In this document: positions 1 through 64,000 of the stretch, piece after piece
How the letters are laid out: every line of letters starts with the position of its first letter
Numbering within the stretch: the first letter of the stretch is position 1
DNA from: a virus
Lineage: Duplodnaviria; Caudoviricetes
Virus record (IMG/VR): IMGVR_UViG_3300028888_000055
DNA length: 64,000 nt
Direction: 5' to 3' (one strand)
Made by a program: the position numbers and the translations under genes
Notes under the pieces: model-generated
What the model saw: the letters and a program-made list of their open reading frames with translations, nothing else
What the model was told of the DNA's origin: nothing
The model's database searches: none

Positions 1-2994
1 TCTACAACAGCCATAAAGAATAAGTCTTTGGTTTATTCTTCTAAAGCAGGTGAAGCTGAAGAAGCTAAAAGATTTAGTTATGTATTCAATAAGAGAAAAA
101 CTGAAAAGAATACATCAATAGCTAGAGGAGCCTGGAGTCCTTATATAGGATTAGAATCTACGAGGGTTGGAATTATTGAGAATTTAAGAAGAATAGACAT
201 AAAAATGCCTGATTATTCTAGTTCTAATCTAGAAGATATGTTTCATATTCGTTATCAGGATTCTAATGCTTTTTATGCAGTCTCAGAGAGAAAATCTTTT
301 GATATTTATGATATTAAAGAAAGCTCAACTATTAAAAGTTTGGATTTAATTACAGTCTTTAGAGGTGACTGCTTTATATGTAACTTTACACATAGAATGG
401 TTAGAAATTTCCAGGATCCTTCTTTCCCAGTAAATGATGATATTTTAGACACCGAAACCTGGAAAACCCATTATAAATTAAATAAAGGTGGTAAGAGTTC
501 TAATAAAGAAGATACTTCTATTACCTTTAAGATAGATAGCGAAGGTAAAGTAAGTTCTGTTCCTAATGAAGATGTAGATGTATCAGAAACAGCTAAAATA
601 AATCGAGGCGATGTAAATGCTGTTAAAATCGGACACTGGGTTACATTTAAAATAATGTCCAACTTTAACCTTTCAATGAGAAGTGTGGACGAAACTCATC
701 TTGATGAAGTAGCAACTACACATAAAGGAAGAACCTTCTATCCTTTATATCCTATGAGTACAGAAGGCACAAATAAAGTTCCTGAAGCCTTTATTATGAA
801 TGAAGGATATGGTAGAACTACATCAGACCAACATAGATTATTAAGTAAAGAATATCCAACTGAAAGAACTGATTTCAGTACCAGGATAATGTACTCTGAA
901 TTAGGAGTAAATAATGCAATATCTAATAATCTAAGAATTTTTAAATCTGGAAATCATCAAGATTATTCTACAAACTATGGACAACTAGTTAAACTTATAA
1001 CTTAGAATAGTTATTTAGTGTGCATATTTGAACATGGTATAGGGACAATAGAAATCAACGAACGTGCTGCCATAAATCAAACTAAAACAGAACAAGTTTA
1101 TATTAAATCTGTAAGTGTATTGCCAGAAAAGATGTCTATGCTTCATCTAGATTTTGGTAGTCAATGGCCTGAAAGTGTGATTTCTACTCCTACTGGAATA
1201 TACGGTGTAGATACTGTAGCTAAAGTTATTTGGAGATTAACTGTTAATGGTGGAGTTGAAACTTTATCTGATTTTAAAGTACAAAATTTCTTAAATAATA
1301 ATATAACATTCTCTCTTCAAGAAACTTCTCCAATTGTAGGTATTAGAAATGTAAAAACTCACTATAACGCCTTTAAAAAAGATGTAATATTTACATTTTA
1401 TGATGATATAAATGCTGTAGAGGATAAAGCCTGGAGTCTATGTTATAATGAAGATACAAATGTTAAGACATTTACAACTTTCTATTCTTGGCTTCCTTCT
1501 TACTCTGCAAATATTGATAATGTATTCTTTACATTTGATAGGTAGGCATCGAGAGAACTAGCTATGTTATATGATTACTAGGGCAAATTAAAATTGTCTA
1601 GTGATGATAATTATTCTTACTCTGATCTTCATCTTTTTAATAAAGATGCTGCTAGTATAAAGGATAGTAATATATGTAAAGCACATATTACTTATACTGG
1701 AGCCTCAGATTATGAATTAGCTATAGACAATAAGTATATTTCTGATAAAATATTTAGTTTAGAAAAAGAAGACGAAAATAATTATTATACATTGACTTTA
1801 TATGAAAAGGGCTTAAATTCTGATGTTTATCATATCCCTATTATTGTAAAAGAATACTAGACTGATAATAGAGGACAAAGGATGGTATTAAGAACACTAA
1901 ATACTACCTTAATGATATGTACAGAATCATATCGTACTAAATTATAGAATTACATATGGAAGCATGGTTAGGCAGGGTTAATGTAGCTTGATACAGAAAT
2001 AAAACCAACAAACTGGTATGGTAAATAGCATCCATTTGAATTTGAATTTGTAGTAAATAAGGATATTTATAGTCATAAAATATTTGAAAACCTAATTATT
2101 TTATCAAATAAAACAAAACCAGAGTCCTTACATTTTGAAGTTGTTGGAGAAGTTTATACCTTTGCAAAAGATAAACTAAATATGTTCTATCGCCAGGAAG
2201 CTACCAAATAGCTATACTAGTATTACGGTTACGATATTACATATAATAAAGAATATCTTAAATTAAATCCTGAACATAGATGGGATAAGTATAGTGGATA
2301 TTTTGATAAATCTATAATATTTCCATTAAGAGTTACTAGACAGGATTCCTTAAATGAAGTTTATGATTATTATCAAAAAATGACTTCTAATTCTCTGGAT
2401 TATCAATCTTTATCTGGAGCAGAAATTACCTATGATAAACTATTAAATGACTTTAATGTAAATGTTCATATCCCTGTATATCCTTTAGGAGGACACGAAG
2501 AAGTTAAGATAACTCCTGAACAATATGAATATTATAAGAAAACAAATGTATAGGTAAGAAAAGAAGGCGATAATTATTATAAGTTAGTACCTTATGGTAG
2601 AAGATTAGGAAATGCTCAATATAATGAAGATAGATGGCTGATTCAAATTCCATCTATAAACTACGTTGAGAAAAATGAAAATAAAGAGGCTTGGATTAAT
2701 GATGTTCCGCCTTTGAATGTTTACTATAATCCTTTACCAGAAGACGGTCCTATTAATGATTATATTGATGATTCCGAGCAAACTAATCCTTTCCCAGATA
2801 AAAATATATTTATAAATAATGATGGTACTTCTTTATATAAATATGATAATATAAAGCAAATAAATATATCTGACTGGGGAAATTATAAATAGACTCGCTT
2901 AAGGGATAAATATATGAAGATAAAAATTAGATATGATGGGGAAGATTTAGCTGTTATTGCCGCTATTGTAACCCTATTTTAGAAAAGCGCTTAA
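1..2994 (+). CDS. Tail stabilization/tail-hub-like protein, 5'-truncated (TAG=Gln)
   Basis: Frame 1 is open from base 1 to TAA at 2992-2994 apart from TAGs and joins ORFs 28, 1018 and 1594. Motifs GSQW, IYGVDT, FTTFYSW, WKHGQAG, WYGKQHPFEFEFVV and RDKYMKIKIRY resemble crAss-like tail stabilization proteins. Position precedes the cargo genes. Confidence 0.72.
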
Positions 2995-3004
2995 TAAATA
3001 AATT

Positions 3005-4129
3005 ATGGCAAATACAGACGGAGGATCAGCTATTAGTGAAGCAACGAAAAGTTTAGGATCTAATATGCAAAAGTTCGGCATGATGGCCGACGCTGTTGGA
3101 AGTTTTATTCCATCTAACTATAATATGGGGAAATATGGAAAAGGTAAACTAGCAAGCTAGTTGGATAGTACCTATGATACTATATCTAATGCAGCTATGT
3201 CATTAGGCCCATATGGAATGATAGCAGGTGGAGTAATGAAAGGCCTTGGGTTACTTAATAAAGGTTTAGGAGCTATTGGCGGTGGCACAGACTAGATGAC
3301 CACCACTGACGCTATCTTAAATAGTAGTTTTTTAGGATGGACTCCTATAGGAATGATTAATGGTTTCGGAGGTGCTAGAGCTAGCAATTATAATAGAGAT
3401 GATGAAATTGACGCTAATTCTGGAGGTTCATATCAAGGTTTTCTTTCTGCGGAAGATGAGGCAAGTGAAAAAGCTGGTAAAAAATATGGTCTTTTCTCAA
3501 AAGGAGCATTAAATAAAGCAAATGAATTAATCGATAAAGTATCCGTATAGCAGATACAATTAGGAGCAATTGAAGATACTAATAAGTTAAATTAGAATAT
3601 TGCACAGAACAATGCTCCATTTATTTCTATGCGATCTTAGATTGCCAACGATGGTGGTTTACAATATGCTAGAATAGGAAAAGAAGGTATGACTTTTGAT
3701 AAAGCAATGGTGTTTGCTAAACATGTATTATAGCGAAGACCAGTTAGAAAGTTGGAAAAAGGCGATAAGAATAGTAAAGTAAAGAAGAATACTCCTTACT
3801 CTTTACCCGAATTACCTTTACTGAAACAAGGAGGCTCCTTTAACGTAATTCCTGATGGTTCTCTTCATAAAAATAAACATCATCTTGATGAAATTGATGA
3901 GAAATTTGAGGATGTTACAACAAAGGGTATACCCGTTATTACAGAACAAAATGGAGAAGTAATACAACATGCTGAAGTAGAAAAAGAAGAAATAATCTTC
4001 AGATTAGAAACAACTAAGAAAATTGAAGAATTAATGAAAGAAAATACTGATGAGGCAGCTATTGAAGCAGGAAAACTTCTCGTTAAAGAGATATTACATA
4101 ATACTAAAGACAACGCTAATATTATATAA
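3005..4129 (+). CDS. Putative virion cargo protein, Gly-rich N-terminus (374 aa, TAG=Gln)
   Basis: ATG at 3005 is in frame with ORFs 3296 and 3752 and ends at TAA 4127-4129. Gly/Met-rich hydrophobic N-half; C-terminal KQGGSFNVIPDG...KGIPVI...AEVEKEEIIF block. Confidence 0.75.
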
Positions 4130-4131
4130 TT

Positions 4132-5601
4132 ATGCCAAATCGTTATACATCACCTTACACAGAATACGATAAATTGTTTGAACCTTATACAGATGACCAA
4201 GAGCGTTTGTAGGACTTGTTAGCGCAAATGAATTATCCTGAAATTGTATAGGCTGGTTCTGAATAGGATTATGGGCAGCGATTTAAGTGGGGAAAATATG
4301 GATTGGGAAACTTATATCAAAGAAACCATACTATGCCAAATGGTACAGAATATACCGCCGAAGATAATGCACATTTTCTTATTATCCCCTTTATGCGCCC
4401 TTAGATAGGTTATGAACCAAATACTCTAAAGGCACCAAGTGCATAGTAGCGCACAACATATGAAGAATTTCCACACGCATATTTATTCAACAATGGCATG
4501 CAAAACTATGCAGAATCTCTGTAGGATTTTCTAGTATCTGGCAGAGAACAAGATTATTTAAATCCTTTCACAATGGAAGGATTCACGCATGGACTTTTTA
4601 GTGATAATACCATAAATGCCAAAGAAAAGCAAAAAAGGTTTAAGATCACTAAAAAATTAACAAAAGATTTAGGATTAGAAAATCTACTAGTAGATTTTAA
4701 TGGTGATAAACAAAAGGATTATGTTATTCCAGGTTTTAATAATGATCATGGTCCAGTTGGCGGACAATATTGGGTAGAAGCTTATCGAAGAGGAAAAATA
4801 AATTAGGAAACATTGGATAAAGCTCTTAAAATAGTTTCAGATTATCATCAAAATGGAAGAAAAGACGCTTATTATGATGCGGCTTGGAAAGCTAATAAAT
4901 AGAATTATGCAGAGCAACTTCGTAAATTAGGTTTTACTGACGGAGGTGATTTAATAAGATTTGCAACGCCTACTTTAAGTATAATTAATTTTGTTGGAGA
5001 AAGTGGCAATATAATATCTACGAAACGTGAACTTGCTAAAAAAGAAAAAGAATTAGAAAAAGCTTATAAAAATAAAGAAATAACTAAAGATCAATATAAT
5101 AAAATCAAGAAACAATATGAACTTGCTAATAAATCTTTACACAAAAAAATACACGCCACTATTGGGAACGATTTTTCTAATGCAGTAAAAGAAACTAAAC
5201 AAGGAAATCTTAAACAAGCAGCTAAATCTGCAGGTAAAGGACTTCTCAAAGTAGCAGATTCTTCAGCAGGAGCAGGACAATCAGCAAGTAATATTATGTA
5301 GAATTTTATAGCAAATTAGCTTACTTAGGAAACTAAAAAAGCTATTAAGAAAGGTGTATACGATGCTACAGATTATGTTATGGATAAATCTCCCTAGTGG
5401 CTTAAAAATGCAAATAAGAAAGCTAATCCATATGCAAAGAAGGCAATAACATCTACATGGAACTGGATTCCTGAAGGCAGTTTCAAAGACGCTTTAAGAG
5501 ATAACAAATTAATGAGATTTGGACGTGATTGGGCTAAACGTTATGGTCTGTGGAAGAAAAACGGCGGTGTATTAAATATATAGGATATGTTAATTTATTA
5601 A
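4132..5601 (+). CDS. Hypothetical virion-region protein (489 aa, TAG=Gln)
   Basis: ATG 4132 to TAA 5599-5601, read codon by codon with only TAG interruptions (about 14 by manual count, including tandem TAG TAG at 4444-4449). Ends in WKKNGGVL. Confidence 0.8.
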
Positions 5602-5608
5602 ATTCTGT

Positions 5609-6268
5609 ATGGAAGAAAATTTTGATATTGAACTTGCTAAAGATGGTACTACTATAGAAAAAATTGACAATGAGACTTCTAGTTCTATAGATATCGAAAT
5701 TGGAAATAAAAAATATACAGTACAACTTGCAAAGACAGAAAAAGAAAAAGAAAAAGGTTTAATGGGTAAACAATCCTTACCAAAGAATGAAGGAATGTTA
5801 TTTATATATGATGAACCTCAAACAGTTGGTTTTTGGATGAAAGACACTCATATACCTTTAGATATTATCTTTATTGATGAAGACTGCGAAGTTATTTCTA
5901 TTTATAAAGCCAAGCCATTAGATAAAACCATTGTTGAAGAGGATGATGTAAAATATGTATTAGAAGTAAATCAAGATTCTGGTATAAAAGAGGGAGATGA
6001 GTTAGAGTACGATGAAGACCCTGATGAAGATTTACCTACTATGAAAGTTATAGGGCCCAATGGTGAAACTTAGATGGAACTTGAGGGTGGAGAAAGAATA
6101 TTTAGTAGAAAAAATACCAGAACTTTAATCAGAATGGCAAAAAGAGCTGAAGAATCTAATTCTGATACAGACTATAAACGATTAGGTAAAAAAATATTCA
6201 AATATATTGAAATACAAGATAATAGAGAGCCAGAATACGTAGAGTTAAAAACTGACTCCGATGATTAA
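5609..6268 (+). CDS. DUF192-family protein with C-terminal extension (219 aa, one TAG)
   Basis: ORFs 5609-6073 and 6074-6268 are joined by a single TAG. GLMG...EGMLFIY...FWMKDTHIPLDIIFID...YVLEVN is the DUF192 (COG1430) signature. Confidence 0.85.
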
Positions 6269-6308
6269 TAATTATGATTAATTATTTTATCATAAAAATA
6301 ATTTTTTA

Positions 6309-6319
6309 TAAATTTGTAG
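6309..6319 (+). promoter_or_regulatory. Bacteroidota sigma70-type -7 promoter element (TAnnTTTG)
   Basis: TAAATTTGTAG lies in the AT-rich intergenic gap ~30 nt upstream of ATG 6348. The same 11-mer occurs upstream of the primase on the - strand. Confidence 0.55.
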
Positions 6320-6347
6320 CAGTTTAACTGTTAAACATTATTTTATT

Positions 6348-6665
6348 ATGAGAATTGTAAACAAATACAGAAAATTTCAAGACGGTGGAGCTATGCCTCC
6401 CGAAGGTGCCCCTATGGAAGCTCCTATGGAAGCTCCAATGGAAGGAGCACCCGCACCTGAAGAAGGTGGCGATCCTTTAACACAAATCTTACAAGTTGCA
6501 GCTATGGCTTTGCAAAATCAAGACTGTGAAGCAGCTATGGCAGTATGCCAAGCTTTTATTGAATTAGCTCAAGGCGGACCTCAAGGCGGTGCTCCAGCAC
6601 CTGCACCAGAAGGTGAACCTACATTTGCTAGATACGGAGCTAAACTCGTAAGGGTTAGAAGATAA
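6348..6665 (+). CDS. Small Pro/Ala/Glu-rich protein with KFQDGG motif (105 aa, no TAG)
   Basis: Intact standard-code ORF. N-terminal KFQDGG, APME repeats, short helical core, basic C-terminus FARYGAKLVRVRR. Confidence 0.85.
   Translation: MRIVNKYRKFQDGGAMPPEGAPMEAPMEAPMEGAPAPEEGGDPLTQILQVAAMALQNQDCEAAMAVCQAFIELAQGGPQGGAPAPAPEGEPTFARYGAKLVRVRR
6408..6443 (+). repeat. 12-nt coding tandem repeat x3 (APME)
   Basis: GCCCCTATGGAA GCTCCTATGGAA GCTCCAATGGAA. Confidence 0.85.
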
Positions 6666-6687
6666 ACTTAACTTTAAGGTTTATAAT

Positions 6688-6725
6688 AGGGGCTTATATG
6701 TTTAGCTATAAGTCCCTTTTATTTA
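6688..6725 (+). terminator. Rho-independent terminator
   Basis: Stem AGGGGCTTATA / TATAAGTCCCT (one G-U pair) followed by a T-rich tail, just downstream of the 6348-6665 gene. Confidence 0.7.
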
Positions 6726-6738
6726 ATTTATAGTAACT

Positions 6739-9700
6739 ATGGCATAGGTAATAGAAAAATTTAAAGAAGGAAAAAGCATATCATCTAAAAAAGGAACTTC
6801 TAAAAAAGTAGCTTCTAAAAAGCCAGTTCCTAAAAAAGAACCTTCTAGTAAAAAAGCTGAAGCTGTGGAAGAAGCAGTAGAGGTCATGACCCCTCCTTAG
6901 GTAGCACAAGCTCCTCAGACTCCAGTAGTAGACGATTATACTATACATTATAATGATAAAGAATACGATCCTACTTGGGTAAGGGATTACGTAGAAAAAA
7001 ATGTTAATACTTTTATTAACAATGAAAATATGACATAGGGACAAGCAGAAAAATTTAGAGATACTATTAAGGATGTTATATTACCTAGCATAGATGCTAA
7101 AGTTTTAGACTTTTCAGATCCTTATACTTTAAATGTCCCTACAAATAATTCTAGTGACGGATATTATAATAAAGCTGGGTCAGGAATATTTAGTTATGAT
7201 ATAACTGATGATAATAAAGCAGGAATGATAGCCGCTACTAGATATTTACGTTCTTTATTGAGTTCTCCTGATGCAATATCTAAAAAACCAAAAGAAGCCT
7301 ACAATGGTGATAAGGTTTTAGTCAAAGCACTGGCTGAAAAATTAGGAAATGGAAACCCTGCTGCATTTAAGTCTGTTTGGGAGGCATACACTCCAAAAGA
7401 ACGCAGAAAAGCTTTGCAAGAAGTTTTAGGAAGTTTGGATTATAATAACATATTTAAACTTTATAATTTTGATGAAACTAATACTAGAGATGCTGCTGCT
7501 TTGCATGCGGCAGTTGCCAATTTACAATATGCTTTAAAACATGATAAAGCTAAAGATGATAAATTGGATTCTTCTACATTTGCAGCTGCTGGTAAAGTAG
7601 GTATTAGTTTACTAAAATCTCTTCTTTATGGAGAGGAAAAGAAACAAGCACCTCCTGTTACTCCAGTAGATGCTACTGGTGGCGCAGGTGCAGGAGCTGC
7701 AGGTGGAGCGGCAGGAACAGGGCAACAAGGTGCTGCTGGTACACAAACTGGACAAACGGCTAATGGAATTTCTTAGGCGGATATACAAGCTGCTAATAAA
7801 GTAATTTCAATATTTAGAGAACTTGAATCAGGAACTTCTTCATAGAAAATTATACTTACTCCAGACTCTAAGTACGTAGTAAATAAAGGAATGGTAAATT
7901 CTGGAACCCAACTAAAAAAAGATATTGCAGCCCTTAAGAAAGAACCCCTAGTATTTAATGGTAAAAAGTATGGATGGGGGGACCTAATAAACCATACTAA
8001 TACACATATATTTAAAAATTTAGCAAATGGCAAGTTAAATGAACAAGATTCTAGTAAATGGAATAAACTTGATAAAACAGCCATTAAATTATACTTTTAT
8101 TATTTACAATCATAGAATCCAGAGGCCGAACATGTGTTTGCATATTATGAACCTAGCACTAAAAAGGTAATTGTTGCAAATCTTAAGGATAACACATTCT
8201 CTGTTGGACAGCTTGGCATAGATCAGATATATGCTTCTCCTGATGGTAAGAAAGAAATTGATAAAATATTAAGTGCAAATAATCTAACTTATGATAAATA
8301 TCTACAAATATTAAGTAGTGTTCCTTCTAGTAAAAAAGGAGGAGCATTAAAACGTAAATATTTAGAAGGTGGAAAAGCTGATGAGTATGCTCAACAAGTT
8401 GATGCTGCTATAAAAGCTAATAATGATGCTGCAAAGCCAGAAGGCATGGATCAGAAAACGTGGGATGCTAAAACCAAATTAATGGCAGATGAAGAGGGCA
8501 TAAATCTTTCTGGCACAGATATTACTAGACTGACTGCTCTTGCATAGGATATTGTAGCTTTAGGAGCTTCCTTTGCTGGTCCTTATGGTATGGCAGCTGC
8601 TGGAGCATTAGGAATAACAAGTGCTCTTACTGACTTAGGTGCTGACATATTCGATGATAGTGTAACCACAGGAGAAGTGTTAACAAATCTGGCAGTTAAT
8701 TTAGGTTTAGGAATTGCAGGCGCACTTCCTGGAGGTAAGCTAGGTTCTTTAGGTGCTAAATTAGTTAAATGGGGCCCTAAACTAGCAAAAGCTGCAATGT
8801 TATATGGAGGTGTGAAGATGGGAATGGATGTTATATAGACTCTAAACAGAGGAAGCTAGGTAGGATGGAATAACCTTTCAAAAGATGATTGGAATAATTT
8901 AATTAGAGCAGCACAGCTTATTATAGGAGGTAAAGCCTCTACTAGAGTAGCTAAAGCAAGAGCAGGAGCTTTAGAGTATACTAATTCCAATAGAACAACT
9001 AAAACAGCTGATGTAGGTTCTGTAACTCTTAAAGGTAAATTTAAACAACCTACTAATAATACTGGAGGAGTATTTAAAAGTGGTAAAGAACTTAAATTTG
9101 ATCTTACTAATCCAGAACATGCAGCACACTGGGAGGCTTTAAAAGGTAAAGCAACTAATGCTGAGCGTGTAGCATATTTGAAAGAAAAAGGACTTATAGC
9201 TAATGAAGCTGGTCAAAAAATACGAGGAACTGGACCTAAATGGTTAACAAACTGGCTTTTTGGTAATGAAACTGGAATGTTTAGAACGAGAACAGGACGT
9301 CTTTATAATTGGGAAGAATTTAAAGCTGCTAATCCAAACTGGAAAACAATTATTAAAGGTGGTAAAGAAGGTCGAGACTTATTTATTGATAGGGAAATTA
9401 AGTCTCCGTGGTTAGTACCAGATTGGCTTGACGTAAGAAGATACATACCAGGAATGTCAGGAAGAATAGGTCTTCTTCAAGAGAAAGATATGATAAGAGG
9501 GTATCTAGAGAATTTACGTCATACAGATCCTGATGAATACTTGAGAGCTATACGTGAAATAGACAGTACCATAAGAACAAAGAGATGGAAAATCCTTAAA
9601 AAGATGGATGAACGTGCTGTTAAAGCTGCAAAGAGACACATGAAATGGTTCCCAAGATACTTTGAACCCAAAAATTAGCCTATTGGTCCTACTGGTAGTC

Positions 9701-11574
9701 CTATATAGTCTGTTGATCCTCGTAGTGTCCCTGATAGATAGTGGGAATAGGGCAGTCTATTTAAAAACGGAGGTATTCTTTCTTCAGATGTTCAATTTGC
9801 TAAGTAGGTATTATCATATAGAGGAGGTGGTAGATCTTCTAGAAATAATCAGCCTTCTAGAGGCAGTCAATCTTCAGGAATTATGTATTCTTCTGTAATT
9901 AGTTCTCCAGAATACAGAAGAGCCTGGGAAAAAATATTAGATGAATTGGATACTAATCCTAATTCTAATATACTAGAACAGATAAATGATCTTTAGAAAT
10001 CTTGGCAAACTAATAGTAATACCTTATTTGGAAGTGCTGGATGGAATGGAACAGACAAAAAAGGTAATGGAGCAGTCACTGCTCGCAGAAAAATATTTAA
10101 CAATACTGAATTAGGTAAAGCTATAAATACTATTATAAGAGCTAACGATGGTTTAGATGATTATTTTGGTCCTTTAGAAAATGTTAGACATTTTGGTAAA
10201 AAAGAGCACCTTTCTTAGGTATCTAGAATGATCTAGGACATAATAAAAAATGGTCAAAAAAATAAAAAATACAAAAATATAAAATCATTTAAAGTAGTTA
10301 ATAATAATGGTGTACTAGGATTTCAATTAAATACTTCTGGTAAATCAACAGGTACAAATATTAAAAACACAGAAGGCAAAGGTACAGATGTTACTAGTCC
10401 AACTAGTGCTGATAATATAGCTAGCGCTGTAGAAGCTGTTAAGGGCTAGGTTAAGGGTTAGACTGATGCTAAACCAAAGGATCAGTCTGTTTCTGGAACA
10501 TCAGTTGATGTTGGAACTCCTTTATCGACAAAAAGCGATAAAAAGGTTAATATAAATCTTCCATAGTTATATGCTGATCTTAGATACAAAGACAGTATAA
10601 ATGCTCAAAAACGTGTAAATGATTTATATCATACTTATAAAATAGGATTTGATGACCCAACAAGGCAATCATTTATATATAATGATAACTATTCTCTTCT
10701 TAAGAAAATGGAGCAACAAGCAGCTTCTAATCTTAATACTATACAAGGAGGAGCCTTATCAACCGATCCTTCTGTAAATAATGCTGCCTTATTAGAAGGA
10801 ATTAGAGAAAATAATAAAGCATTGGCAGATGCAAGAGTACAAACAGATGCTAATATTAGAGAAAATAATAAGTAGAATCAGACTATAGCAGATGCTAATG
10901 CGAAAGAAGCAGTTGAGACAGCAAATAGGAATCGTGCAGAACTTGATAAGTTTAACAACGGGATGGTAGACATCGATATTACTAACGAATTAGCTTTACA
11001 TAATAGTAAGGATCGTTACATGGCTGAACAACAACAAATTGCTACTCAGAAACAAATGCTTGCTAATGCAATGGATTATAGTAAATACACTGAAGCTTCA
11101 AATGCTCAAGTATTCCATGAACAGTCTGAACTTGCTAAATTGGCGAGAAAAGAAATGGCCGATTTACTAGAGAGACTTAAGAAAGAAAATCCAGGAAAAT
11201 CTCAGGAGGAAATTTATAATGATCCAGAACTTGTAGCACTCTCTCAATCGTTCTAGAAACAAATGCATGAAATAGTATCTAGACATAGAATAAATAGTGC
11301 AGATTATTTAGGCTCATTAATATCATTTAATCCTTATACTTGGGTAAGACCTGATAATGTGACATTTGATGTTTCTTATACTCCTTCGTTTAAATCAAGT
11401 ACTCCAACAAATACAAGAGTAACAGTTGGAAAAAAAGGACTTAAATTAGGAAAAGGTGGTGAAGCTAAATATTCATATGATAAAGCGAAAGAAGCATATT
11501 TAAAATTCTTAAGAGATGATTATAAATAGGTAAGTAAACGCAATGCGAAAGTATTGCATGGTCAATATAAGTAA
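6739..11574 (+). CDS. Large virion cargo/ejection protein with Gly/Ala-rich hydrophobic segments (1611 aa, TAG=Gln)
   Basis: ATG GCA TAG start at 6739. Frame 1 joins ORFs 7225, 7891, 8134, 8590, 9178, 10963 and 11263 and ends at TAA 11572-11574. Hydrophobic block ~8520-8940; several KxGG motifs; coiled-coil-like C-terminus. Confidence 0.8.
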
Positions 11575-11575
11575 T

Positions 11576-13393
11576 ATGAATATAATTCCTAAACATTAGA
11601 GCGGAGGTCCTGTAACGATTGTTTATCAACCGTTAGAGAGGCCTCTTGCTTCTTTAACAATGGCAGCATATGCTGCTGGTGATAGTCACGCTAATGCTTC
11701 TTCTGCTTCTGGAGGAGAAGCAACATCATCTTCATCTTCTAAATCTAAGTCAGATGAAGGACTTTTAACAAAAGACTTAATTAAAGAAGCTTATACTAAA
11801 GGATTACCAAGCGATGTAGCTGAATTTATGAGCAAAGTAAATATCTTTGGTAATGATCTGTTTGGATTAAGTAATGGATTATCTTCTTCTAATTATAAAT
11901 AGTTAGTATCAATGCTATCTAGTTTGTAGTTAAATAAAGAACAATACACTAAGGCTTTAGAACACGCTACTTCTAAAAATACACTTAATGAACCTGCAAT
12001 CACATCCGATGGTAAAGTATTTGTACTAGGAAGCGATGGTTTAATTACCAAGAGTGTATCAGAAGTAGGCAAGGATGAAAAAACATTAAGTGTAGGCGAA
12101 TTAAGTTAGTTGAGAGCTTATTCTAAAGACCTGGCATTTGATAATGGCACATTAACTAATGCAATAGCAGGAAGTATAAGCATACAGGATGTCTTTAAAA
12201 GCATTCAAGATATAGTAAGTAAGATAGGTAACTCAGAAGTAGAAAGCGAAGTTATAGGTAGAAAAAGCGGAAAAGCGGTTACTAAGGGACTTGAAGCCCT
12301 TTTAAGCGAGGCTGAAGATGGTACTTATAAAATCAAACAAGAGAATAAAAATCAAGTAGCTCAAGCGAAAGTTGCCTTACAATATATATTAGCATCTTTG
12401 CCTACTAATCAATAGGCATTGCTTTAGGAATATGCAAGAAGACATGGTATGGATACTTCTCAAGGACCTTTAGTATTGATTAAGAGTTTCATACAAGGAC
12501 AATTAAGTGATGTATCTAAATTAACTATTGCATCTGCTCCTAATAGTAGTAGCTCTGGGGATGGAAGTGATGGTAGTAATAAGAAAACAAAGATGACATT
12601 CCCAATGTAGTTAATTACTGGTGATGGATTAGCCCATAGTACAGAACTTATATCATTTGGAACTGGCGAAGCATATAGTGTAGATGTACAAAGTTCTCCA
12701 CAGATACCTTTAGCATCTGGCGGTATTGTTAAAGCTGGAGATGCCTCTAAGATTTTGGAGAGTCAGTTGGGTGGAATTATAGAATCGGATTCTATACATG
12801 TTGGAGAACAACTTATAAGTCCTATGGCATTATCTAGAATGTATTATGACGGCTCTGGTGTTAAGGCTATGTGGTTACCTGTAAAGAAGGATAATAATGG
12901 TAAAGACATGCCTAATATGGATTTGATGAAGAAGTTCATGGAAGTACAGCAGAGAATTAAGAATTTAAGTACACCTCCTACACCTCAACAAGTAAATGCT
13001 ATGCTTAGAGAGGCAGGTTTATCGGACTACTATTCTGCAGATGGTCAAGTATTAAGTAATTACAGACGATTCGCTGTAATATCAGTATTAGGAGATGAAG
13101 CCGCTTTCAAAGATCCTGATGAAAGTAAAGCCTTTACTGAAGTTGACGATGATGCTATTCGTGAAACATTTAGTAGAAGTTTAGGTACTGAAAAGAACCC
13201 TCTTAAGATAGAAGGCGATCTTTATAGAACTAATCTATTTATTCCATTGTATGATAGTCCTTCACTTGCTAGACAGGCAGGAGGAAATCCTGGATGGGTG
13301 CCAGATAATGGATGGTAGGCCGAAGAACAAGCCTATTCAGAAGTACAAGCTTAGAAAAATTTTAAACAACCACAACCTAAAAGTGCATTATAA
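11576..13393 (+). CDS. Virion cargo protein (605 aa, TAG=Gln)
   Basis: Starts MNIIPKH*SGG. Frame 2 joins ORFs 11660, 12110 and 12755 and ends at TAA 13391-13393. Contains KGLPSDV and a Ser-rich linker. Confidence 0.8.
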
Positions 13394-13395
13394 TA

Positions 13396-16300
13396 ATGGA
13401 TAATAAGCAGAATGATTGGGTATTGGCTACATTAGCAAACCCAGACTTTAATTTTACTGACTTTAGTGCTGTAGGCATTACTGCCGATAATACTTCACTA
13501 TATGACAGACAAAAATATTTAAATAGCAATTTAATTCAAAATACCCCTGAGTTTTAGACTGAGGGGCATTTTGATGAAGCAAAGTTCAATACTTTTTATG
13601 ATAATGCTTTGAAAGACTATAACGCGTTATCTGAGCATACTGACCAACAAAACGTTAGCCAGGCTATGTTCAGCTATAACAACATATGGGTAGACAAAGA
13701 AAAAAGGAAAAAGTAGGTGGATTTTAATGTAGTAAAAATTAATAATCCCGATAGACGAAACTTTGGTATAGAAAGAATAGGATATATTAGTAATCCTACA
13801 ATGACCCCAGAAGAAATTGCTCAAAATGAAAAAGTATGGGACAATGCTACTCATTCTTGGAAGGAATCTCCCAATGATGCTTGGTTATTTAGAAACTGGC
13901 TTGATCCTGTAGCCTTAGCAGTATATGACACAGACGTTGATGCCGATGGCAATCCTACAACTGATGAGTCAAAAATAGCTCATAGAAAAGGAGAATATAA
14001 AATTAATCCTGATACTGGAACATACTATTATGAAACATTAAATGGTAAAACACCACATGATAGATAGGTTCTTACTATGTTTGATGTAATTACTAAGGAT
14101 GGTTCTGCAGCAAATAAATATGATTTCTTTGATGCGGATGGTGTAAATAAAAGTATAATTGGTACAGTAGCAAAGAATGTCGTGCGTATAGCTCCTGCAT
14201 TTATAAAATATGTGAAGGGTCCCTATATAGCATTAAATGTTGCTCTTGAAGCTGCAAAATTTCTACCTACTATATATAAATCTACTTTCGGATTGGTGTC
14301 AGAAGACAATTCTGCAGCTAATGGTATAGAAGCCTTTGCCATGTAGTTTGATAATAATAAATCATCCTTAGAAGGACAGCAAAGTTTCTTCTCTTCCGAA
14401 AGTATAGTTAATATGATTGGTGATGTTGCTAGTTAGTTAATACAATAGCGTTGGTTATTTACAAAAGCTCCTAGAGCTTTTAAGAAGTATGATATTACAG
14501 GAACAGCCGAAAAACCTTCTCAATTACAATTAGCAGCAAACGAAAAAGCTAATCAATGGGCATCAGACTTAATATAGAAAGGTATTGCTGGTGAAACTAT
14601 GATAACAGCAGATGAAGCTGTTGCAGCTTCTTTAGCTAAAGCAAGTGTTTGGCAGGAAAATTATATAAAGGAATATCAGGAGATAGGTAAGTATATATCC
14701 AGGTTATATATGACTGGTACTTCGTCTTATCAAGCATATGAAGATGCTAAAGCTGAAGGTGCAACTGATGCAGAAGCAGCTGCATTATTCTGGGGATATT
14801 TCGCTGGTATGTATGGAATTATGTCTAAGGATATCGGTGAACACGTATTACCAGAATTACGTATGCAGAAACGTGAAATTCGTGATATCTTATTAAAAGC
14901 AAACGAATAGGGATTAAAGAAGGGAGTGACAAAAGCTGCTACTACATCTACTGCAGAAGAAGTTAGTAAATTCAAAGGCATATTTTAGAAAGCAGGTAAA
15001 AAAGCACAAGAAATATGGCAAAAGGCTTCTTCTCCTACAATTGCTGGAGGTTCTTCTATAATGGCTAATATGTTAGCAGAAGGTGTAGAAGAAGTTTCAG
15101 AAGAAGTAGTATATGACTTAACAAGAGCTACTTTTAATGTTCTTAATAATTTTAGAGGGGGAAAAACTCAATTATCTGCATTTGATAATGCATTAGAACG
15201 CTATGGTAGTTCATTTTTTGGTGGCTTCATTGGCGGTGGTATCTTCGAAGGTATTAATGTAAAAGAGCACATAAATTCTAATATTAATAGGCCATACGAT
15301 CCAACTAACAAAGAGGCAAATGAGTCTCTTATTTATATGATTCGTAATGGAGAGAAGAAATAGGTACTAGAATCGTTAGAGTATCTTCGTAAGCATGGAA
15401 TGCTTGGCGATACCAATTTAAGTGCTGATATAGACCATATTGAAGGAGACCAAGTTGTTTATAAGCCTGGTACACAAACTGACAATCAAAATGAGTTTGC
15501 TTATAAATTGATGAAAAACTACATAAATAACATCGACACTGTATTATCCGAAGAAAATATGCAACTTGGTGATGACAACCTAATTAGTGGTGAGGGTGTT
15601 ACACAGAACGATGTTATTAAGTATTTAAGATCTTCTTATTTAATTTCGTCTAGTCCGTCTGTAGGTAAGATGTTGTAGGATTACAACAGTATGGGAGATC
15701 GTTTTGTAGCTTTACATAGTGAGTTAAACGAACTTAACCTAATGGATGACCAGAAAAAACGTGCAGACGTTCATTGGCAAGAAAAAGTAGATCGTGTTTA
15801 GAAAGACTTGGATGAACTAAGAAAAAAGAGAGAAGAATATCTTAGTGATGAAAATTAGAAATATTACACAGGTTTAATGATGTTTAACGGTAATAGTGAA
15901 ATTGCTAATGCTTTCACTCATGTAACTTACCGTTCTTTTGCCGAAGCAAAATTTAAAAAAGACTTTGAAGATCTTACTGATTATGAAAAGGAATATGCTC
16001 GACAGTCTTATGAAAGTTATTTAGCTTTGGAAGCCAATGAAAAAATGGCAAAGGCTTATGAAGTATTTATGAACTTAAATAGACGCTTCGGAGCATCTTT
16101 AGAAGCCATAGGACATAATGCAGAAGCTTACGCAGAAGCTCGTAGAAAAGTATTAGAATCTGTAGTAGAATTTGATGAAATTAATCCAGAAACAGGAGAA
16201 GTAGCTCTAGATGATGATGGATAGCCAAAAAAATAGAAGCTTAACTTGGCTGGTATTATTGTTAAGATGTTTGGAGATTATAACCAAACAGATGAACAAG

Positions 16301-19300
16301 TACAATAGAGAGCAAGAGAGCTTATTAAATATGCCAATCCATTTAGCGAATTACGCAGATTCGTTTTATAGGGAGCTGGAAAAATTTCACAACATTCTCA
16401 CGTAAACGATCCTGCAGTAACTGCTGCTTTTGAATAGGGTAATCCAAATATAGATATCCAAAGAGGGGCTGGTAATAATCCATATTATGACCAAGCTATC
16501 AAGATTATGGATACCTTTATATAGAATCTTTAGTATCTTATAGGTGATGGTGGCAGAGTAGACGAAGAAGTTGCAAATTCTATACGTGATATAAAGAATG
16601 AATTAATAAAAATTGAAGGTAATTTGTTGTTGCAAGACGTCATCATGGGAGATGATTTTATTCAGAATTCAGATGCAAGTTTTGCATTATTCGATAAGTT
16701 CTTTACTGGTTTAACTTTAGATAATTTAAACGATAGATACCAGGATTTACGTTAGCATTACAATGAAATATTAGCAGAAGCTTAGCAAGATGACCCAGCT
16801 TCGGTTGCTGCTGTACAAGCTTTATTACAAGAATTTGATGATAGAATTAGTCGTTTTACACAAGCTAATGCTGACTTAATTTAGAAAAATACTACTATAA
16901 ATGGTCTATTGGCACAACAAATAGATAATCCTATCTTTAAAGTTTTAAATGAATTAGCTATTACTACTACTGGAAATCCAAGAAGTGTTATAGCATTATT
17001 AAGGGAAATTGAGTAGCAGTTCATCTTAAAAACAAAAGATGGTGATATTAGTAAATTCCTTCTTGATGGTACTATTACAAGAGATGATATAAAAAATGCC
17101 GAAACTTTAATTACTCAAGTTTAGGCGATGATTAGAGCTGCGCAGGTTGATAAATTATATAAAGAAAATCCTTTTAGTTTCAATTCATCTATGAATGCAA
17201 TAGGTGGAGACGAGAAATTAGGAGAAATTGACCATATTACAGCTTCTTTACTTATCAGTGACCTTGAAGCCTTTAAACGTAAATTAAACTTTGTTAAGAG
17301 CTTACATGATATTAATGATAAGGCTTCTTTAAAAGAACATACTGAAGTAGGAGTTAATTTAAATTACCTTGCTTATGATTTAATAGGTAATCCTGACAGT
17401 GAATTATATAAAACTATTTCTGTAAATGGAGCGGGCGAGAGAGTAATTAAGGATAAAGTTGTTAATGGTCAAGCTATTCTAGAAAAAGGATCTGAGTTAG
17501 ATAAGGCTATAACAGCTGCTGAAACTTTAAAAAAATATACAGAAGATCCTAAAAGACCTACTAATATTCCATTAGAAGATCAAATAGCTATAGCAAAAGA
17601 AAAACTCAACATTGAAAATGCATTATACGATAGAGTTTAGGAACTTATTAATTCTGGTAATACTGCAGAAGAACGAGAGCAGATTAAAGAAGAATTAATA
17701 TCAGTATTATTCTCTAAATATATTTCTAACGCTGAAAATATTGGTATAAATAACTAGCCAATTAAAAAGGATTCTACTACAATGGGCGACAGTGTAGAAT
17801 TATCCTATTTAACTTCTATTATAGCATATAAGTCTGGCGATTTCTTATACAAATACCATGCTCTTCTAGAGAAAAAGAATTCAAATTTAGCACCACTTCC
17901 CGCACAAACTTTGAGTGTCCAAATCTGTTATGCAATGACACAGAATAAGGACTTATTTAATTCTGTATTAAAAGCATTAAATGTAGAAGATTATGGCAGA
18001 ACTCCTATGGATAGTTTTATAATGGTAGCAGGTATTCCTGGCGCAGGTAAAACTTCAGCGGTATCTAAAATGGTATACGATATGGCTAAAGCAGATAATC
18101 CTAAAGTCAGAACTATGACTGTTGGACCTACTAATACTCAAGTGCAAAACTTAGTTAAAGCTTTAAATCCTTCTACTAAACGCAATAATCCATTTACAAA
18201 GGATGAACTGCTAGAATTCTTAGGAACAAACGAAGAAGCCATAAATGCTTCTGATGCTATGGAATTCACAGACTTTGATGACGGTAGAATCTATTATCGC
18301 CTTAAATAGGAGATTATAGATGGCCTAGATACAAGTGTTAAGCCAGATATAATCTTTATCGACGAGTCTACCATCTTTACAAATGCTGAATTACAATTGA
18401 TTAAAGGCTATGCTAACAGAGTAGGAGCAGTTGTAATAATAACAGGTGACTTACAACAGAGTGCTAGAAGAATGTTCTGGAATCATAATAATAACAACGA
18501 TGAAACTAGAACATTGTATAATTCAATTACTACTTGTGTTCCTTTCTGTGCTCCTCCGCTTAGTGTATCTATGAGAGCTTCTAATTCAAATAAAAGAGAT
18601 AATACCAATGCTACTAGCGAGTTAGCATAGAATTTTACAATGCAAAGTATAAGAGATCGCAATTTTTCTGGTACTACAGAAGTATTAGATTATATTAGAG
18701 ATCTTTTATCTAAGGCTAAAATTAAAGGTTCAATAGATCCTACAGGAGCAATAAAAGGTGACTTGCTTTATGATAAACCTGATTTAACTACCCCAGAAGG
18801 TAGAAGTGCATTCAAAAAGCAAGTATAGCAAATGATTGATACTTTGGCTGAAGGGGAAAAGATAGGCTGCATTTATGAAGATGAGTCTTCTGAAATCTAT
18901 AAGTTCTTAACTGAAAACTTCAGTGCCGATAAAATCGAAATGATTAATAAACTTGAGTTTTATTCTGAAGCTAAAGCTCAAGGTAGCGAACATCAATATT
19001 TTATAATTGATGTAAACTGGGATGGAAAGTATTAGAATTTACTAAGTAATACCAACTTAACCCCTGAAATAATAAATGATATATTATCATTTATACAATC
19101 ATTACATACAACTATTTCTCGTTCTAAATAGGGATCTGTCATTATAGATAATGGCTTAACTAACTTATTAGGATTGGATGTATTCACAACCATAGATTAT
19201 AACCAAGTAAATGAAGTTAGACCTTCTGAGGAAATGCTAGAGTTATATAGAAATGAACAAACTGCTATATTTGAAGCTGTATTAAGTGGCTATACTCCAA

Positions 19301-22300
19301 CTGATCCTACAGCAGTAGCGGCTGCTACAGAAGGTGCAACAGAAGGAGAAGGAGAAGAAGGCGGTGAAGAAGGCGAAGGTGAAGGTGAAGAAGGTGAAGG
19401 CGAAGAAAACGATGACAATGATGATGGTGGTGAAGAAGACGACGGTGAAGGGGAACAAGATGTAGATTTAGTTCCTATCAGTGAAATGAAGGTACCATTT
19501 AAGAATAAAGTAGTAGTAGTATTAAAGTTAAAGAAAGACCAAATTGACTATGTACTAGAAAATGGATACCTTATTAAATCTGATCCAGTTGTTGTAACTA
19601 ATAAAACTACCTTAAAAACCGCTGTATAGAATATTAGAAATGATTTGATTGCAGGAGTAGCTGTTATACCCGCTGGAACAGAATTAGCTACAAAGATTTA
19701 GAACGGTGAGAATGATATAAGTATTCCTGCTGAATATATATATCCTAAATTTACTAAAGACGTAGTAAAGAAATCTAAAGGCAAATCTAAAACTCCTAGT
19801 ACAAAAAATAAAAATACTAAATTTGATGTAGGGGATATTATTACGATTAAACAATAGAAAGGTAAAAAAGCTTCTACTATTTAGTATAAAATATAGGATA
19901 TATCATCTAAGAAAATATTTAGTAAGAAAACAAAACGTTGGTCTACTAAACAAGTATATAAGTTACAACAAGTAGGTAAACCTGCTAATGTAAAAGAATG
20001 GACTGCGGATTTTGTAGATAGTAATTATAAGAAAGTAAAAAGTGCAACTGCTTCTAAAACTACTAAAAAGCAAGTATCTACTTTAGAGAAGATAATGGCG
20101 AGAGAAATTAAACCTGCAACTACAGGAGATACTGCTCCAGTATCTGATACTGAGTTATAGAATATTCTTAATTATGCTGATAACTAGGTAATGGGAGTTA
20201 AGTTATATTCTGGTTTATGTTTCAGAAGCGGTATAGGATTTAATGTTAATCCTAATACTGATACCTTTACTTTGACTTAGCTTGGCCCATTAGGAAGAGA
20301 TGAAGAAAATCTTTCTGATTTAAGTGGTCTTATATTGCCTTTCTTAAGCATAGTGGATACTAGTGGTAACCCATTACAGTATGACCATACTACAATGTCT
20401 GCTGTAACATCAGGAAATGATTTAGTAATATTATAGAAGGGTACGAGCAATGTTATTGGTAAAGTAAATAATCCAACTTTGCCTGTTAAATTGTTAAGTG
20501 AACTTGAAGTTACTCAAGCAAATCTCAGGTCATTATTAATGTTTAATAATGGAGATTTAAAAGAATTGCATAAAGATATCTATGGAGAGGTCTATAATCT
20601 ATATGCTAATAATTCAGCATTACTACAAACTACTAAAGATTTAACTAAGATACCTTTATTACAGAGGTTATTTTAGTTATCTAAAAATGCAGGTCCAGGA
20701 TAGTTTACTTTCAAATTAAAAATATTTAATAAAGATAACTTTGAGCCAGCCGTTGACAAAGTATTAAGAATGGGCAACTCTGCAGTTCCTAATTCTAAAT
20801 TATTAGTATATTCTATAGAAGGATGTATGGAAATAACTATGGGCGTATTTCCAAATCCTACAACTGTAGAGGCTTATGTATCTAACTTAGAAAAGATATA
20901 TAGGTCAATGAAAACAGAAGATAAAAATAAAGCACGCTTAAGTAAAGCAATAGCTTAGTTAAGGAATACTTTAACTGTAGTTTATTCTATAAATTCCAAA
21001 TCCAATAGTTTACAACAAACTACATACTGGGATTTAGGAGAATTTAACTTGGCCGAACATCGTGTAACTAATACAAAGAGAAGCCCAATTTAGTTTGCTT
21101 TAGGAAATGGAGAAACTCAAATGGATTTTGCTCAATTTAAGGAAGATCCAGATATTATTTGCTCTGATCCTTTCCTATTTACAGACGCTTATAAAAATGC
21201 TGGTTTAGTTGATCCTTCAACTGCAGGTAAAGCTGTTGTATTCTATACTACAGATTTAAATCTTTACTATGGTTTTGAGAACGGTAAATTAACAGTTGCA
21301 AATAGTAAAAAGAATGATTCATTTAAGAAGATAACTAAATCTAATAGTAATGAATTATACTCTTTATGGGCTACTGTTAGAGAATAGGCTGTTGCTTCAG
21401 GTAATATGGATGATTTAAATGCTTTAGGAGACAAAATTACAATGGTTGTTTTATCTCCAAAAGGCGTATCCTTAGAAGAATTCGTAACTCAAGCTATTAA
21501 ATTAAAAGAATCTATGAGAAATGGTGTAAAATATATTACTCCTGCGGGAAATATAAACACCTATACTAGAATTATAGAATTCTTAATTAATACTAATATA
21601 GAAGTAAAGAAATTCTTAGCCAAAATAAATAAGGATGGTGGGAAATCTTCTTATTCTTATGGCACATTATTTAGTGTTAATGGAACAAATGCAACTATTA
21701 ATTTCAACACTGTAGACGAAGTTAAATAGTTCCACGACGACTTAACATAGATGCTTTCTGGTATATTTACAACCATAGATTCTAATATTAATCTAGCTGA
21801 TTATGGTATTGGTAAATCTACATCTACTAAGAAATTAGAGAGTGCTTTAGGAAAACTATTAGTTGAAGTTATCGGAGACCAAGACTTAATAAAGGAATTT
21901 ATTGATAGTGGTAGAGTTGGGTATTCAGCTAAAGGTACTGGAAATACCATAAAAACAACTTTTAGTGGATCACATTGGTATGAAGTATTCTCTTCTATAG
22001 TTAGCTACTTTACAAATAATGTAAATGTTGATGATACTGAAATTGCTGAAAATAGAAAAGATTTCTTAAGTAAGTTAGAAGCTTTACGACAAGTGGACGC
22101 CATTGATAAAGAAAATCCATTAAAATTTGGAATCTTCTATAATCCAAGGTTTAAACCAAATCCTAATTTTAACCCTTCTAAAAAGGAAATGGCTTATCCA
22201 GCAATAGATCTCGAAGACCATTTCTATGTTTCAGTTGTACCTCAAACTCCTGACTTTGTATTACCCTTAGCAACACTAAGTAAAGTAAGTAGTACTTCAA

Positions 22301-23367
22301 GTTCGGATAATGTAGGCGCTACTGCTGCTCCAACTTCGGTAGCAAAAGCAGTGGCGGCTGCTCCTGCTGCACCTGCTTCAACTTCGGAAGCTGAAAAAAA
22401 ACTTGAAATATTTACTAGAGCTATTGATAAATACAAACCATTTTTAATTGATGTTTTAACTAACCCCACACAGAGAAATACTCCTCTTGATCCTACTTTA
22501 ATTCCACTTCTAGAACAAACCATAAATGATGTTATAGATTCAAAAAAAGAGCATTATATATAGATTTTAAAGACATCTACAGAGCATATTACATAGGATT
22601 TAAATACAAAAGGAGATAATTCTATATATGCAATAGAAGGAAAAATAACAGAAAAACTTCATGAATCACTAATATCATAGCTACTTATAGATATTATTAC
22701 AGAAGCCAATAATAGAATTCCAGACTTAAATATTTCTACTGTTGTGGTGGGTAATTAGGATGACGGCATTAGTACTCTTGAAAACGAGTTACATTCTAGA
22801 AAAAATTATAAAAATACTGATTTCAATAATCCATTAGCTGAAACATAGTTAGTTAAGGATGGTAAAGATTATTTCTTATATTATAAAGAAGACGGAATAG
22901 CTTACAGAGTTAAAATAACTATGTAGGACGGCTATGTACGAGATGTCAGAAGAAAAGTTATAAGTGCATCAGAATTTCCAGGGGCAGCTCCAACCGTAGA
23001 GCCAGAACAAAAATCTGATTCTTTAGAATTAATTCCTAAAATAATAGATAGCATTAATTCTGTTGAACCTCAAAGAGAAGGAGGAATACCAGAAGAAATG
23101 TTAAATATATTTAATGGAATTAAACAAAGTCTAGTAGAAGCTGTTACAGATTCAATCACTAGTGATCCTGAAGTCTTAAATGCAGCCGTATAGAAGTGGC
23201 AACTTGGTATGAGTATGTTAGAAAATCTAAAGAATATGTATTAGATAACTTCTAATTTAGAGGCTGTTATAGCTGAGCATATGAAAGAATTAAATTCGCA
23301 ACAAACTTCAGAAGACATTTGCGTAGATGCTCAAAACTTAGTAATTTTGTTGAATAAAATAATTTAA
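13396..23367 (+). CDS. Giant virion/ejection protein with SF1 helicase-like P-loop domain (3323 aa, TAG=Gln)
   Basis: Frame 1 from ATG 13396 to TAA 23365-23367 joins many fragments. Motifs GIPGAGKT (18031-18054), IFIDE (DE at 18361), TGDLQQ, AQGSE and YTTISRSK match SF1 motifs I, II, III, V and VI. Confidence 0.85.
19330..19460 (+). repeat. Low-complexity acidic linker (E/G/D-rich) inside the giant protein
   Basis: GAAGGT/GAAGGC/GAT-rich repeats encoding EGEGEEGGEEGEGEGEEGEGEENDDNDDGGEEDDGEG. Confidence 0.8.
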
Positions 23368-23380
23368 AATTAATATTCAA

Positions 23381-26300
23381 ATGAACGGACAATGTAGTTT
23401 AAATGATTCAAATATATATGCACTCTTAAATAAGTTATTAGTCCCAGGTAGAAACCTAGACAATACCTATAAAGAAATAGGTAAGACTTTAGTAGAAGCA
23501 GGATATGACTTATCTGAAGATAACAGAGAACATTTGGCAGAAGCAATGCTTACTTGGAGGAATAGTAATCTTCCAATAGCATTGTTTTCTCCTGGTTCTG
23601 AAAATCAAATATATCTAAGTGCATTAGCTGCTGATAGTAAAGAGTTGTAGTATGCTTTAACTTCTATTATTCATTGGAATGGAGATACTAAACCAGAAGA
23701 TACTAAATAGATGGATATAGTTGATTAGGATAATAACGACAATGACACTGTTGATATTACTACTCGTATTAAGGAAAATCAATTAGACGATATTTACTAG
23801 CAGGCAGCAGAAGCTAAAACTTTAATGTAGCAATCTTTTAAAAGAAATATTGTTAGTTCCTTATTAGTAAATTTTAAAATAGGCCAAATTCCAACAACTG
23901 CTGAACAAGTTAACAACAACATTGCTTCTTATAAAGAAGAATTGGTTAATACTATTGTTGATTATGCTAATACTTATGCAGAAAGGAATCTTGCTGTTTA
24001 GATGTATAACGAAGATGGTACTTTAAATATTAGCGGATATAGAACAGTTGAAGAATTAGCAAAGCATCTTTTTGAAAATACTACAGATATCGAACTTATC
24101 GATGCTTTTAAAATGCGAAATGATTCTCCAAAGTCTAGAGCATTTCTCGACGCTTTTAACGCTTGGATAATTCTAAATAACTTTGATATGCTATTGAAAG
24201 CAGAATTAAAGGATTCTGTCAACATTAAGAAAAGTCTTTTAGATGCTCAAGTAGATAAAGATGTTGTAAAATATTAGCTTGTAGATGAATCTGAATTAGT
24301 AAAAACTTGGAGAAATTCAGAGGATGTAAATGCTTTAAAAGAACTTGGTAATATAACTACATTGCTTATTTCTTCTACTCCCATGTATGATTACAATAAG
24401 GGTAAACCTTATTTACAACCTGGGAAGTATATAGACCCAAATGTCTTTTTCTTTGCATTTGCTGATATATTAAGAATACCAGCTATTAAGAGGATTTCTG
24501 AAAACAAACGCTATAATTCTTTGGAAATTATTCCTCAAATTATAGATGCTGTTTTAGCTACACCTTCTTTGGGACCTAATACTAATCTGATACACAGTAT
24601 AATGTATTCTGTTCAGTAGCACTTCTTTAGAACTTCTGGTAGAGGAGCCGACCAGGACTATTCTCTAGCAGAAATTATACTTAAGGATCAGAATTCGGAA
24701 GGTTATTCTGTAAATAAAAATTATTTGAATTATGTTGCATCTGCTATAGATAAAACCATACGAAATCTATACTTAACCTATAATTCAAATAGAGAAACTG
24801 GAGTAATTGAAACTAGAGTTTCTACGGATGTATCAGCTTCTAATAGCGAATTTGATATTAGAAATTCTATTGAGAGCCCAAATAAGATGCTCCTTCCTTC
24901 TTAGAGAGACCAGTTAATAAATACATATGTTCTTAACAATAAAGAATACTATGATACTTTATCTGAAGAAGAGCAAGAAAAAATTGGATATGACCCACAA
25001 TTGAGTTCATATCCAAGTTTATGGTCTATATCTACCGCTATTACTATGGGAGGGGCTCCTGCTAAATTAATAATACGCGTATTTAATGATATTACTTCTG
25101 ATAGTGGTCAAAATAATAAATCAATTCATTCTATAAGTATAGAAGATGAAAATGGAAACGTATCTACTATATTTAATAATAAAGATGGTTTTCTTCCAGA
25201 GACTCCAGAGGCAATACTACAAAATGTAGAATCTGTCATAATGGATATGATAGATGATACATTAAAGCAGAACTTCAAGACTAATCCTGAGTTCTTTAAT
25301 GCTTACATGTAGAATCTTCCTAATAAGGAAAATGGGCAACAGTAGTCGCATTTAGAGGGCTTATTATACTTAATTCCAATGGCTAATAGAGTATTAATTA
25401 AACATACTTTAGAAGCCAAGAATTTAGCAGAAAATACTTCATTATTAGACAAAGTATATAGAATCGATCCTATCTATAAATTTTAGAATGGAAAACAGAA
25501 ACCCTATTTATCCCTTTAGAAACGATTAAAAGTAATAATGGATACAAAGGGTGATAAGACTGTTGTAAAATTCTTAGGAAATGCTAAGATGGTAATTACG
25601 GGAGAAATTGCAAAGTCTACATCTAAGAATATTGAAGGTAATACTGTTTCTAACAATGGTTTAACTAACCTTATGAGTACTGTCGCTTTAGTATTTGAAG
25701 ACTCTAGAAAGAGATTAGCTACAGAGCAAGACGACAGTATGGAAGATCCTCACTACCGTAATTCTTGTTTACGAAATTGTGTTTTTGTATTACATCCTGA
25801 ATTTTTGCATGGAGTAGTGCAGAAACAAGGAGCTAAAAGTAAAGACGGATTATCTAGTAAATTAGATAAGAAATTTAATGTTGCAGAATCCCTAGAAAGC
25901 GCAATAAAATTTGATTTCTTAATTAACTATGGTTTAGATCCATCTAACTCTTAGCAAGGTATAATCAGAATTCAGCCTACGGATTATTCTGATAAGACTA
26001 CTGATTATCTTCTTGAATTAAATGGAAACATTCCAATTGCAAATAATAAAAGTTTAGTTGGAATGTCTTGTGCCGAAGTAGAAGAATTGCACAGGGTTCA
26101 AATGGATAGTATGTATAGTACTATGCGTAACAACATAGGAAAAGACTACCATGATACATTATTTACTTTTGTATTAGCTAATGCTGATATATTGGGGTTA
26201 AATCCATAGTATTTAATGCAATTGGATCAACGAGGCGACTATTCTACATATTATACTTTTTATACATAGGTAGTATTTAAAGCTATTAATGATAATATTA

Positions 26301-29300
26301 ACAATTTACAAGTAGACGGCAAAACTTATACTGACCCAAGGAAGTTATATAGAGATTTAGCCAGAATAAATAATACTACAGTAATTACTAATGTACATTT
26401 TGATGATAAGGCTAAAGTCTTAACTACTAATAATATTATTGATTATTATTTCCGTGTATTTGGGAATAAGGGAATATATGATTATGTTCTTAAGAGAAAT
26501 CAATTGCGCTTTATCAAGGACGTTTCTTCTTATGTTAATTTTAGATGGTCTACTCAAAAAGGCATTGACCCTATCTTGGAAAATGCTGTAAAGAGACTAG
26601 TAAGTAATGGTACTATCGGCGATGAAGAAATGTTCATACGTAATTGGGTAGACCACAGGACTGGCGATCTCGTATTAGCTAAACTAAATACAGACGAAGG
26701 GTCTATATCTTTGACTAAAACCGACTTAAAGAAATTAAAACTTTCTGATCTAATTTATGGCGATAATTTTGGATTTGAATTAAATCCAATTCTTAGAGCT
26801 TTTTTTGCTATTGATACAATGGTATCACAGCAGTTTATTAGTTCTACTGTTGGAGGTAACTTCGTACATAAAAATAACTTTGGAAAAAATCCTGACGTCA
26901 ATCCTTTATGGGAAAATGTAAAATTATTCGAGGAAGGTACTGAAGAATTTAATATTGCTTTAAATGAGTACTTAGATGCGGTAGAAGTAGAAGATGCGGG
27001 TAGACTGTTAACTCAGTATAAACGTATGGTTATTTATCCTGCAACTATGCACCCATTATACCAAATGGCATTAGAAGGCGTTCCCACATATTATAATATA
27101 GCAAGTATAGATGATGTTCAAGCTAATACTTGGGATTATATTAGTGGAGATTATGATAGTGACGGGAAACAAAAGACTATAGATGCTCATGACGGTTCTG
27201 GTATGGTAGATCCTGGATTTGCTATCCTTGAGAATGGATCATTACAAGGTGCTCACGTAGGTATTGATAAAAAACCTATTGGACACAGTATGGATGATTC
27301 ATATATGGTTGAAACGGAGCTAAAATACGCCTTATTCGCGATTACTAATTGGAAGGTTAGGAATTCTAGTAATAGAGTAGGGGAACATTATGGTATTAAT
27401 TATGACCTTATTCGTAGAAAGATGGGTAGCTCTGAATATGGACGAGGATGGCCCGCTGATTTGGATATAGACATTACCACTAAATTTAATGGCGAGAAAA
27501 TTGATTTGGATGACTTACAATCTACATACTTCTATGATCCTAAGCTTGACAGTTATTTCCAAATTGTAGGAATACAAAAATTACCTGATGTTAAGAATGG
27601 TTATATATTTACATACTAGCAAGTAGATGAATTTGCAAAACCTATAGGAAAGCCAATAGAAGCAGCATAGCCACTTATAATTGATAGCAATTATTCATTG
27701 TGGAAAGCTTTAGGTGGCGAATGGTCTTGCTCGATTTATGATGGTAAACTCGTAGAAGATGAATCATCTAACTATAATTGGGCTTACTTTGCAAACAATA
27801 TAGGATTTATAAGAACAAAACAAAATCCTATAGCTATGCATGAGATAGATTATACTGAAAATGATTTACTTGATGAAAGTGATATTACTACCGATGATAA
27901 TGGTAAAAAATCCTTCCCAGTAGTTTTAACTTAGAAGGATATATATCAACCTCTTAAATATTCAGGAATACAATATGCAGTAAATGTATCTGGTATTAAG
28001 AATGGTCAAGTGAACACAAATCCAGTACAATCTCATTATGACCAGAATCCTTTAAGGAGTTTCCGTATTTTGACTAAACATCTTGGAGTCCAAATGAATG
28101 CCGATCACCATGCTGATGATGCAGAACTTACTGAGATGTCTCAGGTAATTTCTGCTTTGGAAGCTAACGGTTGGGCCCATGATCTAGTTAAATAGATTTA
28201 CGAAGACCTGGGAAGTATAGTATTGTAGACCTTAGAACAAGAAATTAAAGCTCTGAAAGTTTTCTTAAAGACAGGTGACAATACAGAAATATATCGAATT
28301 GTAGGTAAATCCTTTATAAAATCCTTTGGTAAGGATGGAGGGCAAGATACTCTTACTGCTAGTATGATGAATAATATCATCAAGGAATTAAACGGAGAAG
28401 ACAATATAGAAAATATTGAATAGAAATTGCCTTTCAGTGACACTTCTGTATTATCCTCTGTAGTTGGTAGTATTACTTCTAACATCAATAAGACAGCTAT
28501 TAAAAGAAAATATTCTGGTTTGGCTGCCGTCCTTGTACCTGCATATGATATTATCAAAGTTTATAAACAAAGACTAGAGGATGGTTCAACGAAAGATGCT
28601 CTTAATGGTGACATCCTAAAAGCCGATACTGATCTAGAAGCTCAAACAGACACAGGCGATTTAATGTCAGCTAAGAACCTAGAATTAGGATTATCTTATA
28701 TAGTATATGAAAATCTTGCACTAGACCCACAGCCATTAAAGAAAGTCACAATTGACGGTAAAGAGTACTATGTAGGGCATGATGAAAATAGTATATTAGT
28801 TTTATTTGATAAATATGGCGCAGTTCAAAACATTCATATGCCTTATTGGGTGCAAGAACAATATGCTGCTGGACAATTACCTAATTTAACTGTTACATTG
28901 GATACAATTAACGACTATAAGAAGTTTAAGCGTTCCCAATTATAGTTTAAAGAGGATTATGCAGCAGGTAGAAATCTATAGCCATCTAAAACTAGTTTCT
29001 AGGTTAGAGAAGAAGAAGGCACTATATACAATATATTTGACGTTGATGAAATCGAACAAAAAATAAAATTTAGAGAATTTTATGATGCATTTAAAAAGAT
29101 TCCTGTAATGAATTACAAGAATTTCTTTAATAAAAATGATGCTTTGTTCGATATAATCAATAGAAATCCAAATCCTAGAATAGTATCTATATACACTAAA
29201 ATTAGAAATTTAACATCTAAAGACGTATTAACTACTAATGATGATGTAATGATTTAGAAGTATATGGATATATTAGAAGTGGAGTTTGCTAATTAGGTAG

Positions 29301-32300
29301 TAATGGCTTTCCAAAACTTGCACGAATAGCATATAGTGCATATGGGAGGAGAAACATTTAATGTCATTCCAGAAACAGTCGAAGTTAAACCTGCTGAGTT
29401 AGTTGTATCTAAAATATATGCAACTAAATTTGGAATAAAAAAGGGCGATAACTTAAATACTATTGATCTTTAGTATTTCATCGACCAACAAAAAGAAAAC
29501 TTCGTACCTAAAACGGAATTATATGATATAATGCTCCGCAGAGATAATGGAAGACATACTTATGTCCTATTGAGTAAACATAAAGACGAGTTATTAAATA
29601 AGCATTTTGTAAAAGTAAATCCACCTACTCGCGTAGACTCTATTACTGGCGATGTAATAAGGTTAAACGAATTAGAAGAGGATATGATGCCATTTAATAA
29701 CTGTGAATTATATGTTAAAGACGGAATAGAAGTAATTGTAACAGATGATCCTGCTGATTTAGTAGACGATGCTTTTGAGTATTCTTCATATGATATAAAC
29801 CCATCTAGTAAATTTGGATTAGAGGACTTAAAAATATTCGATACAATTCCTCTGAAGAGAATAGCACTAGAGCAGAGAGAAAATTATATTAATAATTTAG
29901 CTCAGAAAAAGTGGACTTCTTTTTAGCAGTCATTAGAATTTATAGCTGCTCGTATTCCTGCTCAGGCCTTGCAATCTTTTATGCCTATGAAGGTAGTAGG
30001 ATTCACTGATTCTGAAGAAAACAAAGCTTATGTTTCCCATTTTTAGACTTATCTCCAAGGTTCTGACTACGATATTGATAAAGTATATTTAATGGGTAAC
30101 GAGTTTACAGAATCTGGAATCTATATTGGCTGGAGTCCATTCTTTAACTTAAATAGTTTACAGAAGTTAAAGATTTCCCAGGAAATTCCTATGCCAAATG
30201 GTTTAGAATACTCGCTGGTTTCTAAGCAAGATGCTGCTGAAAATGTCTAGGATATAACAGAAGATATAATTAATCTTAAATTAGCAGAACTTAATTACGG
30301 ATAGGATAGTATTTAGTATTTAACTACAATTAAGAACCTTCTTGTTAAGATTTAGTAGAATAAAAATTCAGAATTAGCAGTAGATTATGCTTCATTAGCA
30401 GACACTTTCATAAAAGAAGGTATTGCTCATGATCCTACAGCGTCTTTACAGTTTGTTTAGGATGAATCTGAGAGAATACTTGATATGATTAATAGGCATT
30501 CTTCCTATTTTAAAACAGTTAAGAATAAGGATATGCGCTTAAAAATGACTAAGAATTCTGTCACATCCAAGATGTATAAAACTGCTAATCTTCCAGAAAA
30601 TACTTATGCTGCTTATAGTCCTATTGAGATGGGAGAAACTAGAGAAGCTGCCACTAAGTCTTAGATGGGTGAAGCTGAGAAAGATTACACTACCTTTAAT
30701 CCAGTGTCTAAGTTTATGATGCATTATCAAAACATGATGGGTAAAGATGGTATTGGTATATCGGCGGTAGGAGAAAAAGTATTATTCTGTTTGTAGTTCT
30801 ACTTTAACGAAGCTGCAAGACTAGATTCAAATTTAGACGATCTTAATTCTGACGAATTTAAATACTAGAGAAATGCATTCTTCCATAAGTAGCTGGATAT
30901 AATAGCTTCTGGTACGGATAGAATGACTGTAATTCGCAACCTTATTGCAAATATTAATTTGAGAAATAATGATCATATATGGGCTCAAATTATTAATTCT
31001 AATGTAGCTGAATTAGAGAGTTTAATGCAAACAAGCCAGGATAAAGAAAGGATTGCATTTTTACAAGATATGATATTGCTTCAATTAAATTATATGAAAG
31101 ACAGTTCTCTTGTAAATAGTTCTCTTCTTTCTGCGGCAACTGATAATGCTAAAGAGCTTATCCTTGCAAAAATTAATGCTAACCCTGATATGATGAAAGT
31201 TTATACCTATGGTATAATATTAGGAATTGACTTTACAGATATAGCAAACTTGATGACATCTCCTACTATAAATGCTGTTAATTAGTTAAGTGATGTTAAT
31301 ATATTTGAGAAGGATAGCTTAGTATCTGCCATTACATCTTCTTTAAATTCTCTTAAGAAGGGTATAAATCCAGGGGAATACCTTAATACTACTGATATAG
31401 AAATAATCGAAGACTTACTTTTTAAAGTACCAAACGGAGACTCTAGAAGACTAGATTTACAGGAGCTTATTCGTAAATCCAAAACATCTAGTGTAGAAGG
31501 ACATACTACATTTAAGCAAGATTTAGATAGCGTAAATAAGGGAGAAGTTAGTTGGGAGCAATTTGCAGCAAATTGGTCAGTTAAAATCTATAGCATCATT
31601 AAGCTAATGGACGGCTTAAGTGGTTCTAACCCTTCTCCAAGTATTCAATAGCTTTACAGATATTTATTTAAGATGCAAGAATGGTTAGATATCGTAAAGG
31701 ATATTGACTAGAGAACCCTTCTCACCTTTAAGGATATGTTAGATTCAGCAGAAGAATTTGTTACTTTTGGTGCTATTTTGGGTATTAATTAGGGCATTAG
31801 AACTGATGTTGATGGTAAACTAGCATATTTAAATAGAATAGAGAATGTATTTAAAAATAGATTCGATAAAGGAGCTTCTACAAATGTAAGTGATATTCTA
31901 GCTGCTAAACCTTATTATGTAAAATTCTATGGCGGAGAGCAAGAGGCTAGAAATTACATAGAAGCTACTGTTAAGAAGGCGGATTCTTTAGGAATCTATA
32001 ATGATTTTAATGTACTGCAATTTCTATTAGATGATGAGTATAGAGCAATCGCCATTGATGCTTATGACTTAATAAAAGGTACTATTAATATTCTTGATAT
32101 AATATCGAGAGTACCACATTTCCAGGCAATGATAGACTCTAGTAGCGTTGACTTTTACCTATTCAGTAGTATTAGTTCTGTATTTAATTTAATGTACAAT
32201 ATTTCACATGATCTATTATAGAGAGGTGAATTAAGTTCATTATCTGTTAAACAAAGAACTGACTTTACTAGAGACCTTTAGAACTTCATACAATCTCAAA

Positions 32301-33319
32301 TTGCTTTAAAATACTTCAAAGATAGAAATGTCAAAATTCCAATTGGTGAAGGAAATTAGGTAATTAATAAAGACGGTGCATTGGTAACTATTGAGCAGGA
32401 AGAAGCTTTAGATTTAGGAACAGTAGAAGGACAAGCCGCCTTTAAGCTTTGGATGGAACAATCTGTATTACCAAATTTAAGGTTAGGAGTTGTAGAAGAC
32501 GGAAATGATGAGTATATTCAACGTTCATTATTAACTAACAAATTCATACAAGCTCTTACTTTGAATTCTACTACTAGAACAACAACTGGAGACGAAAAAG
32601 GTGTTATATCCTTACCTATTAATATGTCCGTATCGACAAGTGAATATAATGAGAATATGTTCGTATCGTATCTTACTGACTTTAATAAGTTAAAAGGTGT
32701 AACTTATAATGGTATTCCAGTACAATCTTTATTCTTCTGGTATAATTTAATTGTAAATAGAAATGTCCAAAGCCGAGATGCTTTAACTAAAATATTTAAA
32801 TCTGCTATTAGAGATAATAGAGGGGATAATGATATTAATGATTACTTTAAGTATGTTGGCGACATGGATAAAAGACAATTATTCTCTTTAGAAGACTTCA
32901 ATATGCAAGATTTATTATTATCTTGTGCTCCAAAAGTCACTAGAGCATGGCTAGTAAATGAGAAGTATGAGTCTAATTAGTATCCTACATTTGTGAAAAG
33001 CTGGGATTCCGACACTGGCACATATAAAATATATAAACTAGATCCTACTACTTTCGCGAAGCGAGGCGGGGATGAAATGGATGAACTAGCTTATGCTCAG
33101 ATGGAGGACGCAGGAGAATTAGACTATGAAACCAACGAATTTACTCCTGTAGGATATAGAGAATATACTATAAGTCCAAGTATGAGTAAAGCAGAAATGG
33201 CTAATTTATATCCATTCTTGCCTTATAATTCTCGAGAATTCAAGACAAAGGATGTAATAAATCAATTAAGTAGATTATTTAAACAAGGTAAAATTTTTAT
33301 TTATAACGATTGTGGCTAA
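23381..33319 (+). CDS. Virion-packaged two-barrel DNA-dependent RNA polymerase, crAss-like (3312 aa, TAG=Gln)
   Basis: Frame 2 joins ORFs 23381 through 32993 and ends at TAA 33317-33319. Catalytic region RIPAQALQSFM...LQGSDYDIDK (DYDID at 30065-30079) is absent from the ORF track because of flanking TAGs. Also PTDYSDK, DAHDG and GKDGIGISA. Confidence 0.93.
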
Positions 33320-36206
33320 TAATTGTATTCCAAAAATAATAATAGGTGGCTAGGAATTTGTTGGTTCCTAGCTGCCTGCCCATTCGTCTCTTACACAAAT
33401 ATTGTAGAGCGTATTGGCTAATGGTAATAATGCTTCAGAATTAAATCAAATATTATCTGATATTTCTAGTCTTGATTAGGTGTAGATAACTTCATTTGAT
33501 CAAGTTGCTTAGATAATACCAGGTAATGCTACGTTTATGGATATATCTAAAAAGATACATTCTGAAGGACGTATATATTCTCCAGTAAATAAGTCTATAG
33601 AAGAAGCTATAAGTATTATAACTAAATATGGTAACTACCCAAAAATATTATGGTTAAATGGTGATATAAAGTTAAATGGGGCTTCTATTCCTAATGTCAT
33701 TATTACACCAAATGGAGAAGATATTATAGTTCTTAAATCGAATGATCCTTTTGAGATAAATATAGCATTATAGGAATACATTTATAAAACATTACTATCT
33801 ACAAGAGCAAGAAGTTTCTTGAGTCTTATAGAGACCGCTATGGGTAAGAAAATTACTCAAAAAAATAAAGACTAGATTGATTTAGTATTTAAAAGAAATC
33901 CTGCTATAGCTGCTATAGGAACTAAAGAAGAATATAGACAGTATTTATTATCTATATTCCCAGAATCTGTAGAAACTTCAATCTATTGGCATGGTTCAAA
34001 TTCTGATTTCTCAGAAGGATTTTAGAGTGCACAAAAAACTGAAGGTAGCGGCGCACCTGAAGTATAGGATAGAAATGATATGTATTTTAATAAATAGGCA
34101 TATGCTTCTATTCAATATGTAAATGGTCAAAACAGAACTGCACCAGCAGACGTTAATGGTTTTGCTCATTGGAATAAATTATATTGGGAATTAAAAGAAA
34201 TCCTTTCTAATGGTGTATCTGGAGAAAACTGGAGAAATCAAGTAATTGATACAAGTACTATTAGAAAAGAAATTCCTAATAAAAGAGGTGAATTTGATCC
34301 TAAAAGAAAAAAAGGTAAGACTCTAGACTAGAGAAAACGAGACTATGGCTATGGGGAAGGAGATGAAGAGACTGAAGCTTTCTTCAGAGAAGTTTTTGGT
34401 ATTGAAATAAATGACCCAAATAAAAAAATAACTTTTAATGAATGGGTTGCTAAAAATAAAAAAATCTTCAAAGATATGGAGGGAGAGGCCCCTGGGCTCT
34501 ATCCAGTAATTCTCAATATCAAGAAACCTATTAAAGAAGAAGGTTAGGATACCTATTATGAAGGTCACCGTAGACTATTTACTAAAGCAGCTAAAAAAGG
34601 TAATGATGCTATTATAGGAACTCATACAAAAAATGAATTTGGGTCTGATGTAGTGGTAATGCTCAATCTTGAAGACAATCCAGAAGAGAGAGTACATTTT
34701 TTAGGAACTACAGCAGATTTAGAAGCATTTGCAGCTTGGAAACGACAAAATCAACTTTCAACTGATAATATAATTGAAAAAATACTACGAGATCCATTTA
34801 TAAATGAATTTCTCGATTCTGAAGGTTCTGCTGTTACTGATGGCTTTGCTACTCTTAGAGATGAACTACAAAGTGTAGTACATCAAGCAATTAACGACGA
34901 GATTAGTACAGAACACTACTTTAGATTAGAGAAAGTAATTAGTGGAGGGTAGACTGGAGTAGATACTGCAGGTGTTACTATAGCAAATGAATTAGGATTC
35001 GCTACTGGAGGAACTGTACCCGTAAATGGTTTAAGAGAAAGATTAAACGGTCAGCCTAATAACATATCTAAAGAAGATATGGTTAAATTCGGATTTGAAG
35101 AAATACAAGAAGTCACTGCTTCAAATCCTTATACTGACAGAACGAGAGCCAATGTGGAAAATTCAGATGGTACTGTTTATATCTTAGCCAGTAAATATCT
35201 TGCTAGTGGAGAAGAATCCGCTGGTTATAAAGCTACTTCAAAAGCTGCTATGGAACTTGGAAAACCCTTTGCAGTTGTGCATAGTGCGTAGGAATTAAGA
35301 GAATTTGTTATAAATAATAACATTAGAGTATTAAATATTGCAGGTTCTAGAGAAAGTTCATATTCTCCTGGGGATGCAGAAAGAATAAACGGCATTATTA
35401 AAGAAGGCCTTACTGCACAACCTTGGATAACAAAAAGTAGAGTCGAATCTTCTTTAGTTACTTCAAAATACCCAAGTGCAAACTACAACACTGATAATAT
35501 GAGTGTTTCTGATGTGCAAGATGCTCTTAATAATCGCTCTGCTAATATGATTTCTTACTATGGAAAAAATAAAGCTAATCCATCTATTCCAGGCAATACT
35601 TTTGAGGCAATTTTAACTCGTCAAAGGACTGCCACTACTAGGTTTAAAAACTTATATTTTTGGACACAAAAAATAAAGGTTGGCGATATTGTGGCTTTTA
35701 AGAAAAGCAAAGATAAAGATTCTAGTGTAGTTTTTGTAAAAATAAAAAGTGTTAATCCTATAGACGAGGATGCTAATCCTTCTGAATGGTCGAGCAAGGA
35801 AGGATGGTCATAGGCTTATTTTAAGGATGTAGTCATTCCAAAAATTAGAGCAGCAAAAAAGGAGGGCCTGCAACCAGTGTAGATAGAATATGAATATGTA
35901 GGAGCTATTATTAATGATGACTTAAAGAATGTTTAGGGGACGAGTGAAACTACTTTTACAATATAGACTCCTATAGGGCCTCTTGAATTTAGAAACCAAA
36001 AGGATTTAGCAAATAAGTTAATAACTATTAGAAAACAAATAGTTGGAACATAGAATTAGGAAGCCGAAGAAAAACTATAGAATGATATGAATATGTATGC
36101 CCAAGCTATAGTTACAGGTATTCTTCCTAGTGGAAGGGATATAAATAATGATCCTGTCGAGATGTAGACTTTTATAAATACTGTTATCAATGACGGAAAC
36201 TGTTAA
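33312..36206 (+). CDS. Polyvalent protein: ART-PolyVal-like ADP-ribosyltransferase + SLOG (cpYpsA/MoCo-carrier-like) + ASCH domains (964 aa, TAG=Gln)
   Basis: GTG start overlaps the RNAP stop; frame 3 runs to TAA 36204-36206. ART-like: IGTKEEYRQYL.SIFPES...YWHGS...LYPVILNIKKP...GNDAII...VHFLGT. SLOG: KVISGGQTGVD...RTRANVENSDGT...VLNIAGSRES. ASCH: FEAIL...RTATTR...KVGDIV.F...KEGW. Confidence 0.8.
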
Positions 36207-36211
36207 TAAAT

Positions 36212-38149
36212 ATGGCTTAGTGTATAAATAAATTAGAAGTAGAATATCAACAATTATTAGAAATGACAGGGCTAACGCCTGCAGAATTGGACTTATACAT
36301 AGGAGAATACTATCAAAAGAATGGGAAGTGCCCCACTGTAGATAGATTCCTACGTACAACTAATACTACAGCGGCTTTTGTCAAGGAATATAATTTAAAG
36401 AAATGTGGCAAAGGATGGATAGCATAGGACGACAGACCTATTGATATTCCATTGATTAACTCTAAATACCGAGATATTGAAGTGTCCGCAATAACCTCTA
36501 ATATTAGCCCTACTGTTTACATGGCCAAAGTAAGAGCTATTTAGAATAGAGATTTGGACACACCTACAACTTATTTATTACCAACCACCATTGAACAAGT
36601 AAAAGAGCTAGAACCCGAGGTGCAGCTCGAGGATGGTTCCTACCTTTATAGGCAAGGTAACAGAATTTATAGAACAAATTGTAAAGTTACTAGTCCTCTT
36701 TTACTTACATATTATCCAGACTTTGCCACTTATTCGGAAGCTCTTGCAGCTCCAACAGAAAAACCCAGTTACGATAAAAGTGTAATTGACATCATTAGAT
36801 TAAATAGAGGTAAGTTATTTAATGACCAGTATGTAAAAGTAAATACTTCATTAAATTTACCAGGAGAAATTAAGTTCTACAAGAACTTTAATTATCCAGT
36901 ATTTGAATTCAATGATGTTGTTGGAGACCGCGACTATTATATAAATTCTTTAGGAGTTTTATTAATAAATCCTGATGCTGTAAATAGTGATTTAGATTTA
37001 GAAAGAATTATTTTATAGGCAGAAGGCTTTGATGACTCTCAGATCGAAACTATTTTATCTGGATTATCTAATTATGAAACTTATGAAGCTATTAGACAAA
37101 CAGATAATAGTTACTTATTACATAAGGTTAATAATGGAGTAGATATTAATAGTGTAGCTAATACTATTTCTCCAAAAACCCAAAATAATGGAGAAAATCA
37201 TCTAGGACAAATTCTTGATAGGCTAGAAGAGTTATATGGAATAGGGTTCATAAGAACTAGTACAGCAGAATTGCAGTCTAACAATTTTACTGCTATTATA
37301 CCTGATGCTACTAGAGTAAACGCGTTTATATATTAGGGACAAATTTATATAAACATGGATAATGCTACATCTGATTCACCTATCCATGAGTTAGCTCATA
37401 TATTATTAGGAGCTCTCAGAAGTACTAATCCTAATATATATTATGCCTTAGTACAATCAGTTGAACAACTTCCAGATTATCAACAAAGACTTCAATAGTT
37501 CCCTAACCGAACTAGACAAGATGTCAATGAAGAAATCTTCGTAGACTTGTTTGCAAAACATTATACTGATGGTTTAAATCTTGAAATTGATTAGAACACT
37601 ATGGATGATATGGAATATGAAATTGAGCATAATATAGACTCAGGCATATTCCCAAATAAAAGTACTACTACAATAAATTTAGCAGAACTTATGAATAAAT
37701 CCTTGAATGAAATAATGGATGTATTTGGAACTGCTATTAACAGGGATACTTTAATAAAAGCTTATAATAGCGATACTGCATATTGCCGTACAATATCTAA
37801 TATAAAAGAAGAGCTTTTAAAGAGAAAAGAACTGGAAGAATATTGCTCTGATGGAGGACATCATGCTCAAAGAATGATTAACGCTTACCATAGAGGTCAG
37901 AACTCTAATCCTGCTAAATTTTTAAAAGGTCGTATGGCAGATAATGCGAAGGATTTAGATACATTCATAGAGAATGTTAAAAGATCTTTCCATGAAACAG
38001 AAAGGGGGACCTTTGATGTTAATGGAAGATTTTATAAAAATCCAGATTCCTCTTACGCACAAAATGCTAGAGGGGCAAAAGATATAAAGGAGCTCTGGAA
38101 TGAATACAGATCTTATGTAATGTAGAACTATCCAAACACAAATATATAA
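36212..38149 (+). CDS. Zincin-like metallopeptidase-domain virion protein (645 aa, TAG=Gln)
   Basis: ATG GCT TAG TGT start; frame 2 runs to TAA 38147-38149. AFIYQGQIYIN...PIHELAH (HExxH at 37385-37399) with a downstream NEE third ligand. Confidence 0.85.
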
Positions 38150-38155
38150 TAAATT

Positions 38156-41100
38156 ATGAGTACATGTGTATATAAACTTGGAGGAAGAGTATTTGGTTCA
38201 GAATTGGACTTGGATAACTTCTTATATAATTATCTTGATTCTTTTGATGCGGATGCTATACCTGATCTTGTATTTAGTACACGATCTCCAAAAGCTAACG
38301 TACTTTCAAAAAAATTAGACGATAAAGCAGAGGAGTTAAAGGCTAACGTAGTTAAAGCTGCGAAATTAAGAGCTAGAAGAGACGAATTCGTTAGTGAAGC
38401 AGAAAGCGCATTAATAGCAAATTATTATGGTGCTAATATGGTATTATCTACTGTAGAAATTGCTCCAAATACAAGAATAACTCCAGAATTCATTCGCTCC
38501 AAATTAAAGGCTAACTTATTTAATTAGTGGACTGGACAACCCTCTGCCAACTCAACAGGTATTAGCAAAAATATTGCTGATATTTTAGCAGCAGCGGGTT
38601 ATACAGAAAACGGAAGACAATTAAAAGCTGGAGATATTATTACAGAATAGACATATGCTGGCAATTCTACTAACATAGAGGATATCTTTCCTAAATGTAA
38701 TGATATATTTGAAAATTATGTGTGGCCATATTGGTCAGGTTTAGGAAAAGTAGGTACTGCTATGCACCGTGTGGCAGAAATGTTCTGGTTAGGAGAAAGT
38801 ACTATTTCTATATTAAATGATTCAGTTGTTATAACTGGAGATGATAGTTTTACTGGTGATTTATCCAGAGTTTCTCCTGTTCTTTCTAATGATGCTATAC
38901 ATGAGTTTCTTACATATTTAAATAGTTTAAAAACTGTTTTACAGGCTAGACATGGAAAAAACTGTAAGTTTAGACCTGAGTATCCAGTAGTTGCTAAAAG
39001 CTCTCTCCCAGTAAAAGGAAATCACAAGGCTCATATTATAGGTATTATTGACTTGGTAGTAGAAGACGAATAGGGAATACCTCATATCTATGACTATAAG
39101 ACATCTGATAAGGATATGGACGAGTGGGGCGCAATTAAGAGAAGATCTTATATGGCCCAGTTAGCTTTATATAGACGAATTCTTGAATCATATGGCATAG
39201 ATGTAGAAGGTACTACCCTAGGAATTTTACCTATAAATTTATCATAGTATAATATAACGAGAGATGGGTCACCAAGAGTTAACGGTATAGAATGTCCTAA
39301 AGATGCGAGAGGTCTTCCTTATATTGAAGATCTTTCTAGAGAATAGGCTCTACAACCTTTAGGAGAATTAACTGCAAAAATTAATAAGTTAGTATATGCT
39401 GAAAATCAGCTCGAAGCTTTACCTACAAACTTTATTCGAAATATTGAAACTCATTTCAAAGAATTCTTTCCAAGTTATACCTTTTAGAAAGAATACGATG
39501 ATGCTGTAAAAGCAGGTATAGAAGAAGAAATAAAAGAAAATTTGAATAATGGTAAGTATATGTTCCCAAAGATTCCAGGTGAAAAAGAGCGTATGGAATA
39601 TGATAAGGAAGAAATCTCTTAGCATATGGAAGAATTTTATAAAAAATATGTTACTTAGAATGACATAGCACAAAAGCGTAACATATTTTATATAAAACAG
39701 GCTATTAGGGAACAAGACCCTGCTCGACTTCCAGCAGTATCTTCTATTAACTATGGAGATAAGGGTGAATGGTTTATTCCAATGTTCTCTAGATACTGTA
39801 ATGGTTCATGGGAACCTGTAAATAATAGTGCTCTCGAGAGCTTAAATATATTAGCTTTAAGAAATAAAATTTCTGGGCAAGTTAACTTCTTTATTTTAAG
39901 CGGATATGACTTGAGTCGTAAGGTTAAAATGAAAGAGGGTAATACAGTTCTAGGATAGCACGTTAATGATATTACACCACAACATGCTGGCGTTATCCCA
40001 CTAGAAGCTGATTTAGGAAATATTGAGTTAATGAAAGCTATGGTAGCTATTAATTTGGCATCTAGATCGGTTCTTCGTAAAGGTGATAAGCTCGGCGAAG
40101 TAATGGCGATAAATATTTGGAATTAGCAAGGTAGAACTACCTCAAATAAGCAATTAATGGATAACTTTAATGCTTTATGTGATTACTCTCAAACAACTAT
40201 GCCTAATAATTTCGCAAGTGGTAAAATAGAAGTAGCTTCTGCAACTCAAAAGGTTGCTACTACTATGCTTGAATTAGGATCGTTAGAAAAAGTAGGAGTT
40301 TTGAATCGTATATATTCTAAATATGAAAAGAATTTAGTGGCTTTAGATATTGAATATAATACATTAAATAGACTTCGTAGAGAACTAGAGGATGCTTATC
40401 CAGATTTAGCAGAAGGAGAAGTAGACATTAATACTCCACAAGGAGCAATGTATTCTACTATTATGACTGCTATTTCTGAAATGAATAATGCTTATTATAC
40501 TCAGGAATTAAGGGACAGTTCTTTTGTATAGCTCAATGTTAATACCCCTGAAATGATGAAGTCTTCTAATTTAAGAAGGTTAAGAGCATTAACTAACAAT
40601 GCATTCTAGAGATTACGTGATAGAATGAATAGAGAAGCTGCCGAATGGAGAATTCATTATGATAAATTAATAAAAGCTAAAGGTTATAGTAGAGGTGAAA
40701 AGTGGATTACTGATAATGATTCTCGTCTTTACGAAAATATGATTATTCATAATAAAGAATAGGGTATTCTTAAATTCAAGAATCCTTGGGATAGAACAAC
40801 GGATTTAACTGATGAAGAAAGAGAATTCTTGAAGTGGTATTTGGATAAGTAGGATCAACTAAGATTTGAAGAGGATAGTACAGAAGAAAGTCGCTAGTTA
40901 AGAAGAGCAGATTCAAATAGTCAATATTTTGATGTTCCTTTAATGGAATCTAAAGGACAGGAAAAAATATTGAATGGTAGAACTAAAGGTTTAGTTTCAT
41001 GGTTTAAGCGTACTATACAATGGTGGAGACATCCAATTCAGAATGCTAAACGCCTAGAGGCAAAAGTTTTAACAAATGAAAAAGCCGATGAAGCAAAGAA

Positions 41101-42916
41101 AACAGCACAAGCTTTTAGAATTATGGATGTGTTCGAGGAAAGCGAAAACGAAGTAACAAGAACTAAACTCCTAAAAGAACACGATCTTGACTATTTTACT
41201 ACAAGTGTTGAAAAAATATTCTACGCTTATTCTTTCTCTAAGATTAGAAAGAGTGTATTGGACTCTTACATGCCAGTGTTAAAAGGTATGTATGTAATGC
41301 TAAAGACAAATGGTATGTTAAATAACATTGGTATAGAACAAATGGAAAAATACCTGGTAAATTATGTTTCAGCAAAGATAATGAATCGTTCATTAGTATC
41401 AGACGAATATAAAGGTTTAGCCCATGTTATGAGTAAACTTAGGAATGTAACAAGTGAAGTTACACTGGGTATTTCTCCAAAAGCATTCTTATTCTAGCTT
41501 ATCGAAGGTGTATGGAAAAACAATTCTCGTTCTATTATAAAGCCTATGGGTCTTAATTAGTTCGGACACCAAGAATATAAGGACGCTTTGGTATGGCTTC
41601 TTGGAGATGCGAAGAATCACTTTAAAGTAGTATCAATGGGAGAACTTATTAACGAACAATATGGTATAAATGACCAGGATATTAACGTGTTAGCAGATAG
41701 ATTGCGTGAAGGACAAGATGCTTTAACATTTTAGGGCAAATTAATGTGGATGGTTAGTGCTCCAGATTATATGAACCGTATGGCTATATTTGTTGCTTAG
41801 ATGAAAGCAGATGGTTGTTTTGATGCTCACACAATGAACGATGATGGATTTACAATGTCATATGATTGCTCTAAAGATTCTCGCTTTAATAAACTTAAGT
41901 TTAATAGAAAGAGTAGAGAAGACGTTGATTCTAGAGATCCAGAATATCTTAAGTAGCTAGCTATGTATAAGAGAATGGTAGATGAATTCAATGCAGAAGG
42001 TTACAAAATTGTAGACCCTAATACTGGATTGGAAAGAAGCATGACTTATAATGATAAATTGCCTAGAGCATATACTAATAGAGAAGCAAGAAGTATAAAA
42101 TCATTGGCCGATGCATTATATGGTTATTACAACCATGAAGACTAGTACCTATTAAAGAGTTACTTATTAGGTGCTTTATTTACACAATTTAGAACTTATT
42201 GGTCATCTCTTAAGAATAGATGGTGGTTAGATGGAGGTATTTACAGTCAAGGCCATTGGGAACATATGAAAAATTCAAAAGGTGAATTGATGTATAAAAA
42301 AATAATCAATGAAGGTCAAGAAAACGAAAGAGTAATTCTTATTCCAGAAAGTCAATTAAATGGCGAAATTCTAGAACCATACATGGATTGGAAAGGCTCT
42401 TATTAGGAAGGGTATTGTTAGACAGTCTTAAGTCTCTTTAAAGATATGTTTAGTCCAAATGAAGATGACTTGTCTATGTCTGAAAGAGCTAGACAATGGT
42501 GGAAAGGGAAAGAAGGTATCGATGATACTGTTGCCTACACAAGAAGAGCCAATATGAAGTTAATGATTCACGATTTATCAGTATTCTGCTTAATATAGTT
42601 AATATTTGGTACAATCATTATGCAATTGTTCAAAGACCAGAAAAAAGCAGACAAGACCAAAAATCTAACTGCTATGGAAAAAGTATTAAGATCTGCAGAA
42701 AGAGTAGGACTTTATTCTATGATTTAGTCTGGCTCTGACCTTGGAATAGGAGATGTCTTCTCACCAATGACCGATTGGACTCCTCCTAGCTTTGCAGTAG
42801 CTAAAGAAGCTTGGAAAGACATGGGAGAAGTAATGACTGGAGATTAGAATTTCTTTAAAGCAGTGGTTGATAACGTAGGTTTCTTACGTCAAACTAAGAC
42901 TTTATGGTCACTTTGA
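38156..42916 (+). CDS. Large virion protein with PD-(D/E)XK (RecB-like) nuclease domain (1586 aa, TAG=Gln)
   Basis: Frame 2 joins ORFs 38156, 38720, 40157, 40943 and 41963 and ends at TGA 42914-42916. Motifs GTAMH, E, GIIDLVV, IYDYKTS and QLALY. Hydrophobic segment near 42575-42632. Confidence 0.85.
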
Positions 42917-42928
42917 TTAAATACATAG

Positions 42929-42973
42929 AAAAAAAAATGGGCCAACACTCCGAAGAGTGTTGACCCGTTTTTT
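42929..42973. terminator. Bidirectional intrinsic terminator between the convergent genome arms
   Basis: A-tract, then TGGGCCAACACTC-CGAA-GAGTGTTGACCCG, then a T-tract. The - strand loop is C(UUCG)G. Confidence 0.9.
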
Positions 42974-42979
42974 ATTTAA

Positions 42980-43390
42980 TTAATCATCGATTGTAAAAGT
43001 AATTGCCTTTTTACTTTTTGATTCTTCTTTAGGAAGATGAACATTTAAAATACCATTCTTAAGATCTACTTTAACATTCTGATAATCAATATCATCATTT
43101 AAAGCTATCTTCCTTTCACATTTCTCAGAAAAGAATTCACTGTTATCTTCATAACTTTCATCTTTACTGCGTTCGCCAGAAACTATCAATATATTGTCCT
43201 TTATTGCTACCTTCAGCTCTTCTTTACTAAAACCAGGCACCATTACTTGAACTGTATAGGAATCATCTTCCTCTTTCATTCTAACAGGTACAATATAGTC
43301 AGTTATCTCGCATTTAGGTAAATTAAGTTCTCCAAATTTGCTAAGAGAATCTCTTAAATAGTTTTGAATTTCTTTAAAAGAATTACTCAT
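42980..43390 (-). CDS. Small heat-shock protein (HSP20/alpha-crystallin family)
   Basis: YTVQVMVPGFSKEELKV...LIVSGE...VKVDLKNGILNVHLPK. Confidence 0.9.
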   Translation of the reverse strand: MSNSFKEIQNYLRDSLSKFGELNLPKCEITDYIVPVRMKEEDDSYTVQVMVPGFSKEELKVAIKDNILIVSGERSKDESYEDNSEFFSEKCERKIALNDDIDYQNVKVDLKNGILNVHLPKEESKSKKAITFTIDD

Positions 43391-43394
43391 TGTG

Positions 43395-44468
43395 TTAAAA
43401 TCCTATTTTCTTTTCAGTTTTAACCCCATTATCTTCCTGGTAATTAAAGACATCACAAAGAGGCATTTCCTTAGGCGTTTCGTTAATATTGAACTTTTCA
43501 AATAGTTGTTTAACTTTATCCTTAGTCAATTTACCAAATTCATACTTCAATTTTAGTCTTCCCTTTCTTAACAATGCAGAATCTACATTTGTCAGACTAT
43601 CATTAAAAGTACATATAAATTTGAGGTTCAAAGAATCTCCCAACATTCCATCTGAAATATTCAATATGGGAGTAATCAGGGTATTGTAATTACTTCCCCT
43701 GTCTTTTAATACCATCTCACAATCTTCTAATATAAATACAGAATCTTTACATTTAAATAAAAAGTCCATAAATGCAGTAGAATTTATTTGAGAGAACATA
43801 GAGCTATCTAACCAATAGAACTTAATATCAGGATTATCTGTTATAAGTTTTCTTATAAGGAAAGATTTTCCAGTTCCAGGATCTCCATGAAGTAAAACTA
43901 AAGCACTACTTTCAGCTTTTATAATTTCCTCTATTTTATCATAAGGAAGATCATCATTATAGTTACTCTCCAAATCTACTTCATCTTGTCTAATTGGCAT
44001 CAAATTAACGTTGAATCTACCGTTATTATCTACAGATACAAATTTAAGATTAGCCTTATCACCAAGTTCATCAACTATACAATCAATAATCTTTTGACTT
44101 TTCTTTTCATTAATATTAAATATAGTACCCCTAAATAAGATAAATTCATTGGTTACTACAAACTTATAAGATTTCCATACATGCACGTAGCATTCGAAAT
44201 TCTTTATAATTTTTTCAGTAGTTTCATCAATGTTGATTTTACCTTTTGGATGATATTCTCCTTCTTCGTCCCAATTTTCATCACTAGCCTTTTCTTCAAG
44301 TGTTAATTCATCAAAGAAGTACATTACATGAGGGACCTTACCATAAATCTTTATAAATAAGGCATAACAGAAAGCATCATCATTAGTATTTTCTATTGTT
44401 ATTGATTCTTTAGAAGCTAATTCGTAAATAGCATTTAAAGTTTTGTCTTTTAATTCTTCTTTCGTCAT
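43395..44468 (-). CDS. AAA+ ATPase
   Basis: Walker A GDPGTGKS, Walker B FILEDCE, LNISDG, CTFN and D.ALLRKGR arginine-finger region. Confidence 0.88.
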   Translation of the reverse strand: MTKEELKDKTLNAIYELASKESITIENTNDDAFCYALFIKIYGKVPHVMYFFDELTLEEKASDENWDEEGEYHPKGKINIDETTEKIIKNFECYVHVWKSYKFVVTNEFILFRGTIFNINEKKSQKIIDCIVDELGDKANLKFVSVDNNGRFNVNLMPIRQDEVDLESNYNDDLPYDKIEEIIKAESSALVLLHGDPGTGKSFLIRKLITDNPDIKFYWLDSSMFSQINSTAFMDFLFKCKDSVFILEDCEMVLKDRGSNYNTLITPILNISDGMLGDSLNLKFICTFNDSLTNVDSALLRKGRLKLKYEFGKLTKDKVKQLFEKFNINETPKEMPLCDVFNYQEDNGVKTEKKIGF

Positions 44469-45175
44469 ATTTCAAAATCAAGAGGTGGATAAACTTCATC
44501 ATAATTCTCGTCAAGTAATGAAACTGTAGCAAATTTAGTACTAGTTTCAGGATATTCTTGAATAGAGTGATCGGAAGAATGTATATGTCCTGAGATTGCT
44601 ATCTTTGGTTTCTTCTCTAGAATTGCATCTGCAAGTATTTTATTACCCGCACGTTCTCCAGAATAATATCCTTGAGTAATCACTCCCATTCTTCCAATAT
44701 CTGGGGCATCATGAGTCATACATACATCGCAACGTTTTGGTAACCTTGCATACTTTTCTTGTATAAAAGAATCTACGGACATAAAAGCCCAGTTGCCAAA
44801 TTGATGACACCAGGGAGATCCCCAGAACATATAACTCTTACCTTCTTTGTTATAGAAATCTACATTGTCATTTAAGAATTCTATTTTACCGTTAGTAGGA
44901 GTCCTAATAACAGAGTGATAATAAGGTTCATTATAATAGAAGCTTTCGCCTATAAAATCATGATTACCCCAAACAGCATACACTTTATTACAAGGTATTT
45001 TATTTATCCAGGGTACGAAAAACTTCTTTATCCATTTTTCACTTTTAGGAATATTACGCTGGACAGCTAATGGTACTATATCGCCACAAATAAATAACAC
45101 ATCAAAACGATCAGTTATCTGAGGAAGTAACCCGTGAAGATCACTAATAGCTTTACATTTTAATTTATTTTCCAT
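44465..45175 (-). CDS. Calcineurin-like metallophosphoesterase
   Basis: Motifs SDLHG, CGD, GNHD, THDAP and SGHIH. Confidence 0.92.
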   Translation of the reverse strand: MENKLKCKAISDLHGLLPQITDRFDVLFICGDIVPLAVQRNIPKSEKWIKKFFVPWINKIPCNKVYAVWGNHDFIGESFYYNEPYYHSVIRTPTNGKIEFLNDNVDFYNKEGKSYMFWGSPWCHQFGNWAFMSVDSFIQEKYARLPKRCDVCMTHDAPDIGRMGVITQGYYSGERAGNKILADAILEKKPKIAISGHIHSSDHSIQEYPETSTKFATVSLLDENYDEVYPPLDFEI

Positions 45176-45359
45176 CCTTGTCTTCTTTTACATATTCATC
45201 AACATATGCTGCTAATGCTTTATTTATAGTAGTTTCACTGAATGTTTGAGCTCGCATCTGACCAATAAAAAGGCTTATCAAATCATATGCACATATTCCT
45301 TCATCATCAGTTACTACCGTAGTAGATATTCCGTCTAGATTTAATTTTAGTTCAGTCAT
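45165..45359 (-). CDS. Hypothetical protein
   Basis: 64-aa ORF overlapping the next gene in operon fashion. Confidence 0.7.
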   Translation of the reverse strand: MTELKLNLDGISTTVVTDDEGICAYDLISLFIGQMRAQTFSETTINKALAAYVDEYVKEDKDGK

Positions 45360-45388
45360 AATTTTAAATGCATTTAAAAGCCATTTAA

Positions 45389-45463
45389 AGAGCCTCTCAG
45401 AGGCTTTTAGTTTCTGTCTAAGTAAGTAAGTGTTACAGAAATAAAAGCTCTCAGAAAGGCTCT
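45389..45463. other. Long imperfect intergenic inverted repeat
   Basis: AGAGCCT...GCTTTTAGTTTCTGT / ACAGAAATAAAAGC...AGGCTCT, preceded by the perfect palindrome TTTTAAATGCATTTAAAA (45362-45379). Confidence 0.7.
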
Positions 45464-45471
45464 ATGATAGC

Positions 45472-45990
45472 TTATTCTTTATTATATTTTTTATTTAAAT
45501 CAAGATTAGATTTTAAGCATATATTTTCGGTGGGAGAAGTTTGAATCATAGAAATATCTCCTAGTTTAATATTACGTTTTTTAGTATTAATTTCTAAACA
45601 TTTTCTTAAAGTATATGGTTTAAGAATCCAGGTTAATATTGTCTTCCAATAAATATTGGACTCATCACTTGTACACTTTTCCATATGATGGTAAGGTGTC
45701 CAACCTATGAAACATCCTATTCTAGCTAATTCAATTTTAACTTCCCATCGATTAAATAATACTATATCTATTATAGGATTATGCTTAAAATAAATTCTTT
45801 TCGCAGTCTGTTTATATTTAACATCTGATATAAAGAGGTTCAATATTTTACAGTCAGGTATGAAAGGTTTATTCCTTTTATTACCAATATAAAACTTTAT
45901 ATTAGGTTTTATAAAAAACTTTCTAACTTTCCAGTATGTTTTTAAGCAGTTTTCTATATGTATTATAAAATATTTATTATTTAATCCCAT
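45472..45990 (-). CDS. Hypothetical protein (basic)
   Basis: 172-aa ORF on the coding strand of this arm; no recognised motif. Confidence 0.65.
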   Translation of the reverse strand: MGLNNKYFIIHIENCLKTYWKVRKFFIKPNIKFYIGNKRNKPFIPDCKILNLFISDVKYKQTAKRIYFKHNPIIDIVLFNRWEVKIELARIGCFIGWTPYHHMEKCTSDESNIYWKTILTWILKPYTLRKCLEINTKKRNIKLGDISMIQTSPTENICLKSNLDLNKKYNKE

Positions 45991-46172
45991 ACTCCAGTAC
46001 TAATAGGAAGGCCTTTGCTTTGTATTAATTTGGTAGTATCGAATAATAATAAGTTTCTAATATAAGCTTTAACTTCTCTAGGAGAATTCTTTAAAAAGTC
46101 TTCTATTTCTCTATTTTCTTCTTCTTTTTTTCTGATTATGTTATTCTTTCTTATTTTCTTCTGCCATTTCAT
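45981..46172 (-). CDS. Hypothetical protein
   Basis: 63-aa ORF with short overlaps to both neighbours. Confidence 0.55.
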   Translation of the reverse strand: MKWQKKIRKNNIIRKKEEENREIEDFLKNSPREVKAYIRNLLLFDTTKLIQSKGLPISTGVWD

Positions 46173-47019
46173 ACAAATAGTCCTTTATTTCGTTGGCAAT
46201 AATTTGCATATCTGGATGAGCATTACTAGCAGTTCTTAAAGAAAGAAAATGTTCCCAATCATCAGCGAAGCCAGTTACAACAAGCTCTGTCTTTAATGCA
46301 AGTGGCAGAATCTGCCTTGCTTGTTGTGGTGTCATTTTAAGTTCTTGAATCATCCATAAATAATGGTCTTCTATTTCCTCACAGGCTTTCATATAACAAG
46401 CTTGTCCATCAACATTATCATAATACCAATATGGCTTTATAAAAGTAATTGTATTGCCAAAATTATCATAAGCATAATTGCAATATCTAGTACTTTCTTG
46501 ACAAAAACTTAATTTTCTATGTCTGACTATTTCATTTCCTACTCCTCTATCACATACAATCTTAAAAGAATACCGCTTAATATGATCGGCTTCTGGTAAA
46601 GATAAATATCTAATATCATCTACTTTATCGTTCTCTAGTAATACTCTATAGTTTGTAGTAATATAATATAAAGAACTAAAAGGTACTTCATTAACATAAC
46701 GTGTTTTTCTTACTACTCTAGAATATTCATTTTCTTCATAAAATGATATTATTTCATATTTATCCCTATATTCAGAATCCCTTAAAGCACCTCGTAGAGC
46801 CCAAGGTAATTCTATTTTTAAATATATAGTACCATGTTCCAGTGGAGAATAATGACCTCTTTTAACAAGCATATCTATAAAATCTATGTGGGAATCAGTT
46901 GTTATTTTATTCTCAGATTTATAGCATACTCTCCCTGCTTTTTCAATCATTCTTGTGACATCATCAAAATCTTTATAGTCACATTTTATCATTTCTACAC
47001 TTGGATCAATTAATCGCAT
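46141..47019 (-). CDS. thyX: Flavin-dependent thymidylate synthase
   Basis: AGRVCYKS, GHYSPLEH, RHRKLSFCQESTRY (ThyX motif), AR.ILP, LR...AHPDM. Confidence 0.93.
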   Translation of the reverse strand: MRLIDPSVEMIKCDYKDFDDVTRMIEKAGRVCYKSENKITTDSHIDFIDMLVKRGHYSPLEHGTIYLKIELPWALRGALRDSEYRDKYEIISFYEENEYSRVVRKTRYVNEVPFSSLYYITTNYRVLLENDKVDDIRYLSLPEADHIKRYSFKIVCDRGVGNEIVRHRKLSFCQESTRYCNYAYDNFGNTITFIKPYWYYDNVDGQACYMKACEEIEDHYLWMIQELKMTPQQARQILPLALKTELVVTGFADDWEHFLSLRTASNAHPDMQIIANEIKDYLYEMAEENKKE

Positions 47020-47366
47020 AATATATTATTTTTGATATATTGATTCATTTCTTCATACTTATTGTTAAATTCTTCATTACTAATAAGGTTAGCTTTTATA
47101 ACAAGAAGCATGGTTCTATCTATCTTAGTAGTAATTGTTTTATGTCCTATTTGTAAACCAACATAAGTTATATAAATAGCCTCATCCCCACTATATTTAA
47201 TATTAGTAATCTTAATAATTTTAGTACGGATACCATTAATATTAAAACATTTACCTTCTAGATATTTATATTTTTCTAATTCAAGCTCTCGAATCGCCTC
47301 ATTAATATTTCCGAGGCGATTCTCAAGCTCAAATTTTTCATTCATTAACTCTCCTAATTTGCTCAT
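47010..47366 (-). CDS. Hypothetical protein
   Basis: 118-aa ORF abutting thyX. Confidence 0.7.
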   Translation of the reverse strand: MSKLGELMNEKFELENRLGNINEAIRELELEKYKYLEGKCFNINGIRTKIIKITNIKYSGDEAIYITYVGLQIGHKTITTKIDRTMLLVIKANLISNEEFNNKYEEMNQYIKNNILCD

Positions 47367-47524
47367 AGTTCTTTTTCAATTCTTACGAATGTAATACTAT
47401 AAACTCCAGGGAATTGGGCTTTAAGTTTCTTTAAAGCACTTTCTTTGTTATATGCATCAATAAATACCTTGTCTAATTCTTTATCGCCAGCATTATATTG
47501 AATATTATATATGTATCTTTTCAT
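47363..47524 (-). CDS. Small hypothetical protein (53 aa; not in ORF track)
   Basis: MKRYIYNIQYNAGDKELDKVFIDAYNKESALKKLKAQFPGVYSITFVRIEKEL*. Its TGA overlaps the next ATG (ATGA coupling). Confidence 0.7.
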   Translation of the reverse strand: MKRYIYNIQYNAGDKELDKVFIDAYNKESALKKLKAQFPGVYSITFVRIEKEL

Positions 47525-47558
47525 TTAATTTGGTTTAAATGTTAAACAATTAATTTAA

Positions 47559-48194
47559 TTACCTCTTAATAACTTTATTGATTTTCTTTGTGCCATTGTC
47601 ATACTCTATAGTAACAATGTTTACACCGTCAAATGGTTCTGAACTTTGAACGCCTTGCATATTATAATATTGGACTTTCTTTACAGAAGATTCAACATTT
47701 GTAATGCCAGTTGGTGGGGTATATGGAGTATAATTAATTGTAATACTCTTGATTCTTACTTGAACATTTGTTGTATTGTTGTTTCCAATTGTAAATGCGG
47801 AAGCATTAATTGCATATTCACCTTCGTCATTTGGTTCAACTATATTACCATTTACTTCAACATACACATTTGAATAATTAGCACTACTAAACTCAAATGT
47901 AATGTTATTGATAGTTGCATTATTCAATGATGCAACATCAATGGTACTTACACCATTTTCATTCCAATATAATCTTACTTCTCCAGCTTTATTTAATCCA
48001 GGATAAAGCTCATTACCAGCTAAATTACCAATTACTGACCATTCAGTGGCATCAAGTCCAACAATGGTGGCATCATTTCCGCCTGTCATATTTGTTGTTG
48101 TGGTTCCTGTGTATGCTAAAACTACGGTTTCAGCATTTGCATACAATGACATACTCACAAAGAGTAATAATAAAAGAGATAATAATTTTTTCAT
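47559..48194 (-). CDS. Secreted protein with signal peptide and T9SS (Por) C-terminal sorting-like domain
   Basis: Sec signal MKKLLSLLLLLFVSMSLYANA; beta-rich Asn/Thr-rich domain; C-terminal PTGITNV...YYNMQG......GVNIV......K..KVIK. Confidence 0.8.
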   Translation of the reverse strand: MKKLLSLLLLLFVSMSLYANAETVVLAYTGTTTTNMTGGNDATIVGLDATEWSVIGNLAGNELYPGLNKAGEVRLYWNENGVSTIDVASLNNATINNITFEFSSANYSNVYVEVNGNIVEPNDEGEYAINASAFTIGNNNTTNVQVRIKSITINYTPYTPPTGITNVESSVKKVQYYNMQGVQSSEPFDGVNIVTIEYDNGTKKINKVIKR

Positions 48195-48211
48195 AAAATA
48201 CATTTTTTCAT

Positions 48212-48247
48212 AAAAAAGAGAGATACTATTTATATATAATATCTCTC
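48212..48247 (-). terminator. Intrinsic terminator downstream of ompA
   Basis: Stem GAGAGATA / TATCTCTC with a + strand A6 tract (U-tract on the - strand). Confidence 0.6.
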
Positions 48248-48275
48248 ATTTTATATTAATAATAACTGATCTAGC

Positions 48276-49376
48276 TTATTTTACAATTACTACAGCAACA
48301 CGAGCACCTAAGTCTGTGCCAACACCATGAGCATCTTCAACGCGAACACCACGGTTTTCAAGATAATTCTTTACAACTTGAGCACGCTCATTTGCAAGAT
48401 TTGCATTGAAATTAGCATTGCCATCAGGCGATGCAGAACCAATTATGCGAACGATTGAGTTCTCACCAATCTCATTGAGAGTTGCCTTAGCATTGTCAGT
48501 GAGCTCAGTTGATGCATTTGCGAAGAATACCACAAATTGGTCAGCATCATTAACTGTCTTAGTAACTTCCTTAATTACTTCAACCTTTTGTACTTCGGTA
48601 ATAACCTCTGGCTTACGGCTGCGAAGCTCATTGATTTGATCATTAAGGCGGTCAACTTCAGCTTGTGTATACTTATAAGGACAGAGTGTAAAGTTGTGTG
48701 TTCCATTACTGTTCTTAAACTTATAAGTTAAACCTGCTTCAAGACCTACCCAAGCATTACGGGAATCAAATGCTGGCTGATTAGCATGATAATAGCCATT
48801 AGCACCTGTCAAATTGTAGGCAATATAAGGAGCTACATTAAGTTGTAATCTATCAGTAAGATTTACATTTACTTCTGCTCCTAACTTAGTAATAATGTCA
48901 TTAGTATGCATAGTAGTACCAAAGTAGTAATACTCAGCATCCTGAGCATAGATAAAGCCATGATTCCAACCAATACCTGCTACTGCTACAATTTCTACAG
49001 GACGAGGTTGTCCCTTGTAACCAGCAAATAAATTGTTCAAATTAACCTTACCATTTGCCATAACATTTACATAGTTAAGCCAATTGCGACCTTGAAAATC
49101 GCCTGGCTGTGAACCATTTTCCCAACCGATTGTACTTGAAACACCTACTCCAAATACAGGAGTGATGTATTTAGTCAAGTCAAGACTAGTACTTGCTTGG
49201 ATGGTATGTCCAAAGTCTTTATAATTGTTACAACCAGGATGTAAAATGGCTGTAACACCGCCTCTCACGCCGATTTGCCAATTGTCTGTAAATTTAGAAT
49301 GTTCTACTGTTTGTGCGCTCATTCCAAGCGTAGTAGCTAGAACAGCAGCTACCATTAAAATAAATTTCTTCATCAT
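48276..49376 (-). CDS. ompA: Bacteroidales-type OmpA-family outer membrane protein
   Basis: Signal peptide; beta-barrel strands (DNWQIGVRGG, KYITPVFGVG, VNLNNLF.GY, AGLTYKF); coiled linker; C-terminal OmpA_C domain (VFF...GSASPDG...N..LA.ERA..VK.YL). Confidence 0.9.
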   Translation of the reverse strand: MMKKFILMVAAVLATTLGMSAQTVEHSKFTDNWQIGVRGGVTAILHPGCNNYKDFGHTIQASTSLDLTKYITPVFGVGVSSTIGWENGSQPGDFQGRNWLNYVNVMANGKVNLNNLFAGYKGQPRPVEIVAVAGIGWNHGFIYAQDAEYYYFGTTMHTNDIITKLGAEVNVNLTDRLQLNVAPYIAYNLTGANGYYHANQPAFDSRNAWVGLEAGLTYKFKNSNGTHNFTLCPYKYTQAEVDRLNDQINELRSRKPEVITEVQKVEVIKEVTKTVNDADQFVVFFANASTELTDNAKATLNEIGENSIVRIIGSASPDGNANFNANLANERAQVVKNYLENRGVRVEDAHGVGTDLGARVAVVIVK

Positions 49377-49404
49377 AAAATCATTAATTCAATAAAAAAG
49401 TATC

Positions 49405-49656
49405 TTAATCTTTTGTTATATACTTCAGTATCTCGTCTGGATGCGTCAGGCCGTGCCATTCCTTTATCATCTCATTATCATCATCGAGTAATACTAAAGT
49501 TGGTAGAGATTTTACTCCGTATTCTTCACATAAGGATTCATTTTCTTCGTTTTCAACATTTACGGGTTCAATTTCTACCGAATCAAAAGATTGTAATAAT
49601 TCTCCTTGCATTTTACAAGGAGAACACCAATCTGCATAAAAATCAAGTAGTTTCAC
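49405..49656 (-). CDS. trxA: Thioredoxin
   Basis: DFYADWCSPCK...YGVKSLPTLV. Confidence 0.92.
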   Translation of the reverse strand: MKLLDFYADWCSPCKMQGELLQSFDSVEIEPVNVENEENESLCEEYGVKSLPTLVLLDDDNEMIKEWHGLTHPDEILKYITKD

Positions 49657-49900
49657 TTTTAATTAACTCTATTTCTTTATTAATATACCATATGGCTTTT
49701 TGTAAATCCTCTATATGGGTATCTTTTTTATTGCCTTTAAGTCCAGCACGCCATAGATATTTAATAGCATTACCTATACAAAAATCTCTGTGTTTAATAA
49801 TATCTATACATTCCACTCCAGATGGGTCTGAGCAATAATGAAGTGGATGATCCACATTACTTGTGGAAGCTATATAAGGTTTTTTATTATCTTTTATCAT
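49643..49900 (-). CDS. DUF3310 family protein (T7 gp1.7-like nucleotide kinase family)
   Basis: VDHPLHY...VECIDII...FCIGNAIKYLWRAG.K...EDLQKAIWYI. Confidence 0.88.
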   Translation of the reverse strand: MIKDNKKPYIASTSNVDHPLHYCSDPSGVECIDIIKHRDFCIGNAIKYLWRAGLKGNKKDTHIEDLQKAIWYINKEIELIKSETT

Positions 49901-50120
49901 AACTATAATAATCGAATAAATAAGAAGGAATTTTATTCATAAGAGCTAGCCATCCTCTATTAGAAATTTCTTTATTATAATAAAGATTTCTTATCTTTAT
50001 CGTTCTAAATCTAGTAGTAGTACTACTAGTTTGGTGATTTTTCTCTTTATAAAAGCGGCCTTTTCCTTCTCTATTGTTTTCGCTCTGCAAAGATAATACT
50101 TTATCTTCAATTATTCCCAA
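49887..50120 (-). CDS. Hypothetical protein
   Basis: 77-aa ORF (TTG start) filling the gap between polA and the DUF3310 gene. Confidence 0.5.
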   Translation of the reverse strand: MGIIEDKVLSLQSENNREGKGRFYKEKNHQTSSTTTRFRTIKIRNLYYNKEISNRGWLALMNKIPSYLFDYYSYDKR

Positions 50121-50151
50121 AACTCATGTATATATTTATAGTTAATTTTCC

Positions 50152-52200
50152 TTAATGGACCCAATGATCAGAGACTGAGGCTTCTGCAGGGATAGGCAAA
50201 GATTTGCAATATATTGATGCAGCTTTTTCCATACATTCTTTAAGAATATCTGGAGTTTCTTTTATTTCTTCTTTATAAATTACATTAATTTCATCATGAA
50301 CCAAAGCAGATAATTCAACATCCTTAAAATGATTATTATCTACTATCCAATTAAAAAACATAGTAGCAGCAGTTTTTAAGATTACACTTCCACTTCCCTG
50401 TGTCGGGGAATTCAAAGCATATCTTTCATATTTGCTAGATGCTCTAAAGTGCATAGACACTTCTCGAGCAACAGCATCTCCAGTACCTTTATGGTATTGT
50501 CCGTATTCTTCCCAAAATTCTGGAGTAAAAGATTGCTGTCTAGCTAACCATGCATCGTGGTCCCACCAGTACATTTTATGACCACTTTCTTTACACATTA
50601 ATATATATCCATGCTTCTTTACGAAAGCGGCCCCTTCTTTCTTAAACTTAGCAATTCCAGGGAAACCACTAGCATATGCATTAGCAAAATTCCGTGCTTC
50701 TTCTAATGTACATCCCATCGCTCCCATAATAGCATATTCAGAACCTCCAAATTGTTGGCTAAATTCTATACCTTTTACTGCTTTTCTTAAATGAGGATAT
50801 AATTTCTTTATATCTTTTATAGGGGTGTCTCTTGGTATCTCCTTATATACCATATAAGCACATAGTGAATGCATATCTCCACTACCGTGCAGAAACTCAT
50901 TTAACATGGAAGTCTCATTATATATATCTGCTCCTAATCTACTTTCCAATGCACTATAATCACAGCTTACCCATTTATACCCTTTAGGGGCAGTAAATGA
51001 ACCTCGTGTTGGGGCATCAGCTGGTAATTGCTGCATATTAGGATAAGTACAATCTTTAGGGCTTAAATTTTTATACTTGGCTAAATCATAGTTAGGTTGT
51101 TGACTTCCACAGGACATCCTGCCTGATCTAGCTCCAAGTTGTTTATAATTAGTATGTATTCTGTCGGTTATTGGGTTAATAGCATTAAGGTGACCTTCAC
51201 CAAAGGATGTAATTACTTTAAACGCCTCCTGAAAATTAAAATATAACTTTAGGAATTCATCATTTATTCCTTTTTGAACTTTAAGATGCTTTTCAAGTAC
51301 ACTATCTTTATCTTCTCCAGTCTTTTTGTCTTTTACTTCAGTATTAAATCCTAAATCCTTAGCTATTTTAACAACTTGTTGACTACTTGCCCAATTAACT
51401 GTACATATGGGAGTAGTATCAAATCCATCAAATAGACTACCTTGTAGATTTACTCTAGTATATTTAGATAAAGCAGGATTATTAACAACAAAATCATCAA
51501 GGGCTTTTTTGCTGTCTTCATACTTAAGTCTATCATTCTTCATTTTTTCTTTCCACTTATCTGCATCCAAGTGTATTCCACACCATTCAAGATAAGCTAT
51601 AGCTGGAATAAAGTTACACTCTACTTGAACTGCTTTCTTAAGGTCTTGTTTCTTTACATCCTTTAATTGTGAATTAGCTATATCTCCTAAATATGTGACA
51701 TCTCCTGCCGCATATTTAATAACTTCTTCATCCAATCCTCTCCATATAATCTCACCTCTAACTGTTTTATCAATATCAATATTTAGCCTTCTAGCTGCTA
51801 TTGAACGCAAAGAATAAGATATTACGCTGCTAGGATACCCTAAATGCAGTAGTTGTTCTACAATCATAGTGTCATATACATTTCTAGGTATAATACCATA
51901 ATTATATAAGAACTGTAAATCAAACTTTATATTTTGACCTACTAACTTTTTACTTTCTAGAATATCTTTATACAGTAAAGGAGAAATCGTGGTAGTATCA
52001 ACAACTATTTGATTTTCTCCTTTAATATCTCCAAATTGCATACAAAGCAACTTACAGAGATGTGGATCACGACCTTCGGTTTCAGAATCGTATTGGATGA
52101 AGCTCCAGGATTCCATCATTTTAATGGAATCTTCTGGAGTCATCATCGTGTACGCGTCTGAGTCAAATAGTTCTTTTTGTGTACTTACAAAATATATCAT
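50152..52200 (-). CDS. polA: Family A DNA polymerase with 3'-5' exonuclease
   Basis: Exo motifs YDSET, NIKFD, YDTM and YAAGD; motif A DYSALESR; motif B R...K...F...FG; motif C VHDE. Confidence 0.95.
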   Translation of the reverse strand: MIYFVSTQKELFDSDAYTMMTPEDSIKMMESWSFIQYDSETEGRDPHLCKLLCMQFGDIKGENQIVVDTTTISPLLYKDILESKKLVGQNIKFDLQFLYNYGIIPRNVYDTMIVEQLLHLGYPSSVISYSLRSIAARRLNIDIDKTVRGEIIWRGLDEEVIKYAAGDVTYLGDIANSQLKDVKKQDLKKAVQVECNFIPAIAYLEWCGIHLDADKWKEKMKNDRLKYEDSKKALDDFVVNNPALSKYTRVNLQGSLFDGFDTTPICTVNWASSQQVVKIAKDLGFNTEVKDKKTGEDKDSVLEKHLKVQKGINDEFLKLYFNFQEAFKVITSFGEGHLNAINPITDRIHTNYKQLGARSGRMSCGSQQPNYDLAKYKNLSPKDCTYPNMQQLPADAPTRGSFTAPKGYKWVSCDYSALESRLGADIYNETSMLNEFLHGSGDMHSLCAYMVYKEIPRDTPIKDIKKLYPHLRKAVKGIEFSQQFGGSEYAIMGAMGCTLEEARNFANAYASGFPGIAKFKKEGAAFVKKHGYILMCKESGHKMYWWDHDAWLARQQSFTPEFWEEYGQYHKGTGDAVAREVSMHFRASSKYERYALNSPTQGSGSVILKTAATMFFNWIVDNNHFKDVELSALVHDEINVIYKEEIKETPDILKECMEKAASIYCKSLPIPAEASVSDHWVH

Positions 52201-52490
52201 AATTGATATTGTTTTACATATTCATATAAAGAATCTAAATCATAGCAAATCCTATTTCCGTTTTCATCGGTTGCTATATGGTCTTTACCTTCAAATATGT
52301 ACCACATTATCCAATCAATTCCATATTCATTAAAGTGACTAGCTAACAAAGTTTCAAATATTACAAAACCTTCAGTATATAAAGGAGACTCTCCTATTTC
52401 TATATGATGGTTATCCCATAACTTATTTCCTTCGTTTAGTAATACTTCTACACTTTTAATAGCCCTGATAAATAATTCTTTAGTTATCAT
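52197..52490 (-). CDS. Hypothetical protein
   Basis: 97-aa ORF, ATGA-coupled to polA. Confidence 0.75.
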   Translation of the reverse strand: MITKELFIRAIKSVEVLLNEGNKLWDNHHIEIGESPLYTEGFVIFETLLASHFNEYGIDWIMWYIFEGKDHIATDENGNRICYDLDSLYEYVKQYQL

Positions 52491-52719
52491 ATTCTATGAG
52501 CTCTACATTAAAATTATCTGAGTCTACTTTTGTAAGTATATAGTCACTTATAACTTCTTCTATCGCTTTTATATGTTCTTCTCCTACTGTTACAGGGATA
52601 TCTTCCCTTGCTGAACGAATCATATCGCTAAATAAAGGATCATCCATAAACTTTTCTACGTCAACAAAGAATTCACCAGTAATTTTTGCAACAACTTTCA
52701 TATTAATACCATGTTTCAA
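52480..52719 (-). CDS. Hypothetical protein
   Basis: 79-aa ORF in operon. Confidence 0.65.
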   Translation of the reverse strand: MKHGINMKVVAKITGEFFVDVEKFMDDPLFSDMIRSAREDIPVTVGEEHIKAIEEVISDYILTKVDSDNFNVELIEYDN

Positions 52720-53083
52720 ATGTTATATATTCTGTATCTTGTAAGTTATCGAATGCGGGCAGTATATTAGTTTCTAGTTTCTTTAATACTTCTTCTACAT
52801 CCTGTATATAATATTTATCATAAGCTGTACTACCGAAAAAGAATCCATCCATAGTGGGCAATAGTTCTTTACAAGTAGTAACATCATTTAGTACTGTCCT
52901 ACATCGTTTCACCAGTTCCTCACACATTCCTTTAGTGATTTCTAGAGGAATCTGTTCTGCAATATTAAATCCTTTATCACCAAAAAATCTTACTAAAAAG
53001 TTAACTTTACGAAAATAACTAACTTCTTCTGCGTCTATGTTTTTATTTCTATTTCTACGGAAGAAAAATATATCTAATCCCAT
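52703..53083 (-). CDS. Conserved phage hypothetical protein (MGLD...YFRK.N...GFFFG family)
   Basis: MGLDI, YFRKVN and LLPTMDGFFFGS.AYD..Y pattern, common in phages. Confidence 0.8.
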   Translation of the reverse strand: MGLDIFFFRRNRNKNIDAEEVSYFRKVNFLVRFFGDKGFNIAEQIPLEITKGMCEELVKRCRTVLNDVTTCKELLPTMDGFFFGSTAYDKYYIQDVEEVLKKLETNILPAFDNLQDTEYITFETWY

Positions 53084-53101
53084 ATTTAAATTTTTTATTT
53101 A

Positions 53102-53614
53102 TTATTTACCTGTATGTCCAAATCCTCCATCGCCTCTTTCAGTTTCACTTAATTCAGTAACTTCTACGAGTTCGATTTTAGGATAAGGTAATATCATCAT
53201 TTGACAAACTCTTTCACCAACTTTATAAGGAGCTAAAGCACTTATAGTATTAGCATAAGCGTTTATCACAGTATTCTGGTCATGAGATAGTGTAAGATAA
53301 GGCGTTATAGGCAACTTATCTCTATTCTTAAATACTACTAATAGTTCTCCTCTATAACCAGAATCAAGAGTACCAGGAGCATTAGGTATATAAACGTCGG
53401 TCTTAGTGTTACTGCTTCGTGGTCTAAGATCCATATAATAACCTTCTGGAACTTCAAACGCTAAACCTGTATGATAAATATATCTATCATTTTGTAAATC
53501 ATACTCCACATCTACGGCCGTTATATCCATGCAAGCATCTCCTGGCATTGCATATGTAGGAACAACTGCATCTTCACGCAGTTTCTTGAATTTCACTTGT
53601 AACGTCTCTCTCAT
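53102..53614 (-). CDS. dut: Trimeric dUTPase
   Basis: GDACMD, RPRSS, GTLDSGYRGE, GERVCQ and ERGDGGFGHTG motifs. Confidence 0.95.
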   Translation of the reverse strand: MRETLQVKFKKLREDAVVPTYAMPGDACMDITAVDVEYDLQNDRYIYHTGLAFEVPEGYYMDLRPRSSNTKTDVYIPNAPGTLDSGYRGELLVVFKNRDKLPITPYLTLSHDQNTVINAYANTISALAPYKVGERVCQMMILPYPKIELVEVTELSETERGDGGFGHTGK

Positions 53615-53969
53615 TAAATTTAAATTTATACTCAGAGTTTAAGGTATGAAAAACATTATTTTCCCAGTCAATAGATTGAACTGTAGATGTATAGTAATAT
53701 ACATCATTGTCTTCCATATAACAGGAAATTCCTTCTCCAAATCCTGGAGTAATGCCTTTCATTTTTACTGCATCTAGAGGAGTATCTACAACTTTCTCGA
53801 TTTCGATATCCCCCATTTTAGACTTTTTTACTGCTTCATATACAAACATGAAATCTTTTCCATATTTGTTTACAAAGTCCTCTTCAGACATCTGTCTTAT
53901 CTCCATTATCTTCAATATCATCGGATGATGGAGAGTGAGATGCATCACAGGGCGTTTTATCTTTGACAT
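53574..53969 (-). CDS. Hypothetical protein
   Basis: 131-aa ORF; start uncertain because of overlap with the upstream gene. Confidence 0.65.
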   Translation of the reverse strand: MSKIKRPVMHLTLHHPMILKIMEIRQMSEEDFVNKYGKDFMFVYEAVKKSKMGDIEIEKVVDTPLDAVKMKGITPGFGEGISCYMEDNDVYYYTSTVQSIDWENNVFHTLNSEYKFKFNERDVTSEIQETA

Positions 53970-54234
53970 AATTTACTATATTGTTAATATTACATTCATT
54001 TGCTTCTGAATAGAAGCCTTTTATTCCTTTCTTATTTTCATAAACAGCTACAAATGGAACTAATCTTGCCCCAAAAGAACTTTTTATTTGACGAGCTTTT
54101 CTTTTATCGCTAAATATATCCTCGTCATAAAATTCTAAACTAACTGGATAACCTTCCAGCTCTTTAGTTAAGCTGGAAGGATCCAATTCGTTAGTTAGTA
54201 AACTATTATAAACCAATTTTAGTGTCATAAGCAT
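53884..54234 (-). CDS. Hypothetical protein, possibly thioredoxin-fold without CxxC
   Basis: Follows nrdJ; FGARLVPFVAVY resembles the cis-Pro strand of Trx folds. Confidence 0.55.
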   Translation of the reverse strand: MLMTLKLVYNSLLTNELDPSSLTKELEGYPVSLEFYDEDIFSDKRKARQIKSSFGARLVPFVAVYENKKGIKGFYSEANECNINNIVNYVKDKTPCDASHSPSSDDIEDNGDKTDV

Positions 54235-56678
54235 TTACTATAATCACAGTCTAAACATCTTATACATCCTCCTTCTCGAATCAATCTACCTCCGCACTTA
54301 GGACAGGTTTCAGCACTTTCCTCTTTAGGCATATACTTACTTAATATCCTACATATTGCAGAACTAAATGATGTTATATTCTCATTAACTTTCTTTTCAG
54401 TCTTGATAATGAACTTTAATGGAATTCCGTGTCTTAATAATGCACTTACTAACAATGTACAAGTTCTTTGTTCTGCATTAAGAAGACTATCTAAGTCATC
54501 TATGTTAATGAGATCCGAGTGGAAGCTATATAATCCCTTAGCCTTTTTTGTTAATATGCCTTTATGATTATTTATTTTTATCTGTTTTTCTGGTTTGAAA
54601 CAGAAGGCTTCATAAGGTTTATTCTTATATAAGCCTATCATAACATAAAAGATTTCTCCACCTACTTTCACAGAATAGAATTCGGCATCTAACTTCTTAG
54701 GACGTTTAGGCGCACTGATGGAAGACTCAAATCTTTCTTCCTTTTGTTTATCACTGACAGAATTAAGAATACCCTCTCTACATCCATCGCGATATACTGT
54801 AACACCCTTTAAACCATTCTCCCAAGCTTCTTTATAAATTTCAGATATCTCTTCTTCTTTAGTTTCTGTAGGTAGATTTATAGTAGATGATATGCTATGG
54901 GTTATAAAAGTTTGACATGCGGCCTGAGTCATAATTCTATAATGCCAGTCAATGTCATGCGCTGTCGCTCCATAATAGGGACTTTCCTTGTAAATAGCAT
55001 CCCATTTATCAAGGTCCCATTCATCAATGTTTTCTTCTGGATATTTTACTTTAGCCCAACGCTTTAAGCCCTCGTGTACGACCATATATTCAGTAAATTT
55101 AATACCTAATTTATCTACATAGTCTACGCGATCAGTATCAGAAGTACATTTCTTTCTTCTCTTATAGTATGGCATAAATACAGGTTCAATACCTGAAGAT
55201 GTTTGAGTGAGCATTGCTACACTACCAGTTGGCGCAATGGTACTGAAAGATATATTACGTCTTCCAACCTTTAACATCTTTCTGTATATCTCAGGATCGT
55301 ATTGCTTTACAAAGCTTTGGAATAATGGATTCTCTTTATCAAATCCATCATATTCTTCAAATACTCCTCTAGATTCTGCCATATCTACAGATGCTTTAAG
55401 TTCTGCTCTGAAAATAGTTTCCATTACAGCTTTTATAATGGGAATAGATTCTGGAGATCCATATTTAACATTAAGTTGAGCCAACATATCGGCTAGTCCT
55501 AATATTCCTACACCTGCTCTTCTTCCTCTTCTTGAAACATCGAGAATCTTTTCCCACATTTTCTGTTCTTCAGATTCAGATTCACATACATCAATAATCC
55601 TTTTTACTGCTTCCTGCTCTAAGTCTACTAAGTCATCTCCCAATTTCATGGCATAATACCCTAAATGAGCTATAACATTATAGTCTAATTCCGCTTTTTC
55701 AGTATACGGATATTTGACGCATTTGGCAAGGTTAATATGAATCAATCTACAAGAATCCATAGCTCCCATACCAATCTCTCCACAAGGATTAGTGGAAATC
55801 ATACTAAATTCTGGATAATAACGATCTGGTGCTTTTAAGTGCATTGCATCGTCAAATATTATACCAGGCTCGGCTGTATTCCAAGCACAATGAATTAATT
55901 TATTCCATAAATCTCTTGCTTTGATTCGTTTGACGTACTTATGATATCCTACTTCTATAAGTTCGCCGATTTTACTATTGGTCGGAACATATATAGTATC
56001 AAAGTCTAAGTCAAGAGGATATCTTTGATAATATACCTCATCATTCTTGACAGCTCTCATAAAAGCATCGGATACCTTTACAGAAATATTAGCACCTGTA
56101 ACCTTCGTTAAATCTTGCTTCTTTTCTATAAATTCTTCAGCATCAGGATGATCGATAGATATAGTTAACATCAAAGCTCCTCTACGGCCATTCATGGCTA
56201 CTTCATTAGTTAGTGCTGAATTTACATCCATAAAAGATGCTGCACCAGTAGAAGTAGAAGCGGCATTATTTACCATTGCCCCATTAGGTCGCAACTTAGA
56301 CAAGTCATATCCTACGCCTCCGCGTCGTTTCATTAATTGAATCTGATAGTTTCTAATTTTCATTATTGAATTATAACTATCTTCTGGAGATTCAACTACA
56401 AAACAATTGGATAGACTTACAGGTTTTTCTAGACCAGCATTTGCCAACACAGAACCGCCTGGAATAATATATCCGTCCTTAAATAAGTTTTTAATAAAAT
56501 CATTGGCTAATACCCAATGATCTTCTTTATAGTTAGATTCTATTCTTGCAAATTCTTTGGATAATCTTTCATATGTATCATCTGGAGTTTCTTCATTTTC
56601 GGCTTTGTATTTATTCTCCCATACAGAAGCCGCCAACTCATCGCCATTAAAATACTCTAAAATTTTCTTATCCATCAA
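54225..56678 (-). CDS. nrdJ: Class II (adenosylcobalamin-dependent) ribonucleotide reductase
   Basis: PGGS, SLSNCFV, RRGGVG, GRRGALM, TNPCGE, IAPTG, SSTINLP, KGVTVYRDG and C-terminal CPKC...CLDC. No small subunit gene nearby. Confidence 0.93.
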   Translation of the reverse strand: MMDKKILEYFNGDELAASVWENKYKAENEETPDDTYERLSKEFARIESNYKEDHWVLANDFIKNLFKDGYIIPGGSVLANAGLEKPVSLSNCFVVESPEDSYNSIMKIRNYQIQLMKRRGGVGYDLSKLRPNGAMVNNAASTSTGAASFMDVNSALTNEVAMNGRRGALMLTISIDHPDAEEFIEKKQDLTKVTGANISVKVSDAFMRAVKNDEVYYQRYPLDLDFDTIYVPTNSKIGELIEVGYHKYVKRIKARDLWNKLIHCAWNTAEPGIIFDDAMHLKAPDRYYPEFSMISTNPCGEIGMGAMDSCRLIHINLAKCVKYPYTEKAELDYNVIAHLGYYAMKLGDDLVDLEQEAVKRIIDVCESESEEQKMWEKILDVSRRGRRAGVGILGLADMLAQLNVKYGSPESIPIIKAVMETIFRAELKASVDMAESRGVFEEYDGFDKENPLFQSFVKQYDPEIYRKMLKVGRRNISFSTIAPTGSVAMLTQTSSGIEPVFMPYYKRRKKCTSDTDRVDYVDKLGIKFTEYMVVHEGLKRWAKVKYPEENIDEWDLDKWDAIYKESPYYGATAHDIDWHYRIMTQAACQTFITHSISSTINLPTETKEEEISEIYKEAWENGLKGVTVYRDGCREGILNSVSDKQKEERFESSISAPKRPKKLDAEFYSVKVGGEIFYVMIGLYKNKPYEAFCFKPEKQIKINNHKGILTKKAKGLYSFHSDLINIDDLDSLLNAEQRTCTLLVSALLRHGIPLKFIIKTEKKVNENITSFSSAICRILSKYMPKEESAETCPKCGGRLIREGGCIRCLDCDYSKCL

Positions 56679-56679
56679 A

Positions 56680-57474
56680 TTAGTTTAAAGATTGAATGCC
56701 TAGAATCTTGCCTGCTAATAAAGTCTTTTCTGGTATACTAAATACATCTCTGCCTTTAGTTACCATATTAGTTATTTGCTGAGTCATCGCGTTATATACA
56801 TCATACATATTAACAGTATCCCCTACTTGATAATAGTCAGAATTTTCTTCCAAGAATAAGCTCTTATATGCAGATATAATGTTATCAACGCTTAATTTTA
56901 CTGGTTGGAAGCCATTGTTCCAATTCATAAGGAGGGTATTATCTACCCATTTTCCTAATAATTGTTCTCTTGCTTCTACACTGTTTTCAAATTTCTCTTC
57001 GTGTAGTTTAGTAAGAATAGCATTTGTTTCGTCTTTTAACTCTAAGATATGCTCCAAAGGTTTAAAATCAATAGGAGTTTCTGGTTCCAAAGCTTGAATA
57101 CTTAGATAAGAAGGACTAAAGATACACAAGTTAGTACAAGCAGCATTAAGTGCTCCACTATAGAATTTAACCACTGGCTTTCTTACATCAAGACCCATCA
57201 CCATTCCTATGACTTTGTCATGATTTGCGTACATATCTTCATCAGGCATCACAGCTTCAATATATACTCTATTATAAGTAGTATCATGAGAACTAGTATC
57301 GCCAGTTTCAGTAACAGTTATTTGCTCAGGAGTTTGTACGTGTATTCTAAAATCATCTGTATAATTTGATAATCTATCAAAGAAAGGTCCTACATAATTC
57401 GCAGTCTTGAAATAAGCTTTTTTACCAATAATCGTTGGTTTTCCTTCAAATAATTCTTTTACCTCAATATCCAT
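56680..57474 (-). CDS. DUF932/DUF3871-like conserved crAss-like protein
   Basis: KFYSGALNAACTNLCIF and YDVYNAMT motifs. Confidence 0.6.
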   Translation of the reverse strand: MDIEVKELFEGKPTIIGKKAYFKTANYVGPFFDRLSNYTDDFRIHVQTPEQITVTETGDTSSHDTTYNRVYIEAVMPDEDMYANHDKVIGMVMGLDVRKPVVKFYSGALNAACTNLCIFSPSYLSIQALEPETPIDFKPLEHILELKDETNAILTKLHEEKFENSVEAREQLLGKWVDNTLLMNWNNGFQPVKLSVDNIISAYKSLFLEENSDYYQVGDTVNMYDVYNAMTQQITNMVTKGRDVFSIPEKTLLAGKILGIQSLN

Positions 57475-57478
57475 ATTT

Positions 57479-57832
57479 TCATTCTTCTTTTTCTCCCTGC
57501 TCTTCTTGTAATTTAGTGATTTGATCCTGTACCCAAGATTTCCATCTGGTTTCTATAACTTCTTTATAAGTATTCCAAATTTCTCTAACTTGATCATTAT
57601 CATATCTCCACTCTCTTTGCCCTTTTGTAGGTACATAAAAACGAGCAGTAAGTTCTTTTAATACTTTTTCATCTTCTTTTGTGCCGTGTTCAACGATATC
57701 TATAATTTCTGTATCAGGATTATAAGATATATACTCTTTTAATCTTGGATACTCATCATCAATTTTTGCTCTTTCGGACCACCCTATTTTAACTTTATCG
57801 TGGCCATTACTTACTAAATATATCATTATCAT
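57479..57832 (-). CDS. T5orf172/GIY-YIG-like putative free-standing homing endonuclease
   Basis: MIYLVS....VKIGWS...RL.EY...NP...E......REW pattern. Confidence 0.7.
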   Translation of the reverse strand: MIMIYLVSNGHDKVKIGWSERAKIDDEYPRLKEYISYNPDTEIIDIVEHGTKEDEKVLKELTARFYVPTKGQREWRYDNDQVREIWNTYKEVIETRWKSWVQDQITKLQEEQGEKEE

Positions 57833-57841
57833 TTACATTTA

Positions 57842-57914
57842 AGTGAGTTATCTAGTGATACTAGGTTACTCTCACTATTATTAAATAGTAGAGTGGCAAT
57901 ACGCCACCCTACTA
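57842..57914 (-). promoter_or_regulatory. Two tandem hairpins upstream of the endonuclease gene
   Basis: AGTGAG..CTAGT-GAT-ACTAG..CTCACT (57842-57876) and TAGTAGAGTGGC-AATAC-GCCACCCTACTA (57886-57914). Confidence 0.6.
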
Positions 57915-57918
57915 ATTA

Positions 57919-58446
57919 TCAGCCTACAAATCTAAAGAATGTATAAGCACCCTTCTGAGTGCCCTTAGAAGGCGTATACGTGCATTCTAAAGCTTTAATA
58001 TTATTTACGTCAATCTTGATTGGCATTATATAAGCATCTTCTTTTGCTCCAAGAGTGTATAAGAGTCTAAGAGCTTTAATTGCATCTTTCTTCTGCTTAT
58101 AATAATTAGAATGTAATTTACCACCTATAACAATAGCATAATGTTTTACATAATGTCTTGCTTTAGCTGGAATATTCTTCATACTATAAGGTCTAGTACG
58201 CTTATTTTCCTTGCCTTGATTTTCGACGATATATAAGCTAATATTTTCTTCATCTTTGCATTTCTTTTCAAGTTGCTCTTCCATAAACTGTTCTAAATCA
58301 GCTCCAGTTGGACGACCTGCCTTCTGCCAAGCTATAGTGCAATTAGCACCAGAGTCGGGAAACATCACCGCCTCACCAGTAGGAAATTGATCTAGAGCAT
58401 CTTTCAAAGAATAAGCTTCAAATCTTTCAACTTTTAATATTGCCAT
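57919..58446 (-). CDS. Conserved crAss-like hypothetical protein
   Basis: 175-aa ORF containing NCT.AW, RTRPY, K..AIK and YTPSK...G.Y.FF. Confidence 0.75.
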   Translation of the reverse strand: MAILKVERFEAYSLKDALDQFPTGEAVMFPDSGANCTIAWQKAGRPTGADLEQFMEEQLEKKCKDEENISLYIVENQGKENKRTRPYSMKNIPAKARHYVKHYAIVIGGKLHSNYYKQKKDAIKALRLLYTLGAKEDAYIMPIKIDVNNIKALECTYTPSKGTQKGAYTFFRFVG

Positions 58447-58464
58447 ATTATTTATTAAAATTAA

Positions 58465-58824
58465 TTAAAATGGAATCCATGTATCTAAAATTCTTTTAAC
58501 TTCTGCAATCATTTCTTTATTAGATTTGAAATCTAATTTAGGTATTTCACCAGTTATGCCTTGCATAAAATCTTCACACATTATTGCTAACCCTCTGATA
58601 GCTGCAACGAAATCATCACAATATGATCCATCTTTAAATACTATCTTGGCTAACACTTCCCAGCATGTGATGTCTGGATTTTTCTCTCTTAATTTTTGTG
58701 TTATATAACATATACTCATTATGAGAGTTATACGATCCTCAAAGGGACCATTAAAATTACACACACCATAATACTTATTATATGTGTCTTTTAATTCTTG
58801 ATAATTAGGTGTCCAAGTCTCCAT
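58465..58824 (-). CDS. Hypothetical protein
   Basis: 119-aa ORF in operon. Confidence 0.75.
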   Translation of the reverse strand: METWTPNYQELKDTYNKYYGVCNFNGPFEDRITLIMSICYITQKLREKNPDITCWEVLAKIVFKDGSYCDDFVAAIRGLAIMCEDFMQGITGEIPKLDFKSNKEMIAEVKRILDTWIPF

Positions 58825-59824
58825 CTTGTATCTTATTTAATTCTACTTCAGCTGCCATTTTAAGTAGTCTAATAAACTCTTGAAAACCTTCTTTTATTTC
58901 AGAGTCATATACTTCATATATGCCAGAATTACATTCTGAAACTGTACTTACTACTAACATATTAGCTTTGAAGCTATTTATATTTGTCAGATTGTGATAT
59001 TTTGCAACATATTCCTTAAGCATAAAAGCATAAAGGCCCATTTGCCTAGCATAATGATACTCTTTGAAACTATGTTTAAAATACTCTAATGGATGTCCAG
59101 AAGTCTTTAAATCATTTAATACTAAAGAACATTTGTCAGTATCAACAGTAAAATTATCAAGTTTTCCTTTTACTCTAAGTATAACAAATTTTCCTGTTTT
59201 AGTATCAGTGGCCATAAAATCTAGAAACAAAGCAGCTTCATTCATTACTTTAGATCCCTTAGGATATAAGAGATTCATAATATTATAATTTAAATGTAAT
59301 GAACTTGTACACATCATACAGGTCTCATAACTACGTGCATCTAGAAATATATTTTCCACATTAAGATATTTAGTTTCTTCTTCATACCTATCTTTAAAAT
59401 AAGGAATACACTGATCGAGTACATTTTGTATACGAGAATCTGTAAGAGAATTAGAATAATAATCTACTTCAATACAAGCAGCTTTTACATCATTATAAGT
59501 AGGAGATTGTTTATTCTTTTTCCATTTCTTATATAATATATCAGCTACAAATCCAAGTTTTGCACTTGGCCGACTGGTAATATCTGATAATCTAAAATCC
59601 TTAGGCTGTAAAATAACTTCATGTACAGCACTTCCTAAAAGTAAACTATTAGAATAATTAGGTTTAAAACCTGCTAAATATTTCTCTACAGATCCTCCTT
59701 GGTCGGGATTTATCAAGCTTAGTTTAGAATTACTAATACAATTAGAAAACTCTTTAGAAAAATAGCGTTCATCACTCATTTCAAGATACTGAACGCTATT
59801 TGGTATATATTCAATTTTTATCAT
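58805..59824 (-). CDS. PD-(D/E)XK exonuclease (RecE/ExoVIII-like, DUF3799-type)
   Basis: ISNSKL, LGSAVHE, E, KGKLD, LNDLKT and YHYARQMGLY. Confidence 0.85.
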   Translation of the reverse strand: MIKIEYIPNSVQYLEMSDERYFSKEFSNCISNSKLSLINPDQGGSVEKYLAGFKPNYSNSLLLGSAVHEVILQPKDFRLSDITSRPSAKLGFVADILYKKWKKNKQSPTYNDVKAACIEVDYYSNSLTDSRIQNVLDQCIPYFKDRYEEETKYLNVENIFLDARSYETCMMCTSSLHLNYNIMNLLYPKGSKVMNEAALFLDFMATDTKTGKFVILRVKGKLDNFTVDTDKCSLVLNDLKTSGHPLEYFKHSFKEYHYARQMGLYAFMLKEYVAKYHNLTNINSFKANMLVVSTVSECNSGIYEVYDSEIKEGFQEFIRLLKMAAEVELNKIQDGDLDT

Positions 59825-60357
59825 ACTAAATCTTTAAAGCTATAAAAATGTTTCTCCATAAATTCATCATAAGCCTTGCATATAGTATCATAGTCAAGGG
59901 ATTCAATCCTTCCTACTTCCCCCCAACTTTGATTATTAGGAGTACTGTACAATAAACAAGGTACGCCAGCTAGATTTAACTGAATCATATTATGTATACT
60001 ATCGTCAATAAAGACATCGACTTTTCCTTTTATTCTTTTTGATTTATCTACCCGATGTCCATACATCTGATATACTGGACTATTAGGAAAGCCATTATCC
60101 TTTAGCCACTTTTTAGACCAGGCTTTATTGTTAACTCTAGCAGTACAATATAACACTGGAACAAAATCAATTTTATTCTTTACAGGTAAAGTAATCCAAA
60201 ATTGTCTATTTGTCTTTAGATCCCTGACAACATTCTTTGTTATTCGATGTTCTTTCAGTCTACTTGGATATTTCTTTACATTGTAATATTCACAATAGGA
60301 CTCCCACCAATAACACAGGCAGTCATCAATGTCTAAACCAATCTTTAAATCTCTCAT
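59821..60357 (-). CDS. HAD-superfamily phosphatase (5'(3')-deoxyribonucleotidase-like)
   Basis: Motifs GLDIDD, CTAR, K and FIDDS. Confidence 0.85.
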   Translation of the reverse strand: MRDLKIGLDIDDCLCYWWESYCEYYNVKKYPSRLKEHRITKNVVRDLKTNRQFWITLPVKNKIDFVPVLYCTARVNNKAWSKKWLKDNGFPNSPVYQMYGHRVDKSKRIKGKVDVFIDDSIHNMIQLNLAGVPCLLYSTPNNQSWGEVGRIESLDYDTICKAYDEFMEKHFYSFKDLV

Positions 60358-60581
60358 TCAAATTCATCTAAACTATATATATCCCCAATTACTACATTTG
60401 CTGTGTCTAATAATATACCTCTAAATTCAGAAAAAGTATCTGGATCAATATCTTCATCATCTATATATTTATCCATTAAAATTTTCATATACTTATCTTC
60501 AGCAGCCCTAAGATCTTTAGCTACTACTTTGTATATAATATTATCTACATCAGAGCATATTGGTAATAGATATGTATTCAT
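60354..60581 (-). CDS. Hypothetical protein
   Basis: 75-aa ORF, ATGA-coupled. Confidence 0.7.
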   Translation of the reverse strand: MNTYLLPICSDVDNIIYKVVAKDLRAAEDKYMKILMDKYIDDEDIDPDTFSEFRGILLDTANVVIGDIYSLDEFE

Positions 60582-60586
60582 ATTAT

Positions 60587-61000
60587 TTATTTTTTACTAA
60601 TCAATTCTAGGAAATAATCCAGAGGAATCATAGCAATAGTTCCTTCACTATTATGTCCAGATGTCCCTGTCTTTTTCCAAATAACACAAAACGGTTTGTC
60701 TTTATCTGTACAAGCATCTCGTATTGCAAAATATCTAGGCGTAGAAATAGTATTTTTTGTTTGTATATTACAGGGCAGTTCACCATTTAAATCCACGACA
60801 TCAATCTTATTAGCGTCAGCCATTTTATTTACGGCACGACTAGATTTGCATCCTGAATACCCTATTTGTTTTAATTTATTTACTATTTCAAGTTCAAATT
60901 TATTTCCTTTACGCCTATTGCGTTTACCTATACTTGATTTCTTGATCTTTTCATCAGATAGCTAATCTTTGTTTTGTGCTTTACAGTTTTTCTTTTGCAT
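60587..61000 (-). CDS. Hjc-like Holliday junction resolvase (137 aa) with one in-frame TAG at codon 13
   Basis: The ORF track gives only 60587-60823. The frame extends upstream through KGNKFELEIVNKLKQIGY...SSR to a TAG (60964-60962) and then to ATG at 61000, overlapping the primase end. Motifs G..FE, D, IQTK and IP..YF. Confidence 0.8.
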
Positions 61001-61979
61001 ACTCAATTAATTCAAGAGTCTTTTCTCTACCAAATTTATTATAATAATCCGAAATATCTTTTGCGCCATATTTTCTAGGAATCCAGAAACATTTCACTCC
61101 AAATTTCTTCCTAAATTTATTCATATTCTGGATACCAGCTAAATCATTATCATAAAATATAACGATGTTCTTAAACCTTTTATGCAAGGCTTCAAACTGT
61201 TTTTCAGTTAGAAATAAATTCTCAGAATTAGGTGCTATTGCAGTAATTCCTAAAGAATATAAACAAGCCACATCTTTTAAGGCTTTGGTTACTACTAAAG
61301 TATCTCCGCTAGAAGGTAACTGCTTTGCTCCTTGGAGCATAGTAGCTCGCCAATTAGATAGGAACTTTGGTTCTTTCTTTCTGTGTTTAGGAAGATATAT
61401 TCTCCATAATTCCATTCCTTTGGAATTCTTTCCTCTATAATAACCATATATAGGATGTGATTTGCTAGAAGTGGTAAAGATATTCCCATTTAAAAATACA
61501 GTATTACAGGAGAATATCCTAAATTTCTTTAGGATATCCTCAGTAACACCGAATTGGTTCCACCATTTGAGTTCTTCTGTAGAAAAGTCTTTTATTTCAA
61601 CTTGTATAACAGCTTCTTGAGTTTCCTCAAATCTGTCTTCGCTTACTTTTATGACTTTTCTTGTTCTAGGCCTATCAGTATGTATGAATCCAAAATCATT
61701 TCCTATGATTTTAAGAGCTTCATGATACGAGCAATTGTATTTAAACATCACAACATTTATAAAATTGCCTCGCATATCCGAGCCAAAATCCTTAAATATG
61801 ATATCGCCTTTTTTATTTTTATAAAAAGAACACGTCGGATTTTTGTCATCCCTTAAAGGAGAAACAAATAATCCTTTCCGTACAGGGACTCCCAGGTAGT
61901 AATTAAGATAAGTCTCTTGAGAATACTTACTTAACAAATATTCTTTAGTAATTGTAGGTTCTAATCTAAATATTGCCAT
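60981..61979 (-). CDS. dnaG: DNA primase (TOPRIM), crAss-like
   Basis: N-terminal SPLR.DKNPT...FKDFG zinc-finger-derived domain; TOPRIM region VVTKALKD...APNSE...FYDND.AG...KDISD. Confidence 0.85.
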   Translation of the reverse strand: MAIFRLEPTITKEYLLSKYSQETYLNYYLGVPVRKGLFVSPLRDDKNPTCSFYKNKKGDIIFKDFGSDMRGNFINVVMFKYNCSYHEALKIIGNDFGFIHTDRPRTRKVIKVSEDRFEETQEAVIQVEIKDFSTEELKWWNQFGVTEDILKKFRIFSCNTVFLNGNIFTTSSKSHPIYGYYRGKNSKGMELWRIYLPKHRKKEPKFLSNWRATMLQGAKQLPSSGDTLVVTKALKDVACLYSLGITAIAPNSENLFLTEKQFEALHKRFKNIVIFYDNDLAGIQNMNKFRKKFGVKCFWIPRKYGAKDISDYYNKFGREKTLELIEYAKEKL

Positions 61980-62000
61980 AACTATTATTTCCTATTAGAA

Positions 62001-62011
62001 CTACAAATTTA
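62001..62011 (-). promoter_or_regulatory. Bacteroidota sigma70-type -7 promoter element upstream of primase
   Basis: The reverse complement reads TAAATTTGTAG (TAnnTTTG), ~22 nt upstream of the primase ATG. Confidence 0.55.
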
Positions 62012-62019
62012 CTAAATTA

Positions 62020-62688
62020 TTAAAGATCGTCCAACTCTAAATCATCTGTATCATCAGCCTTAGAATCGTCTTCTAAGTCGTCAGGCATAACAGTTGGTCT
62101 AGTGTTAGCGAGAGCATCTTTTGCTTTAAGTTCGCGAGCTGTAAACTTAAGTTCAGACTCATTTGCACTAATCCAGTTATTGCTAAAGAAAGCTTCGTCT
62201 GTCTTAGTATTAATTTGAACAGAATTTGGTAGAGAAGCATAGCCCTTATTATTGGCAACTACCTTGATATAGAATTCCTTATCGATACTAGAATTAGTAG
62301 CCTTAACAAGAACCTCGACAAGCTTATCAAATTCGGCTGGCAATTCCAAATTTAATTTGCCCTTAATCTTCTCATAGTTTTCTGGTGCCACTACAGATAA
62401 GAAATGGGCTACATTAAAGATAAGTTGCTCCATAGCAGAAGGCATAACCCACTTATAAGTTCCAGTGTCGCCAGACATTCTTTCTTCGCCCTTGGCATCA
62501 GGACAGAAGAACATAGTGTCAAATACTCCAGACTCTCCGTCAAATTTTATCTGAAAAGCTTTCCACTCGCGGCCTTCCTTAGACTTTCCTTCTTTGGCTT
62601 CAATACCTTTGAAGGCAACTTTAGAGATTGTAAAAGGAGCGATTCTTTGGACCGCTGTAGTGTTTGCATTTGAAATATTAAACTTCAT
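62020..62688 (-). CDS. Probable single-stranded DNA-binding protein
   Basis: Beta-rich N-terminus, strongly acidic C-tail (DDLEDDSKADDTDDLELDDL), and position between the ATPase and primase genes. Confidence 0.6.
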   Translation of the reverse strand: MKFNISNANTTAVQRIAPFTISKVAFKGIEAKEGKSKEGREWKAFQIKFDGESGVFDTMFFCPDAKGEERMSGDTGTYKWVMPSAMEQLIFNVAHFLSVVAPENYEKIKGKLNLELPAEFDKLVEVLVKATNSSIDKEFYIKVVANNKGYASLPNSVQINTKTDEAFFSNNWISANESELKFTARELKAKDALANTRPTVMPDDLEDDSKADDTDDLELDDL

Positions 62689-62690
62689 AC

Positions 62691-63236
62691 TTAATTAATT
62701 AATGATTCAAAATTTATATCCTTCAGTTCTGTACTCTTATCAAACTCTGCTAACCAGTCGTCTAATTCGTCAGAACTTTCTTTTTCATCTATATCTATTT
62801 CTTCGTCAGCACTTGGAAGTTCTATATGTTCGTCTTCCGCTACTATAGGTTCAGCATCTTTACTGACTAACTTAAAGAAAGTACCATCATAATATTCAAT
62901 AGTAAATTCAGTACCATATTTAGACAATACTTCATTTGCTGTACCTCTATAACTTACTGTTTTACTTTTAGTAAGCTTATTACCAGCATCTTCTGACCTA
63001 CATATTACAGGATACATAAAGCCATCTATTTGAGAATATTCGATATTTAATCTATCTCCATAGGTAGCATTTAATAATTCCATAGCTGCACTATTTAACT
63101 CATATTTGTTATCTCGTAATATTAATAAAGGTTTAGTGCTAGTTTCTATTTCTTCTAATATTTCAGAAGTAGTAGATAATACTTTAAAAGTATTATCCTT
63201 TCCTACTTCTGCAAGAGTTGTTATTTTAATTTTCAT
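62691..63236 (-). CDS. Hypothetical protein with acidic tail
   Basis: Likely start MKIKITT at 63236 (ATGA overlap with the upstream ATPase). Confidence 0.7.
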   Translation of the reverse strand: MKIKITTLAEVGKDNTFKVLSTTSEILEEIETSTKPLLILRDNKYELNSAAMELLNATYGDRLNIEYSQIDGFMYPVICRSEDAGNKLTKSKTVSYRGTANEVLSKYGTEFTIEYYDGTFFKLVSKDAEPIVAEDEHIELPSADEEIDIDEKESSDELDDWLAEFDKSTELKDINFESLIN

Positions 63237-63970
63237 TTCTTCAATGATGGATAAATTCTTTCCCAATGTGAAACAAACGATCCGTCTGGCTGCAACTCAG
63301 CCACTATAATTTTCTTATTAGCTAAATGCTCGGGTCTGGCTCCTGCCGTAGCGTCACCATTTGTTTCAAAATTTATACATAAATTACTGTTTTCGTCTCT
63401 AAATACGAATCCAATTGCATCACTTTTAGCTGCTAATATCCTGCCAGTTTTACCTGTTAAATCCAACTCTTTAATATTACTGTCCTGGGTTTCTCCCATA
63501 GTAACAATAGCCTTGTCTTTAACATGCCCTACCAATATAATATTAGGTGCACACATAGCAAGTTTTTCAATAATTTTCTGCATAGCTTCTCTGAGGAAAC
63601 CATAGCCTGCTCCATGAGGAGCATGAAGGACATCATTATCATTAAAATTCGAACCAAGAGGAGACTCTTTATACATTTTAAGGGCAAGAGGTTTGGCAAA
63701 TTCCTCTAATGCAGTAACTGTATCAATTGTTATAAACTTATAAGGATATGATGCTTCCTTAATAGCCTTACACAACTCATTAAGCTCCTTAATGGTAGTA
63801 ATTTTTACTTTCATAGCTTCCACATAATCAGAACCTTCTTCTAAATCTATAATAAGATTATCTTCCAAAGTAGCTAACAAAGAAGTCTTTCCAATTTTAG
63901 GAACGCCATATAATATTAAATTTTTAGGATCTTGAGTTACTTTAGGCAATTTCTTTAAAGGTAAATCCAT
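63233..63970 (-). CDS. AAA_24/Sak4-like P-loop ATPase
   Basis: YGVPKIGKTS, IIDLEEG, ITIDT, GAGY, LVGH and SDAIG. Confidence 0.85.
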   Translation of the reverse strand: MDLPLKKLPKVTQDPKNLILYGVPKIGKTSLLATLEDNLIIDLEEGSDYVEAMKVKITTIKELNELCKAIKEASYPYKFITIDTVTALEEFAKPLALKMYKESPLGSNFNDNDVLHAPHGAGYGFLREAMQKIIEKLAMCAPNIILVGHVKDKAIVTMGETQDSNIKELDLTGKTGRILAAKSDAIGFVFRDENSNLCINFETNGDATAGARPEHLANKKIIVAELQPDGSFVSHWERIYPSLKK

Positions 63971-64000
63971 TAATTTATAATTTAAAAGTTGCTTTAGGAG

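Follow-up and report, generated by a model that had tools for sequence, protein, structure and literature searches.

Conserved terminal cysteines in the giant RNA polymerase-module proteins of crAss-like phages are consistent with a head-to-tail disulfide chain

Introduction

No phages are more abundant in the human gut than crassviruses. The closest described counterparts of the locus studied here are the Crassvirales cargo blocks g067-g066-g065 of phi14:2 and gp47-gp50-gp49 of crAss001, which, like those of the locus, encode giant, Cys-poor proteins downstream of tail-tip and channel-forming cargo genes; packing in the virion has been seen by mass spectrometry only in these two phages (PMC10172136; bioRxiv 10.1101/2020.03.07.982082). 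In other families the same modules occur in the same order joined by a peptide bond, the RNA polymerase with the last protein in Intestiviridae (~4100-4250 aa) and the first protein with the RNA polymerase in Suoliviridae (~4460-4490 aa). The phi14:2 preprint notes fusions and suggests cleavage into components (bioRxiv 10.1101/2020.03.07.982082). Terminal cysteines are unmentioned in Drobysheva et al. (bioRxiv 10.1101/2020.03.07.982082) and Bayfield et al. 2023 (PMC10172136). The rule reported below was not described in the literature searched on crAss-like phages, terminal cysteines, disulfides, and cargo.

More distant comparisons are offered by N4-like phages, whose RNA polymerase is of a different, single-subunit T7-like type, and by T7 and P22, for whose ejectosome proteins we know of no described covalent head-to-tail link. 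The T7 proteins gp14/15/16 and the P22 proteins gp7/16/20 are ejected partly unfolded, before or with the DNA, via the portal and tail channel (PMC10172136). The ejection operon of Schitoviridae (N4-like) encodes the giant vRNAP gp50/gp71 and two ejection proteins (PMC11445570); as is probable at the present locus, a giant virion RNA polymerase is injected with partners. The ejected proteins are, as here, strongly depleted of Cys; in contrast to those described here they are essentially Cys-free, termini included (PMC11445570).

Results

The window, i.e., the whole analyzed stretch of 64,000 nucleotides from IMG/VR record IMGVR_UViG_3300028888_000055 (Duplodnaviria; Caudoviricetes), was translated with TAG as Gln, long ORFs being absent under table 11. 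With this code the region consisted of tightly packed genes, all on the + strand, among them five adjoining genes (A-E) encoding 3323, 3312, 964, 645, and 1586 aa and located downstream of tail-tip and putative channel-forming cargo genes. By analogy with described crassviruses, A-E are probably the RNA polymerase-module cargo of a crAss-like phage, packed and injected. The catalytic motif of B, the homology of E, and the rule for terminal Cys were shared with phi14:2 and crAss001; five links were present compared to three, with C and D inserted between the RNA polymerase and the last link, and only the window displayed TAG=Gln recoding and tails past the Cys in A and D. In a search of INPHARED phages with the window proteins, MT835470 was the sole distant relative recovered, the other matches being limited to the SLOG domain; an IMG/VR scan with a single protein matched only the 92% relative, and PHROGs gave one match to the window proteins, for the first ORF only.

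Two Cys-free proteins of 1611 and ~605 aa (6739..13393, + strand) were encoded upstream, outside the Cys chain. By position only, the pair appeared to correspond to the channel-forming cargo gp45 and gp46 of crAss001 (two internal Cys and none, respectively), and PHROGs returned no match for either. A 616-aa ORF at 11543 with a Cys at position 5 was rejected as a sixth member since its MT835470 homologue aligned from Met12 (11576); its early Cys is therefore probably untranslated and its product Cys-free.

The first link, gene A (13396..23367, + strand; 3323 aa with TAG as Gln), lacked an N-terminal Cys and contained a P-loop/SF1-helicase-like domain at approximately residues 1525-1690 (Pfam AAA_30, 1e-6). 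The proposed donor end of junction A-B was Cys3309 (codon TGC, 23320..23322, + strand), the 15th residue from the end. The Cys at -15 was kept and the N-terminal Cys absent in four homologues down to 30% identity, while the equivalent Cys of other clades was situated at -1 to -5. No match of A to gp47 or g067 was found by blastp; position, size, and Cys pattern agreed. Gene B (23381..33319, + strand; 3312 aa) encodes the virion RNA polymerase, in which DYDID at residue 2229 aligned with 1361-DFDID of phi14:2 gp66 (two-barrel RNA polymerase motif, DFDxD type); blastp matches to gp66, gp50, and cr4 gp26 centered on this catalytic motif. Its Cys5 (TGT, 23393..23395, + strand) is the candidate acceptor end of junction A-B and its second-last residue, Cys3311 (TGT, 33311..33313, + strand), the candidate donor end of junction B-C. 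Pfam identified no domain in B or D, and Rfam no family within the RNA polymerase insert.

Gene C (33312..36206, + strand; 964 aa with TAG as Gln) began at a GTG overlapping the end of B and encoded a cpYpsA/SLOG domain (Pfam PF12694, 6.8e-22). The protein had just two Cys, one per end, namely Cys5 (TGT, 33324..33326, + strand; putative acceptor, junction B-C) and the last residue Cys964 (TGT, 36201..36203, + strand; putative donor, junction C-D). Its N-terminal 200 aa were homologous to the 333-aa C protein of clade 2, likewise with two Cys, both terminal.

Gene D (36212..38149, + strand; 645 aa) encoded a putative zincin with an HExxH motif that was invariant across 15 sequences. A model of moderate quality (mean pLDDT 66) placed the motif on a helix after two strands and both Cys-bearing ends in coil outside the folded core; the top Foldseek rows against the PDB were zincins at E ~0.04, with none at E <=0.001, and a PHROG search returned no match. 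Residue 3 (Gln) was encoded by TAG. The candidate acceptor of junction C-D was Cys4 (TGT, 36221..36223, + strand) and the candidate donor of junction D-E was Cys545 (TGC, 37844..37846, + strand). The latter was homologous to the second-last residue of 549-aa orthologues, so that D follows the rule for middle links by homology only, and residues 546-645 formed a lineage-specific 100-aa tail beyond the conserved Cys; in a close relative the D gene stopped 25 aa past the Cys and the tail was a separate ORF. Among D homologues the C-terminal Cys was kept in 23 of 23 and the N-terminal Cys in 21 of 23. In clades 3-7, a middle protein of ~800 aa, considered as a candidate C+D fusion, matched D in its C-terminal 220 aa alone, and blastp found no match between it and C.

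The last link, gene E (38156..42916, + strand; 1586 aa), contained a PD-(D/E)XK nuclease domain (Pfam PF12705, 8e-8) and a candidate acceptor for junction D-E at Cys4 (TGT, 38165..38167, + strand). Alignment of the E family with Steigviridae E (hhalign probability 96.8%, E 2.2e-10, ~470 columns) identified E, on sequence grounds, as the orthologue of crAss001 gp49 and phi14:2 gp65. The idea that D and E represent a split Steigviridae last protein was not supported, the D family aligning to Steigviridae E with an hhalign probability of only 0.1%. Each of ten E homologues had a Cys between positions 3 and 7, and their last 5 residues were Cys-free.

Terminal Cys were thus located at -15 in A, 5 and -2 in B, 5 and the last residue in C, 4 and 545 in D, and 4 in E, and every terminal Cys cited in an earlier note on this DNA was found at its coordinates. 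That note had also described the first protein as lacking an N-terminal Cys and the last as lacking a C-terminal one, which was borne out by A, without Cys before residue 1511, and by E, without Cys after residue 1478 of 1586. Its description of the proteins as otherwise Cys-poor held overall (35 Cys in 9830 aa, 0.36%, compared to 1.14% in 178 background ORFs) and fitted D (0.93%) and E (0.63%) less well. Genes met at junctions with stop-to-start spacing of 0-14 nt or overlapped, with paired Cys codons at most ~60 nt apart. When the Cys of each protein were distributed randomly at their observed number, the joint probability of six strictly terminal sites was ~3e-11. Residues near the N-terminal Cys were basic (50 K/R to 11 D/E) and those near the C-terminal Cys mixed (43 to 42), a difference (Fisher p 1e-4) that is a hint only since the sequences are related and that indicates only partial complementarity of the ends.

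Conservation of the pattern was evaluated in relatives. All clades among 44 IMG/VR loci (27-38% identity) kept it. In a set of 119 divergent full-length RNA polymerase representatives (mutual identity <=50%; overall Cys 0.35%), a Cys occurred at positions 2-7 in 116, in the last 5 residues in 117, and at both ends in 114, with 3-5 of the 119 lacking one of the terminal Cys; the comparison of orthologues against background called for in the earlier note thus gave 97-98% compared to ~2% per end expected by chance. The terminal Cys were among the few invariant columns of the family alignments and neighboring residues varied. An N-terminal Cys was absent from each of the 13 full-length A or A+B proteins read, and a Cys in the final 5 residues from each of the 18 E or B+E proteins read. 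In phi14:2, which like crAss001 and DAC15 is in culture, the trio of 5398 aa had just four Cys, each terminal: the last residue of g067, position 3 and -2 of g066, and position 3 of g065. In crAss001, gp47 had one Cys (-3), gp50 had Cys5, Cys1334, and a Cys at -9, and gp49 had one (position 5). The rule was likewise obeyed in DAC15, cr111, and cr116.

Rearranged modules followed the same grammar. Where B and E were fused (LMMB, cr3, crAss002) the A-B Cys pair alone was left, and where A and B were fused (cr4, cr10) the B-E pair alone was left; blastp bore out the fusions, and no fusion point had a Cys pair, cr4 having a single Cys (residue 2180) near the estimated fusion point. The join at the equivalent window junction would be a reversible side-chain bond compared to the peptide bond of these Intestiviridae and Suoliviridae fusions, which have no matching Cys pair. 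Both Cys were present on the inserted links, which besides C and D comprised two proteins of clade 2 (333 and 549 aa) and one of ~800 aa in clades 3-7; several of them had two terminal Cys and none besides. In IAS virus, which was left uncounted either way owing to ambiguous bases at the junction, three C-terminal Cys were found compared to two N-terminal ones, the RNA polymerase lacking its N-terminal Cys. Intestiviridae C1-like proteins had a lone terminal Cys at the C-end with no obvious N-terminal partner.

Discussion

From the positions of these Cys, their conservation, and the grammar that they follow, we infer a bond together with its chemistry and timing and the threading and release of the cargo. 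The reading that we favor, and regard as moderately probable from the sequences, is that A-E are tethered head to tail by disulfides as a redox-cleavable pseudo-polyprotein. Each junction-facing end would offer one exposed Cys, and in the virion the Cys near a C-terminus would bond with the Cys located 3-6 residues into the following protein, producing one unbranched linear thread of ~9,830 residues with uniform N-to-C polarity. With bonds within a few residues of the ends, the joined thread would be thin enough for unfolded passage through the portal and tail channel, and mispairing would be limited by the scarcity of other Cys. Once inside the host, the links would be cut in the reducing cytoplasm, which would free the RNA polymerase and its partners. 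Pairing between the ends of neighbors is putative, the alternative being that any C-type end may pair with any N-type end. Two links in the window were not strictly terminal, with a 14-residue tail past the Cys in A and a 100-residue tail past that in D, the latter of which would form a side branch on the thread.

The earlier note had the chain threading in gene order. This was contradicted by four phages with A on the opposite strand (crAss001, DAC15, cr116, and IAS virus); the Cys rule, rather than gene order, would therefore determine the sequence of links. Modeling of adjoining ends, proposed in the same note, was represented by the C-terminal part of D and the N-terminal part of E of a relative, which scored 0.32 compared to 0.00 for the best of three controls (runs sharing at least 63% of contacts; partner pLDDT at least 59). 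Of 80 solved complexes 58 passed the mark applied, as did 2 of 110 mismatched pairs, and since only 7 of the 80 solved complexes, plus both passing mismatches, did so at scores of 0.60 or below, the D-E pass at 0.32 is weak and would be wrong more often than right unless the contact was likely beforehand. Disulfides between subunits are present in the tail and portal vertex of crassvirus virions (PMC10172136), which was counted in favor of the disulfide chain; those of crAss001 differ from the proposed links in that they staple rings and hubs, neither joining cargo nor lying at chain termini (PMC10172136). As the Bacteroidota host cytoplasm and the gut lumen are reducing, the timing of disulfide formation is in doubt, and the crAss001 virion disulfides could have formed during aerobic purification.

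An ordered C-to-N Cys chain, the core of the earlier note, was the most economical account of the comparative pattern, and the two chemistries which that note offered, disulfide and shared metal, are inseparable by sequence. The ends might meet head to tail with their Cys bridging a shared metal, such as zinc held jointly by the termini of at least two chain copies, or stabilizing a non-covalent junction. The same Cys grammar suits any C-to-N junction, and a metal site, as opposed to a disulfide, would form in a reducing cytoplasm. A stable tetrahedral site needs more than two thiols, and each end had one Cys with freely varying flanks and no conserved nearby His/Cys ligand; four thiols could be pooled if several copies of each protein are packed, as is thought for crAss001 (PMC10172136). 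We consider metal bridging rather unlikely. Also given little weight was the proposal that the terminal Cys act singly, forming same-end homodimers or polymers or anchoring the proteins to the portal, tail barrel, or channel-forming cargo. The many structural disulfides of crAss001 virions, the lone end Cys of the Intestiviridae C1-like proteins, and the unequal counts in IAS virus are consistent with such a role; it would leave unexplained the Cys-less outer ends of the first and last proteins, the balanced counts in almost every genome, and the inserts bearing both Cys.

The occurrence of one Cys per end in B, C, and D would also suit middle proteins that close on themselves by an N-to-C intramolecular disulfide, with the two single-Cys proteins pairing together. 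This is very unlikely, as the fusions would orphan two retained Cys (B+E keeps the N-terminal and A+B the C-terminal Cys of B) and a closed loop exceeding 3000 residues would impede threading. An N-terminal Cys is the classic nucleophile of intein-like and ligation chemistry, and natural fused polyproteins exist in other crassviruses, so the Cys might instead serve true peptide ligation by intein-like trans-splicing or transpeptidation, giving a real polyprotein. We judge this highly improbable, since the Cys lie so close to the termini (3-6 residues from the start, 1-5 from the end) that split-intein halves cannot fit, Pfam found neither a Hint nor an intein domain in A-E, and crAss001 virions are reported to contain separate proteins of the expected masses (PMC10172136). 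Lastly, an origin in chance, composition, or a nucleotide signal at packed junctions, to which the tight spacing and the Cys codons within ~60 nt of each other would lend themselves, is scarcely credible given the ~3e-11 probability in the window and the conservation far above the chance level, and a DNA junction motif or translational coupling was ruled out because the rule also holds where A lies on the opposite strand at a distance from the start of B, and is thus independent of gene adjacency.

Returning to the disulfide chain, its terminal Cys may, more tentatively, constitute a modular loading code, by which any protein with a Cys at both ends joins the thread between the RNA polymerase-module proteins. 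Here the extra effectors would be the SLOG-containing polyvalent protein (C) and the HExxH protein (D); the whole chain (~1.1 MDa) would pass into the cell as one N-to-C thread, which host thiol reductants would then cut into its active parts.

Conclusion

In recoded genomes, which are hard to annotate, the terminal-Cys rule offers a practical means of verifying start codons and gene limits; its use pointed to a start in crAss002 gp33 that is probably wrong. If the tether is real, it would explain the fixed stoichiometry and order of separate giant proteins as well as their Cys poverty and the interchangeable fused and split gene versions, and it would suggest a route for new effectors into the cargo. 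The finding bears on how crassviruses package megadaltons of protein, a giant RNA polymerase among them, and inject this cargo.

Organization of the RNA polymerase cargo block

No long ORFs were present when the region was translated with the standard bacterial code, and reading TAG as glutamine yielded tightly packed giant genes on the plus strand with almost no recoding required for the minus-strand genes. In-frame TAG codons numbered 8-56 per gene in the plus-strand late genes (window 1-43000) and were nearly lacking from the minus-strand genes (43000-64000), and the GC skew changed sign near 44 kb of the window. Five adjacent plus-strand genes, designated A to E, belong to the known RNA polymerase (RNAP) cargo block of Crassvirales. 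A (13396-23367; 3323 aa) has a P-loop, helicase-like domain, and B (23381-33319; 3312 aa) is the virion RNAP, with a DYDID motif (residue 2229) that matches, in alignment, the catalytic DFDID of gp66, the virion RNA polymerase of phi14:2. C (33312-36206; 964 aa) opens with GTG, overlaps the 3' end of B and carries a cpYpsA/SLOG domain, D (36212-38149; 645 aa) has an invariant HExxH, and E (38156-42916; 1586 aa) contains a PD-(D/E)XK nuclease domain and is homologous at the profile level to crAss001 gp49 and phi14:2 gp65. Directly 3' of the E stop codon, a GC-rich hairpin and the T run after it (42937-42970) likely form the terminator of the cargo operon.

In many relatives the catalytic DYDID motif of the RNAP gene is itself split by an insert of roughly 1 kb (loci L018, 8692-9751; L002, L013, L015, L019-L027, L031, L032, and L041), which contains a 238-aa ORF bearing a LAGLIDADG-like motif. 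Loci including L012 and L014 had no interruption, and the intact equivalent in the window is B residue 2229 at about 30065. At least 14 of 31 short database matches started just past the motif. The insert looks like a mobile intron-type element; Rfam identified no intron family in it.

Terminal cysteines of the cargo proteins

The cysteines listed in the earlier note were all found at the positions it gave, and their terminal placement is highly non-random. Cysteine occurs at each protein end that faces the next link: A has Cys3309 (15th from the end), B has Cys5 and Cys3311 (of 3312), C has Cys5 and Cys964 (the last residue) as its sole two cysteines, D has Cys4 and Cys545, and E has Cys4. 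The outer ends were free as had been proposed, the first cysteine of A not occurring before residue 1511 and none being present in E beyond residue 1478. The proteins were also Cys-poor as claimed, with 35 Cys in 9830 residues (0.36%) compared to 1.14% in a background of 178 ORFs from the same and related DNA. With each protein's own cysteines placed at random, the chance of the six strictly terminal sites was about 3e-11. The two proteins upstream of A (1611 aa and about 605 aa) contained no cysteine. An apparent early Cys in the ORF at 11543 (616 aa) was discounted, as a homologue points to a Met12 start (11576) and the protein is therefore probably Cys-free; the earliest possible start of this gene overlaps the preceding gene.

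D residues 4-545 aligned end to end with 549-aa orthologues and Cys545 is therefore the conserved C-terminal Cys. The 100-aa tail that follows it (37847-38149) is confined to the sub-lineage of the window, being in frame in the window and two database relatives, while in the relative with 92% identity (L001:14600-14845) D ends 25 aa past the Cys and the remainder is a separate small ORF. The 14-residue tail after the C-terminal Cys of A is conserved.

Conservation across relatives

The earlier note had named conservation among orthologues as one check, and it was borne out in the RNAP family. Searched exhaustively with HMMER, the C-terminal 1200 residues of B gave 150 representatives (≤50% identical pairwise), including 119 full-length RNAPs, of which 116 had Cys at position 2-7, 117 had one among the final five residues, and 114 had both, against a chance expectation of about 2% per end from a Cys content of 0.35%. 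The D family had a C-terminal Cys in 23/23 database homologues and Cys at position 3-5 in 21/23, the two others looking like truncated gene calls. Cys was present at position 3-7 in 10/10 members of the E family and in the last five residues of none (0/10), while the A family had Cys at −15 (counted from the C-terminus) in 4/4, even at 30% identity, and an N-terminal Cys in 0/4.

The full pattern was retained in the 92% identity relative and was cleaner than that of the window in MT835470 (standard code; about 30% identity), the one relative that the phage genome collection contained. There, the 2967-residue first protein holds a single Cys, 5 from the end; the middle protein holds just two, one at position 3 and one as the final residue; and the last protein holds one, at position 3. 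An alignment-based scan of IMG/VR recovered 44 loci, which had 27-38% identity and fell into about seven clades. Every clade had Cys at −1 to −5 in the first protein, at position 3-5 and −1 or −2 in the RNAP, at both ends of the inserted proteins (one or two per locus), and at the N-terminus only in the last protein, and the neighbors of each terminal Cys varied from clade to clade. The five links of the window are the longest form seen here, common to clade 2 relatives.

The rule was also valid in the cultured phages phi14:2, crAss001, DAC15, cr111, and cr116. The phi14:2 proteins g067 (one Cys, the last residue), g066 (position 3 and −2), and g065 (one Cys, position 3) together hold four cysteines in 5398 residues, every one terminal, and crAss001 has one in gp47 (−3), Cys5, Cys1334, and Cys −9 in gp50, and one in gp49 (position 5).

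Gene fusions and insertions

Fusions, confirmed by blastp, removed cysteine pairs. RNAP and the last protein form one polypeptide of 4070-4245 aa in the Intestiviridae (LMMB, cr3, and crAss002), where the sole remaining pair joins the first protein and RNAP, while the first protein and RNAP are fused (4460-4491 aa) in the Suoliviridae cr4 and cr10, where it joins the RNAP end and the last protein. No Cys pair was present at the blastp-located fusion points, with a single Cys near the estimated junction in cr4. Extra proteins inserted in the run had both terminal cysteines in every case. In nearly every genome read, n separate proteins gave 2(n−1) junction cysteines and two free ends. The exception was IAS virus, in which the RNAP start lacks Cys and the junction contains ambiguous bases; upstream of this RNAP, gp55 (L052:14156-16669) is a SLOG-domain protein homologous to part of C with Cys at both ends.

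Annotation probably places the start of the giant fused RNAP of crAss002 (gp33; NC_055828; L051:15672-15770) 32 codons too early; a Met inside the annotated gene, just downstream of a terminator-like hairpin, restores the three-residue start of its orthologues with Cys at position 3. In cr10 (NC_055875), gp32 is followed by an ORF that the annotation omits (L055:23540-27130; at least 1206 aa). It has Cys at position 5, continues to where the linear record stops, and is the last link that the rule predicts. Upstream of the RNAP block in the Intestiviridae, a C1-like protein and its small neighbor (L050:3828-7327, L051:4977-6650, and L057:3806-4705) have a lone C-terminal Cys in a basic tail with no matching N-terminal Cys next door; their partners may be further copies of themselves or a structural protein.

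A proposed head-to-tail chain of cargo proteins

A linear head-to-tail chain, joined by a putative bond, is well supported by the comparative evidence. It would explain every part of the pattern: the two free ends, the balanced numbers, the one pair lost per fusion, and the two cysteines gained per insert. Each cysteine might instead act alone, or the middle proteins might close on themselves, and both models require extra assumptions. A DNA signal at the gene junctions is excluded by the first protein being encoded on the strand opposite to the other two in crAss001, DAC15, cr116, and IAS virus. The same arrangement indicates that order is set by the cysteine rule and not by gene order; of the ordered chain in gene order proposed earlier, the chain is well supported and the gene order needs replacing.

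Predicted structures were also considered. In a moderate-quality model of a 549-aa D orthologue (mean pLDDT 66), the two ends that carry Cys were coil outside the folded core, with the last six residues at pLDDT <50, and Foldseek gave no significant match, its top rows being zincin proteases (E about 0.04). Complex prediction for a standard-code relative (L006), pairing the C-terminal part of D with the N-terminal part of E, scored 0.32 against 0.00 for the best of three controls, with run-to-run contact agreement of at least 63% and partner pLDDT of at least 59. This mark was passed by 58/80 solved complexes and 2/110 mismatched pairs. Passes at ≤0.60 included just 7/80 solved complexes yet both passing mismatches, and a pass of this kind is therefore weak support that, unless the pairing was already probable, is wrong in more cases than it is right.

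The terminal cysteines go unmentioned in the phi14:2 gp66 (bioRxiv 10.1101/2020.03.07.982082) and crAss001 virion (PMC10172136) papers, and no account of the rule turned up in text searches of the literature. N4-like phages wholly suppress Cys in their ejection proteins (PMC11445570), against which the terminal cysteines retained by crassviruses stand out. With one thiol per end, a disulfide would be the simplest chemistry, and inter-subunit disulfides are known in crassvirus particles (PMC10172136). The timing of oxidation in the reducing host and gut, the pairing specificity, and the release step are parts of the proposal that we infer. Linking the proteins only a few residues from their termini would make the joined thread little thicker than one chain, fitting the proposal for crAss001 that the cargo exits partly unfolded and N-terminus first (PMC10172136).

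Follow-up and report, generated by a model that had tools for sequence, protein, structure and literature searches.

A TAG-recoded polyvalent protein with an ADP-ribosyltransferase domain, encoded next to the putative virion RNA polymerase of a gut crAss-like phage

A gene of a gut crAss-like phage, in which TAG is read as glutamine, encodes a 964-aa polyvalent protein that carries an ADP-ribosyltransferase (ART) domain of the ART-PolyVal clade, a cpYpsA-type SLOG domain and a probable ASCH-like domain in one chain, in an architecture that varies among relatives. The gene is located in a 64,000-nt stretch of DNA, the whole of which is referred to here as the window. Its context is a late, recoded block beside a putative virion RNA polymerase gene, from which delivery of the protein into the host may be presumed. 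Polyvalent proteins of phages are known as a type, and the protein described here is a sound further example, not a new kind of system. The features of the locus and their coordinates are listed in Table 1.

Table 1. Features of the 964-aa protein gene and of the upstream polymerase gene in the window
Feature	Residues (aa)	Nucleotide positions	Strand	Remarks
Upstream gene, homologue of crAss-type virion RNA polymerase (putative)	3312 aa	23381..33319	+	catalytic motif
DYDID catalytic motif of upstream gene	2229-2233	30065-30079	+	
GTG start over TAA stop of polymerase gene (GTGGCTAA)		33312..33319	+	downstream gene in +1 frame
Whole gene of the polyvalent protein		33312..36206	+	964 codons + TAA stop; 23 in-frame TAG = Gln
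N-terminal domain	1-183	33312..33860	+	no known family
ART domain, ART-PolyVal clade	184-478	33861..34745	+	profile, fold, triad
ART triad (predicted)	His227; Tyr258; Asp432	33990-33992; 34083-34085; 34605-34607	+	
ART insert	265-392	34104..34487	+	~128 residues, mostly helical, between strands 2 and 3
cpYpsA-type SLOG domain	542-684	34935..35363	+	Pfam PF12694; GGQTGVD loop and NIAGSR motif intact
Probable ASCH / PUA-like beta-barrel	~746-870	35547..35921	+	motifs FEAIL..QRTATTR, EGWS
Short beta module and helical C-terminal tail		35949..36203	+	ends ...NDGNC

The first-pass annotation had stated that the chain becomes visible only after TAG readthrough, and translation with the two codes bore this out. 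Under table 11 the region gave only fragments of 70-108 aa, whereas under table 15 it formed a single frame of 964 aa with all the TAG codons inside it. The gene is placed inside the TAG-recoded late block of the + strand, where the window genes contained 228 in-frame TAGs per 14,127 codons; the corresponding figure for the - strand genes was 1 per 5,306 codons. Alignment with relatives revealed that many of the TAG sites are occupied there by CAA or CAG, for example at positions 154, 188, 252, 262, 412, 547, 914 and 952. No tRNA genes were found in the 64,000-nt window. Standard-code annotation followed by Pfam alone overlooks both this gene and its principal domain.

The 3312-aa protein encoded upstream was not recognised by Pfam or PHROGs. 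However, its segment RIP...GSDYDIDK aligned with the same motif in the annotated RNA polymerase (RNAP) of IAS virus and also with related giant proteins, and it is on this motif that we identify the gene as that of a putative virion RNAP. The GTG start overlapping the polymerase stop was kept in all 4 of the 4 related loci compared (L001, L003 and L005 among them), and the N-terminus V(A)NNC.P.II was conserved at the protein level. Such an arrangement is suggestive of translational coupling of the two genes.

Assignment of the principal domain to the ART-PolyVal clade, with its predicted triad intact, is strongly supported. A phmmer search with residues 184-503 against 1.8 billion representatives returned 426 matches, the distant ones of which (E 1e-9 to 1e-12) were PF18760 ART-PolyVal proteins scoring above the gathering score. 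Alignment of the crAss-type ART subfamily with PF18760 members by hhalign gave a probability of 99.8% and an E value of 3.8e-28. A direct Pfam scan of the window domain gave no PF18760 match even at E 10, because the insert of ~130 residues splits the match. Since the PF18760 model is not matched directly, we prefer to place the domain within the clade as a divergent subfamily that bears an insert. The insert was kept across the crAss-type subfamily and was absent or non-homologous in the canonical members examined. Its charge is mildly basic in most homologues and near neutral in the window, and is therefore uninformative on a nucleic-acid substrate.

The AlphaFold2 model of the ART domain had a pLDDT of 92.3. 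When it was used for a PDB-wide structural search, nearly all of the best 45 matches were ART folds, with PARP1, tankyrase, exotoxin A, cholix toxin, ParT and MbcT as neighbours; the best match had a Z score of 6.3 (rmsd 4.4, 123 residues aligned), which is middling and alone would not prove the fold. The best Foldseek matches were PARP4, tankyrase and exotoxin A, and matches in BFVD included proteins named PolyVal ART (one of them from crAss-like phage cr130_1) as well as an N4-like vRNAP. The ART-PolyVal family has been described with an H-Y-D configuration, in which His lies on strand 1, Tyr on strand 2 and Asp on strand 5 (PMC5512222). In the model, H227, Y258 and D432 were at or adjoining predicted strands, LYPVILNIKKP corresponded to the conserved strand 3 and GNDAII contained the conserved Asp. 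Among 78 sequences, His was present in 73 (with 4 gaps), Tyr in 54 (with Phe in 11 others) and Asp in 71, and the HGS and YF motifs were nearly invariant. The ART-PolyVal-like domain was thus recovered at about the coordinates first given for it, and inspection of the catalytic residues found all three present in conserved columns. Use of NAD+ by the domain is predicted. Our literature search found no characterised member of the ART-PolyVal family.

The SLOG domain was a clear match by sequence, at approximately the position claimed earlier. Pfam PF12694 scored 78.2 bits against a cutoff of 26.2 (E 6.8e-22), and comparison with PDB 3imk gave an E value of 3e-6 over 143 residues. As in other cpYpsA SLOGs (PF12694; 3imk, 'putative molybdenum carrier'), the Gly-rich loop after strand 1 has been retained, its SGGQTGVD aligning with SGGQTGAD of 3imk, and NIAG.R is common to both.

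The ASCH/PUA-like claim held in part: the best fold matches were indeed ASCH proteins, but the Pfam score was below threshold and the model of the region had a pLDDT of only 56. Pfam PF04266 gave 13.3-14.9 bits against a cutoff of 21.2 (E 0.04-0.14), in an alignment that spanned profile positions 7-82 of 103. Seven of the best 12 structural matches of this low-confidence model were ASCH proteins (2z0t, Z 6.5; 9kyf, Z 6.4; 1t62; 3s9x; 3iuw; 1xne; 5guq), with Z scores of 6.5-4.8 over 93-113 aligned residues, and at Z below 8 a chance match is possible. When PDB sequences were searched with a profile made from the ASCH alignment, no ASCH protein was retrieved. Because of this and of the score below the Pfam cutoff, we call the region ASCH-like and refrain from assigning it to PF04266, although an ASCH domain is the probable identity. 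The homologous region in L003 had large insertions and no Pfam match, and a scan of viral contigs with it found nothing. The proteins to which the region may be likened include E. coli YqfB (9kyf), PH0355 (2z0t) and the Zymomonas ASCH protein (5guq). Its I-L-x-x-x-R-T-x-T-x-R presumably resembles the YqfB-type G-x-K-T-x-T-x-R and, unlike ASCH proteins, it has Arg in place of the conserved Lys.

The N-terminal domain was restricted to close relatives (P0002-P0004 and L003), and the C-terminal tail was shared with P0003. The tails of P0004 and P0005 looked alike by eye, with pairwise scores no higher than those of shuffled controls. A duplication, in which the segment after the ART would be a repeat of the C-terminal tail and would explain the module shuffling, gave z of 0.7-1.9 and was dropped because the pairwise scores were not above shuffled controls. 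A word-indexed protein search with residues 690-964 detected no standalone relatives; the longer proteins that matched were P0002 and P0156 only. The latter, a 2-kb contig in which an ABC-F ATPase is joined to a fragment of the 964-aa gene, most probably arose by chimeric assembly. Pfam, PHROGs, NCBIfam and PADLOC returned nothing on the ART, the N-terminal domain or the neighbouring giant proteins beyond the matches given here.

Comparison of the relatives revealed that SLOG and ASCH modules are reordered or lost at this locus. The architectures found were N-ART-SLOG with a degenerate SLOG, N-ART alone and N-SLOG-ASCH-ART, while P0006 and P0008 had tandem ARTs. Since the SLOG is degenerate in P0003 and missing in P0004, the SLOG/ASCH cassette is dispensable, and its role is not readable from the ART. 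The order of polymerase, 964-aa homologue, a gene for 564-645 aa and a PD-(D/E)XK giant was kept in L003, L005 and L007. In P0011 (locus L006), the ART is part of the polymerase itself: the protein matched the window polymerase on both flanks of the ART, which is inserted ~70 residues past the DLDID motif. This locus is without a separate homologue of the 964-aa gene and is flanked, as in the window, by a helicase giant and a nuclease giant; only the window and L006 showed this SF1-helicase giant upstream. The polymerase motif and the same ART also occurred in one protein in P0019, P0041, P0092 and P0155. The crassvirus contigs L008 and L009, the genes of which use the standard code, carried insert-bearing ARTs at 49-50% identity, and in L008 the crAss_CARG1/crAss_CARGO2 families adjoin an ART-bearing giant protein. 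NADAR was present in other crAss-type blocks. ART-PolyVal domains are widespread in phages generally.

The ART-PolyVal family (PF18760; Tox-ART-HYD2-like clade) was defined in polyvalent proteins of phages and conjugative elements (Iyer et al. 2017, PMC5512222); the prototype domain shares a chain with the N4-like virion RNAP from Roseovarius Plymouth podovirus 1 (PMC5512222). The window protein shares with this prototype an N-terminal helical lead (NPEL..IGT..EY..Y...IFP.S), the H-Y-D triad and the ART fold, and also the tie to a virion-delivered RNA polymerase and to unrelated enzyme domains in one chain. It differs from canonical members in the helical insert between strands 2 and 3. The polymerase here is of the two-barrel crAss type, whereas that of the prototype is of the T7-like N4 type, and the window ART resides in a separate gene overlapping the polymerase stop whereas in relatives it lies inside the polymerase. 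T4 Alt, as described in PMC5512222, is a late-made ART that is packaged, injected and modifies host proteins such as RNA polymerase. It has the same outline of working as is proposed here, but it is a member of the R-S-E clade and lacks family-level homology to the window ART; its packaging and targets were shown by experiment, whereas for the window protein we infer them.

For viral YpsA-like SLOGs, a role in sensing or degrading signals derived from ADP-ribose has been proposed (Iyer et al. 2022, PMC9503650), and they are mostly standalone or fused to Macro/NADAR (PMC9503650). In the window, by contrast, the SLOG shares its chain with an ART and a probable ASCH domain, in a protein of the polymerase block. 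When the 964-aa protein was searched by tblastn against 50,697 phage records, the matches were confined to SLOG domains, in IAS virus and in Maribacter phages. The IAS virus protein gp055 ('molybdenum carrier', 837 aa) has a cpYpsA SLOG 43% identical over 168 residues to that of the window, and is encoded directly upstream of the RNAP gp056, whereas the window gene is downstream of the polymerase. No ART was found in gp055 by Pfam scan or by BLAST against the window protein, the similarity being confined to the SLOG. In phiCrAss001, mass spectrometry identified the products of genes next to the polymerase as virion cargo (PMC10172136). The 964-aa protein had no similarity to the phiCrAss001 cargo gp45/gp46, and no Pfam match to crAss_CARG1 (PF25725) or crAss_CARGO2 (PF25712) at E up to 1.

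In the reading that we favour and hold to be probable, the 964-aa protein is a packaged and injected polyvalent effector, the ART of which ADP-ribosylates a host macromolecule using NAD+. It would be produced late, alongside the virion RNA polymerase, would be loaded into the capsid and would be injected together with that enzyme and the DNA. At the start of infection the H-Y-D ART would use NAD+ to modify its target, most likely a component of host gene expression, to the benefit of transcription by the injected polymerase. The SLOG-ASCH pair may be an accessory, movable cassette that binds or processes a nucleotide-type ligand, e.g. a signal derived from ADP-ribose or a modified nucleoside. 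What we infer in this reading are the packaging, the injection, the use of NAD+ and the targets. The co-injected host-takeover or counter-defence effector suggested at the outset stands as the best reading, in view of the same ART inside the polymerase of relatives and of the kept overlap, with packaging as a presumption. The idea that RF1 or tRNA would be the targets, linked to recoding, found no support, since the standard-code crassviruses L008 and L009 also have ARTs of this subfamily.

It is unlikely that the protein is instead a late-acting cytoplasmic enzyme, which would not be packaged and would modify phage or host components, e.g. the polymerase prior to its packaging, or the machinery with which the host transcribes or translates, without delivery to the next cell. 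The place of the gene in the TAG-recoded late block and the lack of a match to known crassvirus cargo families would suit such an enzyme, but several relatives have the same ART within the polymerase chain, polymerases of the crAss type are virion components in phi14:2 and phiCrAss001, and the conserved overlap points to co-production with the polymerase. A fusion of the two proteins, made by ribosomes that shift into the +1 frame within the final 15 codons of the polymerase gene, is the most improbable of the alternatives that we considered. The canonical GTG start is conserved exactly at the overlap, no recognisable shift site was seen there and the polymerase's own C-terminus explains the upstream similarity, even though the frame is open for 14 codons upstream of the GTG, the gene is in the +1 frame in 4 of 4 loci, and in-frame fusions exist in relatives. 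Very improbable, too, is a catalytically dead ART serving as scaffold in a mainly structural or ejection protein: the parts common to the closest relatives, i.e. the N-terminal domain and the C-terminal tail, are without enzymatic signature, but the near-invariance of the H-Y-D triad, HGS and YF in the 78 homologues and the intact nucleotide loop of the SLOG argue against it.

The ART might instead modify nucleic acid or nucleotides, not protein, for example by placing ADP-ribose onto the ends or bases of RNA, be it early transcripts or RNA of the host, with the ASCH as RNA-binding and the SLOG as nucleotide-processing part; we regard this as quite unlikely. It would agree with the position of the L006 ART ~70 residues from the polymerase catalytic loop, with the PUA-like ASCH (pI 9.3) and nucleotide-binding SLOG as companions, with an ART insert that is basic in most homologues, with RNA- or DNA-directed ARTs such as RhsP2 and ParT-type toxins among the structural neighbours, and with NADAR in other crAss-type blocks. 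Protein-directed neighbours (PARPs, exotoxin A, cholix toxin) were, however, equally frequent, and the authors who defined the ART-PolyVal family predicted protein targets (PMC5512222). A broader form of this thought, which we offer as a long shot, is that the ARTs accompanying crAss-type virion polymerases are directed to nucleic acid and coupled to early transcription, and are not modifiers of host proteins. The ART could then, for example, add ADP-ribose, as a cap-like mark, to ends or bases in the first phage transcripts, or in host RNA, and the SLOG-ASCH cassette would read, trim or recycle the nucleotide products. If true, this would give an injected transcription machine a novel means of marking or protecting its RNA.

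Among the viruses of the human gut, crAss-like phages are the most abundant. To our knowledge, little has been established about which products they inject alongside the polymerase and by what means they gain control of the host. For the injected effector that we favour, the locus offers a well-defined candidate: an ART that is predicted, and apparently active, belongs to an uncharacterised family and bears an insert specific to its subfamily, together with two nucleotide-centred accessory domains. The ART is tied to the virion polymerase, because the same domain occurs within the polymerase in some phages and in the gene that overlaps its end in others. The attachment of the same ART family to an unrelated virion polymerase in N4-like phages suggests that the functional link between injected polymerases and ADP-ribosylation may be a general one.

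Under the bacterial code, the target gene falls into pieces of 70-108 codons only. When TAG was read as glutamine, a single frame of 964 codons with 23 in-frame TAGs was obtained, confirming the first-pass annotation that the gene is visible only with TAG readthrough. All eleven frames of the plus-strand block are open with the same recoding. Support for glutamine comes from five related loci, where CAA or CAG is often found at the positions matching target TAGs 154, 188, 252, 262, 412, 547, 914 and 952. TAG usage is sharply split within the window, between the plus-strand block and the minus-strand genes (see table). No tRNA genes were found within the 64-kb window.

Coordinates of the genes, blocks and domains discussed (window positions unless a contig or protein is named)
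Feature	Position	Strand	Details
Plus-strand block	1-42916	+	228 in-frame TAGs in 14,127 codons
SF1-helicase giant	13396-23367	+	3323 aa; helicase core AAA_30 at aa 1540-1689, E 1e-6
Virion RNA polymerase homologue	23381-33319	+	3312 aa
Consecutive polymerase-block genes	23381-42916	+	
Target gene	33312-36206	+	964 codons
Phmmer query with the ART of target	aa 184-503		
SLOG of target	aa 542-684		cpYpsA (PF12694), E 6.8e-22
C-terminal region of target (modelled, with the probable ASCH-like part)	aa 735-964		
PD-(D/E)XK giant	38156-42916	+	1586 aa; nuclease domain at aa 199-367, E 8e-8
Minus-strand genes (43-64 kb)	43395-63970	-	seventeen genes; one TAG in 5,306 codons
Tandem-ART protein, contig L008	6001-15513		3170 aa
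NADAR giant and ART-bearing protein, contig L009	1-12432		4440 aa and 2143 aa
IAS virus gp055 (L002)	13293-15806		cpYpsA SLOG at aa 268-415
Protein P0057, SLOG segment	aa 3565-3609		5232 aa

A Pfam scan of the window protein did not detect the ART. An exhaustive phmmer search with this segment gave 426 significant matches; the close ones (40-55% identity) form a distinct subfamily, and more remote ones (E 1e-9 to 1e-12) are small proteins that pass the ART-PolyVal (PF18760) gathering cutoff. Alignment revealed that both groups share a helical lead (NP.L..IGT..EY..YL..IFP.S), the strand-1 motif YWHGS and the strand-2 motif MYF, after which an insert of ~130 residues is peculiar to the target subfamily; the insert is followed by the shared strand YPVILNIKKP, the motif GNDAII and a C-terminal HFLGT..D...F. 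When the subfamily was compared with bona fide ART-PolyVal members profile against profile, the probability was 99.8% (E 3.8e-28). Among 78 sequences, the columns of His227 and Asp432 are nearly invariant and that of Tyr258 is strongly conserved, with Phe as the main alternative. Inspection of the predicted catalytic residues placed H227/Y258/D432 in conserved columns, matching the H-Y-D active-site configuration described by the authors of the ART-PolyVal family (PMC5512222).

The AlphaFold2 model of the ART was confident (pLDDT 92.3, pTM 0.87). When it was searched against 48,161 PDB representatives, nearly all of the top 45 rows were ART folds, including PARP1, tankyrase, PARP2, exotoxin A, cholix toxin, ParT, MbcT, diphtheria toxin and Arr; the best match (Z 6.3, rmsd 4.4 Å, 123 residues aligned) has a Z that alone is not decisive. 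Foldseek placed PARP4, tankyrase and exotoxin A at the top of its list, at weak E-values, and, against viral models, retrieved proteins named PolyVal ADP-ribosyltransferase (one from crAss-like phage cr130_1) and an N4-like vRNAP. The uniform PDB list and the sequence evidence agree on a predicted ART fold, so that the ART-PolyVal-like domain proposed from the sequence alone is well supported.

The proposed cpYpsA SLOG domain was recovered at three times the cutoff score, and its alignment with PDB 3imk takes in both the GGQTG.D loop and the NIAG.R motif. For the proposed ASCH/PUA-like domain the outcome was mixed. The best structural matches were ASCH proteins, led by PH0355 (Z 6.5) and E. 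coli YqfB (Z 6.4) and followed by EF3133, Lactobacillus ASCH, 3iuw, PF0470, Zymomonas ASCH and then other PUA-like domains, but they were obtained with a poor model (pLDDT 56), for whose folding there were four sequences only. Pfam ASCH scores of the target (13-15 bits) lie below the cutoff of 21, the homologous region of locus L003 has no Pfam match, and a profile search of PDB sequences returned nothing relevant. Residues invariant between the target and L003 are FEAIL, R-T-x-T-T-R and EGWS, at the positions of the conserved N-terminal and EG motifs of ASCH proteins. The C-terminal region is probably ASCH-like, and we do not file it as an ASCH family member.

The upstream gene carries RIPAQ...GSDYDIDKVYLMG at aa 2229. 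The pattern of RIP, about 35 residues and G[ST]D[FYL]D[IV]DK is also present in the annotated IAS virus RNA polymerase and in four related giant proteins (P0011, P0041, P0092, P0155). Its counterpart is DFDxD/DxDxD, the defining motif of the crAss virion polymerase. The GTG start of the target overlaps the polymerase stop. In three related loci (L001, L003 and L005; 38-92% identity) an overlapping GTG start is kept and the N-terminus V(A)(N/D)NC.P.I.I is conserved at the protein level, which shows that the two-gene split is real and makes co-translation plausible.

In L006, an ART of the target subfamily (48% identity) is inserted into the syntenic polymerase P0011 (3442 aa), about 70 residues beyond its DLDID motif; the sequences flanking the ART align with the window polymerase on either side. 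L006 lacks a separate homologue of the target gene. P0019 has an ART at the same insertion site, and in P0041, P0092 and P0155 the ART lies C-terminal to the polymerase motif. P0006 and P0008 have a tandem of a target-type ART and a canonical ART-PolyVal, and P0006 is found in a standard-code crassvirus, just 3' of muzzle, cargo-1 and cargo-2; in L009, the ART-bearing protein comes after a giant with a NADAR domain. These fusions, insertions and block neighbours place the ART functionally in the virion polymerase block.

On the standard-code crassvirus contig L008, the 3170-aa protein has an insert-bearing ART and, immediately behind it, a canonical ART-PolyVal (E 1.6e-24), 3' of muzzle, cargo-1 and cargo-2. 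On L009, likewise a standard-code crassvirus contig, the 2143-aa protein after the NADAR giant has an N-terminal ART. P0057 and P0062 (5837 aa) combine a GSDFDGD polymerase-type motif with ART-PolyVal segments, P0057 with a SLOG segment too. IAS virus gp055 carries a SLOG, and its aa 86-259 are similar to part of cr130_1 gp79 (L010, 5801 aa; 'DprA-like' in RefSeq); together they indicate that giants of several crassvirus families carry SLOG-type domains.

A survey of domain swaps in relatives revealed a modular protein. The window protein, L001 and P0002 share the order N-domain, ART, SLOG, ASCH, tail; P0003 has N-domain, ART, a degenerate, shortened SLOG and tail, and P0004 has N-domain, ART and tail. 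The full frame of L003 reads N-domain, SLOG, ASCH, ART, tail, so that SLOG and ASCH have together changed sides relative to the ART, as one unit. P0156 (509 aa, on a 2033-base ENA contig) joins an ABC-F-type ATPase to a 60-residue stretch ~90% identical to target aa 790-852; rather than a real fusion, this is most likely a chimera within a metagenome contig.

The order polymerase, target, 564-645-aa gene and PD-(D/E)XK giant is the same in L003, L005 and L007. Upstream of the polymerase, the window and L006 also have an SF1-helicase giant. The PD-(D/E)XK giant, two genes 3' of the target, is conserved in L003, L005, L006 and L007 and shows weak similarity to gp057 of IAS virus ('RNA-polymerase subunit'). 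The four consecutive polymerase-block genes start with M-x-x-(x)-C (MNGQC, VANNC, MAQC, MSTC; MYC, MQC, MASC and MDNC among these four relatives). The polymerase and the target have a Cys very close to their C-termini (NDCG, DGNC; in relatives GNC, GCN, LLMC, ETIC), and the same terminal pattern occurs in gp055-gp057 of IAS virus, of a different crassvirus family (MSLYC...CNGD, ...NLC.K, MARSC).

ART-PolyVal-like domains of crAss-like phages are already named in database annotation, and the general polyvalent-effector concept has been known since 2017. In the papers searched, we found no characterised ART-PolyVal member, and none describes an ART within the polymerase block of crassviruses. 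Added here are the insert-bearing ART subfamily missed by Pfam, the detached ART gene with its conserved overlap on the polymerase stop, the alternation of the ART between polymerase and next gene inside one syntenic block, and the movable SLOG-ASCH pair.

RF1 or tRNA had been suggested as targets in a recoded phage. Judging from the matches in standard-code crassviruses, the target-type ART also occurs outside recoded phages, and the only argument for these targets thereby falls away. A nucleic acid as ART acceptor is a live alternative. Packaging is suggested by the ART-polymerase fusions, the gene order and phiCrAss001, in which polymerase-adjacent gene products are cargo by proteomics (PMC10172136). 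For YpsA-like SLOGs of viruses, a role in sensing or degrading immune signals derived from ADP-ribose has been proposed (PMC9503650). The best-supported reading is that the target is a virion-delivered effector of the polyvalent type described by Iyer et al. 2017. At the onset of infection its ART would modify a host macromolecule with NAD+ as substrate, while a nucleotide-type ligand would be handled by the SLOG-ASCH cassette.

What the first reader, a model, noticed from the sequence alone, without database searches (positions are those of the whole stretch)
60587..61000. Single amber codon gates the Holliday junction resolvase inside the standard-code replication arm
Seen: all other - strand genes are free of in-frame TAG, but the resolvase reads MQKKNCKAQNKD[TAG]LSDEKIKK...KGNKFELEIV. 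The ATG at 61000 overlaps the primase stop. No ATG/GTG/TTG lies between the TAG and the essential G..FE motif, and the next ATG (60823) would lose that motif. Inference: the gene is co-transcribed with early replication genes but yields active nuclease only once amber suppression is on. It would then act as a one-codon translational timer that delays debranching of replication intermediates until packaging. This suggests recoding used as gene-specific regulation, not just as an arm-wide property.
Basis: partly seen in the sequence, partly recalled or inferred. Interest (0 to 1): 0.88.

Follow-up and report, generated by a model that had tools for sequence, protein, structure and literature searches.

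The report
Conserved amber codon gating phage nuclease
A gut phage that reads the stop codon TAG as glutamine only in its late genes keeps one TAG at the start of a DNA-junction-cutting nuclease gene among its otherwise TAG-free replication genes, and almost all relatives do too, so the enzyme probably cannot be made until the phage's own suppressor tRNA is active.

Summary
ORF 60587-61000 (-) starts at ATG 61000 and has TAG as codon 13 (60964-60962). No ATG/GTG/TTG lies before the catalytic Glu36. The other 29 minus-strand genes in the window have no in-frame TAG, and none stops with TAG.

Across 85 related loci plus the window, about 79 carry one in-frame TAG near the start of this gene:
- Codon 12-13 in the short form (the window's clade).
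- Codon 4-6 in the ancestral long form, which has an extra NUMOD-like domain, down to 45% identity.

No TAG was found in about 170 orthologues of neighbouring genes. In late genes TAG drifts freely to CAA/CAG, and only 20-25% are kept at 40-60% identity. TAG is therefore selected as TAG.

Relatives carry a Gln-like suppressor tRNA(CUA) at the head of the recoded strand. The protein is an Hjc-like PD-(D/E)xK nuclease (E36, D67, Q80, K82), predicted to be a homodimer. It sits between the primase and an exonuclease VIII-like gene.

Best reading: nuclease synthesis is gated by the suppressor tRNA. Whether the gate acts as a timer or as a dose limiter was not tested. The general idea is published (Borges et al.); this conserved single-codon case in a core gene appears to be new. 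First readers of this scan noted the same pattern on other DNA.

The parts
60587..61000 (-). Hjc-like PD-(D/E)xK nuclease gene (137 codons plus TAA), short form, read with TAG=Gln
   Evidence: Searches give the translation. PHROG 244 matches at E=1e-8 over residues 25-136. The profile against PDB sequences finds Sulfolobus Hjc at E=0.003. Best structural matches are Hje/Hjc at Z 6.2-7.0.
60998..61000 (-). ATG start codon, 15 nt upstream of the primase stop codon (the two ORFs overlap by 20 nt)
   Evidence: In every relative an ATG followed by Lys-rich codons precedes the TAG.
60962..60964 (-). In-frame TAG, codon 13: the gate codon
   Evidence: It is conserved at codon 12-13 in all 6 short-form relatives and at codon 4-6 in the long forms. 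No difference is listed at this place in contigs from 4 runs.
60755..60895 (-). Catalytic core: Glu36 (60895-60893), Asp67 (60802-60800), Gln80 (60763-60761), Lys82 (60757-60755)
   Evidence: These are invariant columns in alignment A1. They align with the E, D, E and K of the Hjc motif.
60981..61979 (-). DnaG-type primase, the upstream neighbour; contains no TAG
   Evidence: Pfam Toprim_2 and zinc ribbon, PHROG 12622. It lies directly upstream of the nuclease gene in all but a few loci examined; in L083 a homing-endonuclease-like gene lies between them.
60354..60581 (-). 75-codon ORF that starts 6 nt after the nuclease stop; its translation could depend on ribosomes reading through the TAG (inference)
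58805..59824 (-). Exonuclease VIII-like gene (recombination context)
   Evidence: PHROG 412, E=5e-15.
63233..63970 (-). Sak4-like single-strand annealing protein gene (recombination context)
   Evidence: PHROG 124, E=3e-26.
42980..64000 (-). TAG-free ('dual-coded') replication and nucleotide-metabolism arm
   Evidence: No in-frame TAG in 6514 codons, and no TAG used as a stop.
1..42916 (+). TAG-recoded late arm (giant virion and RNA-polymerase-type proteins)
   Evidence: 228 TAG in 14127 codons. The ORFs are open only with TAG read as sense. TAG alternates with CAA/CAG in relatives.

Best explanation
The window comes from a crAss-like phage of the ruminant gut, of the 160-195 kb genome class. 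In this phage TAG is decoded as glutamine by a phage-encoded suppressor tRNA(CUA).

The replication and recombination arm avoids TAG altogether, so it can be translated with or without the suppressor. The one exception in this module is a small homodimeric Hjc-like PD-(D/E)xK nuclease, encoded just downstream of the primase gene. It is most likely the phage's junction-resolving or debranching enzyme. Its mRNA has a TAG a few codons after the ATG.

Without the suppressor, release factor 1 ends translation after a 3-12-residue peptide and no nuclease is made. With the suppressor, Gln is inserted and the whole enzyme is made. Selection keeps the codon as TAG rather than CAA/CAG. Nuclease synthesis is therefore tied to the code switch: it is delayed, limited, or both.

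Shown here:
- The TAG is needed for a catalytically complete protein.
- It is conserved far beyond the neutral turnover of TAG.
- It is unique among the syntenic core genes.
- TAG means Gln in this phage group, and relatives carry the suppressor tRNA.

Inferred:
- The order of events in infection.
- Junction resolution as the substrate.
- The selective reason, namely avoiding cleavage of branched replication and recombination intermediates before packaging.
For: 1. The TAG is required. No ATG/GTG/TTG lies between the TAG and Glu36, and the next ATG removes the first catalytic residue.

2. It is conserved.
- 85 loci plus the window gave 48 distinct proteins.
- TAG sits at codon 4-6 in 37 distinct long-form proteins, on both sides of the midpoint root. 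This includes GenBank MT835492 at 45% identity.
- TAG sits at codon 12-13 in all 6 distinct short-form proteins of the window's clade.
- The codons beside the TAG and the upstream DNA vary freely.

3. Neutral baseline. Late-arm TAGs are kept as TAG in 77% of cases at 90-100% identity, 25% at 50-60% and 20% at 40-50%. The main replacement is CAA/CAG.

4. Control genes. 28 other arm genes compared across up to 17 genomes or loci (about 170 orthologues) have no in-frame TAG. The nuclease gene has one in 16 of 17.

5. Codon use in the window. The late arm has 228 TAG, which is 36% of Gln-type codons. The early arm has 0 TAG against 155 CAA/CAG. The nuclease gene has 1 TAG and 4 CAA.

6. Suppressor tRNA. 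A tRNA(CTA) lies near the 5' end of the recoded strand in G001, G003 and G004. Those of G003 and G004 resemble tRNA-Gln most. The same layout is reported in preprint 10.1101/2022.06.29.495998.

7. Other nuclease genes in the early arm of relatives also carry TAGs. These look like homing endonucleases: a T5orf172 protein with 9 TAGs and a NUMOD3 protein with 6 TAGs.

8. Nuclease identity.
- Profile match to Sulfolobus Hjc at E=0.003, with the motif residues aligned.
- Best folds are Hje/Hjc at Z 7.0-6.2, rmsd 3.4-3.5 over 91-93 residues.
- The homodimer model scores 0.85 against a best control of 0.00. That mark was reached by 20 of 30 solved pairs of one chain and by 1 of 23 proteins solved as single chains. 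The runs agree in 100% of contacts and pLDDT is at least 86. Because Hjc dimers are already solved, this pass may reflect likeness to them.
- Recombination genes flank it: a Sak4-like protein and an exonuclease VIII-like protein.

9. No RNA structure or Rfam element lies at the site (z=0.0). Decoding by a tRNA therefore fits better than context-driven readthrough.
Against: - No expression, ribosome or peptide data exist, so the timing is an assumption taken from the published model of recoded phages.
- The window itself holds no tRNA. The suppressor is seen only in relatives.
- One recoded relative (G005, locus L094) has lost the TAG and starts with GTG. Four more distant short forms (L132-L135) also have none. 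The gate is therefore dispensable.
- In clade L091-L097 a TTG or ATG lies two codons after the TAG, so there the protein could be made without suppression.
- The third catalytic acid of Hjc is Gln here. The structural scores are only middling, and the single-chain model has a mean pLDDT of 67.
Confidence: 0.62

Rival explanations
1. Dose limiter rather than timer. The suppressor is present whenever the gene is translated. The TAG, competing with release factor 1, only lowers the yield of a potentially harmful nuclease. Placing it at the 5' end means failed attempts release a tiny harmless peptide rather than a truncated DNA-binding fragment.
For: - The TAG is always within the first 13 codons, whereas only 11% of late-gene TAGs lie in the first tenth of an ORF.
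- The one recoded relative without the TAG uses a GTG start, which is usually weaker.
- Extra TAGs almost never accumulate in the gene; only L063 has a second one.
Against: The rest of the arm avoids TAG completely. That is hard to explain if suppression were already on when the arm is read. The suppressor tRNA gene lies on the other, late strand. This rival overlaps with the best explanation rather than excluding it.
Confidence: 0.22
2. The real start lies downstream of the TAG. On this view the ATG-Lys-Lys-TAG is a mini upstream ORF, possibly a coupling or regulatory leader. The nuclease then starts at a rare codon (ATA/ATC in the window's clade) or at the TTG/ATG seen in some relatives, without any suppression.
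For: - Clade L091-L097 has TTG or ATG two codons after the TAG.
- The PHROG profile match begins at residue 25.
- Ile24 (ATA) is conserved in the short form.
Against: - In most long-form clades the next ATG/GTG/TTG is 26-112 codons after the TAG, inside or beyond the conserved NUMOD-like domain. That domain's amino-acid conservation begins right after the TAG.
- In the short form, indels on both sides of the TAG are multiples of 3, and the residues flanking the TAG are conserved as 'NKD-TAG-L' outside the primase overlap.
- TAG-free homologues carry similar basic N-terminal tails of 14-24 residues beginning at an ordinary ATG or TTG.
- An in-frame upstream ATG plus TAG would have no reason to persist across all the long-form lineages.
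Confidence: 0.1
3. Neutral passenger. The gene is in effect a late gene with its own late transcript, so a TAG is merely tolerated. Its presence would reflect shared ancestry rather than selection.
For: Recombination and debranching enzymes act late in other phages (established knowledge: T4 gene 49, T7 gene 3). A few other TAG-bearing genes do lie on the same strand further along G001.
Against: - Neutral TAGs turn over to CAA/CAG quickly. Only 20-25% are kept at 40-60% identity.
- Here the TAG is kept along roughly 4-5 substitutions per site of tree (my sum of branch lengths). It also appears at a different codon after the N-terminal domain was lost.
- A late gene of 137-185 codons would be expected to carry 2-3 TAGs spread along it at the late-arm rate of 1.6%. 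This gene has exactly one, always at the start.
Confidence: 0.06

Closest known systems
[quoted passage not shown] 2021, PMC7886860; Peters et al. 2022, PMC9523058; Mgcod preprint 10.1101/2022.06.29.495998)
   Same: - TAG=Gln in late genes.
- TAG-free 'dual-coded' replication genes.
- Suppressor tRNA at the head of the recoded strand.
- The idea that in-frame stops hold back proteins until the code switch.
- Borges et al. note an intron homing endonuclease, inside an early gene of Agate phages, that is preferentially recoded and so 'should' be made only late.
   Different: - Here it is one codon, not many.
- It sits at a fixed place next to the start.
- The gene is a vertically inherited core gene of the replication and recombination module.
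- TAG retention was measured against the neutral TAG-to-CAR turnover.
- None of the six papers whose text I searched for 'resolvase' mentions this gene.
bldA tRNA-Leu(UAA) and TTA-codon control in Streptomyces (from my own knowledge, not tested here)
   Same: A codon absent from almost all genes is kept in a few target genes. Their translation then depends on one dedicated tRNA whose supply changes with the stage of the life cycle.
   Different: TTA is a rare sense codon rather than a stop. There is no competition with a release factor. That system is cellular and developmental, not a phage code switch.
Archaeal Holliday junction resolvases Hjc and Hje (PDB 1hh1, 1ob8, 2wcw, 1gef)
   Same: - About 120-residue PD-(D/E)xK core.
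- The leading K-G-x-x-x-E helix, the Asp and the Lys are aligned.
- Best structural matches.
- Predicted symmetric homodimer.
   Different: - The second acidic residue of the E-x-K motif is an invariant Gln ('NIQxK').
- There is a basic N-terminal tail, or a NUMOD-like DNA-binding domain in the long form.
- Sequence similarity is marginal, and the activity is untested.
Late-acting phage debranching nucleases: T4 endonuclease VII (gene 49) and T7 endonuclease I (gene 3) (from my own knowledge)
   Same: The proposed role is the same: clearing branched DNA before or during packaging. Expression is kept away from early replication.
   Different: They have unrelated or only distantly related folds. 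Their timing is set by transcription, not by a stop codon.

Membership tests
Hjc-type Holliday junction resolvase (PD-(D/E)xK) | Catalytic Glu on the first helix, plus Asp and Lys of the core motif | tested here: met
   E36, D67 and K82 are invariant in alignment A1. They align with the E, D and K of Sulfolobus Hjc in the profile match (E=0.003). The Hjc residue numbers E12, D42 and K57 are from my own knowledge.
Hjc-type Holliday junction resolvase (PD-(D/E)xK) | Second acidic residue of the E-x-K motif (Hjc Glu55) | tested here: not met
   The aligned residue is Gln80, invariant as 'NIQxK' in all 15 aligned sequences. I therefore call the protein Hjc-like rather than a member.
Hjc-type Holliday junction resolvase (PD-(D/E)xK) | Hjc fold | tested here: inconclusive
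   Top three of 48161 chains: Hje 1ob8 (Z 7.0, rmsd 3.4, 93 aligned), Hjc 1hh1 (Z 6.4) and 2wcw (Z 6.2). The tool warns that Z under 8 is common. Foldseek gave only E>=0.05, but its top-ranked matches were mostly PD-(D/E)xK-type nucleases. Model mean pLDDT is 67.
Hjc-type Holliday junction resolvase (PD-(D/E)xK) | Homodimer | tested here: met
   Model only. Score 0.85 against a best control of 0.00. That mark was reached by 20 of 30 solved pairs of one chain and by 1 of 23 single chains. Contact agreement is 100% and pLDDT is at least 86. It may reflect likeness to solved Hjc dimers.
Hjc-type Holliday junction resolvase (PD-(D/E)xK) | Cleavage of four-way junctions | not testable with these tools
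   This needs purified protein and synthetic junctions.
RusA resolvase (the label of PHROG 244) | RusA sequence family or fold | tested here: not met
   No Pfam RusA match at E<=0.1. Sequence-profile and structural matches go to Hjc, Hje and VRR-NUC instead. The PHROG label appears to be loose.
Code-15 (TAG=Gln) crAss-like phage with a dual-coded early block | Late genes open only with TAG read as sense, and TAG exchanges with CAA/CAG in relatives | tested here: met
Code-15 (TAG=Gln) crAss-like phage with a dual-coded early block | Suppressor tRNA(CUA) at the 5' end of the recoded strand | tested here: inconclusive
   None is in the window. It is present in the 88%-identical complete genome G001 at 126017-126091 (+), and in G002-G004.
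Code-15 (TAG=Gln) crAss-like phage with a dual-coded early block | Early block free of in-frame TAG | tested here: met
   No TAG in 6514 codons of 29 genes. The nuclease gene is the single exception in the window.
Context- or structure-driven programmed stop-codon readthrough | Conserved 3' context or downstream RNA structure | tested here: not met
   The base after the TAG is A, G, C or T in different lineages. The fold z-score is 0.0. No Rfam match.
Free-standing homing endonuclease (NUMOD-type DNA-binding domain plus nuclease) | Sporadic, mobile distribution | tested here: not met
   The gene sits between the primase and the same downstream genes in all 21 loci examined (in L083 a homing-endonuclease-like gene is inserted after the primase). 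It diverges in step with them: 50-60% identity where the primase is 52-54%.
tRNA-gated codon control (bldA/TTA-like) | The codon is confined to a few genes, and the cognate tRNA's supply is stage-dependent | not testable with these tools
   The first half is met. The timing of tRNA expression cannot be read from DNA.

The most novel reading that the evidence does not exclude
A single amber codon is an evolved, family-wide molecular switch. It is ancestral to this crAss-like lineage, kept for roughly 4-5 substitutions per site, and present again at a new codon after the N-terminal domain was lost. It makes synthesis of the phage's junction-cutting nuclease strictly dependent on the phage's own suppressor tRNA. 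Because translation stops early in the operon, it may also hold back the downstream recombination genes through polarity. More generally, nuclease genes placed among early genes (this one and the homing endonucleases) would be the class these phages lock behind the code switch. That would be a natural stop-codon counterpart of bldA/TTA control.
Probability: 0.45. Interest if true: 0.78.

Novelty: new variant of a known kind. Interest (0 to 1): 0.68.

Why it matters
Stop-codon recoding in phages has been described mostly as a property of whole genome blocks. Its proposed role as a regulator rests mainly on enrichment statistics.

This case offers a minimal and testable example. It is one codon, in one core gene, in a module that otherwise never uses it. 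It is retained where neutral TAGs decay, and it is seen in dozens of independent assemblies from human and ruminant gut.

It gives three things:
- A direct assay: the leader-TAG fused to a reporter, with and without the phage tRNA.
- A predicted peptide to look for in metaproteomes.
- A practical warning for annotation. Gene callers using code 11 truncate this nuclease or give it a false start, and block-wise code assignment misses it.

It also suggests looking for single gate codons as a reason why some phages keep suppressor tRNAs without obvious recoding. PMC12386605 raises that puzzle. I did not test it.

Tried and rejected
- Pfam gave no family for the nuclease. Foldseek against the PDB gave no match at E<=0.001.
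- The GenBank phage collection holds only two relatives of the nuclease, MT836281 and MT835492, both unannotated. I could therefore not test named Zeta or Epsilon crAss-like genomes, or the phages with 'orphan' suppressor tRNAs.
- No whole genome is held for the window. I used the 88%-identical complete relative G001 instead.
- A frameshift from primase into the nuclease frame is rejected, because the TAG lies downstream of the overlap in the nuclease frame. The ATG at 60954 is in a third frame and stops after 8 codons (read).
- The candidate minus-strand ORF 52197-52547 with 3 TAGs is most likely a 5' over-extension. By analogy with its G001 counterpart, whose TAGs all precede an in-frame start codon, an in-frame ATG probably follows them. 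A standard-code ORF at 52480-52719 fills the rest of the gap.
- RNA fold and Rfam searches at the site found nothing.
- The contigs from the RNA-library runs cannot show transcription, strand or level. The 7362-nt contig of run X1 spanning 59800-61598 may be DNA carry-over.
- The recoding status of the TAG-free short forms L132-L135 could not be settled, because their contigs (7-22 kb) cover only early genes. TAG is used as a stop 1-2 times per contig, mostly with a back-up stop close behind.
- My automatic 'needed TAG' test under-counts the long forms, because it accepts GTG/TTG codons inside the N-terminal domain as starts. I checked those cases by eye.

Full report
**What is in the window**

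The plus strand, 1-42916, encodes giant proteins that are open only when TAG is read as a sense codon. The minus strand, 42980-64000, is tiled by ordinary ORFs.

- Late arm: 228 TAG in 14127 codons, which is 36% of all Gln-type codons.
- Early arm: 29 minus-strand genes, 6514 codons, no TAG, and 155 CAA/CAG. About 105 TAGs would be expected at the late-arm rate. None of the 26 large ORFs stops with TAG (17 TAA, 9 TGA).

The arm is therefore TAG-free, or 'dual-coded' in the sense of preprint 10.1101/2022.06.29.495998. It is not positively 'standard code'. The window has no tRNA gene.

**The observation**

ORF 60587-61000 (-) reads MQKKNCKAQNKD-TAG-LSDEKIKKSSIGKRNRRKGNKFELE....

- The TAG is codon 13 (60964-60962).
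- No ATG, GTG or TTG lies between it and Glu36.
- The next ATG (60823) gives a 78-residue remnant that lacks Glu36.
- The ATG lies 15 nt upstream of the primase stop codon (TAA 60983-60981). The two ORFs overlap by 20 nt in different frames.
- Contigs from four sequencing runs (three studies; sheep, goat and other gut samples) cover the site. No difference is listed at 60962-60964, while neighbouring positions vary. The output did not show 102 lower-ranked differences.

**What the protein is**

- Pfam finds nothing. PHROG 244 (labelled 'RusA-like Holliday junction resolvase') matches residues 25-136 at E=1e-8.
- A profile of 15 homologues finds Sulfolobus Hjc as the best PDB sequence (E=0.003). 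The leading KG..E helix, the Asp and the Lys are aligned. The second acid of the E-x-K motif is an invariant Gln, 'NIQxK'.
- An AlphaFold model (mean pLDDT 67) has Hje and Hjc as its three best matches among 48161 chains (Z 7.0, 6.4, 6.2; rmsd 3.4-3.5 over 91-93 residues). These are middling scores.
- A two-copy model passes the test for binding: 0.85 against a best control of 0.00. That mark was reached by 20 of 30 solved pairs of one chain and by 1 of 23 single chains. The runs agree in 100% of contacts and pLDDT is at least 86. Because Hjc dimers are already solved, this shows likeness more than proof.
- The neighbours are a Sak4-like annealing protein, the primase, a phosphatase or kinase-like protein, an exonuclease VIII-like protein, ribonucleotide reductase and DNA polymerase A.

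I call it an Hjc-like PD-(D/E)xK nuclease and the probable junction resolvase of a recombination module. I do not file it as a member of the Hjc family, because one defining residue differs.

**Relatives**

Protein and pattern searches gave 76 database proteins and 80 IMG/VR loci, plus two GenBank records and four assembly contigs.

Most homologues are a long form of about 181 residues, with an N-terminal NUMOD1 / I-HmuI-NUMOD-like domain. Those Pfam hits are below threshold.

Synteny is kept in all 21 loci examined: the nuclease gene lies between the primase and the 178-aa and exonuclease VIII-like genes (in L083 a homing-endonuclease-like gene is inserted after the primase). The nuclease also diverges in step with its neighbours, at 50-60% identity where the primase is 52-54%. 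It is a vertically inherited core gene, not a mobile homing endonuclease.

**The key result**

Read at the DNA level, nearly every relative has exactly one in-frame TAG next to the start.

| Form | Typical start | TAG position |
|---|---|---|
| Long | ATG AAA AAG TAG | codon 4 |
| Long | ATG GCA AAA CGT TAG | codon 5 |
| Long | ATG GCA AAA AAA GTA TAG | codon 6 |
| Long (MT835492, 45% identical) | ATG TCA AAA AGT AAT TAG | codon 6 |
| Short (window's clade) | ATG + 10-11 codons + TAG | codon 12-13 |

- The codons around the TAG, the base after it and the upstream DNA all vary. The TAG does not.
- In the long form, amino-acid conservation of the N-terminal domain begins directly after the TAG. 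In most clades the next possible start is 26-112 codons after the TAG.
- In the short form, indels on both sides of the TAG are multiples of three.
- A maximum-likelihood tree of 48 distinct proteins puts long-form-with-TAG on both sides of the midpoint root (37 rows). It places the six short-form-with-TAG rows as one clade (100/99), next to four TAG-free short forms.
- The TAG-bearing part of the tree sums to roughly 4-5 substitutions per site. That is my own sum of the printed branch lengths.

Exceptions:
- L094 (genome G005) has a recoded late arm but no TAG in this gene, and it starts with GTG.
- Four distant short forms, L132-L135, translate correctly under table 11.
- In clade L091-L097 a TTG or ATG follows the TAG by two codons.
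- L063 has a second TAG, at a Gln position.

**Controls**

- 28 other genes of the arm, compared with up to 17 genomes or loci (about 170 orthologues), have no TAG inside the aligned region. None has an upstream TAG that would be needed to reach the start. The nuclease gene has a TAG in 16 of 17.
- In late genes TAG is a drifting synonym of CAA/CAG. It is kept in 77% of cases at 90-100% identity, 59% at 80-90%, 25% at 50-60% and 20% at 40-50%.
- Only 11% of late-gene TAGs lie in the first tenth of an ORF.

Retention of one TAG, always at the 5' end, across about eleven well-separated lineages is therefore not neutral. Its presence at a non-homologous codon in the clade that lost the N-terminal domain points the same way. 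I cannot say whether that TAG arose by re-creation or by a deletion that preserved the original.

**Decoding machinery**

- Five related genomes or long contigs were read in full (three judged complete). All have TAG-recoded late arms.
- G001 (160.7 kb, terminal repeats, about 88% identical to the window) has a tRNA with anticodon CTA at 126017-126091, on the recoded strand near its 5' end. G003 and G004 have the same layout, and G002 has three such genes.
- The G003 and G004 suppressors resemble the phages' own tRNA-Gln most, at 66-68%.
- There is no RNA structure (z=0.0) and no Rfam element at the TAG.

**Mechanism**

While the cell reads TAG as stop, ribosomes that start at the ATG release a 3-12-residue peptide and no nuclease is made. 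Once the suppressor tRNA is charged with Gln, the full enzyme is made.

Placing the gate at the 5' end avoids truncated DNA-binding fragments. The published model puts the suppressor at the head of the late strand and treats early genes as readable in both codes. Under that model the nuclease follows the code switch even though its gene lies among early genes.

The rationale is inference. A junction-cutting enzyme would damage recombination-dependent replication, and is needed when concatemers are debranched for packaging. T4 gene 49 and T7 gene 3 work this way (from my own knowledge).

The same logic seems to apply to homing-endonuclease-like genes inserted in the early arm of relatives. These are full of TAGs: a T5orf172 protein with 9 and a NUMOD3 protein with 6. 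Borges et al. proposed exactly this for an intron endonuclease in Agate phages.

A pure dose-limiting role cannot be separated from a timing role with sequence data. Premature termination might also lower expression of the tightly packed downstream genes. I did not test that.

**Comparison with what is known**

Block-wise recoding, TAG=Gln, the position of the suppressor and 'recoding as regulator' are all published. Proteomic proof of code 15 is in PMC9523058 (seen in the abstract only).

I searched the text of six papers for 'resolvase' and found no mention of this gene or of a conserved single gate codon. I rate the finding a new variant of a known kind.

First readers of this scan noted the same thing in three other windows. 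Those notes agree with what I saw independently in the IMG/VR loci. They are not independent evidence.

**Verdict**

- The dependence on TAG decoding and the selection on the codon are well supported.
- The timer function and the junction-resolving activity are inferred.
- Interest 0.68.

Noticed in passing
G001 (relative of the window) 83884-86004 and 88828-89844, minus strand; loci L014:3884-6004 and L014:8828-9844: The 'TAG-free' arm of the complete relative holds three ORFs with 2-6 in-frame TAGs beyond the window's end. One has weak endolysin or tape-measure PHROG hits. Gene-specific recoding on this strand is therefore not limited to the nuclease.
   Followed up: partly
L039:12708-13181 and L083:9049-9843: Homing-endonuclease-like genes are inserted in the early arm of relatives and are packed with TAGs. 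One is a T5orf172/GIY-YIG-like protein with 9 TAGs. The other is a NUMOD3 protein with 6 TAGs, and it sits between the primase and the nuclease gene.
   Followed up: partly
L037:8836-9873, L095:8629-9660, L097:8776-9825, L080:6363-7382: In several relatives the primase ends with TAG followed by a back-up TAA/TGA 1-8 codons later. The protein would gain a short tail once suppression is on.
   Followed up: no
window 54225-56678 versus L019:14325-17761 (G001 66459-69898): The ribonucleotide reductase large-subunit gene is intact in the window. In G001 it is interrupted after residue 166 by about 1 kb carrying a 303-codon ORF, probably an intron or intein with its endonuclease.
   Followed up: no
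L094:9830-10387 (genome G005): This is the only recoded relative whose nuclease gene lacks the TAG. It has a 2-codon deletion at that place and starts with GTG instead of ATG.
   Followed up: partly
G001 78885-79100, minus strand (L013:18885-19100), about 1 kb beyond the window's end: A 71-codon ORF with a single TAG at codon 46, upstream of the helicase/initiator genes. It is possibly a second single-TAG element.
   Followed up: no
L063, nuclease gene: One relative has a second TAG, replacing the Gln of the conserved 'SRSQNK'. This is a direct in-gene example of TAG standing for Gln.
   Followed up: no
G002 7229-7302, 177163-177250, 181157-181229; G004 132203-132273: One relative carries three predicted tRNA(CTA) genes. 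Another carries a predicted tRNA with anticodon TTA (an ochre suppressor) beside its tRNA(CTA).
   Followed up: no
window 60300-61300: Near-identical DNA occurs in sheep, goat and cattle gut runs from 13 studies, including RNA libraries. The window's clade is a ruminant-gut phage, while most long-form relatives come from a very large gut data set.
   Followed up: partly
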